A stretch of DNA of 64,000 bases. Source: Psammoneis japonica (Eukaryota). Location of the stretch: contig QPGO01000134.1 in NCBI GenBank assembly GCA_008632985.1, forward strand, positions 1 to 64,000. The letters are read 5' to 3'. The position numbers were made by a program, and so were the translations under genes. The notes below the pieces were generated by a model. That model did not search any database and had not been told where the DNA came from. It was given only the letters and a program-made list of their open reading frames with translations. This document shows, in pieces, positions 1-64,000 of the stretch (position 1 is the stretch's first letter; every line of letters begins with the position of its first letter).

Positions 1-439
1 CTTGAAAGTGTTAATTTGAGAATTGGGAGGTTAATATGATGTAATGTTGAATATGATAGTCATTCAACCAAATTCAGAGTACTCTAAGTCCTCACTGTAA
101 CCGTTCATAAGTAACGGCAAGCACCATACAACATCCACTGCAGCTTGAGATGACTTGATTGACAAAAAGGACAATTGTGTGTGGGAACCGAGAAGAGACC
201 CGATCAGCACATCGCTGATCCGGGGAACTTCTAAAACGGCCCCTTGAATGTCTACAGCAATGCGCCAGTTAAAACACACATGTGTCAGAGAGCGAGGGCA
301 CACACTGTCATGGAGCGTGCGCGTGCCTGTCTTGTCCACTCTTCCACTCGTGGTGCAAGAAACACACACACCATTGGAGCCACTTGGCTCAAACTCAAAA
401 CTGGATGCATGCGAAGAAGGGAGCGCAGACATTGGGAAG

Positions 440-1215
440 AAACCCTCAACTCCAATGTGGTGCCATGCAGCGAGCGTCAATCCGCTCAACAATGTGTGGT
501 GTGCTCGCAGCACTGAAACAACCCTGTTCTTGGTGCGGACTTGTGCAATTCGAAGCGGGCCACTGAAAGCTCAAGCTTCCAGCTTCGACAGATTTGCAAA
601 CTCAATCAGTGCATCTTGTCCATCTGGACAATTGCAGGAATGGTGCTTTGCATTCTGTCCTTGTGCATTCTTGTTGACTGGCACTTGAGGGTTGGCTTGA
701 ATCGCAGCAAGATGGGGGCAATCCTCAGCAGATCCAAAATCATGTCATGTTGGAACACCAGAGCTCCACTTGAAATGCCCACAGACCTTGAGTGGAAGCA
801 TTGCAGTGCATGAGATGCAGTGGCAAGGGCATTGTCCACTGTCCCTTTGGCCTGTTGAACATTCAAAGGAGGGTCGGCAACAACCACAGTGCACAAAACA
901 TTGGCTGCGGTCTGGTGCATTCATTCAGAGAGACAGCATTGGCTGCAGGATTGCGAGACATTGTCAGAGCAGCAATGCCCATGCCCACTTGATTCAGCAA
1001 CATTTGAAACTCCCAACCAACAAACTTGCCGCCATTGTCATGGATGCATCGATTTGGTCCAGGACAATGAGCTGATCAAAGGTTGCAAAATTTGTTTGCA
1101 ACATGCTGAGAAATCTTGTTGTCAATGCGCGCAAGCTTGGTCAATCCAGCAAAGGCATCAATGCAGGTGAGGGCACTGAATTTGATCTCTTGAACTTGAG
1201 TTGGAATCTTCCAGG
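440..1215 (-). mobile_element. Decayed Ty3/gypsy element, integrase core and C-terminal part (left fragment, split by the copia insertion)
   Basis: Minus-strand translation resembles a gypsy integrase: W-KIPTQVQEIKFSALTCIDA...CIHDNGGKFVG...MHQTAANVL...VDNALATASHAL...GALVFQHDMIL. It has stops and frameshifts and is TpA- and CpG-poor. The left end is approximate. Confidence 0.8.
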
Positions 1216-1491
1216 TGACAGAAAATGAAGGCAAATGGCAAGAATTCAAACAATGACTCCTTGCTGCTGTCTAAATGGCAGATGAGTCTCCGCTCAGAGA
1301 CCGTTGCAGGAGCCGAAAGACGTGTGAGTCGGTGTGATCGGGCTGCTGTTGTTGTTCTTGTGAGCCTTGTGGCTTGAAAGCAAACTGCATCGCGCGTGAA
1401 CGCGCGGAACTAAAGCACACAAAACTGTGCACGGCAAACTAAACAGCGCGCGACACTTCGCGCGCACCCAAATCCTGTTCAAATCCTGTCA
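1216..1491 (-). repeat. 3' LTR of the copia element (TpA-mutated copy)
   Basis: Colinear with 8045-8320, without indels and with 13 substitutions. It is preceded on the element strand by a purine-rich tract. Confidence 0.97.
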
Positions 1492-4400
1492 CTCCCCAGT
1501 TTGCTTGAGGAGCCACAGAAACAGATTCGACTTCGGATGGAATGAAGTTCCAGAACATGAGGGGGTGGAGAAGGTCCCAGATTTGGGAGCAACCCCAATG
1601 CTTGCTGAGAATGTCAGCAGGGTTGCGGGAGCCTTCGATGAAGTGGAGCTCAAGGCAACCAGAGGCAATTGCCTCGCGCACACGGTGGAACGACAGTGCG
1701 GTGTGTCGCTTGTGTAACTTGGAGTGCGGGATGGTGGCACTGTCTACAACTGACTTGTTGTCACCAAACATGTAACTAACGTTGCGGATCGGGACACCAA
1801 GGCAGCGCAGGGTGATGCGCAGGTCGACAATCTGCTCAACACAAGTCCTTGCGGCAACAAATTCAGACCCGCAGGTCGCAGTCTCCACGGTGGCTTGTTT
1901 CTTAGAGAACCAATCAGCCGGGAATTTGTTGAGGAAGTGGAGCATTCCCATGACAGAGCGTCCGGTGAGCATGCAATGGCACAAGTTTGCATCGACGCAG
2001 TGGGTGGCAGTGACGAACTTGCCAAGGGGCGGTGGAGCGTCCTTCGGGATCATCTCTTCTGCTTCACCACACACGGAATGCATCCATTCACAGGCCGGAG
2101 CAGGGAGATCCGAATGGTTGGGCTCTTCCGTGTGAACGCGGAGAGCACCGTGTCGCATCTTGGAGAGGTGCCCACAGACGCTTTGGCACGATCCAAGTGG
2201 CCTTGAGGGGCGCAGCTCGGAAGCTAGAGAGTGACATGACGGCCGTGGCAATGTCAATTCGACCAAGGGACACTGCCCATTGGAGTGAGCCAACAAGAGA
2301 CTGGAACTTGTGAATGCCATCGGGTCCCAGCAGTTCGGAAGTGTCCAGTTCGGGGTGGTCACCCTTCTCTAGAGGTGACAGGGGTTGGTGGCAGGTTTCT
2401 CCCCAAACAGTCGGGCACAGCTGTCGACCATGCGCTCGATGTACTTGCGCGGAGACAGGCACAAGGTTCCGTCGGGTTCCCGGGAAAAGTCGCAACCCAG
2501 ATGGAACTCAATGGGTCCCGTGCCCTTGAGCTTGAACTTGTGCTTTTCTGTGAGAGTGTCGACGAAAGATTGAGGGTCCTTCATGGCAATGGCAAGGTCA
2601 TCCACATAAACGGCAATGCATTCACAGTGGTCGCCGTTCCTGCGCATCCAAATGTTGGGTTCTGTGCGGCAGGGGAAGAAGCCTTCAGCTCGCAGGCAGT
2701 CGGCGAAGCGCTCGTGCCAGCGGAGACCGGAGCTGCGCAGTCCATGCAGTGCCTTGTGGATGACAAGGATGTGTCCTTCGAGTTTGCCGAACTCGGGTCC
2801 AGCTGCAATGTAAAGCTTCTCCTTGGTGGTGGCTTCAAGGTGGGCATTGCCAATGTCGGTGGCCCATGTCTCCAACTCGTTGAGTTCGGCCAGGAAAATC
2901 ATCAGCCGAAGGCCACGGAGGGAGACTGCTCCGGAGTGGACACTGTCGACAGGTACGTCCGTGAGGTGCCCGTCGGCTACGAGTCGTGCCTTGTGGCGAC
3001 CGTCGTGTTTCACGTCGTACACTGGGTGCACTCGGATCTTCTTGTGTCCCGCAGGAGGAGTGGAAGACTTGAAGGGCCCGCAGTCATGGAAGACTTCGCA
3101 TTCGTCGAGTTGGTCCATCTCGAGATTAGTTGCATCTCCCCACTTGCGGTTGCCGTTGTGTTCGTCTGGTGACATGGCGTGTTTGTAGTTCCGGGGAACT
3201 TCGCATCCATGCTTGCAGCGAGGTGCAGTGCGGAAGGAGCGAAGCTTGGCTTGGTTGGCCATGCGAAATAGCTTCTTTTGGTGCCTCGCGATGGTGCGGA
3301 ACCGCTTCCAGCCATCCGTGTCGAGGAGTCCATTCTCTCGTGCATAGATGGCACAGGTGACAGGGTCGTCCTTGGCGATGATGGCAAGAGGCTCGGACGT
3401 GATCTCCCCACTTTCCCATTCAAGCATGATGTTGTAGCTGGAGCCTTTCCAGGTTGGGTCATGAGGCTTCAGAGGTCCTTCGTGTGACACGATGCATCGA
3501 AATTTCCAAATGGTGGTGTCTTCGTCTTCTTGCTCAATGTGATTCATGATGTCATTGCAGGCAAGGACTTCCTCGCATTCGTCATTGTTGACAGAGCAGA
3601 CGAACTTAGTGAGCTCGGGATTGCCGTTCACTTTCCATTCGTGGTCTTCGATGGCCTTGACGATGCGAGCTCTGTGGCGTTGTCCGTCCTCTTGTGGCTG
3701 CATGAGGAAGGTACGTCCAATGATGTCTTGCGGATCGAAAACTGGCATCTTGGGTGTCCTGATCTCCCCATCAGGAGAGTCGACGGGGTTGTCGTCATGG
3801 CGAGATTTGATGATGGGTTCAGGTGGCTCCCCATCAGGAGGATCAAGATGCAGGTTTCGAACGGCGGGATCGGGGGCAGCAGAGCGGACGTTGGACCGGT
3901 GGAGGATCTTCTGAGTCTCGTCAGATAGAATCTTGAAGGTCATCTGGTGGCCGACGTGCTCAGCAATGCCAACGAAGCGTCCACGCAACTCACGGGATTC
4001 GGACGGCCAATCGGAGTCATCGAGGTGGAAGTGCACGGGTTCCCACCAGTGAAAGCGAAGCAATGGGCTGATGTCCAGGGTGGAGCCAGTGAGAGTCTCG
4101 AGGGGCATGCGCCAGTGGAGACGTGGGGACGCTGCATGGTTGAGTGTGAAGCATGCGCACATGAGCGCCAGCAGCCATGCATGGGCGGGCGAACCAAAAC
4201 GATCCATGACAGTGTTCGTCATGCGCTTCACGGTCTGGTGTCGACGCTCGGCAAAGTTTTGGTGTTGCTGGTGAGGCTCACTTTGCCAGCTAGAGATGAA
4301 GAGGGCACGTAGGATCCCGAGCACTTTGTTGCTGATCTCAACTTGAGCACGGTCGCTGGTGAGTTTGGATGGGGCGCCACGTTCGCGGATCTGATCCTCG

Positions 4401-7105
4401 AGTGTGTTGACAAACTCTTTGTCCGTCTCAGTGCCGCAGACGTCAGTGACGGTAGACTCGGTGCCAACAAACAGTTGGGCGCTGGTGCAGCCAGAGTCGA
4501 CGGCCGGGGTGTCGGCACAAACGGTGTCAGTGGCGACAGGCTCGTTGCGGCGGTGCACATTAAGGGCGGGGTTGGGTGATTTGCAGGCCTTGCGAAGGTG
4601 TGTGCCGGCGGGCATGCGGGCGCACTGCGTGGTGCAGTCAAAAGTACGATGGACCGTGTCGGCAGGTGGGAAGCCAAAGCAAGGCCGAAGAGACTCGAAG
4701 GGGGGGTCCTTGGGCTGTGCAGTGCGCTCCGGAGGTGGAACGGCATCGCCCTGGGGGCCAATTGCATGCAGATGACACTTGCAGAACACGTCGTCGTTCG
4801 GAATGAGGTGATCATCGAGGGCGGACGCGTGATCGGCAGACAAGGAAGTGGACATGATGGTCTCGTTGACAACGACACGATGACGGCAGTTGCCGCATTC
4901 GTCAAATGGGTTGGCAGTGGGATCGTCCTGCAGGTCAGAGATCGCGTCGCACCACTGGTCGTCGTCAGTGACAGAGTGATCGAGGACGGAAGGGTCCCAT
5001 GTGTCATCACCGGTGAGGATGACATGGGGCAGGGTGTCCCATTCGGCATCAGTGTGGGGTCGCATGGCAACACAAGGCAGGCCAGCCTTGATGTCAATGG
5101 GGATGACACAGCCATCAGGAGTGGCAATGCGTTGCAAGCCGTTGGGCACCTTGACAGAGCGGTCGTTGACATCCTGTTTGCACCATTCGAGCTGGCCGCA
5201 GGAATGGATGGTCTTGCCCTTGCCCGTGCATGCGCACTGATGGAGGATGGCGATGACGGGACCACGCTGGGTCTCAATGACGGCACCAGCGGTGACAATG
5301 GGGATGTCCACCAATTGATGATCGTCAATGCCCTGAACATCGACTTGGCGAGAGGTGCGTGCAATGATGCGAACGTCGTCGCCAGCAATGCCGCCGTTGG
5401 CCCCACGATCGACTAGAGCGCCAGTGCGTGTGGAGCGATGAGCAGAGGCAGAGTGAATGACATTGTGGTTGTCAACGCGGCGGCAAGTGCGGCCGTTAAG
5501 TTCTGTGTCATCTGCAGAAGCTGGCGGGGCAGAGGAAGCGGCGGATGGCCCCGGTCGACTGGCATTGGGGGCTTGGTTGGGAGACAACAGACGTTGCAGA
5601 TCACCGGGTGGCAGTGGCTTGCGCTTGGTGAGGTGCGCCAGGATGGGATCATCCGAAGTGGTGTCCACATGTGGAGCGGAGTCACCAGAGTCAGCAGGAG
5701 TCGTGTTGGACAAGTTGACATCACCGTCACTCCCAAGGCGTTGGTCGTGAAGGTTGGCCGCAACAGACTCATGGTGGTTGCTGGCTCGCGGGTTGCGGGG
5801 AGGTGGACAAGAATGCTCAAGGATGATCGCCTTGGAGGAATCGGGCAACGAATCCCAGAGCCGTTGGTGGTCGGGAGGGAGACGTCTCCATTGGACACCG
5901 GTGAGGCTGGGACCGCGGGTGCAGGCAGCATTGGCTTGAAGGACGTCAACGTCGCTGTCAATGTCACAGAACACATCGTCGGACGGTTCCTCGGAGTAGA
6001 CGGCGTGTGCGTGTGTGGCGCGTCGGGGAGCTCGAGGTGTCGTCTTGGGTTGAAACGTGCTGTCGCACTGAGCTGCCGCGGAGAGGAGCAAGCCACAGCA
6101 TTGATCGCATGTGAGGCTCTTGCCACTCTGCGTACGATGCTGATCAGCTTGGTTCTTGACAGCACGGAGTTCCTCGACAGGGTGCACGGCATTCTCGAGC
6201 ATGACGCGCTTCTGTCCTTCAGAGAAGTGGTCGCTGGCCGGGATGAGTGCCTCGTGCTTGCGCAACTGATCTTGCCAATGAAGGATGAACCCGTGGGTCG
6301 GACCTTTCCAAGTGCCATCACCAAGACGCGCGGTGGTGAGGTGCGTGAGCAGGGTGGAGGACTCGACAGATGCGCGGGTGGAGGCAAGCGCGCACTCAGA
6401 CAAGGAGCGGCAGACGGTCTGTGCGTCAGAAGACCCCACATTTTCGCGAATGAGAGCCTTGCCCTTGTCGGTGAGAAGGATGCATTCGAAGACGGCGAAC
6501 ATGTGCTTTTGCTGTTCAGCAAAGAGCAGTTTGTCTTCAGGGCTGGTCGGTTTGTACGACGAGTCTAGAACGCACTCGACGTCTTGGGCACGGGCTTGTG
6601 CCACAAGTGAGGTGTGCCAAGTGTGCCACTGCTTGTCGGATTTGAGAGCCGTGAAAGCAGTGGGATCACGCTTGATGCCTCGCTTGAAGTCCCGCACTGG
6701 GTCGCATGCCTTGGTCGGGTTGGTGACATGTGGAGGTGCAAGGGGTGAGCTGCCGATGGACACAGAAGACATGCAGTCGGGGCTGAGGCGGTGGGCAAGG
6801 AACTCGTCATGCGTGAACAAAGAGGAGTCATTGGCAACGTCAAGACCTTTGTGTGCTTTGACAATGCACAGACTGACCAGTGCTGCTAACATGTTCTTGT
6901 AACCACGGGGCAAAGGGATCACATTGGTGCCGTTGTCGCACTCAAGCGAGTCGATTTGGGACGGCATGAACGTGAACAGTTCCTGATGCGAGTCCGTGCC
7001 GTCTTGGGCCAAAGCCAAACGAAGAGGACTCCCAGCACCTTGGGCAAGCACGGTTCCAACCACGTGCTCGAAACCATCGGTTTGTTGCTGACGAGTGAGA
7101 ACCAT
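1439..7105 (-). pseudogene. Copia gag-pol polyprotein (gag, aspartic protease, integrase, RT, RNase H), hypermutated with about 2 frameshifts near 2380 and 2190
   Basis: Motifs: ALVDRGANGG (protease), SDRAQVE and QNFAERR (integrase), HKARLVADG, DIGNAHL and YVDDL (RT), SKKQATVETAT, FGDNKSV and NPADILSK (RNase H). Covered by ORFs 2369-7135, 2088-2495 and 1439-2362. Confidence 0.95.
1492..1503 (-). promoter_or_regulatory. Polypurine tract (plus-strand primer site)
   Basis: The element strand reads ...AAACTGGGGAG immediately before the 3' LTR TG. Confidence 0.7.
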
Positions 7106-8030
7106 GGCAGACAAAAGTGGTGTCAGGACAATCAATTCTGGCTGGGAAGAGAAGGTGGACTCGAAACTTGGGTGAGAATGGACTTGACTTGAAACAGACT
7201 TGACTTGAAATCTTGAACTGTCTTGAAATCAGAAGTCGCCGGGCTTTGTCATCCCGTTCGTTGTCAAGTGCTAAACTTCCCATCCGGTCCGTAGAGTTGT
7301 GCCGGCACGTCCGAACCCGCAGCTGGCGGCACTTTGGGTTGCTTGCGAGCGGAGCAGCGGGTTGTAAACCCCTGCAGGCAAGCTGACTAGAGGTGGACAA
7401 GACCCCTGAACCGTTCTCATTTTGTGTCGGTTGGATTTCCCGATCAGGCTGGCCAGTTGACGCAGGCGTTGGGCGCTGTGGACGAACGAACAAACGCGGG
7501 AAAGCACCCTCGCCCCAACGCAGGCTGCAACCACGGCTGCTTGCTCTCACAGTCATCCTTGTGGACCTAGTAGAACTGTAGAGCACCAGCAGTCCGGGGT
7601 AGATCAGGTACAATGGACTCGGTGTGCTTGTAGAGTGGTGGCAAAACCGCAGTCCGAAGAGTGGGTACAGGTTCTTGGCCGTGAAGATGTGTATATATAT
7701 ATATGTCTTCAGCGACGAAGATCCTTGAATATGTAGGGTTCTTGACCGTTAACCGATGAATAGGTATATCAAGGGATGAGGATCAAGGATAGACTTGGAT
7801 ATGACCGTTGAATGTATGTCTTCAGCGATCAAAGGTAGTATAATCAATCCAGATATCCAGCGGTAAGGAGACTTGACGGTGACGTTAACTTCCTGCCGAT
7901 GCCCTGGTATTGAATGCGCGTAGACTTGCCGATGTATGTAGGATATATACGGAGGTCCACGTAGAATTGAAATAGCGTCGTTGGTAAATCAACGACGACG
8001 ATGGCGGTTGCTCAATGGGTTGACAATGAG

Positions 8031-8044
8031 CAAGACTGTTAATC
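8031..8044 (-). promoter_or_regulatory. Putative primer-binding site complementary to the anticodon arm (5' half) of tRNA-Asn(GUU)
   Basis: The plus strand reads CAAGA-CTGTTAA-TC and abuts the 5' LTR. There is no TGG (anti-CCA) type PBS. Confidence 0.6.
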
Positions 8045-8320
8045 TGACAGAAAATGAAGGCAAATGGCAAGAATTCAAACAATAACTCCTTACTGCTGTC
8101 TAAATGGCAGATGAGTCTCCGCTCAGAGACCGTTACAGGAGCCGAAAGACGTGTAAGTCGGTATAATCGGGCTACTGTTATTATTCTTGTGAGCCTTGTG
8201 GCTCGAAAGCAAACTACATCGCGCGTGAACGCGCGGAACTAAAGCACACAAAACTGTGCACGGTAAACTAAACAGCGCGCGACACTTCGCGCGCACCTAA
8301 ATCCTGTTCAAATCCTGTCA
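8045..8320 (-). repeat. 5' LTR of the copia element (TpA-intact copy)
   Basis: 276 bp with TG...CA ends, followed by the CCAGG duplication. It retains 15 TpA sites. Confidence 0.97.
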
Positions 8321-10060
8321 CCAGGGCTCAGCAAGAAGGTCAACTGCTGCTTCTGACCAGAGCTGACAGTGTGTGCTTGACGTTGTGGCAATTCTCTGCA
8401 TCCAGGACCAAGTTGCTTGAAATGTTGACATGCATCACAAACAAACTCATCACAACATCAATGCAATGCAGGGTGATGCAGGCAAGGGTGGGTGCTCTCA
8501 TGCAGATGTGTGACTCCACAATGGCCCAACACATGATGACAACAAGGGAGAACATCAGGCACAACAACACCGCTGGAACTCAAATCTTCCACACTCCAGG
8601 TGGGTCATTCAAATGAAAATGACAACAAATGAGAGGATGCTGGTTTAAGATCTTGGCCATGAATTGCTGAGGATTCTGCTGTTGCTTCTGATTCAACTGG
8701 GGGTCTTTGAACTGGGACTGCACAAACATGGAATGCTGGTGGGCTGTGGCTCAGGCAAGCCAAGAGTGCTTCTGCTGCAGTCATTGCCTTCATCTTGTTG
8801 AAATGCATTCTGACATGCGCCCAACCAGTGGAGCTGGCTCTTGCCTGTCAACTCATTGATGCAAGCAAGTGAAAACAAAAAGGTCACACATTGTGACAGT
8901 GGGTTGACTTGCGGCACCCAAAAACAAATGCAGTTGTGTGCAGCAGTCTGTGGAGGTTGCACGCAAAGGATGGCTTTGACTTTCTTCTTCTGCAGCTTGA
9001 CTCCATTTGGCATGAGCCAATGTCCCAGAAAATCCATCTCCTGAGCACACCATTTGCATTTCAACAGATTCACCTTCAAGCCATTCTCCTTGAGATGATG
9101 TGACACCTTGTTGAGACAAGAAAGATGAGAGTCAAAGCAAGCGTCAAAAGCGCCAATGTCATCAACACAGGCTTCAACATCCAAACCATGTGAAATCTTT
9201 GCAATGATGGACTGCACAATTCTGGAGCCAGCTTTAATCCCACAGCCATTCAACAGCACTGAAACCCACTGCAGGGAGCTGCAATTGTTGCTGGCTCCTT
9301 GCTTTCTTCATCCAGCTCCAAATCATGACAGAACATTGTGAGGTCAATCTTTGTGAAGAGCTTGTGTCCCGCTCTCCAATGCAGCACATCTTGAATCACT
9401 GGCAGAGGATGGACCATGCCCACTGCACACAGCCATCTTTCTTTGGAATGACTGCAGGTCCACATGGTCACAGTGCTCCCAGCTCCACCAAATGCTGCAG
9501 CTCCTTCTTGAATGTTTCTTCATTGGCTCAAGGAAAAGCAAAAGGTTTTGAATGACAAGGCACAGCATTTTCATCTGCTTCCAGGTGCACCTTTTCATGA
9601 GGTCAATGGCCCAGCATTCCATCAAACAGCCTTGAGCACTTCTCCAACACCGCCAGCAGCTTTGTCTTTTGTTCTTTAAGTCAAATGATCCAAATTTTGA
9701 ACAATGTCCAAAGGATCCATTGCTTCATGCTTGGCATCCAACACACAGCTGTCGCATCCGTTGTTGCAGCCACAACCCAACTCATCCTTGCAGTCTTCAT
9801 CAAACTCATCCATTTGATCTAGAGCCACACCAATTGCAGGACTTGGACCAATGGCAAGGTTCTGTCATTAGAATCTTGCGGTCTGGCCAGCACAGAGTTC
9901 TTGCATTGTGGTTCAAATGGGGTCCAATCTTGTCCAAGAAATCTCAACCCAAAATGATGTCATGCACACACGGAGCATCAAAAACATGAGCAACAATGCA
10001 GCCATCAACTCTTTTCATCTTGTTGAATGCTGGCAGCACAATGTTCTTTGTGTTGCCACA
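8321..10060 (-). mobile_element. Decayed Ty3/gypsy pol (protease, RT, integrase HHCC region), continuous with 440-1215
   Basis: IVLPAFNK...VFDAPCVHDIILG*DFL (protease), FTKIDLTM and EACVDDIGAF...GLKVNLLKCKW...DFLGHWL (RT), HHVLGHCG...CDACQHFK (integrase zinc finger). The reading frame joins across the duplication as EPW|KIP. Confidence 0.88.
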
Positions 10061-12965
10061 AAGCTGAAAATGCAATGAACAAGCTGTTCAACAATGTGAT
10101 TGACCACTCAGATGACATGCAGCACATCTGCTTCTGGCTTTCAGAGTTGCAAGATGTCATCTGTGAAGCAACAGGGAAACATGACGGTGTTGTTTTGGTC
10201 TTTGCACCAAATGCATCAGATGTTGCCCAGGTTGTGCTGGCACAACATTGGAGACAAGAAGCCAACTGTGGTGGGAAGGGTGCGCACAATGAATTCATTC
10301 CAAAAACAAAAACTTTTGTGAGTGAAAATGCTTGTGCAAGTGAGTTGATTGATTTGACATTGACCAATGCACAACAAAGAGAGAAGTCAAAAAGGTGACT
10401 CAGAAAGAGCTGTTTCCAAAAGCAAAATTCTTTGCCAAAGAAGACATGTCAAGTGGTCAAAAGGTGTCATGGCCAATGCGCAAGAATGCAGCTGGTGGCA
10501 GATTCAGCAAGCAGCAAGACTGGGCAGGAATGTGGGAAGACTGGGGGCAAAAAAGTGCATCTTCAGTGCAGTCAACACCAAAAAGGAACACCGTCACCCA
10601 GTCAATGATGAAGAATGTGACAAGTCACAAAAGTGCTGCAGAAAACATTGCCAAAAAGGTGTTGAAAATGATGCTGCCAACACAATGCTCTTTTGCACAA
10701 GTTGTGCTGACAGCAGAACAAGCAGAGGAAATCCATGGGCAAAAGCATGGCAGGAACAGAAAAGGAACAAGACAAAAAAATTAGAAAGAAGGGTGCTGCA
10801 CACCCATTGAAGAACCACCCTTTCCAACTCATGAGGACAAGACTGTGGAAATCATTGTGGGTGAAAAATTGGCCAACAAGGAAGCACGCACATGGCTCTG
10901 CAACAATGCACTGAAATTGATGAAGAGCGCTGTGGTGTGGAGAAAGTCAGGAATCAGCAAGGCTGCAGAGCTCCCTGTTGCAAACAACAAGGCTCTGGGG
11001 CTGTTGTGATGTTGGAAAACTGCTGGAAAATTGGGAAGCACAAGGCCATGAAGGACAAGAAGATTTGAGAGGGAGATGTTGCTGGAGATGATGATGAGAA
11101 CAACAAAGAAACCCCGGCGCCTGTGTGCAACGCCAACCAAGCAAAACAGCACAACTTGTTGAGAGATGCAGGAGCACAGCAGTTCAACATGCTGTGTGAG
11201 GAGGTGAAGGAAGACAGGGCAAGCAAGCCAGGTGTGCAGCTCAACACAGGGTGCAGCAATGACAACAAGAAGAAAAGTGATGAAAAAGGCAAGAGTGCAC
11301 CAACCACCAAAAGAAAGGGCACAAAAGGTGGCAAAAACACAAACCAAGCTTGAGCTTTCTGGCAATGACAAGGACAACATGGAAGAGAAAATGGGAAAAG
11401 ACAACAAAGAAGAAGACAGTTCAAGTGAAGATGAACATGGTGCACAAAAATCCACACCAGTCTGGCAAAGGAACCGTGGTGGTGCCCATTGAAAGCCCAA
11501 AATGATGCACAACAAAGTGGTGAATTGGCAATCATTGACAACTGTGCACACAATGCATTGCACTGTTCAAATTGCACACAAATGCCAACACAAAATGTCA
11601 CAATAAAGTTGGTTTCAAGGGGGGCCATCAGCTTGTTTTTTTTTTCACATCTTTTCCGGGTTTTTCCACATTTTTGATGGGTCGTGACAGAAAATTCATG
11701 ACACAAGCATGAGTGACAATGACGACGTTCACGATGAGTGGTGAGTTGCAAAGTGTCACCTCACAAGGGACACTCATTGGTTTCATCATCGTGACACAGT
11801 GCAGATTGATTTGCGTGCTTTTGTCCCTCGTGCCACTGGGCCAATTTTGAGAGATGGCATGACAGCCGTCATTGTTGTGCTTTGATTGTGGTGCCTGATG
11901 CTCTCATTTTTGCATGCGATCAAACAATTTTTACTGGGACAGAGGGTGGGCACTTTGATGGAGAAAACAGGTGGCTGTTTCACAATGGGCAGACTGGGGC
12001 AGACCCCGTGGCAATGAAATGTTTGTCTGTCACAGTCATTGGGTTTTCACCATGCAAACAACTGGCCATCTTGAATCTGTCATGGTGTTAAATTGTCACC
12101 CATGAAACAGTTAAAAAATGCTGTGAGACACCCCACACGCGCTCTGATGCACCAGCCAGGGTGCACTGTGGCAAGGAAAAAAGTGCTTCTTTCCTTTTTT
12201 TGTTGACACTGAACCACTGGTCAAAGGGGTCAGCAAGCTCCTTCATTTCTGCCACAGGCAGTGGAGTTGATGCTTTTTTGCCCTCATCAAAGCTCTCCAA
12301 CTCTGTCATGCTGTCCAGTGTGGCGTCTGCTCCCAGTTGGCACCTGCTCCACACTCGCAACTGAATTTTCAGAGATGTGCCACCAAGATTCAACAGCACA
12401 GCACCTCTCCATTTTGACTGCTTCTCTGAGTTGCCCAAGAGCTGCAGTCACTTGCACCGACCAGTGCGAGGTTCGTTCTCACTGGCAAGGGCACGAGCGC
12501 AGAAGTTGTGCTTCTCTGGATCTCACAGCACTTGTCACCCCAGCTGCAAACGCGTGCATCATTTTCACCCCAGCTTCTCAGATCATCTTCCAATGAAGCC
12601 TTCTGAGGCAGCGGCTTCATGCTCTCGAGGCCCAATTGACATTGGGGCCCAAATGCTGCAGACTAGTCTTTGGTGCATGCGGCTGCCTTTCCATCTCCAA
12701 GATTGGGATTAAAAAAGGAGAGTTCTGCAGGAATCACAGCGAACATTGTCCCCACCACAGGGTGCGTCCGTTGCTCTCCAGCAGAAGTCCTTCCGCTGAC
12801 AACATTCCAAAGCACTGATGTTGTCGGCAAGCACCGTGCGGCGCAGCACTTGCTTTGGATGAGCACTTGAGAAGTCATTGGCAGGTGCTTGGGCACAACC
12901 TGGTTTTGCGAAGCAACAGCGGGAAACCAACAACAGAGGTTGACCGACCGTCAACCCATCCACGC
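10060..12965. mobile_element. TpA/CpG-depleted decayed repeat region with unidentified ORF remnants (probably TE-derived)
   Basis: Broken plus-strand ORF remnants (e.g. KELFPKAKFF...W...KRNTVTQSM) and minus-strand remnants at 11800-12960. TpA is almost absent. I do not recognise the family. Confidence 0.5.
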
Positions 12966-12982
12966 CAAGTAGATTTTTTTAT

Positions 12983-13547
12983 CTAGAGCCTGACAAGTGC
13001 CTCCACTCTGCGCGATGGCATGTCTTGTTGCGGTTTTGAAGGACGAGCAAGGACGCTGTTCGGAAACAAGTCACCGACGGCTGTGGCGTCATTGTGGCAC
13101 ACCTCTCGTTCTGCATCTGTGTAGAACTTGTGAAACGCTGCTTGTTTCATGGGGACAAAACGTCCTCTGTCTTGAGACAACAAATGCTCGGCCTCTTTGG
13201 TGACGCGTAGCAACTTGTTGCCATATGCCATATCCGCCAAGTTACCCAGCACAAGTGCGCCCACGACGATGGGTACGCCAAAACTGGTGGTGGCTTGCGT
13301 CCGGCAATTTGTGCCATGGTCGCTCCAGTCACGAGGGTTGCCCAAGCCGTCCCATAAATCTGCAGCGTGTCACGTGCTCTGGCTACTTGGACAGCCATTT
13401 GTACTTCTCTCTGGAGCATCATTCGTCGCGCAACTTCATCTTCAATGCTGGATCGAATCTTTTGAAACTTTGACGACCCTCCACATCGTCGTCTTGCTGC
13501 TGCCCAGTGCTTTGTTTTCCGACTTGCTTGCTGTTTGAACCTCCCAT
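12983..13547 (-). CDS. Plasminogen receptor KT (PLGRKT)-like membrane protein; two 1-nt frameshifts, probably assembly errors
   Basis: MGGSNSK N-terminus, then RRMMLQREVQMAVQVARARD...VPIVVGALVLGNLADMAYGNKLLRVTKEAEHLL, which resembles the PLGRKT family. Frames are restored by one extra base in a G run and one in a T run. Confidence 0.7.
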
Positions 13548-14281
13548 GATGAGCTGCAAAGCGCCACAGTCTGTGATGTGAGGTAGCGTGTACTCGTAGC
13601 GTTGGCCGAATCCAGAATAGGGTGATGTGAAGGTGTTTTGTTGTTCTTTGGCTATCGGCGGGAGCTGGCGCAGTAGAATTCGAAGCTGTTCGCCTGTTCG
13701 CGGGTCACCAAAGATGCGCGCAGTGAAGCCACCAGGCAGAATGGCATCCATTGATGCCGTATCATAATTACTAGAGAGTAGCTACTCTAGAGTGGCATTG
13801 TGGTGGTAGTAGAGAGTATAGCCATGAGGCACTCCTGCAAAAGTGCCGCACTCTAGCTCCAGTGGCTCTCTCGAGGGCGGTCCACATCACCTTTGACTTC
13901 AGTGAAAAATGATTTCAAGCTTGCTTGTAATTTCTTAGGACTGTTCCTTATGGACATTCGGTTATCTTCTTCTCATTTCATTCAGCATTACACGATGTCC
14001 TGGTTAATGATCTCCTTCTTGACTTTTAACCGAAGCAAAATTTCGTAGCATTGTAAATGCTCCAGGTAGAAACACTGCTGAAGGTACATGCATGTGCTCG
14101 TGAAGAGAGAATCGTCCATTCTTCGATCGCACCATCGTACCAGTAGTGCATCCGCCGCTGTCCAAAATGTCTAGACAATGTTACAAATGTACGAGTAGTT
14201 TTATATCTATTTACTTTAGAGTTCAAACCGGATAGGTTTGCCATGGAAATCCGCTTTTCGAATCATCGACGACTCTCCTCG

Positions 14282-15430
14282 CTACGCCATTTTGCGCTTT
14301 TTCCCGCTTGCTTTTGAACCCCGCACCCGCTTCATGATAAAAGTCAGAATGAAAAGAACAATTGTTGCAGGAATGACCATGGCTGACACGGTTTGTACCT
14401 TGACCGAAAGCGCGGAATTGCTCTTTGGGAACGGCTTGTCCGGACATTGTTCAACGTTGAGGAATTCACAGAGCGGCTCCCACCCTTCCTTGACGCTGTA
14501 TTCCAACAGTCGGTCAGACGGAATGATTTCCCGTACACGTTCATTATGAAGTTCATAGGAAGCTATTGCTGCTTCTTTATTCTGGTCAGGAAGGGGGAAG
14601 GGGGCCGTCAAGAAAGAATCATCGTGGTTGATCATGCTAAAAAGCCATCGGTAGTATTTGTTGAGTTTCTTTGCATGCCATAGGAATCTAAAGCGACGAG
14701 TCGGCACCGTAATGGCCTTGGTGAGCATATTCCACGAATTGAACCAAATATCTGACGTTGCCCGCGTTGTCAAGATGAATTTTGATTCAGGATACTGCTC
14801 CATAATTTGTTCAAAGTAAAGAGCCGTCGGTAAGTCCATAGTGGCGGTAAAGCCGTGATCCACAATAAGATCAAAGTCTGGAGACATCAAGGAAGCTTTA
14901 TTTGCTTCAATAGACGGCTGAAACACTTTATCCGTCCACATGTCTAGAATATCCCGACTCTCGTACATGTGTTGAGTATGCAACGTGGGGTAGCCTAATT
15001 CTTCCAAGGCCAACGCCAACGAGTAGGTTCCTGTTCGCCCATACCCGACACCAATTACCTTGAGAGTTTCAGCACTGTCTTGCTTACGAGTTGAAAGTTC
15101 CACACCAATCAATCCGAGTGCCGGACGCACCACTCGTGTCTTGAGAAAATCTTCGGCAAACCAGAAACCATGAGACGATCCTACGACAACGCCAGAGCAT
15201 ACATCACGAACGATCTCTGCAAAGTCAGGCATGCTATTGCTTGTGAAAAGGCGGGGAAAGAATTGAGTTACAGTAGTGGAGCTGCTGTAAACGGATGATG
15301 AGGTTGTGTTGCTGATGTCGTTCATATTTTTTTTTTTATGATACGTGGTTGACAACAGGAAGTTGACAGCAAACGCATCAGCATACGAACTCCAAGTGCG
15401 TGCGGAAGTGCGTGGATGATGGGTTCGCAA
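14282..15430 (-). CDS. Sulfotransferase-family (P-loop) protein with C-terminal TM helix
   Basis: LKVIGVGYGRTGTYSLALALEELGY, DLPTALYFEQIMEQYPESKFILTTR, IPSDRLLEYSVKEGWEPLCEFL...PFP. The start codon is uncertain. Confidence 0.85.
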   Translation of the reverse strand: MRTHHPRTSARTWSSYADAFAVNFLLSTTYHKKKNMNDISNTTSSSVYSSSTTVTQFFPRLFTSNSMPDFAEIVRDVCSGVVVGSSHGFWFAEDFLKTRVVRPALGLIGVELSTRKQDSAETLKVIGVGYGRTGTYSLALALEELGYPTLHTQHMYESRDILDMWTDKVFQPSIEANKASLMSPDFDLIVDHGFTATMDLPTALYFEQIMEQYPESKFILTTRATSDIWFNSWNMLTKAITVPTRRFRFLWHAKKLNKYYRWLFSMINHDDSFLTAPFPLPDQNKEAAIASYELHNERVREIIPSDRLLEYSVKEGWEPLCEFLNVEQCPDKPFPKSNSALSVKVQTVSAMVIPATIVLFILTFIMKRVRGSKASGKKRKMA

Positions 15431-15677
15431 GACTGACTGGCAATCAAGCGAATCGTGTCAATCCAGTCGCGCTTCTCCAAATCATGTAGAAGCTACGTAA
15501 ACCAATACTGAACAGGTTATGTTTATACTTTTATTTTTGTATTAGTGAATGTGGAGATAAAAATCATTGTGAGTCCCGAGTGACAACGGACAACCATCAA
15601 CAATCACAATCCATCCTTCGCTCGCATGACATTGCGTCTGTTGATGTTGAGTTGACAAGGTTCCCGCGTTTTCAACA

Positions 15678-16193
15678 ATGAGGCTATCTGTTGTTATTTT
15701 GGGGCTTGTAGGATTGATTTTTGGTGGCGAGGCATTTGGAATTGACAATCCCAATAGAGAATGCCGCTCAAGTCAACAAACTCAGGCCAAAGTGGCTCTT
15801 GAAGAATCGGCTACGACAAGGAGAAATATTCTTTCTCAATCGTTGTTAGGATTCTCCATTTTGTTCACATCGCCAAACCCAAGTAATGCCATAAAAAACA
15901 AATCGTACAGTGCTAACGCGAGAAACATGGAGCGCCTGAATGTGGGTGATGCTTCCGGCGGGAGCGTTTATGACAACAACCCCAGTACGGCGCGAGGACG
16001 TAATCGCCGTGCCATGACGGGATGCAAAATTCCATCTGCTCGAGAAGAAGCTGCATTTCGTGCAAGCATTCCAAAACTCTCGGAAAAAGACTGCAATGTG
16101 CAAGTCATGGATAGCGGTCCTGATTTCATGCTGGAGGCCATGCGAAGTCTCGAGTGTCCCACTTGTCCATATGGTGTTAACCCCAAGCGTTAG
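15678..16193 (+). CDS. Hypothetical plastid protein, probably thylakoid-lumenal
   Basis: Signal peptide ending in EAF, twin-arginine TRRNIL followed by a hydrophobic stretch and an SNA cleavage site; C-terminal CPTCP. Confidence 0.65.
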   Translation: MRLSVVILGLVGLIFGGEAFGIDNPNRECRSSQQTQAKVALEESATTRRNILSQSLLGFSILFTSPNPSNAIKNKSYSANARNMERLNVGDASGGSVYDNNPSTARGRNRRAMTGCKIPSAREEAAFRASIPKLSEKDCNVQVMDSGPDFMLEAMRSLECPTCPYGVNPKR

Positions 16194-18309
16194 AATGACA
16201 CAAGATGCCATGAGCTGATTCTTGGAAATTGGCATTACATTCCTGGTTTTTCACGCACGTCAGCGGCGATCAGAAGGGACGGAAATGGGAATTACGAATC
16301 ATCTGCAGCACACAGTAACTTTGAGTGCAGGTAGTAGAAGTAGTATGTAGTAGGTTTTATACCAAGACGAACCTATGTGGCGGATCGCGTTTTGATCAGG
16401 TGAAACAGAGTCGGTCAGGATCAAAGAGTCTCATATATTCGCGATCTCTCTTTTTTTCTCCCTCTCTCTACACCCCTCATGGGCAGTTTGAAAAAATGAA
16501 TGCGGCGAGACAATGCAGGAAAAAGCAAGAGGGAAACTGGAGTTGAATGCTGTAGCTCTATTCATCCTTGTCACTTGCACCAAGATTAAGGTCACGGCAT
16601 GCCCTGATATCACACATAAGAAGATAGATGACATGTTGTCGGTAGCGTAGCTAGAGGCGCTGCTGTATTATAGTCGTCTTTCCTTTACGCGATGCACGCA
16701 CAACCTATTTTGGGAGTGGACAGACGGATGGAAAAATTCTGGAGAAATGAGCGAGTCGAAAAGTCAAAATGCTGCAGCTGACCTCAAAACAAGGATGAAG
16801 TCGATGCATCCTGAATCATCAAGCAAGCAATCTACCCTCACTCTAAATCTCAGTGTGGAGATCAGAACAGGGCAAACCAGAGGCACCGTGGGAGCTGGCA
16901 CATGCCTGTGCTGAGTGGAGCTCCAGCTTGCTGCTTGCCATTTGAACACATGTGCCCTGTCTGTGTGTCATTGCATTTCTGCTCGGCCACTCATTGCAGC
17001 ACCTGGCAAGGTGGAGCTGCACAGCAGAAATGGTGTTTGGTTGACAATTTGCAAAGGGGAGGTCCAAACACAGCAAAGATGGCCACAGCTCCAGCAGCTT
17101 GAAGAGCGTTCAGCCATGACGCCCGTTGCTTGTCTGCACAACCTTTGTCTCTCACCAGCTCCCATCCATCACATCTGGCTGGGAACTCCCAGGTTCTCAT
17201 GTCTGTTGGGCAGCTGTCAATTGAAGCTCTGCCTGCCAAAACAGAGAGGCTTGTTGTCAAAGGCATTGGCAAGGTGTTCTGGGCACTTCAAGCCATGGAT
17301 GAAAGCAAAGCTCACATCCACAGACTTGTGTTGCTGCTGCTTCTGCACACCCAAAGCCAAAGTCCACTGGCTGGTGGTGCCACACAGTCTTGCCATGCAG
17401 CCTTTCCTGGAAACACCTCCAATTTTTCTCTTTTGAAAGCACATCAATGAGCAGGGGATGAAGCATTTTGTGTCTTGTGCCAGCCTTGCTTCCCATTGAT
17501 TGACACGTGTGAGTGCTCTTCTTCTCACATTTGAGCACAATGTGTTGGCAGCTTGCTCATTGAGGGTCTTGAGAAACTGATGCACAGCTTCTGTTGAATG
17601 TGACTGCCACTTGGAGCTGTCTTTTTCCACGTGCCAACCTTTTGACAAGCCTTTTAACAAGCCTTTGCCAGCAATGGCTTTGCATGGTGTCAGGGAGAAC
17701 ACCATGTTGACTGGCTGCACTTGTCTTGCTTGGTGTGAAAGAAGCACACTGTCCAAATCAAAGTGTCACCTGGGGTCCATCAAAGACTGTTTTGATGTCC
17801 TCTGCTGGCAGTTGTTGCCCCCCACCACTGCCCTCTGGAGGCACAACAGTTTGGAAACAAGTCAAGTCCAGCTGCTGCTGTCAGGGACAAGATGATGTGG
17901 TGGGACCACAACACCACAAGATGAACCTTGCAATGCCCAACCACAGTTCTCAAAGTCACACTTGGGGCCCACCAAAGACCACCAATGCCCTCTGCTGGCA
18001 GTTGTCAGGTTGGTTGGTGCTGTCATGGGGCCCTCATGCTCTGGAGGTTGGCAGCATCAGGTTCATTCTAAAATTGTCATGGCATTGTTTGTGTTCACAC
18101 CTGACCATGCACAAAATGACAACATTGTGCACCACTTCTGGTGTGCATGTGACCTTTGACACACAAAAAGCAAATGCAAAACAAACAACAAGAGTTGACA
18201 AAGGGTCCCCCTCCATTTGTTTTGACCTCAGCAAAGCACAAAAAAATGCACACACACTTGTCGCTGCCCATTTGGCCAAATTTGAGCAAAAAACAAACAG
18301 CAAATGACC

Positions 18310-19480
18310 CACCTCAAGAGCTGCAGCTGGACATTGCAAGGCAGATTTTGTGGTGTTGTGGCCCCATGTCACCTTGTCCCCAACAGAAGCAGACTTGAGC
18401 TTCCAAGTTCCAAACTTGACAGCACCAACAACCAACTTAACCACAGCAAGCTGAGAGCATTGGCAGTCTTTGGTGGACTCCAGGTGTGACTTCAAGAACT
18501 GTGGCTGGATGTTGCAAGGTTGATGTTGTGGTGTTGTGGCCCCATGATGTCACCTTGTTCTCAATGCCAGGAGCAGACTTGAGCTTCCAAACTCAAGAGT
18601 CCAAGGACCCCAAGGACAGCACACCAGCCAACCCAACAACAGCAAGCTGAGGGCATTGGCAGTCTTTGGTTGCCCCCTGGCATTGCCCCTGGAACTGTGG
18701 TTGGATGTTGCAAGGTCAATGTTGTGGTGTTGTGGCTCCATGTCACCTTGTCCTCAACAGAATGAGCAGACTTGACTTTCCAAACCCCAGAGTGCAGGGA
18801 TCCCATGATGGTGCCAACCAACCCAACAACTGCCAGCAGGTTGCACTGATGGTTTGGTTGCTGGTGGCCCCCATGCAACACTTCAAGAACTGTGGCTTGG
18901 TGCTGCAAGGTTGATCTTCCGACCCAACAACAGCAAGCTGAGGGCATTGGCGGTCTTTGGTTGCCCCCTGGCATTGCCCCTGGAACTGCAGTTGGATGTT
19001 GCAAGGTCAATGTTGTGGTGTTGTGGCTCCACGTCACCTTGTCCTCAGCAGAATGAGCGGACTTGACTTTCCAAACCCCAGAGTGCAGGGATTCCATGAT
19101 GGTGCCAACCAACCCAACAACTGCCAGCAGGTTGCACTGATGGTGTGGTTGCTGGTGGGCCCCATGCAACACTTCAAGAACTGTGGCTGGGGTGCTGCAA
19201 GGTTGATCTTGAAGTGTTGTGGCCCTGTGCCACATTGTGCCCAACACAGCTGCAGACTTGAGCTTCCAAACTCCAGAGTCTGAGGACCCCGTGACAGCAC
19301 CAACCAACCTGACAACAGCAAGCTGAGGACACTGGTGCTGTCTGGTGTGAACCCCAGGCAATGCTTTAAGAGCCATGGTTGAGCATTTTGCAAGGTCAAT
19401 CTTGTGGTGTGGTGGCCCCATGCCACATTGTCCCCAACAGCAGCAGACTTGAATTTCCAAACTCCAGAGTTGCTCATTCA
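18310..19480. repeat. Tandem array of ~195-bp units, with an inverted partial copy at ~17760-18055
   Basis: The anchor TGCAAGG recurs at ~18335, 18512, 18708, 18903, 18998, 19195 and 19388. The stretches 18630-18920 and 18921-19210 are near-identical. Confidence 0.85.
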
Positions 19481-22185
19481 AAGGTTTGACTGCTGAGTCA
19501 AAGCTGTGAAAAGGAATGTGCTGGGAATGCCAGAAATGTGGAGTTGTTTTGTTGCAGTGTCAAAATGGCTTGAAGAGGAAAATTTAGAAATTTGAAGCAG
19601 CACTTTAAAAAGGTTTCTCTTTGTGGGAGCAATGAAAAAACTGTGATGAATGGGGAAGCTTTCTTCCACATCACTCTGATCTAAAGTTCAAGCAAGAACT
19701 TATCCAGTGAGATGATTGGCTGGGATGAGAATTGCAAATGTGAGGTTCAGCTTTGCTGGTTGCATGCTGCACAGGTTTTGGAGGCTTGCAGCCTTGCCAA
19801 GCTTTCTTGTCATGAGTTGAGTCTTCATGGCCAATCTCATTGATGACTCAGTTGTTGCAATGTGGCACCACTCACCTGTGCTGACCTTTGCACAGAGTCT
19901 CAAAGTCAAGTGAGTTTTATGTTGCCAAAGCCTTGGTTGCAACTGCTGCTCATGGAGTCTGGGTCCAGAGGTTGGGTGCATGGAAAACAGCACCTGTCAT
20001 CTTTCTCTTCAACAAGCAAATTGTGAGCACCATCACTTGGACAAGCATGGCATCCAAACAACCCTCTGCAATCTTCTGCAAGAGAGACAAAACTGGTGCA
20101 TTTTCAGAGCAACAAAGAAGAGCTGCACAAACAGTGGACATGATTTGGTGTTCACTTGCAGAAATCCTCTGCCACAGCTGAAACACAGTGCAGCATGTGC
20201 AGTCACAGACTGAAACAAAAACCCAAAATCAAATCACAACCATGTTGGCCCAGATGACTTGGCACCCCAAAAAGTGTCAGCAGCACATTTGTTGTTGATC
20301 AACAGCTTTAATTAAAGTGGTGCTGAACAAAGCGCAGATTGACCCATGCTGTGATCTGGGTTAAGTTGGAGGACGACAAGCATTTGTGGCAACAGGAAGC
20401 ATGAATGATGACATGGATTAAAAATGACAACATGGAAATTGCAGGGGCTGCTTGACAATGTGAGTCAGGCTCCAGAGTGCAAATTGACATTGGACATGAT
20501 GAGGAAAGGACTCAAGTTTGCAGCTGCATTGTTTTGTCAAAAAGGGGTTTGATTTGATGACAAGTTCATGTCAAAAGGAGAGTCTTTTCATTGTTGTCAG
20601 CCATGCAACAAGGACACAGTGGGTTGTGACAGGGGTGCACCACTGTCATGAAAACAACAGATCAGCAGCTGAGTTGTGTGGTGCCCAATTCAACAAAGCA
20701 ACAAGCACGCATCAGAAACACTGAAAAACATGCAGTGGACAATTGGGCTGAAGATCTTCCAAAAAATGAACCAACTCTGACCAAGATGCCAGGCCACAAG
20801 ACACAAGACAAGACATTGCAAATCCATGACCACTGGAAAAATTGGTTGTGAGCCTCAAATGATGACTTTGGCAATGCCAGATTTGCAACTGAAAATGAGC
20901 CAGTGTCAGAACATCATTCAAAATCACAGCGGCAGCATTGGCCACCTTGTTTGATTTTTGCAAAATCATGACACCTGTGAAGGGTGCAATCACAGGTGCA
21001 AGAATTTTGATTTTTGCCTTTGTCTTCTTGTCAAGAGCATGTCACAGATGCACTTGGAGGCCTGGCTGATCTTTTGCCAGCAGCGCACCTCAGTGTGTGC
21101 AAGCATCAGCACCTTTTGAGTTGTCACAAAAGGTCCAGTCAATGTGACACTTGTTGCCAGATGATGGCAGCTCTGGCTGCAATCAGAGGCATTGTTGGCC
21201 CTGAAGCCAAGAGCAAAGAGTTGACACTTTTGCTTCCATGCTGTGATTGCCTTTGTCACTGTCCCTTTTGCTGCCAAGGCAGCTGGGCTGGCCACTTTTT
21301 GCATGTGGTCAAGATCATTGCAGTGTGCTGAGTGTCATCTTTTGATTTGCTTGTGATCCCTGGCAGAAAATGCAGGTGTGTGCTTGTTGACTCATGCCAC
21401 ACCAGCCATTGCTAACTTGTCTGCTTTGTTCAGGTCATTCAATGCTTTTGGGGCTTTCCCTCTTGCCAATCTGAAACAAAGAGCGTTCTTCAGGAGCTTG
21501 CTCAAATTGTTCTTCATTTGATTCAATCCACAGGAACATGAATTGCAGCAACCAAGAGCTTCTTCATCTCCCTTTTTTGCAGCACAGGATCATGGAAAAA
21601 GAAGTGATCTGGATGGAAATTGTCAATGCTTGCTAATTCTGGTGTTGCAACAAAGAGTGGCGCAGCATTTTTTTGCCACCAGATTTGCTGAGCAGAGTCA
21701 TTTTTTTCCAGCTCACACTGAAGAAACATCTTTGGATCTTTCAGAGCAGCACTTTGGTGTTTCCTTCATGACCTGCAAGGTGGTCACATCTCATGCTTCA
21801 GCAAAAGGCTTGTCACCTTTGTGTGCTGAATCACTCAGTGCAGCTTCTGTGCTGCTGGCTGCTGTTGTGGTGCCAGCATTGGTGACAAGCACAGAGAGAG
21901 TGTGGCAACTCTTTTGCACTGAGAGAGCATCAAGGGTGGAAGTGTGAATGCCTGCCAAGCTGCTGGTGTTTTGTTGAAAAAAATTGTGAAGAGTTTTGCA
22001 CAAATTTGACTCCTGGGCATCCACCCATCAGAGCAAACAAAGCTGCTTTCTGACATCTGCTGCTGACATTTTGTTGTAAAAAATTGTAAAGAGTTTTGCA
22101 CAAGTTTAACTCCTGAGCATCTGCACATCACATTTGACATTGATGGGCAACACTCCTGTTCAAATGTCCACAAAACTTTTTGTGC

Positions 22186-22186
<1 letters not shown>

Positions 22187-22245
<59 letters not shown>
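22187..22245. repeat. (AAC)n microsatellite, ~19 units
   Basis: Perfect trinucleotide run, seen directly. Confidence 0.95.
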
Positions 22246-23583
22246 ACCAGTGGTGCAATGCAAGCAAAGCCATGTGCTTTCATTTTGCTTCATTGAACTG
22301 TCTCACAATTTGATTTTGATGTTGCAATCAGGTGTGCACTCAGTCTTCTCTTTGCCAGCACTGCAGCCATTGGGGCAAAGCAAGCAAGAGGAACAAGCAA
22401 CTGGCAAAAACTCTAAAGAAGAGACTGAGCCCCAAGATGCAAAAGGAAGAAAAGTGCCCCCCACATGAGAGGAGAAGAAGCCTCTTCCTTGCATGCTCAA
22501 ACAACTCAACCAAAGACATCACTCAGCTGGCAGATGAGGTTTTTTGCTTTCAGATGTTGCCACAAGAGAGCCAGCTCTTTGACAACCATGAAGATCCAAA
22601 AGAAAGCAGCTGGCCTGCCAGGACTCATCCAACCACAATGGTGAAAACACTGCCAAATCTTGTCATCAGCTTGGTCAGCTCATCAAGACTTGGGCAATGA
22701 TGAGCCACAAAGACAACAAGCACAAGACAGAGCACACTGTTGTTGACAAGATGATTCCATGTTTGCTTGCTCTCCTCTCATTTTGTGCCAGAACATTTGT
22801 GGGCTGCAAATGCCATCGTCAAGTTGATCAGAGAGGTGTGTGATGAAGATGATGCTGATGGGCATTTTGTGACACTTGCACAGATGTCGGCAAGTCATGG
22901 GTTGGACGTGTGTGTGTGGGTGATGAGTGCCAAACACAGGCCAGAAGCCCACGAACATTGTGGATGTCCTTCTCCCTGACATTCATCATCCATGCATTGA
23001 ACATTTTATTGTCACGCTTTGATGGCCACTGCACTGAAGAGAAAGAAACAACGTCAGCAATGCGTGCATCTGATTCATTGGATGAACCCACCCCCACGCC
23101 GCCGTCCAGCAAAGCATCCAGCCAGTGGCTTCTAGTGTGAAAATTTTTGCGCACATGATGCATCTGGCTGTCATCCCACATGCTTTGATTTGGTCACATT
23201 GGATTCTCTTTGTTCTTTGTGAATCATCTTTTGCCATGTGGCATCCAGTGACAGAAGCAGATCTGGACAGAGTCTTGGTGGGAGGGAGTGTGGAGCACCT
23301 TTTGCATTTGGCTGACTGGAGTGACCACAGCGCACTTCACTTTGGAGATCACCTGCAGCACTCCAACCTTGGCGGACACGAGGGTGGCACATGGGAGCCA
23401 TCATTCATGAGTTGGAGAGTGAGTTCCAAGTGCAGCAGCAACAAGCCGAGGAGCTCTTGATGACTGCATTTTGGCTCAAAACTCTGCCAAACAACATCCA
23501 AACTGACTCCAGAGACAGCAATGCATCAGCGCTTCAGTGGCTTTTGGATGCTCTCGAGGAAGTTAGAATGGAGTCATGCTGTG

Positions 23584-23703
23584 CACAGACAGGTGATTTG
23601 TTCAATTGGCACTTTGGTTCCATCTTTTGCTCCCTCAGAGATTGCACAGACAGGTGATTTGTTCAATCGGCACTTTGGTTCCATCTTTTGCTCCCTCGGA
23701 GAT
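23584..23703. repeat. 61-bp direct tandem duplication
   Basis: GCACAGACAGGTGATTTGTTCAAT...CTTTTGCTCCCTC occurs twice. The internal differences are at CpG sites (AATTGG vs AATCGG, CTCAGA vs CTCGGA). Confidence 0.9.
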
Positions 23704-24064
23704 CAATTGGCATGTTCCCTGGAGCTGTTCAAAGGATGCGACCTTTGCACAACAAAGTCGAGAGTTTCTCCCACTGCCTGCCCAGCCATCGATTCCATCC
23801 AAGCCGATTCACTTGCCGCATGAAAAGCTTTGTCCCAGGGCACATTGGCAACTGAATCTCGAGGAAAATGAGTTGAAAAAAGTAAGGTAAGGTGGTTATT
23901 ACTAATGCTGTACTAATGGCTAGCATCTCTCTACTCTAGCTAGAGCGAGCAGGGTTTGAGTCACGACAGCTGTCATGGAAGTTGCGAGTGCTGTACCCGT
24001 GATGGCCAATGTCAAAAACTGCGCGGTAGACAGCGCGATGGCGGCGGGCGCTTCCAGAGCTAAC

Positions 24065-24271
24065 TGGGGGGCGTCTTTGGAAGTGAGATCGTCGAAGGCG
24101 GTCTGATCGCCAGTGCGTTTGGGGTTTTCCCAGTACAATTTGTACGCAAAAAAAAAACGCGTAGGATCTATCCAGAGGTCCCAAATACCCAATCGCACTG
24201 ATTGACAGACTGTTTTAGTACAAATTCTACGTAACTTTCTTCGACAGTCTCACTTCCAAAGACGCCCCCCA
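24065..24271. mobile_element. Small non-autonomous TIR element (MITE-like)
   Basis: ~33-bp terminal inverted repeats, TGGGGGGCGTCTTTGGAAGTGAGA..GTCGAAG / CTTCGAC..TCTCACTTCCAAAGACGCCCCCCA, flanked on both sides by TAAC. Confidence 0.75.
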
Positions 24272-24558
24272 TAACGCAGAACTGGGAACACGCCAAGACT
24301 TATTCCGACGACACTCCTCTCCGGCCTCATACTGTAGCCCTACTGTAGAGCTTAGTTGTCCCCTTGTTGCTTCATTTCGCCTTTGTAAAGGTAAGTAGCC
24401 TCACTGCTGAGTGTGATGCGGCGAGAAGACGAGAAGAACGCAAGAGGGCATACGTCGCTGACCCCATTCTCACCTGCTGTTGCTTCTTCTTCTTCTCTTC
24501 TTAAAACGAACAGACCACAGCGTATAGCGCCGCCGCCAATCCCCCGAAAGCTACTTGT

Positions 24559-26456
24559 ATGATGTCCGAAGCTGCAGCATCAGAAAAACGAAAGCCATCA
24601 ACTGTTGTGGCACCAGCAGCCAAAGATGAGAACGACGACGACAAGAGCAGCAGCAGCAGTCAGCCTCCGGCTAAAAAGATGCGACTTGCAACGGTAGCAG
24701 CAAAATCAAACAGCGAGGAGGGCGCTGATGCTGTTTGCGGACGACAATGATGATGCCACGAACGACAAGAAAAGCAATACGGCCACCACCGAAAAGTACA
24801 ACACAATGTTGGAGGAAATCAAAAAAGGGAACGAAAAACCGTTTTATGACTTTGTTCAAACCATCTGCAGCCGTCTAAAAGAATCGCCTGACTTTCTCCA
24901 GGAAGAAGGCATCACTGATATTTTCATTGTTTATGCAGCCGTCATGTGTGATGGCAACCAACTTGCCAATGCCCCAAAACATCTCAAGGACAATAAAACT
25001 ATTGTCAAAGCTGCGTTGCAACAAAATGGTCGCTCGCTGAAATTCGCTTCCAGACGCTGGCGCGGCGACAAGGAGATGGTCAAATTGTCAATGCATAAAG
25101 AAGGGTACCCGCTCCTGTTTGCGGCCGAAAAACTCCGGGACGACAAGGAGCTTGTCATTATGGCTTTGAAACGGTCCTACTTTTCTCTCGAGCATGCCTC
25201 GGACCGTCTCAAGAACGATATAGAAGTGGTGGAAGAGGCCATCGACTACAACCCCGAGTATTTTTGCTACGCGTCTGACGCAATTAAAAAGAATACTGAT
25301 TGCGTGTTACGCCTTCTGGCAACAAATAGATACGTCGTCGAATACATTGGTCGAGAACTGCTTCTTGCGGTGGTTCAAGTGAAAGGAAAGTCTTACCTAT
25401 GCAGATGATGCATACAAATCTGATCCTGAAATTGTCTTGGCGGCAATCACACAGGATCCTGATTACTGGCATTGTGTGGGAGGTGACCTGAAAGCCGACC
25501 GTGAGTTTGTCTTGACAATTTTACGCAATGCTCCTCCGGGAAGAAAATTCTATTCTATATTGCACTACGTCCTTGACAGTGAATCAGAATTTTATTCTGA
25601 CCCAGAATTCACCCGATTCGTGCTTGAACGCCAGGACTTCAGCTTGCGGCATGTTTGGGACTTGAGGTGGGATTACGGCTTTGTATTGGCTGCCGTCCAG
25701 CTTCACGATGGACGCATGAGAGCTTCTGCTGCGCTTAGTGATTTCGACGCAAACTATCAGGTTGGCAAGCCCGAATTGTCTTTTGCGTCGGAGCGGTTGC
25801 GTGCAAATTTCAGAATTGTCTTGGCTGCAGTCGAAACGTGTGGTTCGGCCCTCGAGTTTGCATCAGAAGCTCTGCGTGACAATCGCGACATTGACTTGGC
25901 AGCCATCAAGAATGACCTGCAGGCCATCAAGTACGCTTCGGATCGTCTCAAGGGCACACGAGAAATTGCCATGGTGGTGGTCCAGAGTCCGGGTGGTTCA
26001 CTTGCACATGTTCTGCCGCGTCACCAAGAGGATTCAGGCGTTGTTGTGGCTGCCATTAAGTCACCTGGATTTCACATTTCCGAGCTACCTGCTATTTGGG
26101 TACCTCGTCTTCTGGCAGTTGTATCCGGCGTAAAGGAGCAGATTGAAAAGGACCAAGGAGGGGGTGTTGGAATGTTTGGGGGAACTGTCAGTTTCCTCAA
26201 TGAGAAGTATGCCCGAGATGTGCTGATCTATCGCATCTTAATGAAGCATTGGATGGTGCAGCAGAAAATAACTCCAGGAGTGGACAAGGACAACATCAAA
26301 ATGATTCTCGAATATGCGGGGGTTGAGGAGGAGATTGAGCTGGCCAGAGAGCTGATCCGCCTGGCCCCGATTTTCGTTGCTCTTGCCTCCCACCACTGCC
26401 TCTCCTGGGCGGCCCTGCCGGCTGTTTTACCGAGACAAACGGACGATGACGAGTAA
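24559..26456 (+). CDS. DUF4116-repeat protein, copy 1 (frameshifts near 24730 and 25390)
   Basis: Repeated ALEFASEALRDNRDI / LKFAS...DKEMV-type motifs. Highly similar to 28808-30932. Confidence 0.8.
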
Positions 26457-26779
26457 TGTGGAGCCAGGTATATTCTAGTGGTGAAAATGGCATGTATTGT
26501 AGGGACCGTAATTGAGTAAAAGCATTTCGGGAGTGCAACGCACTAGTGGCTTCGTGGTTGTTCATCCCTTATCTCGCTGTTGCCACAAAGTAGCCGCCGA
26601 GACGAGTCTGATGACCCCCTCAGTGCATTGGACCCTTTTGAATTATGTGAGGTCCTCAGTTTGAATTGTTGGCAACTAGATTGATGGTACAACGTAACAT
26701 CTCTCTTGGATGGAAGAATGAAGAGAAAGCTGAAGCAAGAACTCAAACCTCAAAAGAAACGATGAAATGATGCACATCA

Positions 26780-27000
26780 TGAAGCAAGAAATTTGCCGTC
26801 GCTCCAAAGGCGGTTGTGGAAGCATTGATTCTCCAGGTGATGTTTCAGCTGTGTCAGAGGCTCAGATGGATGACTGCATCAGCACGAGATTCACCCTTGC
26901 TCCAAAGGAGGGTGTGTGTGGAAACACTGGGCCTGTGATTCCATCTGGAGCTGCAACCATGTTCGCTGCCCAGATTGACATCCATCTTGGCCAGGAGACA
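26780..27000 (+). pseudogene. Possible FKBP-type PPIase fragment (decayed)
   Basis: RFTLAPKEGVCGNTGPVIPSGAATMF resembles the FKBP C-terminal GYG..G.VIP.GATL.F motif. It lies in an insertion unique to copy 1 of the duplication. Confidence 0.3.
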
Positions 27001-27039
27001 AAAACCACTGGCACTCATCTCACAAAGATGAGAAGTCTG

Positions 27040-27530
27040 ATGAAGAAAGCCAGCCGCTGCAGAAACAAGAATGGCATCATTCATCAGAACAAGCTCAGAG
27101 AATCTTGAAAGACCAACAAGTGCACAGCTCTGCTGGCATTGAGGTTGCTGTGGTTGAAAGGCCTTGCATCGCCAACACCTCCAGACAGTGCAAAACACAT
27201 GGCAAACTGCAAGTCAAAACCAAACGCATCCCACAGATGCCACAACATTTTTCAATGTCAAACAACAGCCATGGCAAAGTCACAGATCCAGACCTCCACA
27301 CAGTTGTGCCAAGCAGGGACAGGCTGAATGGAGGCGTGGTTGGCACCCTTGGTTTCAGGATGCTGCATGTGGGAGCCAATGGGAGCATGTTGACAAAAAC
27401 ATGAGTGCTCACAATGTGGCAGCTCCACTGGCTTCAATGTCCTTGATGCTCTAGAAGGCATCCATCGCACAGTCTTCAAGAGCTGTCACAAAGTAGCTTT
27501 CCACAAAATCACTGCGCAGATCGCCATCCT
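27040..27530 (-). pseudogene. Decayed, internally deleted paralogue of the 31344-32858 gene and its 3' flank
   Basis: 27040-27275 aligns with ~31115-31365, and 27275-27530 aligns with ~32150-32410. Many differences are TA->CA/TG or CG->TG/CA. Confidence 0.85.
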
Positions 27531-27539
27531 GCCCTTCAG

Positions 27540-28232
27540 CACATTTCCCACAGTTGTGAAAAGGTGTGCAGAACAAAAAGTGAGCATGGAGATGTCCATG
27601 ACATTGTCAATGTCCACCTTGCCAATGCAACAAACAACAGTGATTTCACACTGAAGAGCACAAAACAGTGTCATGGCAAGTGAGGGTTGGCTGGCAGAAT
27701 GTGAAATGCAAACAAGGACACTCTGGCACAACAGAACAACAGTGTTGTGCTGTGTTCTCACCCGCTTGTTTGCTTTTCCACCAGATTCTGCGCCTGTCAC
27801 AGAGCACTTGACCACAGCAACAAATGCCTTGGTTTTGCTCTCAAAGCATTCTGCCTCATTATTCATGTGCACATCATGCCTCTTGCTCCAGATTGCCTTC
27901 TCTCCATCACCATCGCCAGTTTGGGACATTCGGCTTTTCAGGAGATGCGCTGTTCGCGTTGCTTGCAAGTGCAACACCAGCCAGTTTCCCAATTGCAGCT
28001 CCATGCTTTTGCCCCAGCTGCATGCTGAGCAACCTTCTGGTGGTCTCTTCATGCACTTGCTGGCCTTGGCAGTGCAAGTTGCAACAGCGCACTTGCGCCC
28101 CTTCAGAGCTCTTCGTTGCCAAGCTTGCTGTGTGGTGTCTTCTTCCATCTTCTTGTTGACTTGCTTGCTCCACAACAAAAGTGCTTGGATGCTGACAAAT
28201 GAGTTTGGTTGCTGCATTGAAGTGTTCATCAC
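27540..28232 (-). pseudogene. TpA-depleted decayed ORF of unknown origin
   Basis: Long Tyr-free ORF (27486-28232) inside the depleted block, with no family recognised. Confidence 0.3.
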
Positions 28233-28807
28233 AGACTATTTGTGAGTTGTGGAGTTTATTTCAATTTGTACAGAGCGATGAACAGAGAGAGAGTTTGGGA
28301 GAGAGATCGCACAGCTGCACGCACGTGCTATCCGTTCGAACCATTAACTGTACTGGTAGTCGATTGAGTCAATGTCGATACGGTAGGGGCTGTTGTGCTA
28401 ATGTCCTTTAAAAACGTCCTCATGACTGGACATCTTGTATATTTTTGCTTTTTTGGCTTTCGGCGCTGCCAGCTTTCGGCTTTCGGCAGGCTTGCTTTGG
28501 GCGCAAGTTTTCAGTTTTCGGCACACAACACACACCCAACTCAAACTGAAGCTGGAACACGCTACTACTGTAGTGCTGGTAAGACTCCTCTCCTCATAGG
28601 CCTAGGTGTCCCCTTGTTGCTTCATTTCGCCTTATAAAGGTAAGTAGCCTCACTGCTGAGTGTGATGCGGCGAGAAGACGAGAAGAACGCAAGAGGGCAT
28701 ACGTCGCTGACCACATTCTCACCTGCTGTTGCTTCTTCTCTTCTCTTAAAACGAATAGACCACGAGCACACTGTGCCGCCGCCAATCCCCCAAAAGCTAA
28801 TTTTACG

Positions 28808-30932
28808 ATGTCCGAAGCAGCAGCACATCAAAAACGAAAGTCGTCAGCTGTTGAGGTACCAGCAGCCAAAGAAGAGAACGGCGACGACACGAGCAGCATC
28901 AGCAGCAGCCAGCCTCCGGCTAAAAAGATGCGACTTGCCACGGCAGCACCAAAAGCAAACAGCGAGGATGACGCTGCTGCTGCGGACGACAAGAAAATCA
29001 AGGCGGGAAGCGCTGGCATCGACGCCGCCACCTGCGAAAAGTACAACAAAATGTTAGAGGAATACAAGAATGGGAACAAAAAACCGTTTTCCGATTTTGT
29101 TAAAACAATTCGCAGCCGTCTACTAGAATCGCCTGACTGTCTCCGGGAAGAAGCCGATGGATTCCTCGTGATGACAGCCGTCATGTTTTGTGATGGCAAC
29201 CAACTTGCCAACGCCCCAGATCTCCAGGACGATAAAGCTGTTGTCGCAGCAGCGGTGCGTCGTACCGGATATGCACTAGAGCATGCCTCGGATCGTTTGC
29301 GAGGTGATCCTGATATTGTCGTGTCCGCTTTGGAACATGAGTCGCCATATTACTGCTGGAAACGAGGAAGTGTCCTCCAATTTGCCTCCGCAGAGCTGCG
29401 AAATGATAAGAACATTGTTCTGCGTGCCGTGAAAAAGAGTGGATGCGCTTTGAAGTATACATCAGAACAATTGCAAGACGACCCGGATGTCGTGCTGGCA
29501 GCCTTGCAACAAAATGGTCGCTCGCTGCAATTCGCTTCCGGACGCTTCCGCGGCGACAAGGAAACGGTCAAGAAGTCCATACATAAAGAAGGGCATCCGC
29601 TCCAGTTTGCGTCCGAAAAGCTCCGGGACGACAAGGAGCTTGTCATCAAGGCTTTGAGACTTTACAACTTTTCTCTCGTGTACAACTTTTCTCTCGTGCA
29701 TGCCTCGGACCGTCTCAAGAACGATATAGAAGTGGTGGAAGAGGCCATCGACTACAACCCCGAGTATTTTTGCTACGCGTCTGACGCAATTAAAAAGAAT
29801 ACTGATTGCGTGTTACGCCTTCTGGCAACAAATAGATACGTCGTCGAATACATTGGTCGAGAACTGCTTCTTGCGGTGGTTCAAGTGAAAGGAAAGTACC
29901 TTACCTATGCAGATGATGCATACAAATCTGATCCTGAAATTGTCTTGGCGGCAATCACACAGGATCCTGATTGCTGGCATTGTGTGGGAGGTGACCTGAA
30001 AGCCGACCGTGAGTTTGTCTTGACAATTATACGCAATGCTCCGCCGGGAAGAAAATTCTATCGTTTGTTGTACAGCGTCCTTTATCGTGAATCAGAATTT
30101 TATTCTGATCCAGAATTCACCCGATTCGTGCTTGAACGCGAGGACTTTAGCTTGAGGCACGTCTATGGGGACATGAAGTCGGATCACGGCTTTGTCTTGG
30201 CTGCCGTCCAGCTCCACGATGGACGCATGAGAGCTTCTGCTGCGCTTAGAGCTTTCGACGCAAATTATAACGTTGGCAAGCCCGAATTGTCTTTTGCGCC
30301 TGTGCAGTTGCGTGCGAATTTCAGAATTGTCTTGGCTGCAGTCGAAACGTGTGGTTCGGCCCTCGAGTTTGCATCAGAAGCTCTGCGTGACAATCGGGGA
30401 CATTGTCTTGGCAGCCCTCAAGAATGACGGGCAGGCCATCAAGTATGCTTCGGATCGTCTTAAGGGCACACGAGAAATTGCCATGGTGGTGATCCAGAGT
30501 CCGGGTGGTTCACTTGCACATGTTCTGCCGCGTCACCAAGAGGATTCAGGCGTTGTTGTAGCTGCCATTCAGTCACCAGAATTTCATATATCTGAGCTAC
30601 CGGCCATTTGGGTGCCTCGGCTTCTGGCAGTTGTATCCGGCGTAGAGGAGCAGATTCAAAAGGACCAAGGAGGCGGTGTTGGAATGTTTGGGGGAACTGT
30701 CAGTTTCCTGGATGAGAAGTATGCCCGGGATGTGCTGATCTATCGCATCTTAACGAAGCATTGGATGGTGCAGCAGAAAATCACTCACAACATCAAAATG
30801 ATTCTCGAATATGCGGGGGTTGAGGAGGAGATTGGGCTGGCCCTTGAGCTGATCCGCCTGGCCCCGACTTTCGTTGCCCTTGCCTCCCACCAACACATTC
30901 CCTGGACGGCCCTACCAGCTGTTTTACCATGA
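28808..30932 (+). CDS. DUF4116-repeat protein, copy 2 (1-nt frameshift near 30398)
   Basis: ALEHASDRLRGDPDIV, LQFASAELRNDKNIV and LKYTSEQLQDDPDVV repeats. It has extra repeats relative to copy 1. Confidence 0.85.
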
Positions 30933-31343
30933 CAAACGGACGATGACGAATGTGAAGCTAGGAATACTCTAGTGGTGACAATGATCTGTAGTGTAGGGAT
31001 AGTAATTGAGTTGAAGCATTTCGGGAATGCAGCGCACTAGCATCTACGTGTTTCTTCATCCTTTATCTCGTTGTTGCCACAAAGTAGCCGCCGAGACGAG
31101 TCTGACGACTCTTACAAAGAAAATCAGCCGCCGTAGAAATGAGAATGGCAACATTCAGCGGAACAAGCTGAGACAATCTTGAAAGACAAACGCACCGAGG
31201 TTACTTCCACGTCGCTGTGGCTGAAAGGTGTGATATCCCAGATAGTTTGTGAGCTACTTCTAGACAACGCAAGAACGAACGCGACGACAAATTGCAAGTC
31301 AAAACTAAACGTATCATATAGATGCTACAATGTCGTTTCAACA

Positions 31344-32858
31344 TTAAACGGCAATCGCGGCAATGGCAGCGGCAACCAATAATGCGCCCGCCGTCCATGG
31401 AGCAGCCGCAGCACTATCATCAAGTCCACCAACACCGGCTTCACCGGTAACCTCCACTGTGCGAATGAGTTGCTCCTTGAACATGACCTTTACCTTTTCT
31501 GTTCCGGCAGGAACGTCTTGGCTCATGAGCTCATACTCATAGGCACCCATAATGTTGGTAGTCGTGCTTCCAATTTCAACGCCTTCTTCGGTGAAAAAAG
31601 TAATAGGCATGTCGTTCTGGAAAAGGAGAGACTGATGGGTCCCCATCAAGAAGCTCGATTCATCGTCAAGATCGACGACAGTATCGAATTCCGTCTTTCG
31701 TTCGTCATTCAAGACAGTGGTATCAACCTTTCCAATGTTGGGACAGTTGATAAACATGGGAGTGATGAAAAAGTCAAACCCGTTGCTTGAAGTCATTACG
31801 GTATTGCTCGAAGCTTCATTGGCCATGTAGTTGATGGGCAAGCTAGTACCCCAATAGGCTTGCCACAAGGGACTGTAACCAGCATCAGGACGGTCAAGAT
31901 TGATTACGTTGCGCATACCATTCGGGTCGGGACCTCCACCAGTGCCGGGCATGACACCTCGAGAGTATTGATTAATGTGCCAGATTGGGATTGCATTTAC
32001 TTGGTCACTGGCGGCGCTTCCCATACCTGGAGTGACAGAAATCTCAAAACCATTCTTGTCGCCAGCCGCCTTTGGCGAAACGGAAGCACCATCATCGTCC
32101 GAGACGCGAGTAAAGCTAAAGTGGTCGGCGGCCAATTGGTCCGTGACTTCAAAGACATAGGTCCAGACCTCCACACAGTTGTACCAAACAGGGACGGGCT
32201 CAATGGGGGCGCGGTTGGTACCCTTGGTTTCGGGATGCTGCATGTAGGAGCCGGTGGGAACGACTGGCATGTTGACAAGAATATCCGCGCTCGTGACAGC
32301 GGCCCCGCTGGTTTCAATGTCCTTGACGCCCTTGAAGGTATCCGCCACGTAGCCTTCGGGAGCCGTCACAAAGTTGATTTCCATGAAATCACTGTAGAGA
32401 TTGCCATCCGCAGTATGGTACTAATGTTGGAGAGATGAGAGAAAGTAGAGCGTGGGTGACAAAGAAGCTCTGTTCTGGATGCTAAGGTATTCTGACATGT
32501 GCTGCCGACTTACCTCGATAATGGGGCTGCCTACAACACCATCAAAACCTCCCGTGGTCGTTACCAAATACATCTTCTGGATGGGCACATCAGCGGCAGT
32601 CGCCCCGGGAGCAATCAAACCCGGGTAGGTACCGGGAGCAAAGATGCGAAACTTGTAGTAGTGCACCAACGCGTCGTTTAACCACCCGGGGTGGGCGATA
32701 AACAACTTGTTCTCGGCATCGTAGTCCATGTTTTGAGGAGACATTTCTGCGGCTTCGTAGACAGTAGCCGGAGCTTCAGTGATGCACTCAGCGGCATGAG
32801 AAAAAGAAGCCGTGACTAGCGCCAAGGCGGCGGTGAGGACTGAAGACTTGAATTGCAT
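31344..32858 (-). CDS. Secreted or surface protein of unknown function (signal peptide; C-terminal hydrophobic tail, possibly a GPI signal); intron 32421-32513
   Basis: MQFKSSVLTAALALVTASFSHA signal peptide. A GT-AG intron joins PIIE|YHTADG in frame. Contains YSDF and YSPLW motifs. Confidence 0.8.
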
Positions 32859-33669
32859 GGTTGCAGAAGGATAGAGGTTTCGAAGTTGCACACGAAAGAA
32901 TTATGAGATTCAAGGTGGAGAGAGATGAATGAGGATCTGCTGCAGTCCCGTGTACAGGCTTCGAATCATTTAACGTATGCATGCTGACGACAGCTGCCAA
33001 ACGGATCTTGTTTGACGCAGATTCTATGCCTGGGCAATGTGACAAACTCTCAACGAACCAAAGCGAAAATTATGCGAGGCCGGTTACTTAGCTCGAGCCT
33101 CTTAAACTGTTGTCCGAAATGACCCAGGCATGGTAGACCATTAGAGCAACTTCCCAGGCATTTTTCATAGCTTGTCGGAGTCTCAAGTGTCGTCAACACG
33201 GAAAACGGCCCAAGCAGTTTTGCGCTCATCATGGCCGCAACGATGGCGATGGCCGCGCTTTTTTTTGTTGGCTGTTGCGGTACCGGTAGGTGTGCTCATC
33301 GCGCAGGGCCGCGCGATCTCGCTTATCGCTAGAATAATAGAGCTCATGGCTGGATACAATTTCACATGATGAGTCCACTTGAGTTGAGAGCCGTCTCTTG
33401 CGTTTTAATTACACTCTCTCTATAGAGAGAAGACCTACCTGCGGTAATGCATCTGTGGGGCATCGACATTGGGTGTAGAGACCGTCGCTCCCCGCCCCTC
33501 GTACACTAAGCCATTTTAATAGAAAACAGAAGTGCACATAGCAATAATCAGTAGCTGTTCAAGAGAGTAGGAAATTTACCCAAGCTAACGATCTAGCTAG
33601 GCGCAATAGCTTTGAGATCTGCTCTGGCGAGCGCTCTCTAGAAAGGTATCGAACAGTCGCCTCCAGAAA

Positions 33670-34485
33670 TCATGAAATCTTCTTTTTGTTGATTGGCGGT
33701 CGAGCAGACACGACTTCAGACACCATCCAAGGATATCCATCTGGTAACGTTCGAGCCTGATCGACAATGATCCATCCTCTAGCTTCTAGATATGGTCGCA
33801 AGTGCTGAGGCCGACAGCCACCAACCTTTTTCCTGTAAACACGATACAAGATTTCCCACACAAAAGTCATGACACATGTTAAAACTGAGTCCCTATACCC
33901 CCATGTAATACCAGATAACAAAAGCAGGCCATTTGGATCCAAGACGGATTCTGCCAAATCCAATACACGATACATGTCATCTTCCGAAAGCAAGTCCAGA
34001 CAGTAGGTTGACACGAAACGATCCACGGTTGGTACTGATTCTGGAACAAGGACTCGAGATGGATCGCCGTGCTCAATTAGGTCAACACGACATTTGTCTG
34101 AACCAAATCGATCGATACAACGATCCTGAAACCGTTTCACCATGTTTGGACTCTGATCGATTCCCCAATAGTGCAGGTTGCCACCATGTTGCGACAGGAC
34201 CAGCTCGGCCAATTTCCCTTGCCCACAGCCAAAGTCCATGACTGACTTTGCCGATTCAAAATCAGCCATTTTTAAAAGCGCCGATACGGCAGGCCCACCG
34301 TAGCCACTCGAAGCATCCTTTCCTCCCTGTTTGTGGTTTTTGGATGCGAAATCATTGTACACTTGTTTTGCCTCGGCACGGCTGAGCGTCGGGCGATTGT
34401 CAAAGGAAGTCGTTGTCATGCCATTGGTTACACCAATCAACAAGAAACAAGATGAAGAGAACAAGAACGCAAACAAGAACATCAA
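33670..34485 (-). CDS. Class I SAM-dependent methyltransferase
   Basis: VMDFGCGQGKLA (motif I), YWGIDQSPNM, DRFVSTYCLDLL, LDPNGLLLL. The start codon is uncertain. Confidence 0.85.
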   Translation of the reverse strand: MMFLFAFLFSSSCFLLIGVTNGMTTTSFDNRPTLSRAEAKQVYNDFASKNHKQGGKDASSGYGGPAVSALLKMADFESAKSVMDFGCGQGKLAELVLSQHGGNLHYWGIDQSPNMVKRFQDRCIDRFGSDKCRVDLIEHGDPSRVLVPESVPTVDRFVSTYCLDLLSEDDMYRVLDLAESVLDPNGLLLLSGITWGYRDSVLTCVMTFVWEILYRVYRKKVGGCRPQHLRPYLEARGWIIVDQARTLPDGYPWMVSEVVSARPPINKKKIS

Positions 34486-34821
34486 AATAAAGGCTCCGGA
34501 GAAGCTAAAGCGACGCCCGACTACACCAAAATCTCATCGTCGGCATCAGATTGAAGATCAGCGGTGAGGAGTGAGTCAGCCAGGTCTCGCAGGTCGCCGA
34601 TGATTTTTTGGAGCGCGAGCTCGCACCACATTTTCCCGCCAAAAACACGTCACTCGAGTCGTGGTGGCACCAAAGCGTTGTCCATCGCGTTTCTCTCACC
34701 TGACTGACCTTGACTGATGCGGCTACATGTGTCATCGTCACAAGAGTTATCGATGTTGCTGCATGTTTCTCATTAATACCACTCGTCCTCATCAACCAAA
34801 CCGATACTATAACCTCAGAAG

Positions 34822-35621
34822 ATGAAAGCATTCCAATCTCTCCTACTGTTGCCTTTGGCTTGCAATGCATTTCTCACAAGGCCTCATTCTCCAAGACTCG
34901 TCGTCACTTCTCCCAGAACACAACAACCGCTACAAATCAGCCCCGATATTGCCGAGAGCGTGACAAACGCATGGTCATCCTACAACGAAGCACTCGAGGC
35001 GGATCCGCTCTTGATCAAGAGTGTGACGGCCAGTGTTATTTTGGGTGCTGCCGATCTGACGGGACAAGCCTTGGAAAAAGCTCAAAAGGACAGTGCAACA
35101 GACGACGACTCCTCGAGTATTGATTGGGCACGAGCGGCACGGTTTGCAATCTTTGGTTTGGTATTACAAGCGCCTTGGAATCACTTTTATTATCTCCTGT
35201 TGGATGGTGTCCTACCACCGACACCGGAACCTTTCACTGCTACAACGGGAATCAAGGTGGTGATTGATCAATTTGTACAAGCTCCAATCTTTACCGTGTT
35301 GATTTTTGCGTTTCTCGGAACATTGGAAGGAAAGCAGTTGGATGAAGTCAAGAAGCAATTGGATGATGACTATGTTGATACCATGCTTGCAAACTGTAAG
35401 TTGCTGGATGTTTTTGTGACGGACTGCTGTTGAGGAATATGTTCGTCTCACAATCATCTCTCGTTGATTTTTTAGGGAAACTGTGGGTACCAGCTACAGT
35501 TGTCAACATTGCATTCTGTCCTCCAGTGCTACGGGTACTGTTTTTGAATGTCGTCTTTTTCTTTTGGTCCATTTTCCTTTCCTTGAAACTCAACAAGGAT
35601 GCAGCGGTGGAGGAAGCGTAG
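34822..35621 (+). CDS. Mpv17/PMP22 family protein with bipartite plastid presequence; intron ~35396-35475
   Basis: PLLIKSVTASVILGAADLTGQ, KVVIDQFVQAP, NWKLWVPATVVN...RVLFLN. The N-terminus carries an ACNAF motif. Confidence 0.9.
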
Positions 35622-35768
35622 AGACGCGTCAACACAAAAATAGACTTTACACAATGTATAGTCGTACTCAAAAAATTGCAGCCGACGAATAAGAATCAAG
35701 CTAAGAGGTTCCGTCGGTTACCACCCATGAAACGCATGTCAATATCAAGAGAAAAGCTTACTAGTACT

Positions 35769-36993
35769 TTACTCCTTGCTTTTGATTATTTCTTCTTCGT
35801 TTGCTCGTTGATCCGTCATTTCTTGCCATTGGCGCATATACTTGAAGCCCAGGTGTTCTTCGTACATGTCGGGCGCTTGATCGAACAATTCCTTTTCCGT
35901 CACTATTCGGTATGAATCAATCTTTGCCGGGACGCCACTGACACGAGCCAGCGGTGGAACGGGTTTTGGTAACAATCGACTTGGCAGTAATGATGGAGCC
36001 ATCTCCCACCTTTATATTCCCCAGCACAGCGGCACCATCGTGTAAAATGACACCATCGCCCACCTTGGGATGTCGATCACCCGCCTCTTTTCCAGTACCG
36101 CCCAGCGTGACACCCTGCAAAATTGTCACGTCTTGTCCCACGACGGCGGTTTCCCCAATCACAACACCTGCGCCGCAATTCAAATACAAGCCCGATCCCA
36201 ATTGAGCTGCCGGATGAATGTCTGCTGAATAGACTTGTGATACAGTCGATTGCATATAATAGGCCAATCCCGTCCGTTGCGCTTGCCACAAGCGGTGTCC
36301 AACACGATAACACACGAGCGCATGAAGACCACGATGAAACAACATGGCCGTGAGAGCGGATCCGATACTCTTGCTTCGCATGGCTGCCGCCATGACGTCC
36401 AAGTGAATCGCAAAATCATCTTGGGGTTGAAGCATTTCCAAAAACAAATTACGCAATGCCGTGGCAGGAATTAATTCTGTTTCAATTTCATGAGAAATAA
36501 TGGTAACAATTGCATCCAGCAGAGAGGGTTGACTGAGAATTCCCTGATAGAGTTGCGGACCGGCTTCTGGTTCAGGGCCGAGTGCGCTTCGAGCTTCCAT
36601 TTTGACTTCCTCCCATAATGGATCCATGGAATGGAGTTCTTGTGGTGGTTGCTTTTGTAACAGAGACGACCATGCTGGGTGAGACTCGAGTACCAGAGAC
36701 ACATATGGCTTGGATTTCAGTTCCAAGCTGGAAGCCCATGCCTCGTCTTCGTCCATTTCATCCGAAGTTGCTTCGTTTTGTTCCATAGTTGACATAGTTA
36801 GTTGAGTTCTTTTCAAACAAAAAGATCGTATTCTTCTTCTTGTTTTAAATTTCTTCACAGCAATGTTTGGAAGGGTAAACGAATCACATTCCGCAAGTAG
36901 CAGAAGAAAAGACATCAGTAACAAGCGCGCATTTCTCAAAGAACAAAAAGCACTTTTGTTGAACAAATGACCAGAGTGTTGTAGAACGTTCAT
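35769..36993 (-). CDS. cysE: Serine O-acetyltransferase (1-nt frameshift near 35965)
   Basis: GLHALVCYRVGHRLW, DIHPAAQLG, GVVIGETAVVG..VTILQGVTLGGTGKEAGDRHPKVG. The C-terminal GVPAK continues in the adjacent frame. Confidence 0.92.
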
Positions 36994-37310
36994 ATCATTT
37001 GAACTAAGCGGCGCCAATGAAAGAGACTTGCAGTGCTGGCAGCACGACACGGCACCACAACGGCACATCATCATGGCGAAGAAAGAAAAATGAAAAGAGC
37101 GTGAGAGGTGCTTCCGATCGTGCGACGAACGGACGCTGTTCTGGCGCGATCACGCCACGCGATCTGAGAGAACCTCCGCCCGTCCGTCTCCCGGCATGAT
37201 CCCCTCATGCGTTCTGATTGGTTAGATTTTTCAGTACTGAAAACACCGTAGAATTCTACACAATCGTCACTTTTCGCCGACATATAACTGCAGCAAAAAA
37301 TACATCGACC

Positions 37311-37553
37311 ATGGCGACGGCAGTACCGCGAATTATCACCAACAAGACCGTCTTGACGGGAAGTGTAGGCGCATCCTTGTTTGAGGCATGCTCCAAGAGT
37401 GCCTCGAAAATGGGAAAAGTTACAGCAAGCAAACCGAAAGCGTTAAAAGTCACCGGCAAGCCAGCGCTCTTCATGGACGTGCCTTCGAAAATACCGTCTG
37501 GTTTGAGCAAGCCTTTTTTTATTGATCGACACACAATCAAGTTTCAACATTGA
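37311..37553 (+). CDS. Small basic hypothetical protein
   Basis: 80-aa ORF MATAVPRII... with a good start context, divergent from the SAT gene. Confidence 0.45.
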   Translation: MATAVPRIITNKTVLTGSVGASLFEACSKSASKMGKVTASKPKALKVTGKPALFMDVPSKIPSGLSKPFFIDRHTIKFQH

Positions 37554-37758
37554 AACGCGTGAGAGAGAACAATGGAGAAGATTTTTTTTTAAGAAGAGAT
37601 GGTTTGATGGAAAGCTCTCGAGATGTATTCGTACAGAGTGTTTCTGGGTTGGTTTGGTGGTTTTTGTTGCTGATAGGATCATAAGGTGTTTAGGAGAAGA
37701 CTGAAAATGATGTCTCATCTAAAGGACGCGACGACTCGTTGGAAAGTCTAGCCAGACC

Positions 37759-39145
37759 CTACTGTTTACTCTTCTCCTTGTTTGCATTTTCATATGCTTC
37801 CAGAATTTCTTCCACATCCTGTTTGGACCCCATAATTACGGGTACACGTTGGTGCACAATCTCGGGTGCAATTTCCATGACTCGTTCTTTCCCCGTCGTA
37901 CTCAATCCACCAGCTTGTTCCATGATGAAGGACATTGGAGCACCTTCATACAGCAATCGTAGCTTTCCGTTTGGATTCTTGCTATCACCGGGATAGCCAA
38001 AGACTCCTCCATACAAGAGTGTACGATGAACGTCCCCCACCATGCTTCCAATGTATCGGCTTGAAAAGGTCTTTCCGCTCTTGCCCTTGCCATCTTTCCA
38101 TTTGGCGACAACGTCTTGGAGCGGTTGGTCCCACATGTGTGTGTTGGCTTCGTTAAAGGACAAAATGCTTGATGTTTCTGGTATTTTCATGTCGGGGTGG
38201 CTCAACACAAATTCCCCCAATTGCTCGTCCAGTGTAAATCCATATGTTCCGGCTCCAAGTGTCAATACCAAAAAGGTGGAAGACGAGTACAAGCAATAAG
38301 CGGCAGCCACTAAATTGTCTCCGGGTTGAAGCGTGTTGGCCAGACACGCGGCTTCTTGTTCGGTGCACTCTTCGCCAATGCAAGCTTCGTCAATTTGGCA
38401 AGATTCGTCGTGTTCGTAAATGCCAATAATGGTACCCGTGGGAATGCCGGCATCAACATTGGAGGATCCATCAAGTGGGTCGAAAACGCATACATATCTT
38501 TCAGATTCATCAATCAGAATTTCGGATTCCTTGGCATTTTCGGGCATGAGATCAACCTGACACATAGAAAGAAAAAGATGTGAAATTCAAGCTTGCGAGA
38601 CACAATGGCAAGCTTTATAGAGCCATAAACAAAGCAGCTTCCTAGCCCCTCCTAACTACCGTATTCAGCCTTTATGCACTCACTGGCGTATCTTCCTCTT
38701 CAGACGCAAGGACTCCGAGTTTGCCTGTGAATCGCAGAGCCCGTTTGAGTAAATCGTTTGTAATCACGTCCAATTTCTTTTGATCTTCGCCCTGCACATT
38801 GACAGCGCCTTGATATCCCAGTGTCTCGGACGAGGGAAGTTGTGATCGCTTGACGAGATTGGCAATGGCCTTGCAGGCAGTTTCGATAGCTCCAAACAGC
38901 GTGGTAAGTTCTGTCAATTCGGGATTTAAAAGCGATACTTCCGACATGAAGCGTTTCAGAGTCACTCCTGTTGTTTCGCAGACTTCATCAAAGACGGGTG
39001 CTGTGGATTTGGAAGGTGCTGAAACGAAACGTGCCGATGACGATTTTGATGCTTCCGCTGTTGTCGTCTGTTGAGCAAATTTGGGAGCAAACGCCGAGAC
39101 GCTTCCCAACATTGCCACCATCAACAATACAGATGTGATTCTCAT
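37759..39145 (-). CDS. FBP: Plastid fructose-1,6-bisphosphatase, copy 1 (one intron, ~38557-38683)
   Basis: SAFAP presequence, [57 protein letters not shown]. Confidence 0.96.
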
Positions 39146-39821
39146 TATGGTGCTCCCCCAGAATAAAAAGCTTTGCCCCAGTAAATTGTCACTCGAAGTC
39201 CAAGAGTCAAGAGCAGTGTCAACACGTTCCGCGATCGATCCGCCCGAAAAATGTGCTGAAAACAGAAGTGAAGCCTGTTTTGGATACGAAAGATCTTCAT
39301 CGGAAACCATTACGGTAAATCCAAAATAAATTGTATTCAATGTGATTTTTCTCCATAAATAAAAAAGAGATGGAATAGAAAAAATAATAGATCGCTCAAA
39401 GATCCATCATTTCGCTTCAACTCACAAAATTTCGCCTCGCGCGGGTGCGATGACACACGACACGCAGTTTGAAGTTGCTATTGTTGCCTTTTGGCACTCC
39501 TCTCTTTTGGGCGCGCCGCTTGACAATCTATCGTCTCTACAGTGTGCCGTCATCCATTTCGCCTTCGTTGGAAAGAGGTTTTCTAATTTGGTTTGAGGTC
39601 AGTATCGCTGGAATCATCTGGAATTGAGCCTCTGAAGTCATGAACTGCCGCTCCGCAGAAGCTCAATCTTTGATTTTTTCTGCAGTAGCACCGAACATAC
39701 TATGAATGTCGGGAGAATTCATAAACTTCACCTGTGCCTTTTTCTCTTTACAATTCTCTCCTCTAACTTTTGTTGAATTTTCTCTCTCGCATCACAGTTT
39801 AGTTTGTTTGTTCATGCAAAG

Positions 39822-41267
39822 ATGAAGTTCATCCCAGTACTTTTCGTACTGGCATCAAGAAATGTAATTGGCTTTTCCCCACAAGGTCCGGCTTTTACAC
39901 GGACCTCAACTTGTTTGTTTAGTGCGACTGAAACACCAACCATGAACCGTGCCCAGACTAGGGCTCCTGTGTTTGATGAAGTTTGTGAAACCACGGGTGT
40001 CACCTTGACTCGATTCATGGCGGAAGTGGCACAACTCAACCCAGAACTAAAAGAGCTCACAACGTTGTTTGGTGCCATGGACACGGCGTGCAAGGCCATT
40101 TCCAATCTTGTCAAGAGGTCGCAGCTTCCGTCGAGTGAAACACTTGGATACGAAGGTGCTGTCAATGTGCAAGGAGAGGACCAAAAGGTAAGATTATGCA
40201 TTTGTATGCTTGTGAATGTCTTTCTCGCCTGTTTGCTGTGCAACATGCTCATTCCTTGCATTCGCCCTCTACTCTGAAACCCAGAAACTGGATGTAATTA
40301 CAAATGACTTGCTCAAACGAGCCCTTCGTTTCACGGGGAAACTCGGAGTGCTTGCTTCCGAGGAGGAGGATGATCCGGTACGTTTTTGGCGTGGAAATGT
40401 GGTTTAACTACAATCCTTGCTCGAGCTCAAACAATTCTCCGTTCCGTGCGGTCTATTGTACTGCTCGTTGGGCAGGTTGATCTTATTGGAAATGATGAGG
40501 ACGACTCGACAGAAGTGATATTCGATGAAAGCGAAAGATATGTTGTAGTTTTCGATCCACTTGATGGATCCTCCAATGTCGATGCCGGTATTCCCACAGG
40601 CACGATAATCGGGATTTACGAGCACGACGAGAATTGCGCCATTGATCCCGATTGCGTCGATGAAGAATGCACCGAACAAGAGGCCGCCTGCCTTGCAAAT
40701 ACGCTTCAGCCTGGAACAAATCTTGTGGCGTCTGCCTACTGTCTGTATTCGTCGTCCACCTTTTTTGTCTTGACGCTCGGAAATGGAGTGTACATGTTTA
40801 CTCTTGACGAGACGATTGGTGAATTCGTCTTATCGCATCCCAGAGTCCAAGTTCCGGAGTCTTCTACTATCCTTTCCTTCAATGAGGCGAATATTGAAAA
40901 GTGGGATGAACCAATGAAGGCAACTGTCAAAAAGTGGCGAGAGGGAACCGGAAAGAGCGGTAAGAGATTCACTAGCCGATACATTGGTTCCATGGTGGGG
41001 GACGTCCATCGCACACTCTTGTACGGTGGTGTTTTTGGTTACCCAGGTGACACAAAGAATCCCAATGGAAAGCTGCGCCTCTTGTATGAAGGGGCTCCCA
41101 TGTCGTTCATTATGGAACAGGCGGGCGGTCTCAGCACGACGGGGACACAACGAGTTATGGAAATCATGCCTGAGATTGTGCATCAAAGAGTTCCAGTAAT
41201 TATGGGCTCTAAGAATGACGTGCAGGAAGTTATAGATGCATACCAAGAGTGGGACAAAAGTAGCTAG
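39822..41267 (+). CDS. FBP: Plastid fructose-1,6-bisphosphatase, copy 2 (introns ~40188-40284 and ~40378-40475)
   Basis: Same catalytic motifs as copy 1, with a signal peptide and IGF presequence motif. Confidence 0.96.
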
Positions 41268-41648
41268 GTAAGGTAGGAGGACTAAACAAAAGAAAGAGAA
41301 CAGAAATCGCGATATCAAATCTGAAAATCCAGAGTACTTCCCTACTTTAAACCGTATCACACCTGCAGACACAAGGGCGCACGCGTGCTAGATAGGTCTA
41401 CTAGAGTAGAGGTCAGATAACTCGTTACATTGGCTCTCCTCCATTGAACTGTAATAATTCAATTAGTACGCTGTAGCATACAAAATGAAAGGGTAGAAAA
41501 AATCTTTAAAGGATTGTAGCTACGTATGAGAACATGTCTTACTCTACTCCATCCTCTACCGTTCGGAACACCCCCCGAGAGACTTGGAAATCGAAAAGGG
41601 TAGACTTGCATATAAAAAGGGTAGACTCACATCAAAAACAAACCTTTC

Positions 41649-43796
41649 CTAACCGGCGCACAAAGCATCCTCCGGAAACTGATCGCAATAGACAAATGTG
41701 CACGTGTTGATATCCTCCTTTGTATAAACGTTACCATCAGCGATCGAGAATGTATTAACTTGGTCACCCCAGCGGAGCAAACAGTCAACAGAGTCATAAC
41801 AGATACAACTGTCACCAGCAGCATTAGATGCATACCTAGCAGCAAAACTCTCCTGACAAAATTCGAGACATTCGTTTCGGTTCCTTGCATTCGTCGAAGC
41901 AGTGACAGTTTGATTCACCCCATACACGGTGTTATCGCGAAGTTCAGTCTGTTGACCCGTGAAGCAGAACCAGTGGTTCGGGTTGGCATCACAGAAATCA
42001 AATGTGCAGGTGCTGATATCCTCCTTTGTATAAACGTCACCATCAGCGATAGTGAACGGGTTGATTTGGTCACCCCAAGGGATCAAACAGTCCACAGAGT
42101 CATAGCAGATACAGCTGTCACCGCCAGCGTTAGATGCATACCTAGCCGCAAAACTCTCCTGACAAAATTCGAGACATTCATTTCGGGTCCTTGCATTCAT
42201 CGAGGCAGTGATATTCAGATTCTCGCCATGTACACCATTGTCACGAAGCTCAGTCTGTTGACCCGTGAAGCAGAACCAGTGGTTCGGGTTGGCATCACAG
42301 AAATCAAATGTGCAGGTGCTGATATCATCCTTTGTGTAGACGTCACCATCAGCGATCGTGAACGTGTTAACTTGGTTACCCCAAGGGATCAAACAGTCAA
42401 CAGAGTCATAACAGATACAGCTGTCACCGCCAGCGTTAGATGCATACCTAGCCGCAAAACTCTCCTGACAAAATTCGAGACATTCATTTCGCGACCCTGC
42501 ATCCGACGAGGCAGTGATATTCAGGTTCTCGCCATATACACCATTATCGCGGAGTTCGGACTTTTGATTTGTAAAGCAGAACCAGTGATTCGGATTGACA
42601 TCACAGAAGTCAAAAGTGCAAGTGCTGAGTAACTCTTTCGTAAAAATGTCGCCATCAGCGATCGTGAACTTGTCAACTTGGTCACCCCAAGGGAGCAAAC
42701 AATCCGCCGAGTTGTAACAGATACAACTGTCACCGTTCACGTTGGATGCATAACGGGCGGCAAAACTCTCCCGACAAAATTCACGGCATTCACTCTCCGA
42801 CCCCGCATCTACCGTGGCCGTGGTGATCAAGTTCTCTCCGTAGACGGACCTGTCGCGGAGCTCTGCTCTTTTCTGCAAACAGATTGAGTTGTTTGGAGTG
42901 ACATCACAGCTTACAAACGCGGTTGGTACTGTTGTTGATGGAGGGCTCGGAATAGTTGGCGATAATGTTGGCGGCGGGGTTGCTGATGGGCCAGATGGGG
43001 TTTGGGGTGAAGGGGATGCGCCTTCAACGTTGGATTGAGCTGATGGCCCGTTATCTGATTTCGTAGCGAGGGGCACGGCCACTCCAACAGCAATTCCTAC
43101 AATGAGAAGAGCAAGCAAAGAACCTATCAACACCTTGTGTCTCTTGTAGAAGGGTAATGTCTCCTTTGCAGGTTCTTTCTCTTGTTCCGCTAATCCACGT
43201 TCAACGTCTTCTCCATGACGAATGGGCATCACTTCTTCCGCTTGAACTGCCTCCTCCGCCATTATGCGTCGGACTTCGTCTCTGAAGTTTTGCTCGTCTT
43301 CCTTTACAACTTCTGCAGCCACAGGTACCCCTGCAACCTCCTCTCTCGGCTGCTGATTCGTATTTTCAGGGCTTGCCCCTTGTTCATGCGGAGAGATGAA
43401 CCCGGGATCCTGCCTTTCTGCTCCTTCGCCAGGCTGCACAGCGTAGGCGCCAGGAAACTCCTCGTTGTTGTCAGCTCCTGCATTCGGAACTGCAGTCATG
43501 GGAGCACTAGTACCATCGTCATTATCTTCTGACGGTCTTCTTGAAGAAGACTTTGCCTTGGTCTTTCTTTTTCTGCCTTTCTTCTCCTGGGGTGAATCAG
43601 CATCAGCTCTTTCTTCGCTTGGAAGCTTCCAAGGTACTTCTTGGGGAGAGTCGCCATCAACATCATGATTTTTTGAACGACGGCTACCAGTACGACGTTG
43701 CGAGGGAGTTTCCAGCTGGCCGATTCCTGTATCGTCTCCGAACCTACCCGAAGGTTGATTCAACTTGGCTTTTTGCGACGAGCCTTTGCGATTCAT
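41649..43796 (-). CDS. Single-pass membrane protein with four ~102-aa Cys-rich (PAN/WSC-like) extracellular repeats
   Basis: Disordered N-terminus with PGAYAV, a TM helix (VLIGSLLALLIVGIAVGVAVPL), a Pro/Ser/Thr stalk, and 306-bp repeats encoding ECLEFCQ...SCICYDSVDC. Confidence 0.85.
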   Translation of the reverse strand: MNRKGSSQKAKLNQPSGRFGDDTGIGQLETPSQRRTGSRRSKNHDVDGDSPQEVPWKLPSEERADADSPQEKKGRKRKTKAKSSSRRPSEDNDDGTSAPMTAVPNAGADNNEEFPGAYAVQPGEGAERQDPGFISPHEQGASPENTNQQPREEVAGVPVAAEVVKEDEQNFRDEVRRIMAEEAVQAEEVMPIRHGEDVERGLAEQEKEPAKETLPFYKRHKVLIGSLLALLIVGIAVGVAVPLATKSDNGPSAQSNVEGASPSPQTPSGPSATPPPTLSPTIPSPPSTTVPTAFVSCDVTPNNSICLQKRAELRDRSVYGENLITTATVDAGSESECREFCRESFAARYASNVNGDSCICYNSADCLLPWGDQVDKFTIADGDIFTKELLSTCTFDFCDVNPNHWFCFTNQKSELRDNGVYGENLNITASSDAGSRNECLEFCQESFAARYASNAGGDSCICYDSVDCLIPWGNQVNTFTIADGDVYTKDDISTCTFDFCDANPNHWFCFTGQQTELRDNGVHGENLNITASMNARTRNECLEFCQESFAARYASNAGGDSCICYDSVDCLIPWGDQINPFTIADGDVYTKEDISTCTFDFCDANPNHWFCFTGQQTELRDNTVYGVNQTVTASTNARNRNECLEFCQESFAARYASNAAGDSCICYDSVDCLLRWGDQVNTFSIADGNVYTKEDINTCTFVYCDQFPEDALCAG

Positions 43797-44099
43797 TGAG
43801 AAAACGTTCCGTTCTCAGCGAAGCTATCTGAATGTCTCCCGATGAATGAAAAAAGCGTTTGAGCAGCTCACTAGACCAACAGAAAAAAGAAGAACTGGCA
43901 AATGAGCATTCAACTTTGATGACAGAAGTGTCAACTACCTACCGGTAGGAGTATCATACTGTATCTATCCATCCGTGACCGGCAACCCGCGTTTCGCCGC
44001 GACCGCAGTGATGGATATCTATCTTTGCGCGCGATCCAGAATTTGCGCGAGCCGCACAATAACCTGGGCGAGGACTTGCAACAAATGTTTCTGGTGGAG

Positions 44100-45940
44100 A
44101 CCATGCTGACCACCACAACCTCTCAAAATGCACAGACAACTTCTTCAACCAACAAGGCAGAATGATGCCAGCTCGGATTCAAGAAACGAGCCTGAGAAGC
44201 TGAGTCACTTGAAGCCACAGTTTCCAAGTTCAAAGTTTTACAATCATTTTGTGAGGGAGGCCCTTGACGGCAAAGTCCTGGCACTTGATGCTGCATGGTG
44301 AATGGATGTGGGGATCCAAAAAGACAACGAGGGTGGAAATGTTGTTCCTTGCCACTGATGAGGTCCAAGAGCACACTGATTGGTGGCAGACATGAGAGTG
44401 TCAGATCAGCTCATGTGGCAGGGAAAACATGTGTCATGGGGCTTTCGTCCCTCAAACTGGTGTTGCATGAGGACTTCCTCTTGACCCCCATGTTGTTGCA
44501 CCCTGCCTCTTGGCAAATGACAGACAGGTGTCAGATTGCAGCCTGCTTTCTGACTGTCATGTGAGGAGTTCACACCAGCCACAGAGATTGCAGCCCTGGG
44601 AGGAATGACAACAAAAATCCAACATCCAACCAGGGAGCTTCTGGGCAAACAGGACAAGAAATGCTCCAACCTTTCCCACCCAATTGATGGAAGCAAGTTT
44701 TTCTGCTTTGGTGGCATCCTGCAGCAGCAAGATGCAAGAAGAGGGGCACAATTTGTGCAACAACATGTTGGGGCCTCTCACATTGATGCTGCTGGACTCA
44801 TTGGAGATGGGTGGGTTTTGTGAACTCTGAAAATTGCCAAGGCAAGCCTGACTTTTCTGCATGGAGAGGCCCATTGCAACAACAGACCCAAAGTTTGTGA
44901 GAGAGTCAAAGGTGATGCATGACTTGCCCTTGCCAATGGAAGTTTGGGAAGTGGCAAGGCAGGAGTGCAGCAACAACATGAGGGAAGCCCTTGATCAACT
45001 GTCTCTCTGAAAGCTGCTCAGCCAGACTGCCAATGCCAATGTTCAATTGATTGGTCTCATGTGGGGCACCTCATCAACCAAATTTTTGCATGCATGGTTC
45101 TCTCAACAGTTGTCACCATGGCATTTTGATGAGTGGGTTGAGAACTTGCTTTGCAAAATGTTCAACATGACAACATGATGACCAGGCGCAAAAAGACAAT
45201 GGCAGTGCTTGTCAGGCAGTGAGATGCTTGGTTTCTCAGACAAAAGAACTGTCTCTGCACTTGGGTCCTTCTCTGCACATGTTCACACAAAAACAAACAG
45301 CTGATTGTTGGCAAAAGAAGCATCTCTTGGGGCAGCTGGCTTGAATGCAGCACACCAGCTGAAATGGCTTCTCTCTGCCTCCAACATCTGACAAAGGGGG
45401 AAACCCAGACAAAAAAGCTTTTGGCACTGTCAGGGCTGCAGCAGAGGCTGGGGGGCTGAGCCAACTTGGAGTTTCTCAATGCTGGAGACATGCCTGCTGT
45501 AAATTTCATTGCTGATTTTGAAGTGAGTCACCTGATTGGATGTGGTCACCTGCATTGGCAGAATGCGGAATGGAGAAGTCGTTGCACTAAAAATCTTTGA
45601 CACTCGAAAGAACAAGGACAGGGAAGCTTCTGAGCAAGAGATGAAGGCATGCAATCATTTGAAAAGAGCATTGGGGTTGACTTGTTCCAAATCCAAAGTA
45701 ACTTGCTGAAGCTTTTGGTGTGTTCCACTTGGGGATGCAAATGGCAGAGCCTCTGTCTCAAACTGCTGAAATCCAGGAGGAATGGGATTGTGTGTTTGTG
45801 GAAGCTGGAGGAATCATTTGGCTTTTGTCATTGGGGGATGTGGACAGTGATGACCGTGGACAGAACTTTTGAAACCACATGATGCTTCATGACAGGAGCT
45901 CCGGAAAGGCACAGCCAATGATTTGGAAGAGTGCGAATTG
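44100..45940. mobile_element. TpA/CpG-depleted decayed repeat (unidentified)
   Basis: Same compositional signature as the gypsy remnant, with only broken ORFs. Confidence 0.55.
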
Positions 45941-46190
45941 ATCTAAGTCCTTTCCTCCTGGCATTGCTCTCGAGTGCTTGCACTTCGATGTTCTGGAGAA
46001 AGAATGTACTACAATTGATTTACAGTTGTAGGATGAGGGACAAACAGAGTTTCCGGTGCCTGTAGTACAATGGTAACAAGGTAATTCACTTCTCATCTTG
46101 ACAAAACTACCATTGTGAAAAGACTTTAGGCTTTGTATCTGATCTGAAACATGCCGATGAAAGAAACAAAACTATGATCTCTATTGAATT

Positions 46191-47227
46191 CTACGCCTTT
46201 TTCTTAATCTGCTTGACTCCATATAAAACTTTCTGGATCATTGAAACTCCCCCCGGAACCAGTGAAGGCACAAATGTGGTTGCGGCCAACAAGACGTCGT
46301 TCTGCTCCGGATTACTACTCTTTCCACTCTTTTCCAATTCGGTCGATAGTCCCAAAATGGCATTGCAAACGGTGGAAATGCTAGTTTCCTTTTCGTTTCC
46401 CACAAAGACTTGCCACCATGCAAAATCACTCATGACTGGCAAGGTCACATTCAGGTCCACTGCCGTCAAGCAAATGGCGGCACAGGCAATCAGTTCGGTT
46501 CAAAGCGTGTCGACAAATCCAACAGACACGCCGTGTTGCAATAGTTCCAAGCCAATTGAGCAAAGTCTTGATTGGATTCTGGAACCAGCACACGAACCAT
46601 GTACAATATGAATTGGTGCGGATGTGAATCAGGAATCCAATAAAGAGTGAAACCGAGTTGTTGTAGAATGGCGTGTTCTGTTTCACACAATACCTGTTTC
46701 CATTCCTGATAGATCGTCCCAGCATGCGGAGGCATGGGTGGAGTGAATCTTAGTATATTGAGCTTTTTCTCATCATCTGGTAGCTCTAACTTTGATCTTG
46801 CCAATGGCGTAATTGCAGACGATGCGTGTACGCATAAACGCCGTTTTCTATAAAGATGATTGTAAATGACAATCACGTGTCGTAGTTTCCTCGGTTCCTC
46901 TTGCACCTTACCAGCCAACAGTGTACACGCCATGGCAACACTCCACACGTCCTTTTGAAGTAATGATATTCGATGGTAAAAGCGATGAAATATGGAACAA
47001 GCCGTTGCAAACGTGCAGGGACCCTGTTTCAAGAGACGAGTGGCGTCAAAAAGCAAAAAGGTACCCTGCAACCGGTGTAATCGTTCTGAGGTTGGATCCA
47101 CATTGTCTCGTGACGACGGAGTATCATCGGGAAATGGAACCAAGGATATCACTGTTCGATCAACAACCGTGTGCTCATGATGAGGCTGCTCTCTGCTGGA
47201 TGACGCTTCTTCCGACGACGACGCCAT
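46191..47227 (-). CDS. Cyclin L-like protein (1-nt frameshift near 46495)
   Basis: FATACSIFHRFY...VAMACTLLAGKVQEEPRKLRHVI, E.AILQQLGF, HPHQFIL, AWNYCN, then LIACAAICL in the next frame. Confidence 0.85.
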
Positions 47228-47483
47228 GGCCGCCCGCAAAATCTCACAATCTTTTTTATCCAGAAAATGAAGCGTCTGTTGTCGTCATGCGCGCGATCAA
47301 CGCGCAGCGCCATTGCGCCGACTCACAGGACCAAAGAACCGCGCGCATGAATGAAACGTCACGCGCGCGTGGTCTGGCTGATGACCAACCAACGGTGCGA
47401 ACAGCGAACAACCAACGAACAAAAACATCAGTCAGCAAAGCGACGACACTGTTGCATCGTTTCTGTATACGTACTCTGCCACC

Positions 47484-49375
47484 ATGGTTCCATCGTTATT
47501 ATTACTCCTGTGTGTGCCATACGTCAATGCCTTTGTTCCATCAACGGCCATCTTTCGAAACACAGTGAAAAAAGTACCTCTTCCTCTACAAGTGTCGATA
47601 GAACAACACGACACCACATCACTGCAACAACAAGAACAACAACAACAACCGATTCGTCGTCATCGTCGCTCGAAAAAAGAACCACTCATTGCCATTATCG
47701 GTCGTCCCAATGTGGGAAAGAGTGCACTGGTGAATCGGATTGCAGGAACTCAATCGGGTGGTGCCATTGTGGCGGACGAATCCGGCATTACCCGAGATCG
47801 TACCTATCGCAAGGCGGAATTTCTCGGAGAACACTTTGAATTGGTCGATACCGGTGGACTCGTCTTTGATGATGATGAGGGGACGTTGTTTGCAAAAGAA
47901 ATTAGACAACAAGCCATGGTGGCAATTCAAGAAAGTGCGGCTGTGATCATGGTTGTCGACGGCCAAGTGGGTTTGACGAGTATGGATTTGGCGATTGCCG
48001 AATTTTTACGAAAAGAAGTACTCAAGGATATTCCGGTTCATGTGGCTGTCAACAAGTGTGAATCGGAAGCAACCGGCATGTTGGCGGCGGCCGATTTTTG
48101 GGAATTGGGTCTCGGGGAACCCGTGGCGGTGTCCGCTCTGCACGGAGTGGGGACGGCCGATTTGTTGGAACACATGTTTGAGTCGATTGCGTCAAAACAG
48201 TCCGCCGTGGAGGGTTTTGGAACCAAGGTGCAAGAGTTGGAGGCTGCGAGGAAAGCATATAAATCAGATGAGCCCCTTCCGGGTGAGGATGAAACCGATG
48301 TCTTGCTGAGAAAGTATGGTGTGGGCGATGCTGCGACAAAAGCGTTGGAGCGATATGAAGCAGCAATGGCGGCTTTTGATGAGCAAGAACAACTGGTATG
48401 TCAAAATCGATTCTTTATTTTGATGGTGTATATGACAGCTATGCTTATCTTATATTTTTTTTGTTTCTCAGGAGGAGATCAATATTGCCATTATTGGTCG
48501 TCCGAATGTCGGCAAGTCTAGCTTACTGAATGCACTCTTTGGCGACACGAGAGCCATTGTTTCCGACATGGCTGGCACAACACGGGATTCGATTGATGCC
48601 GTGATGGAACGTCCCAATCCGAATGGAAACGCCACGATTTATAAATTTGTCGATACGGCAGGTATTCGGCGCAAAAACAAGGTGGACTATGGACCCGAAT
48701 TCTTCATGGTAAATCGTGCTCTTCGAGCGATTCGTCGTGCGGATGTGGCGCTGTTGGTATTGGATGCCACCGCCGGAGTGACGGAGCAGGATCGAGTTTT
48801 GGCTCAAAAGATTGCCGACGATGGTCGGGCTTGTGTGGTGGTTTGCAACAAATGGGATGCTGTTGTGGATAAGGATTCCTCCACCTACGACAAGTCGGTC
48901 AAGTACATGCGAGAGGAACTACCCCAAGTTCGTGGGCACCCATTTTGTTCTTGTCGGCCGCCACGGGACAGCGTGTGGGAAAAATCTATGGTGCGGTCGA
49001 TGACGCGATTGAAGCGCATCGCAAGCGCATTTCACGGCCATTTTGAATGAAGTCTTGCGAGATGCCATTTTATGGCAACCACCACCGGCTCGACGCAACG
49101 GTGCACAAGCCAAGATTTACTACTGCAATCAAGTTGCCACGCGCCCACCCACCATGGTTGTCTTTTGCAACGATCCCAAACTGATCAATGACAATTATCG
49201 AAGGTACTTGGATCGAAAGTTTAGAGAGTCTCTAGATGGATTTGAAGCAACGCCGATTCGTTGGATCTTTCGTGGACGACGCGCGAGGGATATTTTGAAA
49301 TCAAGGCAAACCATGAATGGTGAACCCGGTGACGGTGGATCGGGTAAGAGTTATCCGTTTCCTCATGCCGGCTGA
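47484..49375 (+). CDS. der: Plastid ribosome-biogenesis GTPase Der/EngA (intron 48396-48471; two 1-nt frameshifts near 48935 and 49033)
   Basis: Two GRPNVGKS G1 motifs, GITRD/GTTRD, DTGG/DTAG, NKCE/NKWD, a KH-like C-terminus (Y.RYL...FRE....TPIR) and an NAFVP presequence. Confidence 0.95.
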
Positions 49376-49443
49376 GGCTTGTACAGTACAGTTCCATATT
49401 ATTCGGTATACATGGTTTTAGATTGTACCTATGTTTGTGACTA

Positions 49444-50105
49444 TTATTTGAGCTTATCGTTCATGATTCCCTTGATGATTTTGATGTCATGTTTTGTTCG
49501 AGCCACAAAGATTTCATGATTTGTAGCCAACTCGTCGTATTGTTTCTGCATTTGTTGAAACTGTGTTTTGAGGTCGTCTTCTGACTGAGCAATGCTTGCT
49601 TCCTGAGAACGAATTTCAGCTTCTATTTCTTCAACCGACATTTCCCAGAACTTTTTAAAGTTTCCCGTGTTTTTTGTCCTTGCATGCTTCAATGTTGCCA
49701 GGAGTACAAATCTTATGGACAAGTGTTTCGTTTGCAAAGGCCGACAATGCTTCATATGACTTATCGGTGCTATCATATCGTTTCAAAAAAATTCCACCAT
49801 GACTGGATCGCCGTAGAGAATCGTTGGCAGCCCGAGAATGTTGAGATCTTTACAAATGATTTTTCGGTCGTACAATCCACTTGAGCACCAATCCCTGCTC
49901 ATGTGTTGCCATTCGTTGCCAACTTGGTCCATGCAGGCGCTAGCTCCTTGCAATGATCACACCACGGCGCGAAAAACTTGAGCATGACAGTCTTGTCTCG
50001 AGTCGTGTCTTGAAAGTTGTCAGAGGTGAGAGATACAATCTCGTCGTCGTTGATGCTTGATGCAGTGGCGAGAAGCAACGTCAGAACAACAAGAGCATAA
50101 TACAT
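49444..50105 (-). CDS. Secreted thioredoxin/PDI-like protein with coiled-coil tail (frameshifted)
   Basis: Signal peptide and LTSDNF...LKFFAPWCDHCKELAPAW. The C-terminal part is in ORF 49444-49776. Confidence 0.75.
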
Positions 50106-50614
50106 TATTGTGCTGAAAAGAGCTTGTATTGTCATGTATGGTTATGCTCTCTGCTCAGGAGGTACGGTGGAGAAACAGGTACAGAATGATGATGAATGAA
50201 TGATGAACGGCTGTTTTCGTCATTGGCGATGTCGCTGGTCGGCGCTGCCGCCTGGTTGTCGCGCTCTGTCGGGTCGGTCGGTGAAGTTGAAGCGGTTGAA
50301 GGGCAGTCGTGGAGCGATTTTCAACACATATAATATGCAATATTCAATACTGAATACTCATTCCTTATGTACAATATATCATACAGACCCTTCAGTACTA
50401 TATCATAACGCAGGACACATTTTGCGGCACTGGAAATGATATGACTTTTTCTTCCGACAACCACTATTTAACGACACAAAAATTCGCTTAAGTAAAGTCA
50501 AACTTGGACAGTTCGGTTCCCATTGAATCACGCACTCCCGACAAACTATGTAGGGCCTACTGCTTCCGCTCACATTTTGCGGATGTACGCCCTACCTACT
50601 TGTTTGATTGCAAC

Positions 50615-51914
50615 ATGAAATTCTCCCTCGTTGTTTTCCTTGCCATCGTTTCTGCGTTTGTGCCGTGGAACACGCAAACTCAACGAAAATCTACCAGAGT
50701 TGTTTAGGTACAAAACCGAATAAACACTACCCATTGAAACAATGTCAAGCTGGTGCGTGAGCGCCAAGTCGACGTTGTTTTTACTTTTTGTTTTGTAGAA
50801 AATCTCACACTCGATTTTTTTTTCTTCGTGCTTCTAAAGATTGTGACGTTGATGAGCAGTGTGACGGCGAACTGATCTGCTTGAAACGGAGAGCAGACGA
50901 ACTTGTTCCAGGGTGTAAGAACAGCGACGAATTTATGGGCGCAGACTGTAAGTGTCAATAATTTCGAACGACAAGATATATAATTCATAATGAATGTTGC
51001 TCACACAAGTACTTCTTTCTTACTTCCTTTTAGTCTGTATCAAACCCCCAATTGGTGCTGGTCGTCCTCTCCAAAAGTGTGATGGCAAGGCTACTCACTT
51101 GTTCGGCCCATGCCAAGGTAAGTGACTCATCACGATACCGGGTGCTTTTACCCGACCTTTTGGTACATTCATTTTCGGCACTTCTCACGCTTTATCACTA
51201 TTGTTTGTGACAGGAAATTGCAAAAGCAACAACGATTGTATGCCTGGTCTCCAGTGTTTTCGTCGCAAGCCAACCAGAACCGACACGGTGCCGGGATGCA
51301 CAGGTAAGAATTCTTGGCGATCCTATGCATTTCCCATGTATTTTGTTATCAACAAGCAGCTCACGAGAATTTGATATGAAACTCCAACATTACAGGCATG
51401 GGCACGCCTGGTGGAAACTACTGTTGGGGGGATCTGCCGGCTGACCCTTTTCCATCTTGCCCCGTTGACCTTGGTGGTGATGCCCTGCCGGTAACTCCAA
51501 CCCGCCTCCAAAGAAATCCACACCCATCCTGACATCAGTGCCTCCACTGTTCGGATCAGTGCCTCCTGTGGAAGAATCAGTACCTCCTCGATTCGAACCA
51601 GTATGTGACACGTGTTGTCGAAAGCTCAAAAGGAGAATGAGCGGACCCATGCTTGAGGAAGTAAAGGAATTTTTGACCAGATGCGAACCTGTGAGGGGAA
51701 ACGTGCTTGCAATAACGCTTCGGTCAATCTAGATAATTGGCTCTATTGGTCAAGGCACACTCTCACACGAGCTCAGACGAGAGCAATCTTTGATTGTGTG
51801 GAGCTTGTAGGACCTACGCTCTCGGAAGCACCGACTCGCGAGACGAGAAGAAGGAAGGGCACGAAGAGGGATAGAAAGAAAGAAGGTAGGAGGCGAAGGG
51901 GGAGTCATTCTTAA
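50615..51914 (+). CDS. Frustulin-like secreted Cys-rich protein A (multi-exon)
   Basis: Signal peptide exon. Exons encode DCDVDEQCDGELIC...VPGC and FGPCQG|NCKSNNDC..GLQCF...VPGC...NYC. Exon boundaries are approximate. Confidence 0.65.
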
Positions 51915-52575
51915 GGATAAGGGGTAGCCGACATTCTGAAGCAATGATGTCATTGAGAAGTACAAAAAAGCGTTTACTCGTGTAGTCTAATTGACGAAGG
52001 ATTCAGTGATATCAAAAAGATTCTACGTTATTTCTGTTGCATTTGTCTGCTGGTGCTGTGCTCTGAATATGGTTGTTCTTGTCTGTCTTGCATCACGAAG
52101 AGAGAGTCGTGTGTTTCAAGAGGTTGATGGCAATGTAGGTCTTCGTTTCGTACGTAGAACTTAAAACAAGAACCTAACAGGAAGAGCCTTGCAAAGAACG
52201 AGAATGGAACAGGTCTACGGCAAAATTTGAATTTGGTCTTTGCCATCACATCGCGGTGTCAAAACGCCACATAATTATGATTCCCGCAGGTGACATTTTC
52301 TTCAGAGCAATGTTTATGCATACATTTATAGATACATTTGGAAAATGTCAAGGAAGCGTAAACGATTGGGCATATATAAAACAAGGCTAAAGAATTTTCC
52401 AATTATGTCTTGGAGCATTCTCACAATAAAATTCGTTTCCCCGACGATTTCAAAAGGCAACTGCGAGTGCAGTTCCGGTCTTTTAACACGCTATCCCGCC
52501 ACAACGATTTATTAACTGGCAAAGCCAATGGTCCTCTTTTCAAACAAACCAAGCCAGACTCGCTTTAAATCAAAA

Positions 52576-54911
52576 ATGTGGGCGCTTACACCTCGGCTGG
52601 CGGTGCTTGCCTTGCTTCTAGCTGGTGCCGCAAAGAAAGACTCTTTCGCTTACGGCCTCGAACTCTTCACCTATGTCAATCCCCAAATCTACTATCCTCT
52701 GGGGGCTCTGCGAAGGCGACTGCGATTTCGACGAAGATTGTATTGGTGGTCTCCGATGTTTTTCCCGGCGTGTAAATCAAACCGTATGTCAATTTGAAGT
52801 CAAATGCTGAGCTTGCATGTCAATATGAAAACTCTGACATTATATTGCCTGTGAATGTCTGTAGGTACCTGGCTGCACGGGAGTTGGTATCAGTGGTAGG
52901 GACTATTGTTACCAGCCAATTGTAAATAGAACGTCACTCTTCACGTTCGAAAAGGCCAGGATGAACTATCCTATGAACGTCTGTGAAGGAGGTACGTCTC
53001 AGATGGTCTCTCTCAGGAGGACAATCCCCTTCCACATGTTGAAGTGTGCGCAACTAACATTCTTTACTCCCGTGGAACATAGACTGTGACAGTGACGAAC
53101 ATTGCGAAGGGATGCTCAAGTGTTTTATTCGCCGAGGGCGGTTGGGAAGAACCGCGAGCGTTCCTGGGTGTTTGGGGGAAGGATTTTCAGGATTAGACTA
53201 CGTAAGTTCATCGTTGGACCATTGGCTAGTCGATATGTGGTTCATTGAAAACCAACTCACAATTTCGCGTTGTTAGTGCTATGACCCATCAGCAGGAGCA
53301 GGTTTAACAACTCCAATGCCAACTCCAGCTTTGGCAGGGGACAACACTCAATCACCCTCACAAGCTCCATCCTCCGCTCCGACAGACATGCCGACACCAT
53401 CTCCAAGTTCATCTGGGACGCCCCCAACGGATTACGTATTCACCTTTCCTCGATCAAAGGGCAACATCCCCATGGATCGTTGCAGAGGCGACTGCGATAC
53501 TGACGATGAGTGCAAAGGGGATTTGGTGTGCAGGCAACGGGACGTTGATGATTTCCCAATCTTTGGGTGTGAAGGTTTTCCGGATCCAGATGTAGGATGG
53601 GATTACTGTGGCGACCCGCCAGACGAGAGTTACCCTGCTCTTCAATGGTGTGGAGAGGAACCGAGTCAATTGCTCGGTCATTGTCAGGGAGACGTACGTT
53701 GAAACGCAAAGAAAAGGAGTCAATGAGTGAAATACAACGAAATTTCTAACGCTTGATTGTCGTTCCCTTCGCAGTGTGACACTAATAGTGACTGTCTGCC
53801 CGGCTTGGTCTGCCACAGACGCAGAGGAAGAAAGACGAGGCTTGTTCCTTACTGCAGGGATAGAGGAGTTCCTGGGGGTGATTATTGCACAGGTCCACCA
53901 TCCGTTGTAGTTCCTAGCTACGAAGCTTGTCCTGAAGGAACTTTGGCGCCGTCGATGAGTATCACACCTTCTCCAACATTCAGCTCGACTGTAGCCACCC
54001 CGAGTCCTTCGCAAGTCACTCCAAGCCCGACGTCAGCAACCGCTCCTCCCTCAAACGGTGACGGAATAGTCAGTCGTTGTGCAGCAACGTATGGAAGCAG
54101 TATCGAAGTCTGCGAGGAAAATGAAGCATCATGTACCTTTTATACCCGGTTGGGTGGAGCCAGCTGTAGTGAGTACTGCGGCCAGCAAGGCGAGACCTGC
54201 GTCTGGGCTGCCTCCGACATCGGGAACTCCTGCAACGCAAGAGGGAGAGTTTCGTGCAACAATGGTTTCGACGACACGATTTGTACGTGTACACTCCCCT
54301 ATGTCAAACCAAGGACTCCTTGCGAAGAAACATACGGCGATGACGTCGAGATTTGCGAGGAGAGACCATCGAGCTGCACATTTTTTGCAAAATTAGGAGG
54401 ACTCAGTTGCAACGATTTCTGCGAAAAGCAAGGAGAGACCTGCCTCTCTGCGTCATCCGACAAGGGTGACTCGTGTGAAACCTTAGGTCCGAATTCTTGC
54501 GCTGCCAGATTCGATGACAACATATGCACATGCTCCATTAGCGGCGTAATGCCCGCTCCCACCGTAGCTCCTACACCACAAGTTTCACAAAGCGACCCAG
54601 CAACTCAAAGCCCTACTTCACCGCCCACCGATCTTGACAAAGATGAAACTCCCTGCACTAAAAAATACGGCAAAGAGATTCAGGTGTGTAACGAACGAAA
54701 AAGAAAATGCACCTTTTTCACACAGTTGGGATTCCGAAGTTGCGACGACTTCTGCGGGAGCCGCGGTGGATGGTGTCTGTGGGCTGCCAAAGATATTAAA
54801 AACACGTGCACTTTCAGACGCCGGGTCCCTTGTAACAAGAATTTCAGAAATATCATTTGTACGTGCTCCTTGGAACCACCAAGACGCACAAGGAAACCAT
54901 ACCGTCGTTAA
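52576..54911 (+). CDS. Frustulin-like secreted protein B (acidic Cys-rich domains, Pro/Ser/Thr linkers, three C-terminal 10-Cys repeats)
   Basis: CEGDCD / CRGDCD / CQGD|CD motifs match the C-E/Q-G-D-C-D consensus of frustulin acr domains. Several GT-AG introns are present. Confidence 0.8.
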
Positions 54912-55876
54912 CAAGGGTGATAGAGGGCGGATTGCGAAACGGAAAAGCGAGGAACGCGTAGAAAGAAGCTGGTGAAAGCACTTCTTCCGAGCTATTATTT
55001 AACACCTCACGCAATCGAAGTATGCACTCTAGTAGAGGAATGGGGGAAACACAGCGGGGATACCGTGGAACGAAAAGAATCACGAGACAGAAAACAGTTG
55101 TTGAGAGGTTTGGAATTTGCATTTCCCGCTCAACGCACTGCATAATACCATATCTACATTTTACATAGGAATTGAGTCAGTCTACCGAATATTGACAGAC
55201 TTGGATATTGTAACTGACAGGAAAATGATCGCTCGGTAGTCTCAGACTGGTTCTTGCCTAGTTGAGGGGTGTGGGTCCATCGACACGCAGATATGAGGCC
55301 CAACCAGCAACCTCGGGGTTACATGATATTCCTTATCGATAAGATCCCAAGGAGTTGTCATGGTTGTTGTCGCTTGCGTCGGACAATACTCAGAGCGAGC
55401 AGACCGAGCGAGCTCAGATCAGAGTCAGAGCAAGCTAAGCGACGGTCGACGGTAGTAACAGTCGGTAATTGAATAATCCGACTAAACGACAAGGACTAAG
55501 CAAGATGCGCAATTTGTCGATAGACATCAAAAAACTATTCTTAATGTCCAAAACGTGCAACTCTTATTTGAACACATGCAAACAAAATTGTCTACCAACA
55601 TTTTATATAGGAGAATGAATAAAGAATTACGTTTACGGTGACACCATCGGACAAAATTACTATCGCAATCGCACCCGGTTTCTTATCTCACTTTCTTCTC
55701 TCCCCGACTCTTCTTTCCTCCATTTTTCCCTCCGATTTCCTCCTCCAGAAGAAAAACCTTCAAGCTGATACCTTGTACGGTGCAATTCCAATGTTCGAAG
55801 AGCAATTGGAAAGGATTCACTGTAGCTTTTTGCATCAACTTGCGAACCATCGGCAAGACTTCTTTTTAATTTCAGC

Positions 55877-58800
55877 ATGATGTGGGGGCGTCATCATCGG
55901 CTTGTCGTGTTTGCTCTGCTATTAGTGAGTGCCTTGAAAAACCACTCTTCCGCTCAGGGTGCTGAACTTTTTGACTACATCAGTCCAAAAACCTTCTATC
56001 CTCTTGGACTATGTGAAGGTGAGTTTACGCGTACGTTTGTGCACGTCCGCTTTCATGTCTTCTTACAGTACGGCTTTTCTTTGTTTTTTCTTAGGTGATT
56101 GTGACCAAGACAGAGACTGCATTGGTAACTTGCGGTGCTTTTCTCGCTCTCAGCGAGTTAATCAAATTGTTCCAGGCTGTAGCGGAATCGGTGTCAAGGG
56201 CCATGATTATTGCTATCAGCCTAGACCTAGAACGGTTCTATTCAACTTCGAACAGCCGCGGCAGAATTATCCAATGGGAGAGTGTGAAGGAGGTACGTCG
56301 CTGATGGATTCCTTTCATGAAGCCAATTATGTCGAATCCTTTTCAACTGACTTAGCTAACATTTCATGGTTCGTCTGTGTCTTAAGACTGCGACAGTGAC
56401 AACCAATGCTACGGCACGCTCAAGTGCTTGATTCGCCGAGGGCCACAGAGAAACGACAGCGTTCCAGGCTGCTTTGGAGAAGGCGTTACAGCAAATGATT
56501 ACGTGAGTAATATGTTGGTACAGCGTGTGTCGTCTATATCAAACGCTAACAGTCTAGCTTGCCCTTTAGTGCTACGACCCCTCTGCGGTCATGAAAGACA
56601 ATCCTCAACCTCCCACACCATCTCCAACTTCAGCTGGAATGCCTCCAACCGATTACGTATTCACCTTCCCACGATCGAAGGGCAACACGCCCATGGATCG
56701 GTGCAGAGGTGACTGCGATACTGACGACGAGTGCAAAGGTAATCTGGTGTGCCGTCAGCGCGACATTGGTGATCCGGTGTTCGGATGTAAAGGCAGTCCG
56801 GATCCGGATATAGGTTGGGATTACTGCGGGGACCCACCAGATAAGAGTTTCCCGGCGCTCCAATGGTGTGGAGAGGAACCCAAGCAATTGCTAGGTCATT
56901 GTCAGGGAGATGTACGTTGGCTATGATGATGCGAATCAATGTACGCATTGCTCTGTCGAAACAATTCTCACGCTTGATTATCGTTACTGTGCAGTGTGAC
57001 AATGATAATGACTGTTTGCCCGGCTTGGTCTGTCACCAACGCATCGGTGGAAAACAAAGATTGGTTCCTTTCTGTAGGGGTAGAGGTAAGCCCGGAGGTG
57101 ATTATTGCACGGGGCCGCCAACCGTTGTGGTTCCCAGCTTTAAAGCTTGTCCGAAGGGACCTTTGTCACCTTCAGCTGCAATCCCTAATGTCATGGGGGA
57201 CAAAACGAAAACACCAAGACAATCTCCGACCCAAGCTTCTACCAATATGCCGACGCCATCTCCAGGCTCGGGTGGGAAGCCTCCGACAGACTCCATTTTC
57301 ACATTCCCACGAACAAAGGGCAACACACCCATGGATAGATGCAGAGGAGACTGCGATAGCGACGCAGATTGCAAAGGAAAATTGGTGTGCCGTCAGCGCG
57401 ACGTTGGTGATTCCCCCATTTTTGGGTGCGAAGGCTTTCCTGATCCGGATATTGGATGGGATTACTGTGGGGACCCGCCAGATAAGAGTTTCCCTGCTCT
57501 CCAATGGTGTGGAGAAGAGCCTAAACAATTGCTTGGTTATTGTCAGGGAGATGTACGTTGAATACGATGGTGCGAATCAATGCACGCAATGCTTTCGAAA
57601 CAATCCTCACGCTTGATTATCGTTACTGTGCAGTGTGACAATGATAATGACTGTTTACCCGGCTTGGTCTGCCACAGACGCAGAGGAAGGAAGACGAGGC
57701 TCGTTCCTTTCTGTAGGGGCAGAGGAGTTCCCGGAGGTGATTATTGTACCGGTCCACCAACCGTTGTAGTTCCAAGCTTTAAAGCTTGTCCAGAGGGAAC
57801 TTTGGCACCGAAGATCCCTGACCAAAGTGTCACACCGGCTCCAACTTCCAGCCCGACTGTCGCCACCCCGAGCCCATCGCAAGCTACTCCAAGTCCGACC
57901 ATCGCTCCCACCCCTAACCCCACCCCTTACCCCACCCCTAGCCCCACTCCTAGTCCCACTCCTAGCCCCACCCGCAGTCCCACCCCTAGCCCCTCGCAAA
58001 GCACTCCAAGTCCGACCATTGCTCCCACCCAAAGTCCGACAGCAGCAACAGCGCCTCCCACTAATATATACGGAATGATCAGTCGCTGTGTCTCAAGATA
58101 CGGTCACGGTATCCAAGTATGCGAGGAAGGCGACGCACAATGTACCTTCTACACCAATTTAGGTGGAACCAGCTGTACTGAGTTTTGTGGGGCAAGAGGC
58201 GAAACTTGTCTTAGGGCAGCTGCGGATGTCGCCAACACGTGTCGTGAGGGACAAAGCGTCTCGTGTGACAGTGGATTCCTCGATACAATCTGTACCTGCA
58301 CATTGCCAACGCCATGCGAAGCAAAATATGGTAGCGGCGTTCAGATCTGTGAAGAGAATCCATGGTCTTGTACATTCTTTACCGAACTGGGAAGATCAAG
58401 TTGCGCTGACTACTGCGAAAGACAAGGGGGGACATGCCTTTCCGCCTCGTCAAACAAGGGTGATTCATGCGAAAGCTTAGGTGCGAATTCCTGCAGTGGC
58501 ATTTTCAATGATAACATCTGCACTTGCTCCCTTCGAGACCCGACACCCGGTCCTACATCATATCCCACTGCGGGCCCTACTTCAAGTCCTACCGCTAGCC
58601 CTACTATAGAAACACCAAGTCCCACGGCTGATCCTACAACTCAGCCAACTCGCAGTCCCTCGGTGAATCCTTTACTACGCGCCTCACCCAGTCCCACTTC
58701 AGGTTCTACACCAAAAGAATCATCAAGTGACATACTCGATATGAAATCCGATACAACTCAAGAACCTACTTTCCCGCCCATGGCGCTTGACACAGCAGAA

Positions 58801-59088
58801 TCTCCGTGCAAAACAAAGTATGGCGCAGACATACATGTTTGTCAAGAGAAAAAGGCAAAGTGTTCGTTTCTTACAGAGTTGGGATTCCGAAGTTGCGCCG
58901 ACTACTGCGGAAAACGAGGTGGAAGTTGTTTGTGGGCTGCCAAAGATATCAACAGCTCATGCACCTTCAGAAGACGGGCTTCCTGTAACAGGGCATTCAG
59001 AAAAAGTATCTGTACGTGCACCTTGGAACGACCTTCGCGTAGGCCAGCACCTGGCGACCCTCGAAAACCAAAGTTCCAAAACTGGTGA
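55877..59088 (+). CDS. Frustulin-like secreted protein C, paralogue of B with an internally duplicated module
   Basis: Same domain order as B. The module at ~56650-57160 is repeated at ~57290-57800 including its intron. Contains (PTPS)n linkers. Confidence 0.8.
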
Positions 59089-59766
59089 GAACATTGTCTT
59101 CAAGTTGCTACGGGCATTTCAGAAACGGAGTCGCGAGAAAATATGGCAGCATCTATACTAGTAGATGCATCACGGAAAGCTGGTGAAAAGTCACTCATCC
59201 TTATTGCACTACAATGCGACCATGCACAAGAACGAGCAGCACAATTATTCATGAAATTCAAATGGGGGAAGGCCACAGAAGGCTTCGAAGGCGGGGATCG
59301 TGGAAGCGCGGGACGCGAGAAAGAAAGTGGCAGAGGTGGTGAAACCATATTATATCTTCCTTTGCGAAGCTGCATTTTGCTACTCCGCGCATTGCATATT
59401 ACATTTTAATTCACATAAAACAAACGTAACTGACATTTCATCCGTATCAAGTAGAAAACCACTCTTATCTTGAATTTGAAATTTGAGAATGATCGCACCT
59501 GGCATTGGTTGCTCGCGGAAGTGTGCGCGCAAATCCGGGTTTCGATCGAAATGTCGGCTTTTTTGTGCTTCTGCATGCATGCTGTTGTTTCCTTCGCAGT
59601 TCCAAGTTGACGTTTGCGGGTTGTGGAGACGACTGATGAAGACTCTGATCAAGCAAGGCAGAGGATATAAAATCAACAACAATAGGCAGAGAAAAGAGCG
59701 ATAAATTTGTAAAGTCAAGAAGCAATCAGAGAAGCACTCACGCTGAAGCAACAACATCAAAAGAAC

Positions 59767-60714
59767 ATGGAACAAATTCTTGCTGTTCTAAGCACGGTTG
59801 CTTACTACGCATTTCGATTCTTCTGTTTCTACGCATCACTCGTTTTTGTCATTCCATTGGCATCCGTCTATCAGGAACATTTGATTTGGTCACGATCAGA
59901 TGCGGTTCCGTCTCTGTCGCTTATGGGCATGTGAAGGTATATTTGCTCAATGTAGCATGGATGTCATCAACTCTGCTCGGATCGCTTTTGTTGTTCCCAA
60001 AGTGGGTCTAGGTTTTGATGTAGAAAGCGATGCCCACGAGTTGATCGAACGCACTTCTGCCAAGCTTACTCTGTCGTGTTTTGTGGGTCCAGTAGAAGTC
60101 CGTGGTGCACAACATTTGCCACCGACACAATACCCGCTGGTCAAGTCGCACCAGTGTACATTGCCAATCATTCCTCACAGCTGGATGCTGCCGCGGTGTA
60201 TTACTTGCACCGTAACTTCAAATGGATTGCGAAAAAGAGCATTCTTTACTTGCCGGGGGTTGGTCCTATCATGTACATGGCAAAGCACGTGTTTATCAAT
60301 CGCAAGAGTGGCAAAAACAAAAAGTCTGTAAGCAACCTCTACGAGAAATCAAACGAAGCGGTCCAATCCGGCACGCCCATGTTTATCTTTCCTCAAGGCA
60401 CAAGGCGTATAACAGAAAGGCTCGAGTTTAAGAATGGAGCATTCAACATTGCGCTGGAAAACAAATGCCCCATTGTGTGTGTATCGGTAGAGATTCCGCA
60501 TTCGGCATGGAACGATTGGTACCCCATCAACAAGTTGTGGGGCGGAGTCACCGAACCAATCGTCCTTACTGTTCATGAACCAATCCAAGTGAAGGGAACA
60601 GAAGACAAGGAAGCCTTAAAGAAGCAATGTTTCGATTTGATCTACAGTGTGCTGCCGGAAATTGGCGATAAAACACCGAAAGCAGCAACGAGAGAAACAA
60701 AAAAGCAAAAGTAA
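59767..60714 (+). CDS. 1-acyl-sn-glycerol-3-phosphate acyltransferase (PlsC/LPAT family), frameshifted in the 5' part
   Basis: VYIANHSSQLD (HX4D), KWIAKKS, VFINR, IFPQGTR, FKNGAF. Confidence 0.9.
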
Positions 60715-60973
60715 TGATTGCAAGGCGCATACAGTGCAAAAAGTCATGCAGTTAAATTTAAAACTAAGCCAGGTTTGTCCCTAACCGGTCGTGTTGTCCT
60801 TGTACGTTTCAAGCTATGCAATCTTCCCACCGTCGACGAAGCAAAATGAGAATCACGAAGTGATACAGCATTAGCAGTTAGCAGATTTTACTTTTATAGA
60901 ATTACATGTATTCGCAATATGCATAGCAAACTTCTTCAAAATGTTTATGGGAAGCAGTCCAACCAGCTTTCCA

Positions 60974-61567
60974 TCATATATCATTGTCGAACGTCACTGC
61001 GTTAATCATTACTTCATGGCACAAACCCTTTTTAATATACAATAGCTCCTGAAGGACGCAGCGATTTCTTGCTATTAACCCAGTAAACAGATCAGTCAGC
61101 TCCCCCCCGAAATAACTGTTGCGATTTAGCTCAGTGGCGTTATTGAGCTGGTAGTAGAGAAGAAGACGTTGACACGGGCGCTGCCTGTGGTCTAATTGTA
61201 GCTCTGTTGGGACGTGCACCACCTCCACACGACGGTGGTGAATTTTCATCTCGATGGTCGTCCTCAGTTCCCTCTGGCGCAACAATATCTTCCTTGAATT
61301 TCGAATAGAGTCTCCTAAAATGAGTCCCACTCCCACACCAAGTCCAAAGATAGTCACAGCGGCATTCATAACGAGAAAGGGTGAATTCTTGAGTAAACGA
61401 ATAAAACTGACGAGCGGATTCTCCGGTATTTCTTGACTGCCTGAGGATGGTACTGGTCGGTATTGTTCACTTTGGTTATTCTCAGAGTTTCTCGGACGGG
61501 TACTCTCGTTCTCGCTATCGTCGCTGCTAGCCAGTTCGTCGCCAAGTTGACGGTGATTCTCGCTCAT
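60974..61567 (-). CDS. Hypothetical protein with one hydrophobic helix
   Basis: ~197-aa ORF with FLVMNAAVTIFGLGVGVGLIL and no family recognised. Confidence 0.5.
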   Translation of the reverse strand: MSENHRQLGDELASSDDSENESTRPRNSENNQSEQYRPVPSSGSQEIPENPLVSFIRLLKNSPFLVMNAAVTIFGLGVGVGLILGDSIRNSRKILLRQRELRTTIEMKIHHRRVEVVHVPTELQLDHRQRPCQRLLLYYQLNNATELNRNSYFGGELTDLFTGLIARNRCVLQELLYIKKGLCHEVMINAVTFDNDI

Positions 61568-62012
61568 CAAGCGACTTGGTCCTTCAAGAAAACGGTATTT
61601 TTTCCTTCTGGAGAGGTAAACGACCAACTGAAATTCGCAAGAAAGAGTTGATGACTATGTGTGTCTCTCGGGTCCTTGAGAAAGCTAAACAGCAATAGAA
61701 TGCATAGATGGTCGATTGGAAAGGTGTCACAAAATTTGTTTGGACGGCAACGGTGGTCGTGTGGTGACATCGGTTGGTGATTTGCTTGAAGTTTCTCGGC
61801 GGGAGTTTTGCTGACGTGCGTCCGACCCACGTGGTACAAATCTCCTGTAGATTCTACGTCGGTACGAAAGCACAGCAGATTCGACGTACTGTCTGTAAGC
61901 CGCGCGATCCTACGACGTCATAGTCGACCCGTTCGACTGACAGCTGTGGCCGTTTTTGGCGATTTTCTAATTCCACCGCATAAAACATGGCAATGGCGAC
62001 CGGTGGTTCACG

Positions 62013-63335
62013 ATGCTGCCGTTGCCGATACAAGCTTCGTTCTTCCTCCTCGTCCTCCTTTCGTGTCATGCTTACATCCACAAGCCTTGTTCTCGATCGG
62101 TTCGCCCGCAATTTCAATTCCCCGATTGTTATTTGCCGTCGATGAACACCGACCTTTTGCTCGCTGAAGCTTCGTTTGTGATGGCTCATAATTCTGGTAC
62201 AGGCTACATTGTCCGAGGAAAGCCTACTCCATCTGGAGTTTCTTGGCCATCAAGTCAGAACCAAGTCGGATCGGCCTATCAGCAATTGCAAGACGGAGCT
62301 CGCGCATTGGACGTACGGCCCAAGTTGTTGCTCAATGGCACTGTGATTTTGCAGCATGATTTCATTAATATCCCTGCAACTCTAGAACAGTTGGTGATGG
62401 ATGCGATCGAATGGTGCAATGACAATCCCGACGAACTTGTTCTAATCTTAACATCCAATTACATGTATCAAGCATCCAACCTTACCTACACTGACATGGT
62501 CTCAGCCTTGGCAAGCGTCTATGAGAAGCTGGGCGTAACGTATGCTTCCTGCAACGACGTGTCTGAATTGACGGTCGGAGAAACGATGCAACTAGCGTCT
62601 CTATCCAACGGTGGGTATTTGATTGCCATGGGCCAATACGATGGAAACAGCGAAGGCGGGGTCTGTTATAAATCGAATTGGGTGCAGAGCCGGCTTGTGA
62701 GTTGCTACAAGAAGGTTGACGGAAAAATCACTAGCTGCACGTCCGATGAACAACCATGGATTGACTTGCAGCAATACATGTTGGAAAGTACCAATAATGA
62801 ACCAACCGATGATCAAAATACATTGGGTCCTCCGGCTAGCACCGATGAAGTGCCTTTGAACTGTGTACAAGCGATATGGCAGTACACGGTGGAGTCGACA
62901 ACGATTGGTTTGGCAAAGTTTTCGTCACTCATCAAGGACAATACCAAGTCCAAAGTGAATGCCAAAGTGGTTGACATGATTTACGAAAACCGGGACGACT
63001 TTCAGACACCGATTTCGTTACTCATGGTGGACAATGTGGCCGTTAATGGCAATGCTCTCTTGTCCGTTTTGAGAACCACATGTGGGCAATCAACACTTGA
63101 CGAAGACGCTTGCGGCCAATTTGCGCCAAGACCGAGAATGAACTACTTTCATTTTTCATCTCTGTTGAGAGGCATCATGCTTATCATGTCCTTGGGCATA
63201 TTCTTTTCGATCGGGTACTTGCTCCTGAAAAAGGAAGGATACCATCCAAACAGAACAATTATGACCATAATTGACAGACTGAAAGGTCCTAACAGCTCAA
63301 AAGGTGACTACGAGTATGCGGATCCCAACTGGTAA
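62013..63335 (+). CDS. PI-PLC X-domain (PLC-like phosphodiesterase) protein with signal peptide and C-terminal TM helix
   Basis: FVMAHNSGT, NQVGSAYQQLQDGARALDVRP, ILQH, WCNDNPDELVLIL. Confidence 0.85.
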   Translation: MLPLPIQASFFLLVLLSCHAYIHKPCSRSVRPQFQFPDCYLPSMNTDLLLAEASFVMAHNSGTGYIVRGKPTPSGVSWPSSQNQVGSAYQQLQDGARALDVRPKLLLNGTVILQHDFINIPATLEQLVMDAIEWCNDNPDELVLILTSNYMYQASNLTYTDMVSALASVYEKLGVTYASCNDVSELTVGETMQLASLSNGGYLIAMGQYDGNSEGGVCYKSNWVQSRLVSCYKKVDGKITSCTSDEQPWIDLQQYMLESTNNEPTDDQNTLGPPASTDEVPLNCVQAIWQYTVESTTIGLAKFSSLIKDNTKSKVNAKVVDMIYENRDDFQTPISLLMVDNVAVNGNALLSVLRTTCGQSTLDEDACGQFAPRPRMNYFHFSSLLRGIMLIMSLGIFFSIGYLLLKKEGYHPNRTIMTIIDRLKGPNSSKGDYEYADPNW

Positions 63336-63599
63336 CTCTGGAATGACCGTAGCTCTCTTCTGACTTTGGTGGGAAAACACCACTCGCGGATTAAACGGTG
63401 GTAGGCCCTACGCTCGCGGATTACGCGGTTGATGACAAGACTGTCATGAAACTTCTATCCATAACCCCTAACATAACAACCATAACCCTTTGTACCCCGA
63501 AGCGCATATCTCGCGAGGCTTTTTTTTCAAATCCATATAATCCAGCATGAAGAACTTTTGCTGAACCTAACCATACGACGAAAACACGATGCTAGCGGT

Positions 63600-64000
63600 T
63601 CCAAACAGGTTGAATTGTTTCAGAACACATTGTCAGGACAACAAAGGCAACCAGGAGAGCCCCATCATTGTGCATTCCCTGGAGGTCCATGAGGAATTCT
63701 TTGTCTGGCAGCGCACACACGCACACACCCCTTGTCCAGCTCCTCATTCATTGCTGACCCCAATGGAAAAATGGGGCTTTTTGCAGTTGAAATGAAGGCA
63801 GTCTCTAACAATTTTTTGCATGCTTCCTGCACCCATCAACAAGGTCCTGAACATCATGGTTCAAACAAACATGGTTGACAATCCAATGAAGACTCTCCAG
63901 ACCCAAGCCATCAATTTGGCAAACTTCTTCATTCAATTGCTTGGATCCTGCAGTTTGGTGCCTTTGTTCTGTCCAGCAAACTCTTTTCTTCACTTGATCA
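63600..64000. mobile_element. Start of another TpA/CpG-depleted repeat block (runs off the window)
   Basis: Abrupt loss of TpA after ~63600, preceded by short repeats (CTCGCGGATTA x2, CCATAACCC x2). Confidence 0.5.

Follow-up and report, generated by a model that had tools for sequence, protein, structure and literature searches.

A Ty1/copia LTR retrotransposon and the transposon-derived islands around it, in the 64-kb stretch of DNA analysed here (the window), carry clear marks of a real, fast and dinucleotide-specific process, which has converted TpA to TpG or CpA and left genes untouched. These marks are probably best explained by in-place hypermutation that disables mobile DNA, likely through a TadA/ADAT2-like deaminase, as in the chlorarachniophyte Bigelowiella natans (bioRxiv preprint, 2026, 10.64898/2026.01.13.699255). 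The process is reconstructed from standing sequence, in which TpA is nearly all lost from five islands that make up a third of the window, whereas genes have an observed/expected ratio (O/E) of about 0.56.

The element occupies 1216-8320 and is coded on the minus strand. Repeat search and alignment delimit LTRs of 276 bp each with TG...CA ends, and a 5-bp target-site duplication, an RVT_2 domain and a single long gag-pol ORF complete the features of a Ty1/copia carrier (Table 1). The ORF has its ATG near 7105 and is locally out of frame at ~2150-2385. Because the long RVT_2 ORF lies on the minus strand, the window-left LTR, which bears the TG and CA states, is the 3′ LTR, in agreement with the original prediction that the 3′ LTR is the derived copy. 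The polyprotein has 1333 homologs, the best 55-68% identical; the three top-scoring ones are fused double copies without close kinship to the element. No near-identical protein outgroup was present among the 120 homologs listed of the 1333, and the viral contig collection yielded neither a relative of the polyprotein nor a match to a 30-nt stretch of the LTR.

Table 1. Positions of the element, its parts and the TpA-poor islands in the window.
Feature	Position	Strand	Details
Target-site duplication CCAGG, left copy	1211-1215	.	Same 5 bases at 8321-8325
Target-site duplication CCAGG, right copy	8321-8325	.	Sequences flanking the LTRs
3′ LTR, window-left, hypermutated	1216-1491	-	3 TpA remaining; LTR alignment
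Hypermutated body	1492-7565	-	gag-pol ORF (RVT_2) and ORF-proximal 460 nt of leader
Spared part of 5′ leader	7566-8044	-	39 TpA, O/E 1.12
5′ LTR, window-right, unmutated	8045-8320	-	15 TpA, O/E 0.81
Older host island, left part	271-1215		No TpA between 271 and the LTR; CpG lost as well beyond ~590
Host island, right part	8326-13200		16 TpA in 8321-13200; CpG O/E 0.1-0.3 to ~12450
Degraded RVT_1 reverse-transcriptase remnant	8696-9307	-	YxDD box is CVDD
Second island, TpA- and CpG-void	16850-23880		TpA O/E 0.00-0.13; CA and TG ~1.7-2.2
Third TpA-void island	26700-28230		Flanked by two DUF4116 genes
Fourth island, TpA-void and CpG-void	44065-46000		
Fifth TpA-void stretch, start only	63600-64000		Continues past the window end

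The LTRs of one element are identical at insertion. Compared base by base, the two LTRs differ at 13 sites with no indels: TG in the copy at 1216 versus TA in the copy at 8045 at 10 sites, CA versus TA at 2 and TG versus CG at 1. This reproduces exactly the 10 TA to TG, 2 TA to CA and 1 CG to TG changes that had been predicted. All 13 differences are transitions (0 transversions) and, given the polarity, 12 are A:T>G:C; each of these 12 falls on TpA and yields TpG or CpA. The chance that at least 12 of 13 substitutions would be transitions at a TpA base is P = 6e-17. TpA counts are 3 in the 1216 copy and 15 in the 8045 copy, and CpG counts 19 and 20, as in the predicted ratio of 12 of 15 TpA and 1 of ~20 CpG changed (Fisher p = 6e-6). 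The predicted speed relative to background is likewise upheld by an indirect measure of rate, 12 of 15 TpA against one other change in the 276-bp LTR pair. Along the LTR the changes form two strand runs (P = 0.03). The differences are read from the assembly, none of the LTR positions being among the best 40 of 459 read-variant rows. Dating by LTR divergence is badly inflated here, with 4.7% apparent divergence against 0.4% without TpA sites.

The signature is not confined to the LTRs but extends through the body of the element, into the flanks and to four more islands. In the hit block (1216-7565) the TpA O/E is 0.14 and the CpG O/E 0.87, with CA at 1.51 and TG at 1.35. Across the window, 42 of 128 bins of 500 bp have a TpA O/E below 0.2 (88 TpA seen, 1286 expected), and the remaining bins have 0.56. 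Island borders are sharp to tens of bp, adjacent genes are normal, and the signature is confined to foreign or mobile DNA. About 97-100% of TpA has been converted in the older islands, where CpG O/E is 0.00-0.35, compared with ~80-85% in the young element. Among 73 island ORFs, only RVT_1 and a borderline DUF2368 reach the Pfam curated cut-off, and the recognisable mobile content of islands and element together is RVT_2 and RVT_1 only; a domain scan of the ORFs of the second island found no recognisable domain. Fragments resembling a 5′-nucleotidase at 23086-23657 were considered as a host gene hit in place and rejected, as they fall below the Pfam cut-off and a PDB search was empty.

Repeated sequences outside the islands behave differently. 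Gene duplicates with 77-90% identity show about as many transitions as transversions, ~10-22% TA-linked differences and normal TpA, and both a 306-bp tandem array and a 2.1-kb gene duplicate (90% identity) have a normal spectrum and normal TpA. Since duplicated genes in the window are unaffected, repetition alone is not the trigger. The idea of a process aimed at repeats is not supported by these data, nor by the target in B. natans, which is single-copy.

The direction of change can be read from tyrosine codons. Tyr is present in 80% or more of 69 full-length homologs at 37 alignment columns; of these, the window copy reads Tyr at 5, Cys (TGY) at 18, His (CAY) at 10 and Phe, Trp or Ser at 4, whereas three control homologs keep Tyr at 33/37, 34/38 and 35/37. 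The window copy retains 75-100% of other conserved residues. Tyr retention is 0.14 in the window copy; the lowest value found for those of the 120 listed homologs that offer 8 or more scorable Tyr columns is 0.73. The converted fraction is alike in Tyr codons (28/33, 85%) and LTR TpA (12/15, 80%). The motifs 'RWHERF' and GRHKARLVADGH were rejected as Tyr-to-His changes, His being the family consensus there. Metagenomic relatives point the same way, with a native TpA O/E of 0.40-1.06 in 78 of 79; the remaining contig (L040) has the same signature as the element, with a TpA O/E of 0.01 and His 10, Cys 3, Phe 4 and Tyr 1 at the Tyr columns. Together, the Tyr codons, the variants within the family and the TpA content of relatives confirm the predicted direction from TpA to TpG or CpA, rather than the RIP-like CpA to TpA, and the 18 sense A>G and 10 sense T>C changes at Tyr codons confirm the predicted action on both strands. 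Contig L040 also carries 4 Tyr-to-Phe changes, which are outside the TpA spectrum.

Other genomic copies differ from the window copy in which sites are converted and how, which points to independent, repeated hits. The Tyr codons at 1802-4, 3209-11, 4031-3 and 6254-6 read His or Cys here and have the opposite product in other copies. TA is kept in 100% (4155) and 90% (3168) of the depth of other copies, and at 4292, 3018 and 1778 TA is retained here with TG or CA in other copies. Cys occurs at 6254-6 in 12 of 12 contigs, and some mutated states are common to nearly all other copies; part of the mutation load of the body could thus have been inherited from a mutated source copy and not acquired in place.

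The surviving TpA sites are not a random sample. Only 4 of 37 have a 5′ A or 3′ T, versus 269 of 581 in genes (p = 1e-5), and TTAA accounts for 15 of the 40 surviving TpA in the old islands. The flanking base clearly matters, and on the composition of these survivors TAT contexts are converted first and TAA (TTAA) last. No strand-coherent editing tracts were found in the body or islands (TG/CA runs tests, z -1.3 to +2.3), and a count of runs by hand gave no obvious clustering in the order of Cys and His along the 28 converted Tyr codons. An APOBEC-type excess of G>A was not found, and both strands are involved.

Sequencing reads allow the TpA-void flanks to be compared with the assembly. Contigs built from k-mers of the public run X1 match positions 1-792 with 0-1 and 8421-12431 with 0-2 other letters each; they are in pieces of 0.45-1.3 kb at a depth of 55-83, and the flank pieces listed, 4.6 kb in sum, have a total of 4 other letters. 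Run X1 may be the source data of the assembly itself, and this agreement is then not fully independent. The window has T at site 1183, at a CpG, where the whole X1 depth has C, so the assembly and X1 are not letter-identical. Of the contigs listed for low-coverage runs, those lying inside 7641-8039 show 0-1 other letters over 254-399 nt, while those reaching below 7566 have ~2.5-3% (10/318, 14/564), a comparison based on a small sample of four contigs.

The first 755 nt of the element (5′ LTR and leader, 7566-8320) are untouched, with a TpA O/E of 1.00 and an intact (TA)6 at 7692-7703. At 7566 the TpA content switches sharply, within ~30-50 nt, and a 180-nt gap free of TpA follows. The two LTRs must have started out the same. 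The 3′ LTR and body are nevertheless equally converted and the 5′ LTR and 479 nt of leader not at all, which suggests that conversion took place in situ on chromosomal DNA, once the element had integrated. As identical LTRs were treated differently, targeting would be by position or chromatin state, and not by sequence homology alone or repetition. Conversion proceeds site by site on either strand. In the candidate chemistry a TadA/ADAT2-like deaminase would turn DNA adenine into hypoxanthine, which would then be read as G at replication. The natural substrate of TadA/ADAT2 is A34, which always follows U33, and the TpA rule may stem from this. DNA adenine deamination is our leading guess for the chemistry, and its function would be to inactivate silenced foreign or mobile DNA by mutation.

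Several other explanations bear on parts of this account. The sparing of the 5′ end would have a different origin if the whole element had been hypermutated and its 5′ 755 nt later restored by gene conversion from an unmutated copy, a reading that is compatible with in-place hypermutation. A recombination or gene-conversion junction accounts for the sharp switch at 7566 no less well than a chromatin border does, the other end of the spared block coincides with the end of homology at 8320, matching target-site duplications would be kept, and donors are abundant, as the low-coverage runs contain contigs with exactly the sequence of 7641-8039. However, the difference in divergence on the two sides of 7566 suggests, from four contigs, that the 5′ block is spared in most copies, and we consider restoration unlikely, with an appreciable minor chance of being correct. 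The same geography of a hit 3′ LTR and body with a spared 5′ LTR and PBS-proximal leader is predicted if, in the course of reverse transcription, the cDNA were edited by a deaminase of adenine in single-stranded DNA, an adenine-directed analogue of APOBEC3. In minus-strand DNA, the future 3′ LTR and body would stay single-stranded longest, while the 5′ LTR would derive from early plus-strand strong-stop DNA and the PBS-proximal leader would quickly become double-stranded. Moreover, minus-strand deamination should appear as element-sense T>C, which is the case for 10 of the 12 LTR changes, and the changes fall in the two strand runs. In the body, however, the 'wrong' direction prevails, with 18 sense A>G changes to 10 sense T>C, and unequal exposure would be expected to leave a graded pattern starting at the PBS, whereas the switch at 7566 is abrupt. 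The older islands are ~97-100% converted, symmetric for TG and CA and without strand-coherent tracts, and in B. natans, according to the main text of the preprint, this spectrum appears in situ in integrated DNA that is not retroviral. Editing of cDNA is hence quite improbable.

The in-place process could also act on the thymine of TpA, with a modified T mispairing with G, or through error-prone processing of a modified adenine. For example, a hydroxymethyl-uracil or base-J-like mark set by a TET/JBP-type enzyme would lead to T>C. TpA is self-complementary, so T>C and opposite-strand A>G are indistinguishable and the spectrum fits either; the term 'adenine-targeting' used in the original prediction goes beyond the sequence evidence. 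Dinoflagellate DNA has 5-hydroxymethyluracil preferentially at TpA, which favours the thymine side. Adenine deamination, in turn, gives the transition directly and has enzymatic precedent in TadA/ADAT2, and activity of amphioxus ADAT2 on DNA, as cited in the main text of the B. natans preprint (10.64898/2026.01.13.699255), also counts against thymine-side chemistry, which we hold to be improbable. A sequencing or base-calling artefact, in which a modification in silent islands makes TpA appear as TpG or CpA, might draw on the mismatch at site 1183 between the assembly and X1. Noisy, miscalled reads would not give contigs at 55-83x with so few other letters, the same codon carries different products (His versus Cys) in different genomic copies, the signature is present in the independent metagenome contig L040, and the B. 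natans events were, in the preprint's account, called from Illumina data; an artefact is very improbable. Lastly, without an outgroup two LTRs leave the direction formally open, and RIP-like or methyl-cytosine C>T at CpA/TpG could have made TpA in the 8045 LTR and adjoining leader of a natively TpA-poor element, fungal RIP making exactly CpA>TpA. This opposite polarity is refuted by the Tyr columns (conserved Tyr to Cys or His at 28 of 37 positions), the Tyr retention of homologs and the TpA content of relatives, which is 0.40-1.06 and not 0.14. In addition, abundant family contigs share the TpA-rich leader with only 0-1 differing letters over 254-399 nt, and the named homologs are from diatoms, not fungi, leaving a practically negligible chance for this reading.

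In-place erasure of TpA has several consequences. A TpA editor cannot create TAA or TAG, so mutated elements keep long ORFs and will be annotated as genes. Maps of TpA and CpA+TpG are a cheap way of locating silenced foreign DNA, and the LTR pair narrows the options for target choice, as the process would discriminate identical sequences 6.8 kb apart after integration. An enzyme with a TpA rule, if it is a DNA adenine deaminase, would be of interest to base editing. We read the case as adding a second lineage, apparently a diatom, and a further class of target to a defence that has only just been described, and such a second case, with diatom retrotransposons near saturation and a large share of the sequence affected, would make TpA erasure a widespread eukaryotic defence and not a curiosity of one alga. 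More tentatively, and with slightly less than even confidence, diatoms, and by extension a wide span of SAR, may own a chromatin- or position-guided A:T>G:C editor that acts in place to remove TpA from silenced mobile DNA, shapes one third of certain genomic regions and systematically spares the promoter-proximal 0.75 kb (5′ LTR and leader) of LTR elements. If true, this would be an ancient 'inverse RIP' without need for repeats or sex, and a natural base editor of adenine (or thymine) that follows a TpA rule in a double-strand context.

Among known systems, fungal RIP likewise disables mobile DNA through dinucleotide-specific transitions, dense and present on both strands, and leaves compositional islands adjoining normal genes. 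However, it works by C>T at CpA, which creates TpA, and the direction here is reversed. RIP also needs duplicated sequence, a sexual cycle and a DNA-methyltransferase-like protein, whereas in the window duplicated genes show no such change and the two LTRs, although identical at first, met different fates. APOBEC3 is likewise a case of deaminase-driven retroelement hypermutation with LTR-based detection, but it targets cytosine (plus-strand G>A) in GG/GA contexts, is strand-pure and is graded along the genome; the present changes are A:T>G:C at TpA, on both strands, and occur also in islands that are not retroelement-shaped. ADAR hyper-editing shares A>G with a preferred 5′ U, but its target is RNA, its edits form strand-coherent clusters and they are not limited to TpA. 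Any edit made in the genomic RNA would enter both LTRs, which here differ, and the original argument against such editing holds on that ground; coherent tracts are also lacking in the body and islands. ADAR is, furthermore, a metazoan family. Methyl-CpG decay gives the same products, TpG and CpA, and is also present in the older islands, but it is much slower here, as the young element has a CpG O/E of 0.87 versus 0.14 for TpA and the LTRs have 1 versus 12 changes.

The closest system is that of B. natans, where the integrated DNA of giant viruses and virophages undergoes TpA hypermutation; its description makes outdated the earlier statement that no system with this spectrum had been described (10.64898/2026.01.13.699255). 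According to the main text of that preprint, of the 231 de novo mutations seen in two integrated viral regions of Illumina-sequenced mutation-accumulation lines, 230 are A>G or T>C, all at TpA, and an ADAT2 homolog is proposed (10.64898/2026.01.13.699255). For diatoms or any other eukaryote, open-access PMC and bioRxiv yielded only this preprint for the same spectrum, and its main text does not contain 'LTR', 'retrotransposon', 'diatom' or 'other species' (10.64898/2026.01.13.699255). As far as the main text describes them, the two cases are alike in consisting almost only of A>G/T>C at TpA, giving TpG or CpA by strand, in being confined to foreign DNA with normal neighbours at orders of magnitude above background, and in a long-term trace in which TpA is low and CpA+TpG is high. 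TpA-poor coding sequences of B. natans are enriched in reverse transcriptase and DDE domains, in likeness to the present islands. The differences, on the same source, are that mutations arose de novo in clonal lines in B. natans and are deduced from standing sequence here, and that its targets are single-copy viral insertions in a rhizarian alga, compared with an LTR retrotransposon family and degraded transposon islands in an apparent diatom. The giant-virus region of B. natans is far from saturation (TpA Rho 0.45), whereas 80-100% has been converted here over a third of 64 kb, and the sparing of the element's 5′ end and the 3′-neighbour preference are features that appear in the present case.

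The element at 1216-8320 is a Ty1/copia-type LTR retrotransposon. The window contains a pair of 276-bp direct repeats (1216-1491 and 8045-8320), with TGACAG at the start and CTGTCA at the end of both repeats, and the minus-strand ORF between them contains an RVT_2 domain (E = 4.4e-26), the 8045 copy being the 5' LTR and the 1216 copy the 3' LTR. Thirteen positions distinguish the LTRs, all of them substitutions and none an indel: at 10 the 3' LTR has TG and the 5' LTR TA, at 2 it has CA against TA, and at 1 TG against CG. Base-by-base comparison thus reproduces every LTR count of the original prediction. TpA occurs 3 times in the 3' LTR and 15 times in the 5' LTR (CpG 19 and 20 times), and the probability of at least 12 of the 13 differences being TpA-base transitions under random substitution is 6e-17.

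Polarity is not derivable from the two LTRs alone, and an outgroup test was therefore needed. A search with the polyprotein returned 1333 hits, and the best homologues among the top 120 are 55-61% identical over long alignments, none being near-identical. The window translation was aligned with the 69 of these 120 that have 1750-2050 residues, omitting 51 shorter, longer or fused homologues (P0001-P0003 among them), and columns with tyrosine in at least 80% of the 69 were scored (n = 37). The window copy keeps Tyr at 5 of the 37, and has Cys at 18 (every codon TGY), His at 10 (every codon CAY), Phe at 2, Trp at 1 and Ser at 1. Three control homologues given the same treatment keep Tyr at 33/37, 34/38 and 35/37, and other conserved residue classes are 75-100% kept in the window copy. 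In a profile alignment of all 120 homologues, scored where at least 8 Tyr columns were covered, Tyr retention is 0.14 for the window copy versus a homologue minimum of 0.73 and median of 0.94. As TAY>TGY and TAY>CAY are TpA>TpG and TpA>CpA, the interior has lost TpA. This rules out a RIP-like CpA>TpA change in the 5' LTR, and the direction originally proposed, TpA to TpG/CpA, is correct. Both spectrum and direction are therefore clear, and the process is fast relative to CpG decay and background.

TpA loss extends well beyond the LTR. The block 1216-7565 (6350 nt) has 41 TpA, an observed/expected ratio (O/E) of 0.14, with CA at 1.51, TG at 1.35 and CpG still at 0.87. The element's insertion site lies in DNA (271-1215 and 8321 to ~13200) that is nearly TpA-free: the stretch from 271 to the LTR contains no TpA, and 8321-13200 contains 16. 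CpG O/E of this DNA is 0.07-0.3, and CA and TG are 1.6-2.5 times expected. Across the window, TpA O/E is below 0.2 in 42 of 128 500-bp bins (88 TpA versus 1286 expected from base composition) and 0.56 in the remainder. The process is confined to these islands of mobile DNA, whose borders are defined to within tens of bases. Pfam matches at or above the curated cut-off were found for 2 of 73 island ORFs (stop to stop, at least 90 codons). Reverse transcriptases carry a YxDD motif, and the RVT_1 remnant has CVDD at this position. At three borders (271-590, 12450-13200 and 23330-23880) the TpA-void zone exceeds the CpG-void zone by 300-750 bp, either because the mobile DNA there is younger or because the TpA process spills into adjoining DNA; at the remaining borders the two limits coincide within about 100 bp.

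Features of the window, and contigs of public sequencing run X1 aligned to the flanks of the element
Feature	Position	Strand	Remarks
Flanking 5-base duplicate	1211-1215 and 8321-8325		CCAGG on both sides
ORF between LTRs	2369-7135	minus	1588 codons from first start codon; 1619 stop to stop
Further TpA-void islands	about 16850-23880; 26700-28230; 44065-46000; from 63600
RVT_1 remnant	8696-9307	minus	29.8 bits, cut-off 29.6
DUF2368	12986-13300	minus	weak/borderline Pfam match; within TpA-void/CpG-retaining border zone
5'-nucleotidase-like	23086-23657	plus	weak match; overlaps TpA-void/CpG-retaining border zone
Unaffected repeat: duplicated DUF4116 gene block	24500-26650 and 28750-31150		2.1 kb; 90% identical; TpA-void island between copies
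Unaffected repeat: four 306-bp tandem units	41682-42899		86-90%; inside 721-codon ORF without known family
Unaffected repeat: two further duplicates			77-84% identical
Unaffected repeat: inverted fructose-1,6-bisphosphatase pair	37759-38586 and 40374-41267	minus and plus	73%; arms 72-75% complementary; normal composition
X1 contig	1-457		0 other letters
X1 contig	436-792		1 other letter
X1 contig	8421-9298		2 other letters
X1 contig	9479-9951		0 other letters
X1 contig	9953-11259		1 other letter
X1 contig	11236-11680		0 other letters, 1 gap
X1 contig	11830-12431		0 other letters

Loss of TpA removes TAA and TAG from every frame, and gene callers will over-predict in the TpA-void islands. Besides the genuine one, the hypermutated element has long ORFs of 278-394 codons at 2240-7228, spread over several frames of the two strands. 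The polyprotein frame itself is locally lost at 2150-2385 on the minus strand; the translation from ~2150 to a stop near 2368 resembles a frame-shifted family consensus. Compared with the window copy, other genomic copies have one extra base behind each of 2181, 2206 and 2383; the window copy therefore carries small indels besides its TpA changes.

Run X1 contains 83% of sampled words from 5500-15499, and its contigs were aligned to 1-14000 at a likeness of at least 85%. Near-exact k-mer contigs at a depth of 55-83 over the single-copy flanks are unlike the product of miscalled, noisy reads, an agreement that concerns the flanks, not the LTR sites, in a run that is possibly the assembly's own data. 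At site 1183, a CpG in an old island, the window has T (TG) versus C (CG) in all X1 depth (2 contigs, depth 113), which is either an assembly/run discrepancy or a strain difference. Over the element, summed X1 depth reaches 65,000-171,000 (14,614 contigs aligned), which marks a highly abundant family. Transitions predominate among the variant places (A>G 109, T>C 115, G>A 96, C>T 74; transversions total 55). Among the best 40 of the 459 variant places, which do not include the LTR sites, other copies have TA where the window copy has TG at 4155 (100% of depth) and 3168 (90%), and TG or CA where it has TA at 4292 (83%), 3018 (84%) and 1778 (69%); many differences are CpG versus TpG/CpA. At the conserved Tyr codons 1802-4, 3209-11, 4031-3 and 6254-6 the window and other copies have opposite products (His versus Cys), Tyr being still present in some copies at 3209-11, which indicates that the same ancestral TpA was struck independently in different copies, on either strand.

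The signature also appears in metagenome contigs, where a scan with the family alignment returned 79 loci. TpA O/E across the matched region is 0.40-1.06 in 78 of these. The exception is L040, a contig of 2766 nt whose protein is 58% identical to that of the window copy: its TpA count is 3 (O/E 0.01), and all 10 of the 1620 500-bp windows with O/E below 0.15 lie within it. At 18 conserved-Tyr columns L040 has His at 10, Cys at 3, Phe at 4 and Tyr at 1, while nine other loci keep Tyr at 15-29 of 16-30 columns. This is independent support for the signature being real. TAY>TTY would be a transversion, and the Phe residues may stem from a second mutational component or simply be natural variants. 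The feature is genuine and striking.

The process had been thought to be aimed at repeats, which is not supported: TpA O/E of the duplicated genes and the tandem array lies within the range of genes, and their substitution spectrum is ordinary. In these repeats transitions roughly match transversions or outnumber them by as much as 2.6-fold, and 10-22% of differences are TA-linked. Repetition as such does not select the target, and the process is independent of mere duplication. Nor is sequence homology the selector, since the process hit one LTR of the element and spared its identical partner.

The element's 5' end is spared. Together, the 5' LTR and 479 nt of leader (7566-8320, 755 nt) hold 54 TpA (O/E 1.00), including the only (TA)6 of the window, intact at 7692-7703. 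The switch is abrupt, with sites at 7568, 7571 and 7579 and the next below at 7388. We favour positional protection, e.g. of an active or open promoter-proximal region, with the 3' LTR counting as body. In listed contigs of the low-coverage runs X2-X4, those within 7641-8039 have 0-1 other letters in 254-399 nt, and those reaching below 7566 have 10/318 and 14/564; these four contigs hint that most copies have escaped mutation in the 5' block. We rank second a later gene conversion, with an unmutated copy as donor of the 755 nt, which agrees with the sharp border. Editing during reverse transcription, with the 5' LTR and PBS-proximal leader least exposed, is the least likely of the three, as the border shows a step and not a gradient, the body is struck on both strands, and older islands are saturated and symmetric.

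Conversion was alike in the 3' LTR, with 80% of TpA sites (12/15), and in the body, with 85% of conserved Tyr codons (28/33), which fits one post-integration exposure of 1216-7565. TG and CA outcomes are balanced (body 18 versus 10, p = 0.18; overall 20 versus 20 in window-strand terms), and runs tests found no strand-coherent tracts in body and islands (z -1.3 to +2.3, like genic controls), so conversion proceeds one site at a time and on either strand; the 12 LTR changes alone form two strand runs (P = 0.03). Surviving TpA with 5' A or 3' T number 4/37 in the element, 269/581 in genes (p = 1e-5) and 27/56 in the spared block, and TTAA makes up 15/40 of survivors in old islands. This suggests a neighbour effect, with TAT most mutable and TAA least.

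The process probably acts in place on chromosomal DNA and may serve in defence. Adenine deamination by a TadA/ADAT2-like enzyme is the leading candidate chemistry. Wobble A34, edited by enzymes of this type, comes after the invariant U33, and such an enzyme would give a TpA rule because its substrate follows U33. Thymine-side chemistry is also conceivable.

The core of the original prediction holds, but it now has a precedent. Full-text searches of open-access PMC and bioRxiv found a single matching report, a 2026 preprint on Bigelowiella natans (bioRxiv 10.64898/2026.01.13.699255), the main text of which does not contain the terms 'LTR', 'retrotransposon', 'diatom' or 'other species'. According to this text, 231 of 302 nuclear single-nucleotide mutations in mutation-accumulation lines fell in giant-virus and virophage regions, 230 of the 231 being A>G or T>C and all 230 at TpA. 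The integrated giant-virus region (186 kb) is single-copy and silent, and events were restricted to some lines. The 324 TpA-poor coding sequences are enriched for reverse transcriptase, endonuclease-RT and DDE domains, and an ADAT2 homolog is proposed as the editor. Rates were ~6e-7 per site per generation in hit regions and 3.5e-10 in the background (10.64898/2026.01.13.699255). As a rough check by hand arithmetic with these borrowed rates, about 1e5 generations would convert ~80% of TpA, and the LTR pair should gain well under one background change in that time, which agrees with the one non-TpA difference observed.

The window probably does not derive from B. natans. B. natans genes have 8 introns on average (PMC13746701), whereas ORFs of 350-720 codons that run without interruption and include complete domains are numerous in the window. 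Among the best 120 homologues of the window's serine acetyltransferase, the four that are organism-named are all diatoms (Cylindrotheca, Ditylum, Odont..., Amphora; 56-70% identity). B. natans is also described as having the highest (AC)n simple-repeat density among the rhizarian genomes compared (PMC13746701), and a TpA>CpA/TpG process acting on (TA)n could contribute to repeats of this sort; the window has no (CA)n or (TG)n of more than 5 units. The feature joins a kind described once, in 2026, and extends it to another lineage and to a target class not reported before.

What the first reader, a model, noticed from the sequence alone, without database searches (positions are those of the whole stretch)
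1439..7105. A mutator that disables proteins without making stop codons: systematic Tyr->Cys/His in gag-pol
Seen: motifs that normally carry Tyr read ETATCGSEF, LRCLGVP, KHWGCSQ, HCVDANLCH, DIGNAHL, KALHGL and ERRHQTVK, and the gypsy RT YxDD reads CVDD. From the genetic code, TA->TG/CA cannot create a stop and removes TAG/TAA stops (to TGG, CAG, CAA). This explains a 1588-aa ORF staying open and the dense spurious ORFs in all six frames. Inference: such dead elements will be annotated as intact Cys/His-rich genes, and the process could supply raw material for new ORFs.
Basis: partly seen in the sequence, partly recalled or inferred. Interest (0 to 1): 0.72.

Follow-up and report, generated by a model that had tools for sequence, protein, structure and literature searches.

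The report
TpA hypermutation of diatom retrotransposons
A jumping gene in what is probably a diatom, like its sister copies, had most of its T-A steps rewritten to T-G or C-A after insertion, turning tyrosines into cysteines and histidines without adding stop codons; this looks like a mutation-based genome defence found in print only once, in an unrelated alga.

Summary
Window 1216-8320 is a young Copia element. Of 43 conserved tyrosines, 33 read Cys or His. Across 37 copies, TpA sites occur as TA, TG or CA, almost never CG. Mean loss per copy is 61%, against 4.6% for CpG and 0.2% for other transitions. The two LTRs of single insertions differ at these sites, so the change is post-insertion DNA mutation, not family consensus, RNA editing or RIP. 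Hits are independent and strand-symmetric, favour TAY, and show no selection. TpA loss co-varies with CpG decay in identical sequence (5' LTR spared for both), so silenced, probably methylated, chromatin gates it. TpA sites next to a repeat block are polymorphic in sequencing contigs. Two metagenome elements of another family show the same signature. Corrections: the ORF is 1578 aa and ends at a frameshift; TAA to TGA stays a stop; CpG decay adds TGA stops; loss of function is inferred. The enzyme is unknown; adenine deamination is my best guess (0.55). The substitution was reported in Bigelowiella natans (2026 preprint), and this scan noted the process repeatedly elsewhere in this genome.

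The parts
1211..1215 (.). Target-site duplication CCAGG (left)
1216..1491 (-). 3' LTR, 276 bp, TG...CA; heavily hit (3 TpA left)
1492..1500 (-). Purine-rich tract next to the 3' LTR (likely polypurine tract; role inferred)
1496..2368 (-). End of RT and RNase H part of pol; all 7 conserved Tyr read Cys or His; three single-base deletions private to this copy between about 2180 and 2390
2369..7105 (-). gag-pol ORF, 1578 aa to a frameshift-derived stop; Pfam RVT_2 E 4.6e-26; 26 of 36 conserved Tyr read Cys or His; YVDD kept
7106..8044 (-). 5' leader; about 7500-8044 keeps its TpA here and in 22 of 34 copies scored, and CpG decay is also low there
8045..8320 (-). 5' LTR, 276 bp; largely spared (15 TpA). 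12 of the 13 differences from the 3' LTR are TA versus TG/CA, 1 is CG versus TG
8321..8325 (.). Target-site duplication CCAGG (right)
8326..13100 (.). Older TpA- and CpG-depleted block with a gypsy-type RT remnant (RVT_1; CVDD at 9158-9169); the Copia element sits in DNA of this kind (also about 500-1210)
12640..13850 (.). Margin of the block: 13 TpA-site transitions between assembly and sequencing contigs, in both directions; overlaps a weak DUF2368-like ORF
16701..23900 (.). Old TpA/CpG-depleted block
26651..28325 (.). TpA-depleted block holding a multi-copy repeat and a fragment (about 27281-27530) of the host gene at 31344-32420, with Tyr read as His or Cys; the source gene keeps its TpA
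44026..46000 (.). Old TpA/CpG-depleted block

Best explanation
A host activity mutates chromosomal DNA in silenced repeat domains, converting TpA to TpG on either strand (read as CpA on the other). SHOWN: it acts after insertion, in DNA, on both strands equally, one lesion at a time, in patches of about 200-300 bp. It prefers 5'-TAY, leaks weakly onto other adenines, and is about 20 times faster than CpG decay. It follows the same spatial pattern as CpG decay. One hit destroys the TpA target on both strands, so sites end as TG or CA, not CG. Tyr codons (TAY) are its best targets and no TA>TG/CA change makes a stop, so copies decay by missense with open frames. INFERRED: the chemistry is adenine deamination (A to inosine, copied as G) by a host deaminase of the TadA/ADAT class or an unrecognised one, recruited to 5-methylcytosine-marked heterochromatin. 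It works as a genome defence that leaves copies as dead ends.
For: Three-state sites: TA 1183, CA 1157, TG 740, CG 3 at 105 columns in 30 loci. Per-copy loss in 37 copies: TpA 19-83% (mean 61%), CpG 4.6%, other transitions 0.2%, transversions 0.06%. LTR pairs (35 of 37 copies): 309 TpA-type differences, 43 CpG-type, 15 other transitions, 8 transversions. No strand clustering (0.513 against 0.517 +/- 0.006 permuted) and no coding-strand bias after context control (fold 1.05). TAY against TAR mean hazard 0.98 against 0.41, p 2e-8. Residual TpA in old blocks is YTAR 30, RTAY 0 of 44, against 197 and 391 of 1257 in gene-rich DNA. Rare A>G outside TpA is 2.5 per 1000 against 1.4 for non-CpG C>T, with the same 3'-pyrimidine preference (odds ratio 1.7, p 8e-5). 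Chromatin gating: 5' LTR kept and 3' LTR lost 232 against 26 for TpA, and 34 against 9 for CpG (p 2e-4); CpG loss in spared leaders 3 of 439 against 412 of 9706 in the same copies' bodies. No excess of synonymous outcomes. The genome encodes a DNMT5-like protein (Tudor, DNMT hit, SNF2) and an ADAT2-like protein with HAE, PCxxC and Asn at the TadA D108-equivalent place, read by eye. No MPG/AAG glycosylase was found. The same substitution was seen de novo in B. natans mutation-accumulation lines.
Against: No enzyme is identified. All nine cytidine/adenosine-deaminase-fold hits and two editase-domain genes look like housekeeping types, and none showed a chromatin domain in the frames scanned. The Asn in ADAT2 is described as highly conserved in ADAT2 orthologues, so it does not discriminate. 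The one natural DNA-editing ADAT2 prefers GAA and also deaminates C (PMC10354150), and ADAR2 prefers UAG (PMC10661471), a slow context here. Sequence cannot tell an A-centred lesion from a T-centred one on the other strand. Methylation is inferred from CpG decay, not measured. Endonuclease V is present, and a failed MPG search does not show absence. The defence function is not shown: the family still reached many copies (410 candidates). The 37 copies are the top matches to this copy, not a random sample. A few sites may carry inherited states (one pair of lightly hit copies agrees at 26 of 28 shared sites).
Confidence: 0.55

Rival explanations
1. The lesion is on thymine (T>C in 5'-RTA) and is made by the methylation machinery or a partner, for example a RID/DNMT4-like or DNMT5 enzyme acting off-target, or a thymine oxidase, giving a modified T that pairs with G. 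It may be a by-product rather than a defence.
For: TpA loss tracks CpG decay in identical sequence. The genome has 27 C5-methyltransferase hits, including one next to a chromodomain. Diatom DNMT4 enzymes are related to fungal RID and have no known function (10.1101/2021.06.11.447926).
Against: No known DNMT chemistry gives T>C (own knowledge). No TET/JBP hit was found, though that search rang in no control and is uninformative. DNMT4 was found only in diatoms among the transcriptomes screened, so it would not explain B. natans. Another paper confines DNMT4/RID to fungi (PMC12344493).
Confidence: 0.2
2. Error-prone repair synthesis (Pol eta/iota type, G opposite T) or biased T:G mismatch repair, active in methylated DNA where 5mC deamination triggers repair patches.
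For: Patchy hits over 200-300 bp, coupling to CpG decay, and a weak A>G excess outside TpA.
Against: Pol eta favours WA, yet ApA is not hot (1.6-3.3 per 1000, like CpA and GpA; the WA motif is recalled). No strand-coordinated clusters as one synthesis patch would leave. No dependence on distance to CpG. Transversions stay at 0.06%.
Confidence: 0.15
3. Changes arise during retrotransposition (RNA editing or RT error), or Cys/His is the family consensus, or the direction is RIP-like (CA/TG to TA).
For: The target is a retroelement; a few sites have no TA left in any copy.
Against: The LTRs of one insertion differ at 309 TpA sites in 35 pairs. Both strands are hit equally. Three-state sites need TA as the source, and 475 plain TG/CA columns are invariant. 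Homologues have Tyr. A host-gene fragment is hit too.
Confidence: 0.03
4. Base-calling or assembly artefact on modified DNA.
For: The assembly differs from sequencing contigs by 8 indels in 10.5 kb.
Against: Contigs of run X1 cover the TA-free block 8421-12431 with 3 substitutions, none at a TpA site. X1 may be the assembled sample and its library is not on record, so it is not fully independent. The signature also appears in metagenome contigs of another family and was PCR-validated in B. natans.
Confidence: 0.02

Closest known systems
TpA hypermutation of integrated NCLDV and virophage DNA in Bigelowiella natans (Mettrop et al., bioRxiv 10.64898/2026.01.13.699255)
   Same: Same substitution (TpA to TpG/CpA) on chromosomal DNA, confined to silent or foreign regions, running against the usual AT bias; TpA-poor predicted CDS enriched for reverse transcriptase and DDE domains; enzyme unknown, ADAT2 proposed.
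   Different: Different supergroup (probably a diatom). Here it saturates: TpA observed/expected about 0.05 over about 36% of the window, against 0.45 in their NCLDV region. The targets are LTR elements and captured host fragments. The main text has no mention of diatoms, LTRs, tyrosine, stop codons or trinucleotide context and reports no measured link to CpG decay in the parts read. Their evidence is de novo mutation; mine is comparative.
Repeat-induced point mutation (RIP) of filamentous fungi
   Same: Dinucleotide-specific transition hypermutation that destroys repeats in chromosomal DNA and is associated with cytosine methylation (own knowledge; for the DNMT4/RID link).
   Different: Opposite direction: RIP makes TpA from CpA/TpG and creates stops. 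Host duplicates of 78-90% identity outside the blocks are not hit, only one partner of a duplicated fragment is hit, and there is no strand clustering.
APOBEC3 / ADAR editing of retroelements
   Same: Motif-specific deamination-type transitions in LTR elements.
   Different: Those act on one strand of a replication intermediate or on RNA, before integration (own knowledge). Here both strands are hit after integration and the two LTRs differ.
Ty1/Copia LTR retrotransposons of diatoms (CoDi; Maumus et al., PMC2806351)
   Same: RVT_2 domain, TG...CA LTRs, target-site duplication, single gag-pol frame.
   Different: 76 of 80 related metagenome loci show no Tyr to Cys/His excess and have TpA observed/expected 0.43-0.89. 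Placement in a named CoDi group was not tested.

Membership tests
B. natans-type TpA hypermutation | TpA to TpG/CpA transitions on both strands of chromosomal DNA | tested here: met
B. natans-type TpA hypermutation | Confined to integrated foreign or repeat regions, host genes spared | tested here: met
   margins and captured host fragments are also hit
B. natans-type TpA hypermutation | About 1000-fold raised de novo rate in mutation-accumulation lines, active in some lines only | not testable with these tools
   Only hints: polymorphic TpA sites at a block margin; a rough rate of about 1e-7 per adenine per generation from LTR dating with a borrowed clock
B. natans-type TpA hypermutation | Same enzyme (ADAT2 proposed) | tested here: inconclusive
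   An ADAT2-like gene with the cited motifs is present, but these are general ADAT2 features
RIP | C to T at CpA, creating TpA | tested here: not met
   Direction is TA to TG/CA
RIP | Triggered by sequence duplication, both copies hit | tested here: not met
   Host duplicates not hit; fragment hit while the source gene is spared. No near-identical host duplicate was tested for its spectrum.
RIP | RID/DNMT4-type methyltransferase required | tested here: inconclusive
   Many C5-DNMT genes; no phylogeny run, no function test
APOBEC/ADAR retroelement editing | One strand edited before integration; LTRs identical at edited sites | tested here: not met
Pol eta A:T mutagenesis | WA hot spot including ApA (recalled) | tested here: not met
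Ty1/Copia LTR retrotransposon | RVT_2-type RT, paired TG...CA LTRs, 5-bp target-site duplication | tested here: met
CoDi lineages | RT clusters with named CoDiI/CoDiII elements | not tested

The most novel reading that the evidence does not exclude
Diatoms of this lineage, and other microbial eukaryotes, have a native chromosomal-DNA adenine editor that reads 5mC-marked heterochromatin, is still active, erases TpA from every silenced repeat, and spreads into neighbouring host genes: an A-to-G counterpart of RIP that kills by missense. Its enzyme would be a natural double-stranded-DNA adenine deaminase with a TAY motif.
Probability: 0.35. Interest if true: 0.92.

Novelty: new variant of a known kind. 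Interest (0 to 1): 0.7.

Why it matters
Mutation-based genome defence was known as C-to-T (RIP, APOBEC). An A-to-G process acting on chromosomal DNA was found in print only once, in an unrelated alga, with the enzyme unknown. This genome shows it at saturation in dozens of dated copies, which fixes its motif (TAY), its symmetry and its coupling to CpG decay, and makes the enzyme and targeting testable by knock-out plus mutation accumulation. A natural double-stranded-DNA adenine editor would interest base-editing work. In practice, dead elements keep long Tyr-poor, Cys/His-rich frames that mislead gene callers, and LTR-divergence dating of such elements is inflated more than ten-fold unless TpA sites are masked.

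Tried and rejected
Strand-coordinated (processive) mutation: absent. Nucleosome or helical periodicity of site rates: best R2 0.063, below the 95% permutation level 0.077 for 100-260 bp. Dependence on distance to CpG: none. Coding-strand bias (1.74-fold raw) vanished after context control. Selection for synonymous outcomes: none. Flank TpA content against mutation load: not significant; 60 of 70 flanks are already TpA-poor. The subfamily test is not clean because its 'non-TA' columns probably include missed TpA sites, so I draw little from it. My first pairwise classification mis-binned TG-versus-CA pairs and was replaced by per-site tables. A search for a deaminase fused to a chromatin domain found none. 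The TET/JBP search was uninformative. No RNA holder was listed, so expression is unaddressed. Four top hits (P0121-P0123, P0213) scored high because of internal duplications, not Tyr loss. Literature searches for a diatom report (and term look-ups) found none; the library lacks most subscription papers, and bioRxiv supplements were closed.
Full report
What is there. Window 1216-8320 is a complete Ty1/Copia LTR retrotransposon on the minus strand. It has two 276-bp LTRs (1216-1491 and 8045-8320, TG...CA), a CCAGG target-site duplication and an RVT_2 domain. The host is probably a diatom. My basis is a SAFAP-type plastid targeting motif on the FBPase ORF (motif recalled), a DNMT5-like gene and earlier notes of this scan.

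The observation. All eight motifs are present; the gypsy CVDD lies at 9158-9169 in an older neighbouring element, and the Copia YVDD is intact. Against the best 120 of 1328 homologues, 33 of 43 conserved Tyr columns read Cys (20) or His (13), 6 keep Tyr and 4 are Phe or Trp. Tyr is 0.6% of the ORF against 3.0-5.0% in homologues. The ORF is 1578 aa from the ATG and stops at 2369 because of three single-base deletions found only in this copy. These may be assembly errors: 8 indels separate the assembly from sequencing contigs over 10.5 kb.

Direction and timing. A search of the own genome gave 410 candidates, of which 40 were scored. I took 36 of the 39 other matches at full length; three near contig ends were left out. 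In 30 loci over 1216-4900, the 105 columns with TA in any copy hold TA 1183, CA 1157, TG 740 and CG 3 times, while 475 plain TG or CA columns are invariant. The three-state pattern needs TA as its source, which is the reverse of RIP. In 37 copies, 215 such sites have lost TA in 19-83% of cases per copy (mean 61%); CpG loss is 4.6%, other rare transitions 0.2% and transversions 0.06%. The two LTRs of single insertions (35 of 37 copies) differ by 258 TA versus TG/CA, 51 TG versus CA, 43 CpG-type changes, 15 other transitions and 8 transversions. LTRs are identical at insertion (established knowledge), so the mutation is post-insertion and in DNA. Pairs of copies agree at shared mutated sites no more than site bias predicts (0.667 against 0.661; maximum 26 of 28 for two lightly hit copies). 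Synonymous outcomes are not favoured. Both results fit dead-end copies. Background LTR divergence is 20 of 7007 sites. With the B. natans baseline rate as a borrowed clock this is about 4 million generations and about 1e-7 changes per target adenine per generation, a rough figure that assembly errors would bias.

Anatomy of the mutator. Hits are not strand-coordinated (0.513 against 0.517 +/- 0.006 in 500 permutations), and residual covariance fades by 200-300 bp. The raw coding-strand excess disappears with context control (fold 1.05). A pyrimidine 3' of the adenine raises the rate 2.2-2.6-fold; T at -4 to -2 and A at +2 lower it. Old blocks confirm this independently: of 44 surviving TpA, 30 are YTAR and 0 are RTAY, against 197 and 391 of 1257 in gene-rich DNA. 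Rare A>G changes outside TpA exceed non-CpG C>T (2.5 against 1.4 per 1000) and share the 3'-pyrimidine preference; ApA is not a hot spot.

Targeting. The 5' LTR and leader are spared. In identical LTR sequence, TpA is kept 5' and lost 3' 232 times against 26 for the reverse, and CpG 34 against 9 (p 2e-4). In the 22 of 34 copies with a spared leader, CpG loss at 7701-8044 is 3 of 439 against 412 of 9706 in their bodies, and against 8 of 240 in the 12 copies whose leader is hit. TpA loss and CpG decay therefore share a chromatin state, most simply 5mC-marked silencing (inferred). Duplication alone is not the trigger. Five host duplicate comparisons in the window (78-90% identical) show ordinary spectra, whereas a fragment of the 31.3-32.4 kb gene inside the 26.7-28.3 kb block is hit and its source is not. 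Contigs of run X1 cover 7300-17800. The old block 8421-12431 differs from the assembly by 3 substitutions, none at TpA, which argues against a base-calling artefact, though X1 may be the assembled sample. Of 23 substitutions outside the element, 14 are TpA-site transitions and 13 of these lie in 12644-13849, the block's margin. There, 8 have TA in the assembly and 5 have TA in the contigs, with a 33/31 depth split at 13794-13851. This suggests recent, allele-specific spread into single-copy DNA; it is one locus in one sample.

No TA>TG/CA change can create a stop, and 57 of 111 TpA sites scored in the ORF are in Tyr codons. Opposite the tyrosines of homologue P0001, the copies have Cys 926, Tyr 590, His 468 and a stop once. 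25 of 37 copies have no in-frame stop; 15 of the 18 stops are TGA, 7 opposite Arg, as CpG decay predicts, and some others are side effects of frameshifts. 16 of the 36 other copies have no frame-breaking indel. In old blocks TAA and TAG fall to 0.10 and 0.05 of expectation while TGA and ATG rise to 1.6. ORFs of at least 100 aa number 42 against 8.2 in base shuffles and 38.6 in dinucleotide simulations, so dinucleotide composition explains the excess. Tyr-free Copia proteins are in public gene calls (2 of 120 listed). That the proteins are inactive is inferred from the loss of tyrosines invariant in all aligned homologues. No RNA run was listed, so the 'new ORF' idea is open.

Breadth. Of 80 related metagenome loci (best 80 of 418 confirmed), 2 are TpA-free with Tyr to Cys/His (L129, L142), 2 are partly so (L132, L135) and 76 are not. 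L129 matches G000 at only 67-72% (40 of 385 candidates scored), so the process probably occurs in another organism carrying this kind of element, but not in most.

Mechanism. I favour adenine deamination in double-stranded chromosomal DNA, gated by methylated heterochromatin (0.55). The genome has TadA-like, ADAT2-like, dCMP-deaminase, RibD-like and two further deaminase-fold genes, two editase-domain genes, endonuclease V, and no MPG hit (the gene-type names beyond Pfam are my reading). None stands out. Known motifs do not match: amphioxus ADAT2 prefers GAA (PMC10354150, passages) and ADAR2 prefers UAG (PMC10661471, passages). A thymine-centred lesion from the methylation machinery (0.2) and error-prone repair (0.15) remain open.

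What is known. I read parts 1-4 of 5 and ran a term search; its supplements were closed, and Table S2 could hold the flanking context. It reports the same substitution de novo in B. natans viral insertions, with TpA-poor CDS enriched for RT domains. I saw passages of 10.1101/2021.06.11.447926, PMC12344493 and PMC2806351, and term counts of 10.1101/2025.10.24.684338 and PMC8147415; the other papers only as search listings. Ten searches found no report in diatoms. This scan has noted the process many times on other pieces of this genome (65 notes match); these are not independent support.

Verdict. Real, strong and not an artefact. It works like a reverse-polarity RIP but is not RIP. It is best filed as a new variant of the B. 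natans TpA hypermutation: saturating, aimed at transposons, TAY-biased and coupled to CpG decay. Interest 0.7.

Noticed in passing
L077-L079, L196, L197 (G000 contigs C297, C301): Several copies of a C5 DNA methyltransferase gene lie inside TpA-free domains and are themselves Tyr-free (0-0.5% Tyr): methyltransferase genes, perhaps carried by a mobile element, hit by the mutator.
   Followed up: partly
L194 625-7500; L080 1231-3508: A DNMT5-like gene (Tudor, DNMT hit, SNF2) and a DNMT domain next to a chromodomain-bearing frame (DNMT4-like by architecture; no tree made).
   Followed up: partly
G000: No MPG/AAG glycosylase hit (the control rang in 4 of 14 genomes) while endonuclease V is present; poor hypoxanthine repair could favour A>G fixation.
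   Followed up: no
L070 319-1791: Deaminase-fold domain fused in one frame to a 2OG-Fe(II) oxygenase (DIOX_N); probably purine salvage.
   Followed up: no
L082, L083/L084: Two distinct adenosine-deaminase (editase, ADAT1/ADAR-type) genes; one lies next to a TpA-free block.
   Followed up: partly
L071 1348-2290: ADAT2-like protein with a long insertion between the HAE and PCxxC motifs.
   Followed up: no
window 12640-13850: Allele-level TpA polymorphism at the margin of a repeat block, overlapping a weak DUF2368-like ORF.
   Followed up: partly
window 7682-7709: A TA-repeat tract in the 5' leader survives in most copies although it is all target.
   Followed up: partly
window 37759-41267: Two fructose-1,6-bisphosphatase-like genes in inverted orientation, 73% identical, untouched by the mutator.
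   Followed up: partly
window 24350-26615 and 28600-31109: Tandem DUF4116-repeat genes separated by a TpA-free block that holds a multi-copy repeat of about 200 bp (27570-27790).
   Followed up: partly
window 17850-19470: Degenerate direct and inverted repeats, including a 292-bp tandem pair 96% identical, inside a TpA/CpG-free block; element type unknown.
   Followed up: no
L129, L142, L132, L135; P0233, P0155: The same TpA loss and Tyr to Cys/His in metagenome Copia elements and predicted proteins of other families.
   Followed up: partly
flanks of L031-L066: 60 of 70 flanks are already TpA-poor: this family inserts into, or survives in, pre-existing mutated domains.
   Followed up: partly

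Follow-up and report, generated by a model that had tools for sequence, protein, structure and literature searches.

Depleted repeats and genes in the window

The window is a stretch of 64,000 nucleotides from Psammoneis japonica (contig QPGO01000134.1, positions 1 to 64,000). TpA is low throughout (observed/expected 0.57), and it is almost erased from a set of blocks whose edges are abrupt. The focal block, at 8321-12965, is the larger part of an old repeat that a younger Copia element has split. The features on which the analysis rests are as follows.

233..1210, minus strand: left part of the focal old repeat, cut off by the nested Copia from the right part, with 2 TpA in about 1 kb
1211..1215 (left) and 8321-8325 (right), unstranded: 5-bp target-site duplication CCAGG flanking the young Copia
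1216..1491, minus strand: 3′ LTR of the young Copia, mutated, with 3 TpA left, all CTAA
1492..7567, minus strand: interior (gag-pol) and proximal leader of the young Copia, hypermutated, with 38 TpA in 6.1 kb
7568..8044, minus strand: distal leader of the young Copia, spared, with 39 TpA in 477 bp
8045..8320, minus strand: 5′ LTR of the young Copia, spared, with 15 TpA and 20 CpG
8326..12965, minus strand: right part of the focal old repeat, with 12 TpA left and decayed CpG
8696-9307, minus strand: weak RVT_1 remnant inside the focal old repeat (29.8 bits against a cut-off of 29.6)
16707..23897, unstranded: old depleted block C, TA observed/expected 0.053, CG 0.12
26678..28269, unstranded: old depleted block D, the left 870 bp a decayed copy of host DNA
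44021..46010, unstranded: old depleted block E, TA observed/expected 0.053, CG 0.18

The Copia interior aligns to residues 1-1850 of homologue P0002, and its CpG ratio is still near 0.9. A family contig over 7641-7894, in the distal leader, shows 0 differences. With Copia proteins as tblastn queries, the window yielded no other Copia. Block C includes tandem repeats of about 291 bp, contains a fragment of a 5′-nucleotidase pseudogene at 23086-23800 and ends sharply on its right at 23883. Two Pfam scans of 155 stop-to-stop frames returned, above threshold, RVT_1 in the focal block and, in block C, 5_nucleotid; all other matches were sub-threshold, and the scans gave no origin for blocks C and E or the right part of block D. 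Genes with DUF4116 and Sulfotransfer_4 domains are present in the window and, together with the Seminavis robusta homologue of one gene noted below, mark the genome as diatom-like; a protein atlas placed it no more narrowly than Eukaryota. A deaminase domain was absent from all 11 of the 11 window ORFs scanned.

The preliminary description had counted by eye about 12 TpA in some 4.6 kb of the focal block, against 9 in the single 60-nt line at 14161-14220. Both figures are exact: 8321-12965 holds 12 TpA in 4645 bp, where base composition predicts 318 and the density of the non-depleted window (39.1 TpA per kb) about 182 (Poisson P(≤12) = 3e-61), and the 60-nt line holds 9. Short-read contigs from a public run differ from 8421-13000 by 0-2 positions per piece, so the erasure is not an assembly artefact.

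The depletion is confined to two dinucleotides. Observed/expected ratios in the old blocks stand at 0.05 for TA, 0.19 for CG, 1.85 for TG and 1.78 for CA, and the remaining 12 dinucleotides lie between 0.81 and 1.27. Depleted DNA as a whole has TA at 0.05-0.11 and TG/CA at 1.35-1.87; CpG ranges from 0.12 to 0.26 among the old blocks; in the focal repeat it is about 0.25, and TG and CA stand near 1.8. TA loss and CpG loss coincide exactly, block by block, and the erasure is more complete in the older blocks (TA 0.05) than in the young element (0.11).

Direction and specificity of the changes

The two LTRs of the young Copia give the direction of change. They differ at 13 of 275 aligned sites, without any transversion: twelve differences are TA in the 5′ LTR against TG (10) or CA (2) in the 3′ LTR, and the thirteenth is CG (5′) against TG (3′). 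All 13 are derived in the same LTR, the 3′ one, the CpG change included. This LTR has lost 12 of its 15 TpA but 1 of its 20 CpG (P = 6e-6), which amounts over 276 bp to losses of 80% and 5% with the other bases unchanged, and to a TpA loss ~30x faster than CpG decay. There is no A>G outside TpA between the LTRs, so a T 5′ of the A is strict. The three TAs that the 3′ LTR retains also stand in the 5′ LTR and are therefore ancestral. As a control spectrum, six ordinary duplicate pairs from the same window were used; TA<>TG/CA accounts for 95 of their 1177 differences, about half of which are transversions (Fisher P = 2e-12 against the LTR pair). Ten of the twelve 3′ LTR changes fall on the window's plus strand, where 6.1 are expected (P = 0.002). 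This strand is the antisense strand of the Copia, so that these ten are A>G on the antisense strand.

Tyrosine codons record the same change in the Copia interior. At 33 columns with tyrosine in at least 80% of 40 homologues, the window copy has tyrosine in 6, cysteine in 15, histidine in 11 and phenylalanine in 1; 26 of these 27 replacements are A:T>G:C at TpA. For each of the other conserved residue types, retention is no lower than 84% of columns, and for most it exceeds 90%. The replaced tyrosines include motif positions of the reverse transcriptase. A context model fitted to the old blocks (described below) predicts 15.1 cysteines among the 26 Cys/His replacements, and 15 are observed. 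Of the 16 tyrosine codons that follow a purine, 15 are mutated (7 Cys, 8 His); of the 16 that follow a pyrimidine, 11 are (8 Cys, 3 His). The cysteine and histidine changes are interleaved, with 13 runs by hand count against about 13.7 by chance. Along the protein, none of the 17 conserved columns before residue 1200 keeps its tyrosine, against 6 of the 16 after it (P = 0.007).

Relatives retain what the window copy has lost. Across the 72 tyrosine positions of P0002, the window copy has 10 tyrosines, 31 cysteines, 14 histidines, 4 phenylalanines and 13 other residues or gaps, whereas related Copia loci have at most 2 cysteines and 4 histidines at the same positions (16 of 79 loci, from the two extremes of tyrosine retention: the bottom 11 and the top 5). 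The 79 loci, from metagenomes, have TA observed/expected ratios of 0.35-1.02, none below 0.3, against 0.11 for the young Copia. Among the 40 best-supported of 1049 variant rows for copies in the same organism, TA is retained by the other copies where the window copy has TG at 4155 and 4359 (100%) and at 3168 (90%), and further sites show TA shares of 53% (2805) and 27% (1784). Variation among these copies is almost all transitions.

The process also reached DNA that is not a transposon. The left 870 bp of block D are a collinear, decayed copy of host DNA at 31125-31359 and 32149-32424, part of a segmental duplication and lying 4.6 kb from its parent; the copy is local and is not a retrocopy. 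The parent gene has a 59%-identical homologue in Seminavis robusta. This relation was found by a self-comparison of the window recoded as purines and pyrimidines, and shuffling tests gave it z scores of 12 and 29, with controls at 0.1 and 1.3. The other matches of 75-80% identity in that comparison were mostly noise and only the pairing of block D with its parent survived shuffling; for the right 720 bp of the block no parent was detectable (z = -1.6). None of the parent's 21 TpA is kept in the copy (15 are now CA and 2 TG), and about 32 of 40 parental CpG, counted over two overlapping alignments, are now TG or CA. Only 2 of the 17 changes lie on the window's plus strand, against 7.6 expected (P = 0.004).

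Duplication as such does not trigger erasure. The adjoining DUF4116 gene belongs to the same segmental duplication and is untouched, so that only part of one copy was erased. The duplicates 24969-26623 and 29457-31117 (93% identical, 1.6 kb) are likewise untouched and differ by an ordinary spectrum, as do four further duplicate pairs; tandem 306-bp units are also untouched. A duplication trigger of the RIP kind was therefore rejected. Together, these comparisons establish the direction and specificity of the changes, their occurrence on both strands, the sharp edges of the domains and the action on a non-transposon duplicate; the order of contexts is shown as follows.

Sequence context of the surviving TpA

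The 12 survivors in 8321-12965 are 6 TTAA, 2 CTAG, 2 TTAG, 1 ATAA and 1 TTAC, which bears out the earlier tally of ten TTAA, CTAG or TTAG. YTAR thus makes up 10 of 12, against 253 of 1619 TpA (15.6%) in the non-depleted window (binomial P = 4e-7) and 17.9% of 25,041 TpA in the 79 related Copia loci (P = 1.6e-6). The six depleted blocks together have 93 survivors, of which 48 are YTAR (Fisher odds ratio 5.8, P = 1e-14); none is ATAT, ATAC or GTAT. The preliminary description had also reported three survivors in a 3′ LTR, all CTAA. All three are indeed CTAA, but the LTR is that of the young Copia at 1216-1491, outside the focal block to which it had been attributed.

An extended context preference of the mutator had been proposed from these survivors, and it holds. 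Survivors depart from ancestral frequencies, for which the window background and related elements served as proxies in place of true ancestors (likelihood ratio against uniform loss 77.7, 3 df, P = 1e-16). A model in which the rates of the two strands add up fits the old blocks (goodness of fit P = 0.46), with relative rates by the base 3′ of the A of 2.62 for T, 2.04 for C, 1.08 for G and 0.25 for A. The specific form of the proposal, with purines 3′ of the A disfavoured and TAY favoured, stands in that T and C are fastest and A slowest; the order is however graded, without a clean split between pyrimidines and purines. The most resistant context is TTAA, of which about 56% survive. The products agree: YTGY+RCAR, expected where the A is hit in YTAY, shows an excess of +27.7 per kb and the alternative class one of +10.9 per kb, which indicates that the base 3′ of the A matters beyond the base 5′ of the T.

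Survivors per context are few (54 in the old blocks, 39 in the young element), and the simple model describes the young element less closely (goodness of fit P = 0.02), the rates there following a different order (T 2.54, C 0.88, A 0.76, G 0.30). The sequence around TTAA-type survivors is rich in A/T: A is found at +2 in 49%, compared with a background of 28%.

Mechanism, rival explanations and known systems

The reading that we consider probable is that silenced repeats undergo specific TpA->TpG/CpA transitions on chromosomal DNA, at rates set by context, through enzymatic deamination of adenine. Silenced repeat DNA would suffer very fast and very specific A:T->G:C change at the TA step, followed in the same domains by a much slower decay of CpG to TpG/CpA. 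Together the two would leave old repeats with hardly any TA or CG and with much TG and CA. Either strand of the step would be hit, at a rate that falls in the order T > C > G >> A for the base on the 3′ side of the adenine; TTAA, CTAA/TTAG and CTAG are poor targets on both strands and hence the last to survive. The adenine would be deaminated to hypoxanthine, which is then read as G. The substrate would be the chromosomal DNA of silenced domains, which probably carry methylated cytosine, and hits would often come in strand-coordinated stretches. A>G on one strand and T>C on the opposite strand leave the same sequence pattern, and an adenine deaminase is the most economical chemistry. The sharp edges, the use of both strands and the hit on a non-transposon duplicate point to chromosomal action in silenced domains, as do the interleaved Cys and His changes and the fact that all 13 LTR differences arose in one LTR, while the strand bias in the 3′ LTR and in block D means that a double-strand model set by context alone is incomplete.

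The chromosomal model by itself gives no account of the spared 5′ LTR and 477 bp of leader. These, the strand bias of the 3′ LTR and the weaker hits late in pol are better fitted by a model that acts at the stage of reverse transcription: a deaminase packaged by the retroelement, the adenine counterpart of APOBEC3, would edit single-stranded cDNA, and copies would arrive mutated. In retroviral editing by APOBEC3G, the stretch that stays single-stranded most briefly is the one just past the primer-binding site, and the minus strand of the 3′ LTR, once displaced, is exposed late. In keeping with this, 12 of 15 TpA are gone from the 3′ LTR but the 5′ LTR and the 477 bp of leader next to it are intact, 10 of the 12 changes in the 3′ LTR are A>G on what would be the cDNA minus strand (P = 0.002 when compared with the context model), hits are fewer in the last quarter of pol, and block edges match the ends of inserts without leakage. 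Editing of the minus strand only would, however, yield histidine alone, and the interior is hit on both strands near the ratio of the model (15 Cys : 11 His, or 31 : 14), interleaved; block D, a collinear duplicate of host DNA, is fully erased, and the old focal element has no spared end. On balance we regard editing before integration as unlikely. Editing of the RNA was rejected as unlikely, since the U3 of the 5′ LTR derives from the 3′ end of that very RNA and this LTR has a normal TpA density of 54 per kb.

No dedicated mutator would be needed if a mutagenic modification of the TA step (5-hydroxymethyluracil from thymine, or a modified adenine) decayed as 5-methylcytosine does. Dinoflagellate thymine hydroxylation favours TpA, and A>G cannot be told from T>C on the opposite strand by sequence. 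TA and CpG losses share exact blocks, all 13 LTR differences, the CpG one included, fall in the same LTR, and the older blocks are more complete, their survivors confined to the most resistant contexts. The extreme rate, ~30x that of CpG decay in the same LTR, speaks against such a modification, and we know of no TA-step base modification of this kind in diatoms; we consider it quite improbable. That the survivor bias is not the mutator's own, the TAs being newly made from TG/CA or kept by selection, is very improbable. TG and CA are abundant in the blocks, so that G>A and C>T will make some TpA, and the A/T-rich surroundings of TTAA-type survivors would suit new TAs or selection. New TAs should nevertheless be about 25% YTAR, judging from TG/CA contexts, against 32 of 54 observed (P = 1e-7); the model fitted to survivors also predicts the tyrosine-codon products of a separate young element, and the three surviving LTR TAs are ancestral. 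The YTAR share and the tyrosine prediction reject new TAs as the main cause, and selection is unlikely in decayed repeats.

Practically no credence is left for a native poverty of repeats in TA, through avoidance of UA against RNases or of stop codons, without any mutation. TpA is low window-wide and the young Copia retains an open frame of 1588 codons; but conserved tyrosines have become cysteine or histidine, the two LTRs differ, and relatives and copies in the same organism keep their TAs. Native composition is thus refuted by the LTR pair, the tyrosine columns and the related loci. The open frames are a by-product, because TA>TG/CA makes no new stop and removes TAA and TAG, so that dead repeats come to resemble long open reading frames. 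Together with the replacement of tyrosine by cysteine or histidine, this can mislead gene prediction and domain searches, an example being a weak CHY zinc-finger match in block C.

Returning to deamination of adenine on the chromosome, we tentatively suggest, as a possibility somewhat short of even, a natural adenine-directed counterpart of RIP that deaminates TpA (TAT > TAC > TAG >> TAA) inside silenced domains. If true, transposons and dead duplicates would be permanently inactivated without new stop codons or loss of GC, by the first natural DNA adenine 'base editor' serving genome defence. A full-text search of a limited literature collection turned up no account of repeat hypermutation specific to TpA in diatoms or other algae. 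To our knowledge, targeted repeat hypermutation is known solely as cytosine deamination, by RIP in fungi and by APOBEC in animals; removal of TpA through A:T>G:C would be a third, chemically distinct solution, in a major marine algal group. It would point to a natural enzyme acting on adenine in DNA, where the only such enzymes we know of are laboratory-evolved TadA variants. With T strict on the 5′ side of the adenine and T > C > G >> A on its 3′ side, the order of contexts provides a fingerprint against which candidates can be tested in vitro.

RIP of filamentous fungi is alike in its dinucleotide-specific transitions confined to repeated or silenced DNA, its inactivation of transposons, its strong signature and the cytosine methylation alongside. 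It converts CpA/TpG to TpA (C:G to T:A), whereas here TpA becomes CpA/TpG. The TpA-rich, CpA/TpG-poor DNA that is its hallmark is not found in the blocks, and TA is the ancestral state by the LTR pair and the tyrosine codons. Fungal RIP also hits any long enough duplication, in both copies, and here ordinary duplicates are spared. In fungi the process is premeiotic and depends on RID or DIM-2. Diatom DNMT4 enzymes related to fungal RID have been described, their function being called unknown (PMC9998398).

APOBEC3 is alike in inactivating retroelements by hypermutation with a short context preference, and the spared 5′ end and strand-biased 3′ LTR of the young Copia recall it. It deaminates cytosine, on minus-strand cDNA only (sense G>A), whereas the change here is A:T>G:C at TpA, affects both strands of the interior (15 sense, seen as Cys, and 11 antisense, seen as His), with only the 3′ LTR biased (10:2), and reaches a non-retro duplicate, block D.

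Hyper-editing by ADAR is also A>G with U preferred 5′ of the edited A. ADAR neighbour preferences are U>A>C>G on the 5′ side and G on the 3′ side; here T is strict 5′, and the 3′ order is T>C>G>>A. RNA editing would mark both LTRs, where 15 TpA remain in the 5′ LTR and 3 in the 3′ LTR. ADARs are called metazoan-specific in the literature (PMC3239186).

TadA and ADAT2-ADAT3 share a target A that follows U or T, with C next in the case of TadA (U33-A34-C35-G36). Here T is strict 5′ and C favoured 3′, with T at least as good and G tolerated. The link to a TadA-type enzyme, which the preliminary description had brought up, is only a resemblance. The natural substrate of these enzymes is the tRNA anticodon loop, and we know of no natural role for them in mutating chromosomal DNA. 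Deamination of DNA has been reported for a trypanosome TadA/ADAT relative, as cited in PMC3239186, and for amphioxus ADAT2 (PMC10354150).

Decay of methyl-CpG affects the same blocks and has the same end products, TpG/CpA. It is far slower (1/20 CpG against 12/15 TpA in the same LTR) and cannot remove TpA. The CpG loss of the old blocks fits methyl-CpG decay, a second process that does not account for the loss of TA.

Depleted blocks and the nested Copia element

A dinucleotide scan of the window identified six blocks in which TpA is near zero and TG and CA, the products of TA transition, are strongly raised.

Depleted blocks from the dinucleotide scan
233-2978, depleted block
3270-7365, depleted block
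8265-12980, depleted block, focal
16707-23897, depleted block C
26678-28269, depleted block D
44021-46010, depleted block E

Observed/expected ratios in these blocks are 0.05-0.11 for TA and 1.35-1.87 for TG and CA, against 0.57 (TA), 0.96 (CG), 1.22 (TG) and 1.18 (CA) in the remainder of the window. Depletion is restricted to TA and CG and enrichment to TG and CA, the other twelve dinucleotides lying at 0.81-1.27. The preliminary description had counted 12 TpA in 8321-12965 and 9 in the single 60-nt line 14161-14220; both counts are exact, and 182 would be expected in the former at background density (Poisson P = 3e-61). Block edges are sharp: on the left, TpA occurs from 12 to 127, then at 232, 253 and 270, and next only at 1272, and at the right edge of block C a TpA-free gap from 23564 to 23883 is followed by dense TpA. 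The stretch 8421-13000 is also recovered in short-read contigs of a public run, each piece with 0-2 differences.

An old repeat makes up the focal block; it carries a marginal RVT_1 remnant (8696-9307, minus strand) and is interrupted by a young LTR retrotransposon of the Copia type, likewise on the minus strand. The segments 233-1210 and 8326-12965, on either side of this insertion and its target-site duplication, are thus one old element.

Features of the young Copia element
1216-1491, minus strand, 3' LTR with TG...CA termini
8045-8320, minus strand, 5' LTR with TG...CA termini
Target-site duplication, 5 bp, CCAGG

Its gag-pol aligns to residues 1-1850 of a homologous Copia protein (P0002) from 7105 to 1529 of the window. 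The 5' end of the element escaped mutation entirely: the 5' LTR plus the adjoining 477 bp of leader (7568-8320) retain 54 TpA in 753 bp, and across 7641-7894 a contig of the family is identical (0 differences). Mutation affects everything else in the element, 3' LTR included, and the edge falls between 7388 and 7568. The spared leader also holds a (TA)6 microsatellite (7692-7703). CpG observed/expected is 0.12-0.26 in the old blocks and 0.67-0.90 in the young Copia; since CpG is lost in the former and retained in the latter, TA loss came first and CpG loss later.

The window carries eukaryotic DNA with few introns, and its genes include DUF4116 repeat proteins, a Sulfotransfer_4 protein, a serine acetyltransferase and a GTPase. 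For one conserved gene the closest named homologue is from the diatom Seminavis robusta (59% identity), and the organism is accordingly taken to be diatom-like. In block C a unit of ~291 bp is repeated in tandem about four times (18292-19560); the units have internal inverted repeats, and every one lacks TA and CG. The block also yields a sub-threshold CHY zinc-finger match (19909-20103, minus strand; 20.3 bits, cut-off 31.3), probably an artefact of Cys/His-rich frames produced by Tyr-to-Cys/His conversion.

TA as the ancestral state

The LTR pair of the young Copia differs at 13 of 275 aligned sites, with 0 transversions. Twelve of the differences pair TA in the 5' LTR with TG (10) or CA (2) in the 3' LTR; the thirteenth pairs CG with TG. 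By comparison, TA<>TG/CA changes account for just 95 of 1177 differences in six ordinary duplicate pairs of the window, where transversions make up roughly half (Fisher P = 2e-12 for the share of TA<>TG/CA changes). Within the mutated 3' LTR, 12 of 15 TpA were lost compared with 1 of 20 CpG (P = 6e-6).

The protein record agrees in direction. The pol frame contains 0.6% Tyr, 5.1% His and 3.3% Cys, compared with medians of 3.9, 3.5 and 1.0 in 120 homologues. Tyr is conserved in at least 80% of 40 homologues at 33 columns; there the young Copia has Y 6, C 15, H 11 and F 1, while every other conserved residue type is retained in at least 84% of columns, and most in more than 90% (Ile 25/25, Gly 50/51, Leu 52/56). 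Across all 72 Tyr of P0002 the window copy has 10 Y, 31 C, 14 H, 4 F and 13 other residues or gaps; among the related loci listed, none exceeds 2 C and 4 H at these positions. Such replacements fit TA erasure because TAY>TGY and TAY>CAY are exactly TA>TG and TA>CA. The same changes make no new stops and remove TAA and TAG, so the long open frame has no value as evidence of function.

Copies of the family vary almost solely by transitions: in run X1 the counts of variable places are 228 (A>G), 207 (T>C), 218 (G>A) and 173 (C>T), and 16-35 for each transversion class. Among the best 40 of 1049 variant rows by support, sites with TG in the window copy have TA in 100% of other copies at 4155 and 4359, 90% at 3168, 53% at 2805 and 27% at 1784; conversely, sites with TA in the window copy have CA or TG in 84% at 3018, 69% at 1778, 50% at 3186 and 25% at 1773. 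The family is very abundant, as shown by a summed word depth of ~63,000-175,000 for the young Copia against ~55-85 for single-copy pieces. In 79 related Copia loci from metagenomes, TA observed/expected is 0.35-1.02, with none below 0.3. One of these, a marine metagenome contig (L054:1-3974), is of intermediate depletion in 1-kb windows (0.20-0.51), with CG at 0.22 in the most TA-poor window and a Tyr depletion outside the top eleven loci; its source organism may share the same process.

Host DNA provides a further case within a tandem segmental duplication.

Duplicated host features
24338-27545 and 28589-32424, tandem segmental duplication of the DUF4116 gene and adjoining gene
31413-32858, minus strand, gene beside the DUF4116 gene, conserved in diatoms, no Pfam family

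The left 870 bp of block D is a collinear decayed copy of 31125-31359 plus 32149-32424 (purine/pyrimidine-recoded alignments; z-scores of 12 and 29 against shuffles, controls 0.1 and 1.3). None of the parent's 21 TpA is kept (15 CA, 2 TG, 4 other), and ~32 of 40 parental CpG positions are TG or CA in two overlapping alignments. Within this first copy of the duplication the DUF4116 part remains intact; downstream of it, 790 bp are deleted and both TA and CG have been lost. The two DUF4116 gene copies (24969-26623 and 29457-31117) are 93% identical with an ordinary substitution spectrum. Taken together, these lines of evidence show that TA loss is mutation and that TA is the ancestral state.

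Two further features were noted. A frameshifted pseudogene fragment of a cytosolic 5'-nucleotidase in block C (23086-23800; PF05761, E = 7e-6) has a short internal duplication; it is TA-free, keeps ~20 CpG and lies next to an abrupt block edge at 23883. Four tandem 306-bp units (41682-42899, 65-85% identical) lie inside a 715-codon ORF without a Pfam match; their normal TA shows that genic repeats are not targeted.

Context preference of the surviving TA steps

The preliminary description had proposed an extended context preference of the mutator, with the focal 12 survivors mostly in YTAR. Its count of ten such survivors is exact (6 TTAA, 2 CTAG and 2 TTAG, with 1 ATAA and 1 TTAC as the others), and CTAA is confirmed at all three survivors of the 3' LTR, which are common to both LTRs and hence ancestral. 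Over all blocks, 48 of 93 survivors are YTAR compared with 253 of 1619 background TA (P = 1e-14), and the share also exceeds the 17.9% of related Copia loci (P = 2e-13). Survival in the old blocks is 56% for TTAA, 31% for CTAA, 22% for TTAG, 17% for GTAA, 15% for CTAG and 11% for TTAT, the rest being at or below 5%; ATAT, ATAC and GTAT have 0 survivors.

A model in which the 3' neighbour of each strand's adenine determines how fast that adenine is lost was fitted to the 16 old-block contexts, giving k(T) = 2.62, k(C) = 2.04, k(G) = 1.08 and k(A) = 0.25 (goodness of fit P = 0.46). It outperforms uniform loss (likelihood ratio 77.7, 3 df, P = 1e-16), so survivors are not distributed in proportion to ancestral NTAN frequencies, those frequencies being proxies and the counts per context small. 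The proposed preference is thus supported and refined to a graded order, T > C > G >> A, 3' of the adenine. An excess of A at +2 in old-block survivors (49% vs 28%) places the resistant motif closer to TTAAA. The young element fits less well (P = 0.02), with T first and C, A and G nearer each other.

The base 3' of A and the base 5' of T are inseparable from survivors alone but separable from the products. In the old blocks YTGY+RCAR, the class expected when A is mutated in YTAY, exceeds background by 27.7 per kb and the alternative YCAY+RTGR by 10.9; CpG decay supplies both equally. Of 16 Tyr codons after a purine, where both strands are favourable, 15 have changed (7 C, 8 H), compared with 11 of 16 after a pyrimidine (8 C, 3 H). 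Applied to the 26 mutated conserved Tyr of the young Copia, the old-block rates predict 15.1 Cys, and 15 were seen. Newly made TA steps copying the TG/CA context were rejected as the main source of survivors: ~25% YTAR would be expected, and 32 of 54 were seen (P = 1e-7).

Site of action and candidate enzymes

The target of the process is probably the DNA of the chromosome, within silenced domains. Each of the 13 LTR differences has its derived state in the same LTR, and the older blocks show more complete erasure without a spared end. Block D is a local DNA-level duplicate and not a retrocopy, and the 5'-nucleotidase fragment is TA-free up to a sharp edge; both favour the chromosome. Action at the cDNA stage, during reverse transcription, would suit the spared 5' LTR and leader, the 10 to 2 bias of 3' LTR changes toward the antisense strand (P = 0.002) and the retention of conserved Tyr at 0 of 17 columns before residue 1200 compared with 6 of 16 after it (P = 0.007). 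We nevertheless regard it as doubtful, given that both strands are mutated in the Copia interior (13 Cys/His runs, ~13.7 by chance, in a hand count) and that block D was erased.

RNA editing is unlikely because the U3 of the 5' LTR, for which that RNA's 3' end is the template, is TpA-rich, and a by-product of mutagenic base modification seems quite improbable. Duplication as sole trigger was rejected, since neither ordinary duplicates nor tandem repeats in genes have been hit; the target is better described as a domain of silenced and probably methylated chromatin. Strand use is coordinated by region, as in block D (2 TG and 15 CA, with 7.6 TG expected; P = 0.004), which hints at an enzyme acting on transiently single-stranded DNA.

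The underlying sequence of events is a rapid loss of TpA from silenced DNA that depends on context, with CpG decay coming afterwards. This looks like a new form of repeat-directed hypermutation: a full-text literature search, covering part of the journals, returned no description of TpA-directed hypermutation of repeats. Diatom DNMT4 is a relative of the fungal RIP enzyme whose function is treated as unknown in the parts of PMC9998398 consulted, where no point-mutation process is mentioned.

Since changes at the TA step are transitions only, the most straightforward interpretation is that adenine is deaminated to hypoxanthine; in sequence alone, A>G on one strand is indistinguishable from T>C on the other. 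The tRNA deaminase TadA acts at U33-A34-C35, and the context preference of the putative enzyme resembles this site. PMC3239186 cites DNA deamination by a tRNA deaminase of trypanosomes and describes stramenopile-specific deaminase-SAM-Tudor proteins, whose proposed substrates are short non-coding RNAs involved in RNAi. Both are no more than leads toward a candidate enzyme.
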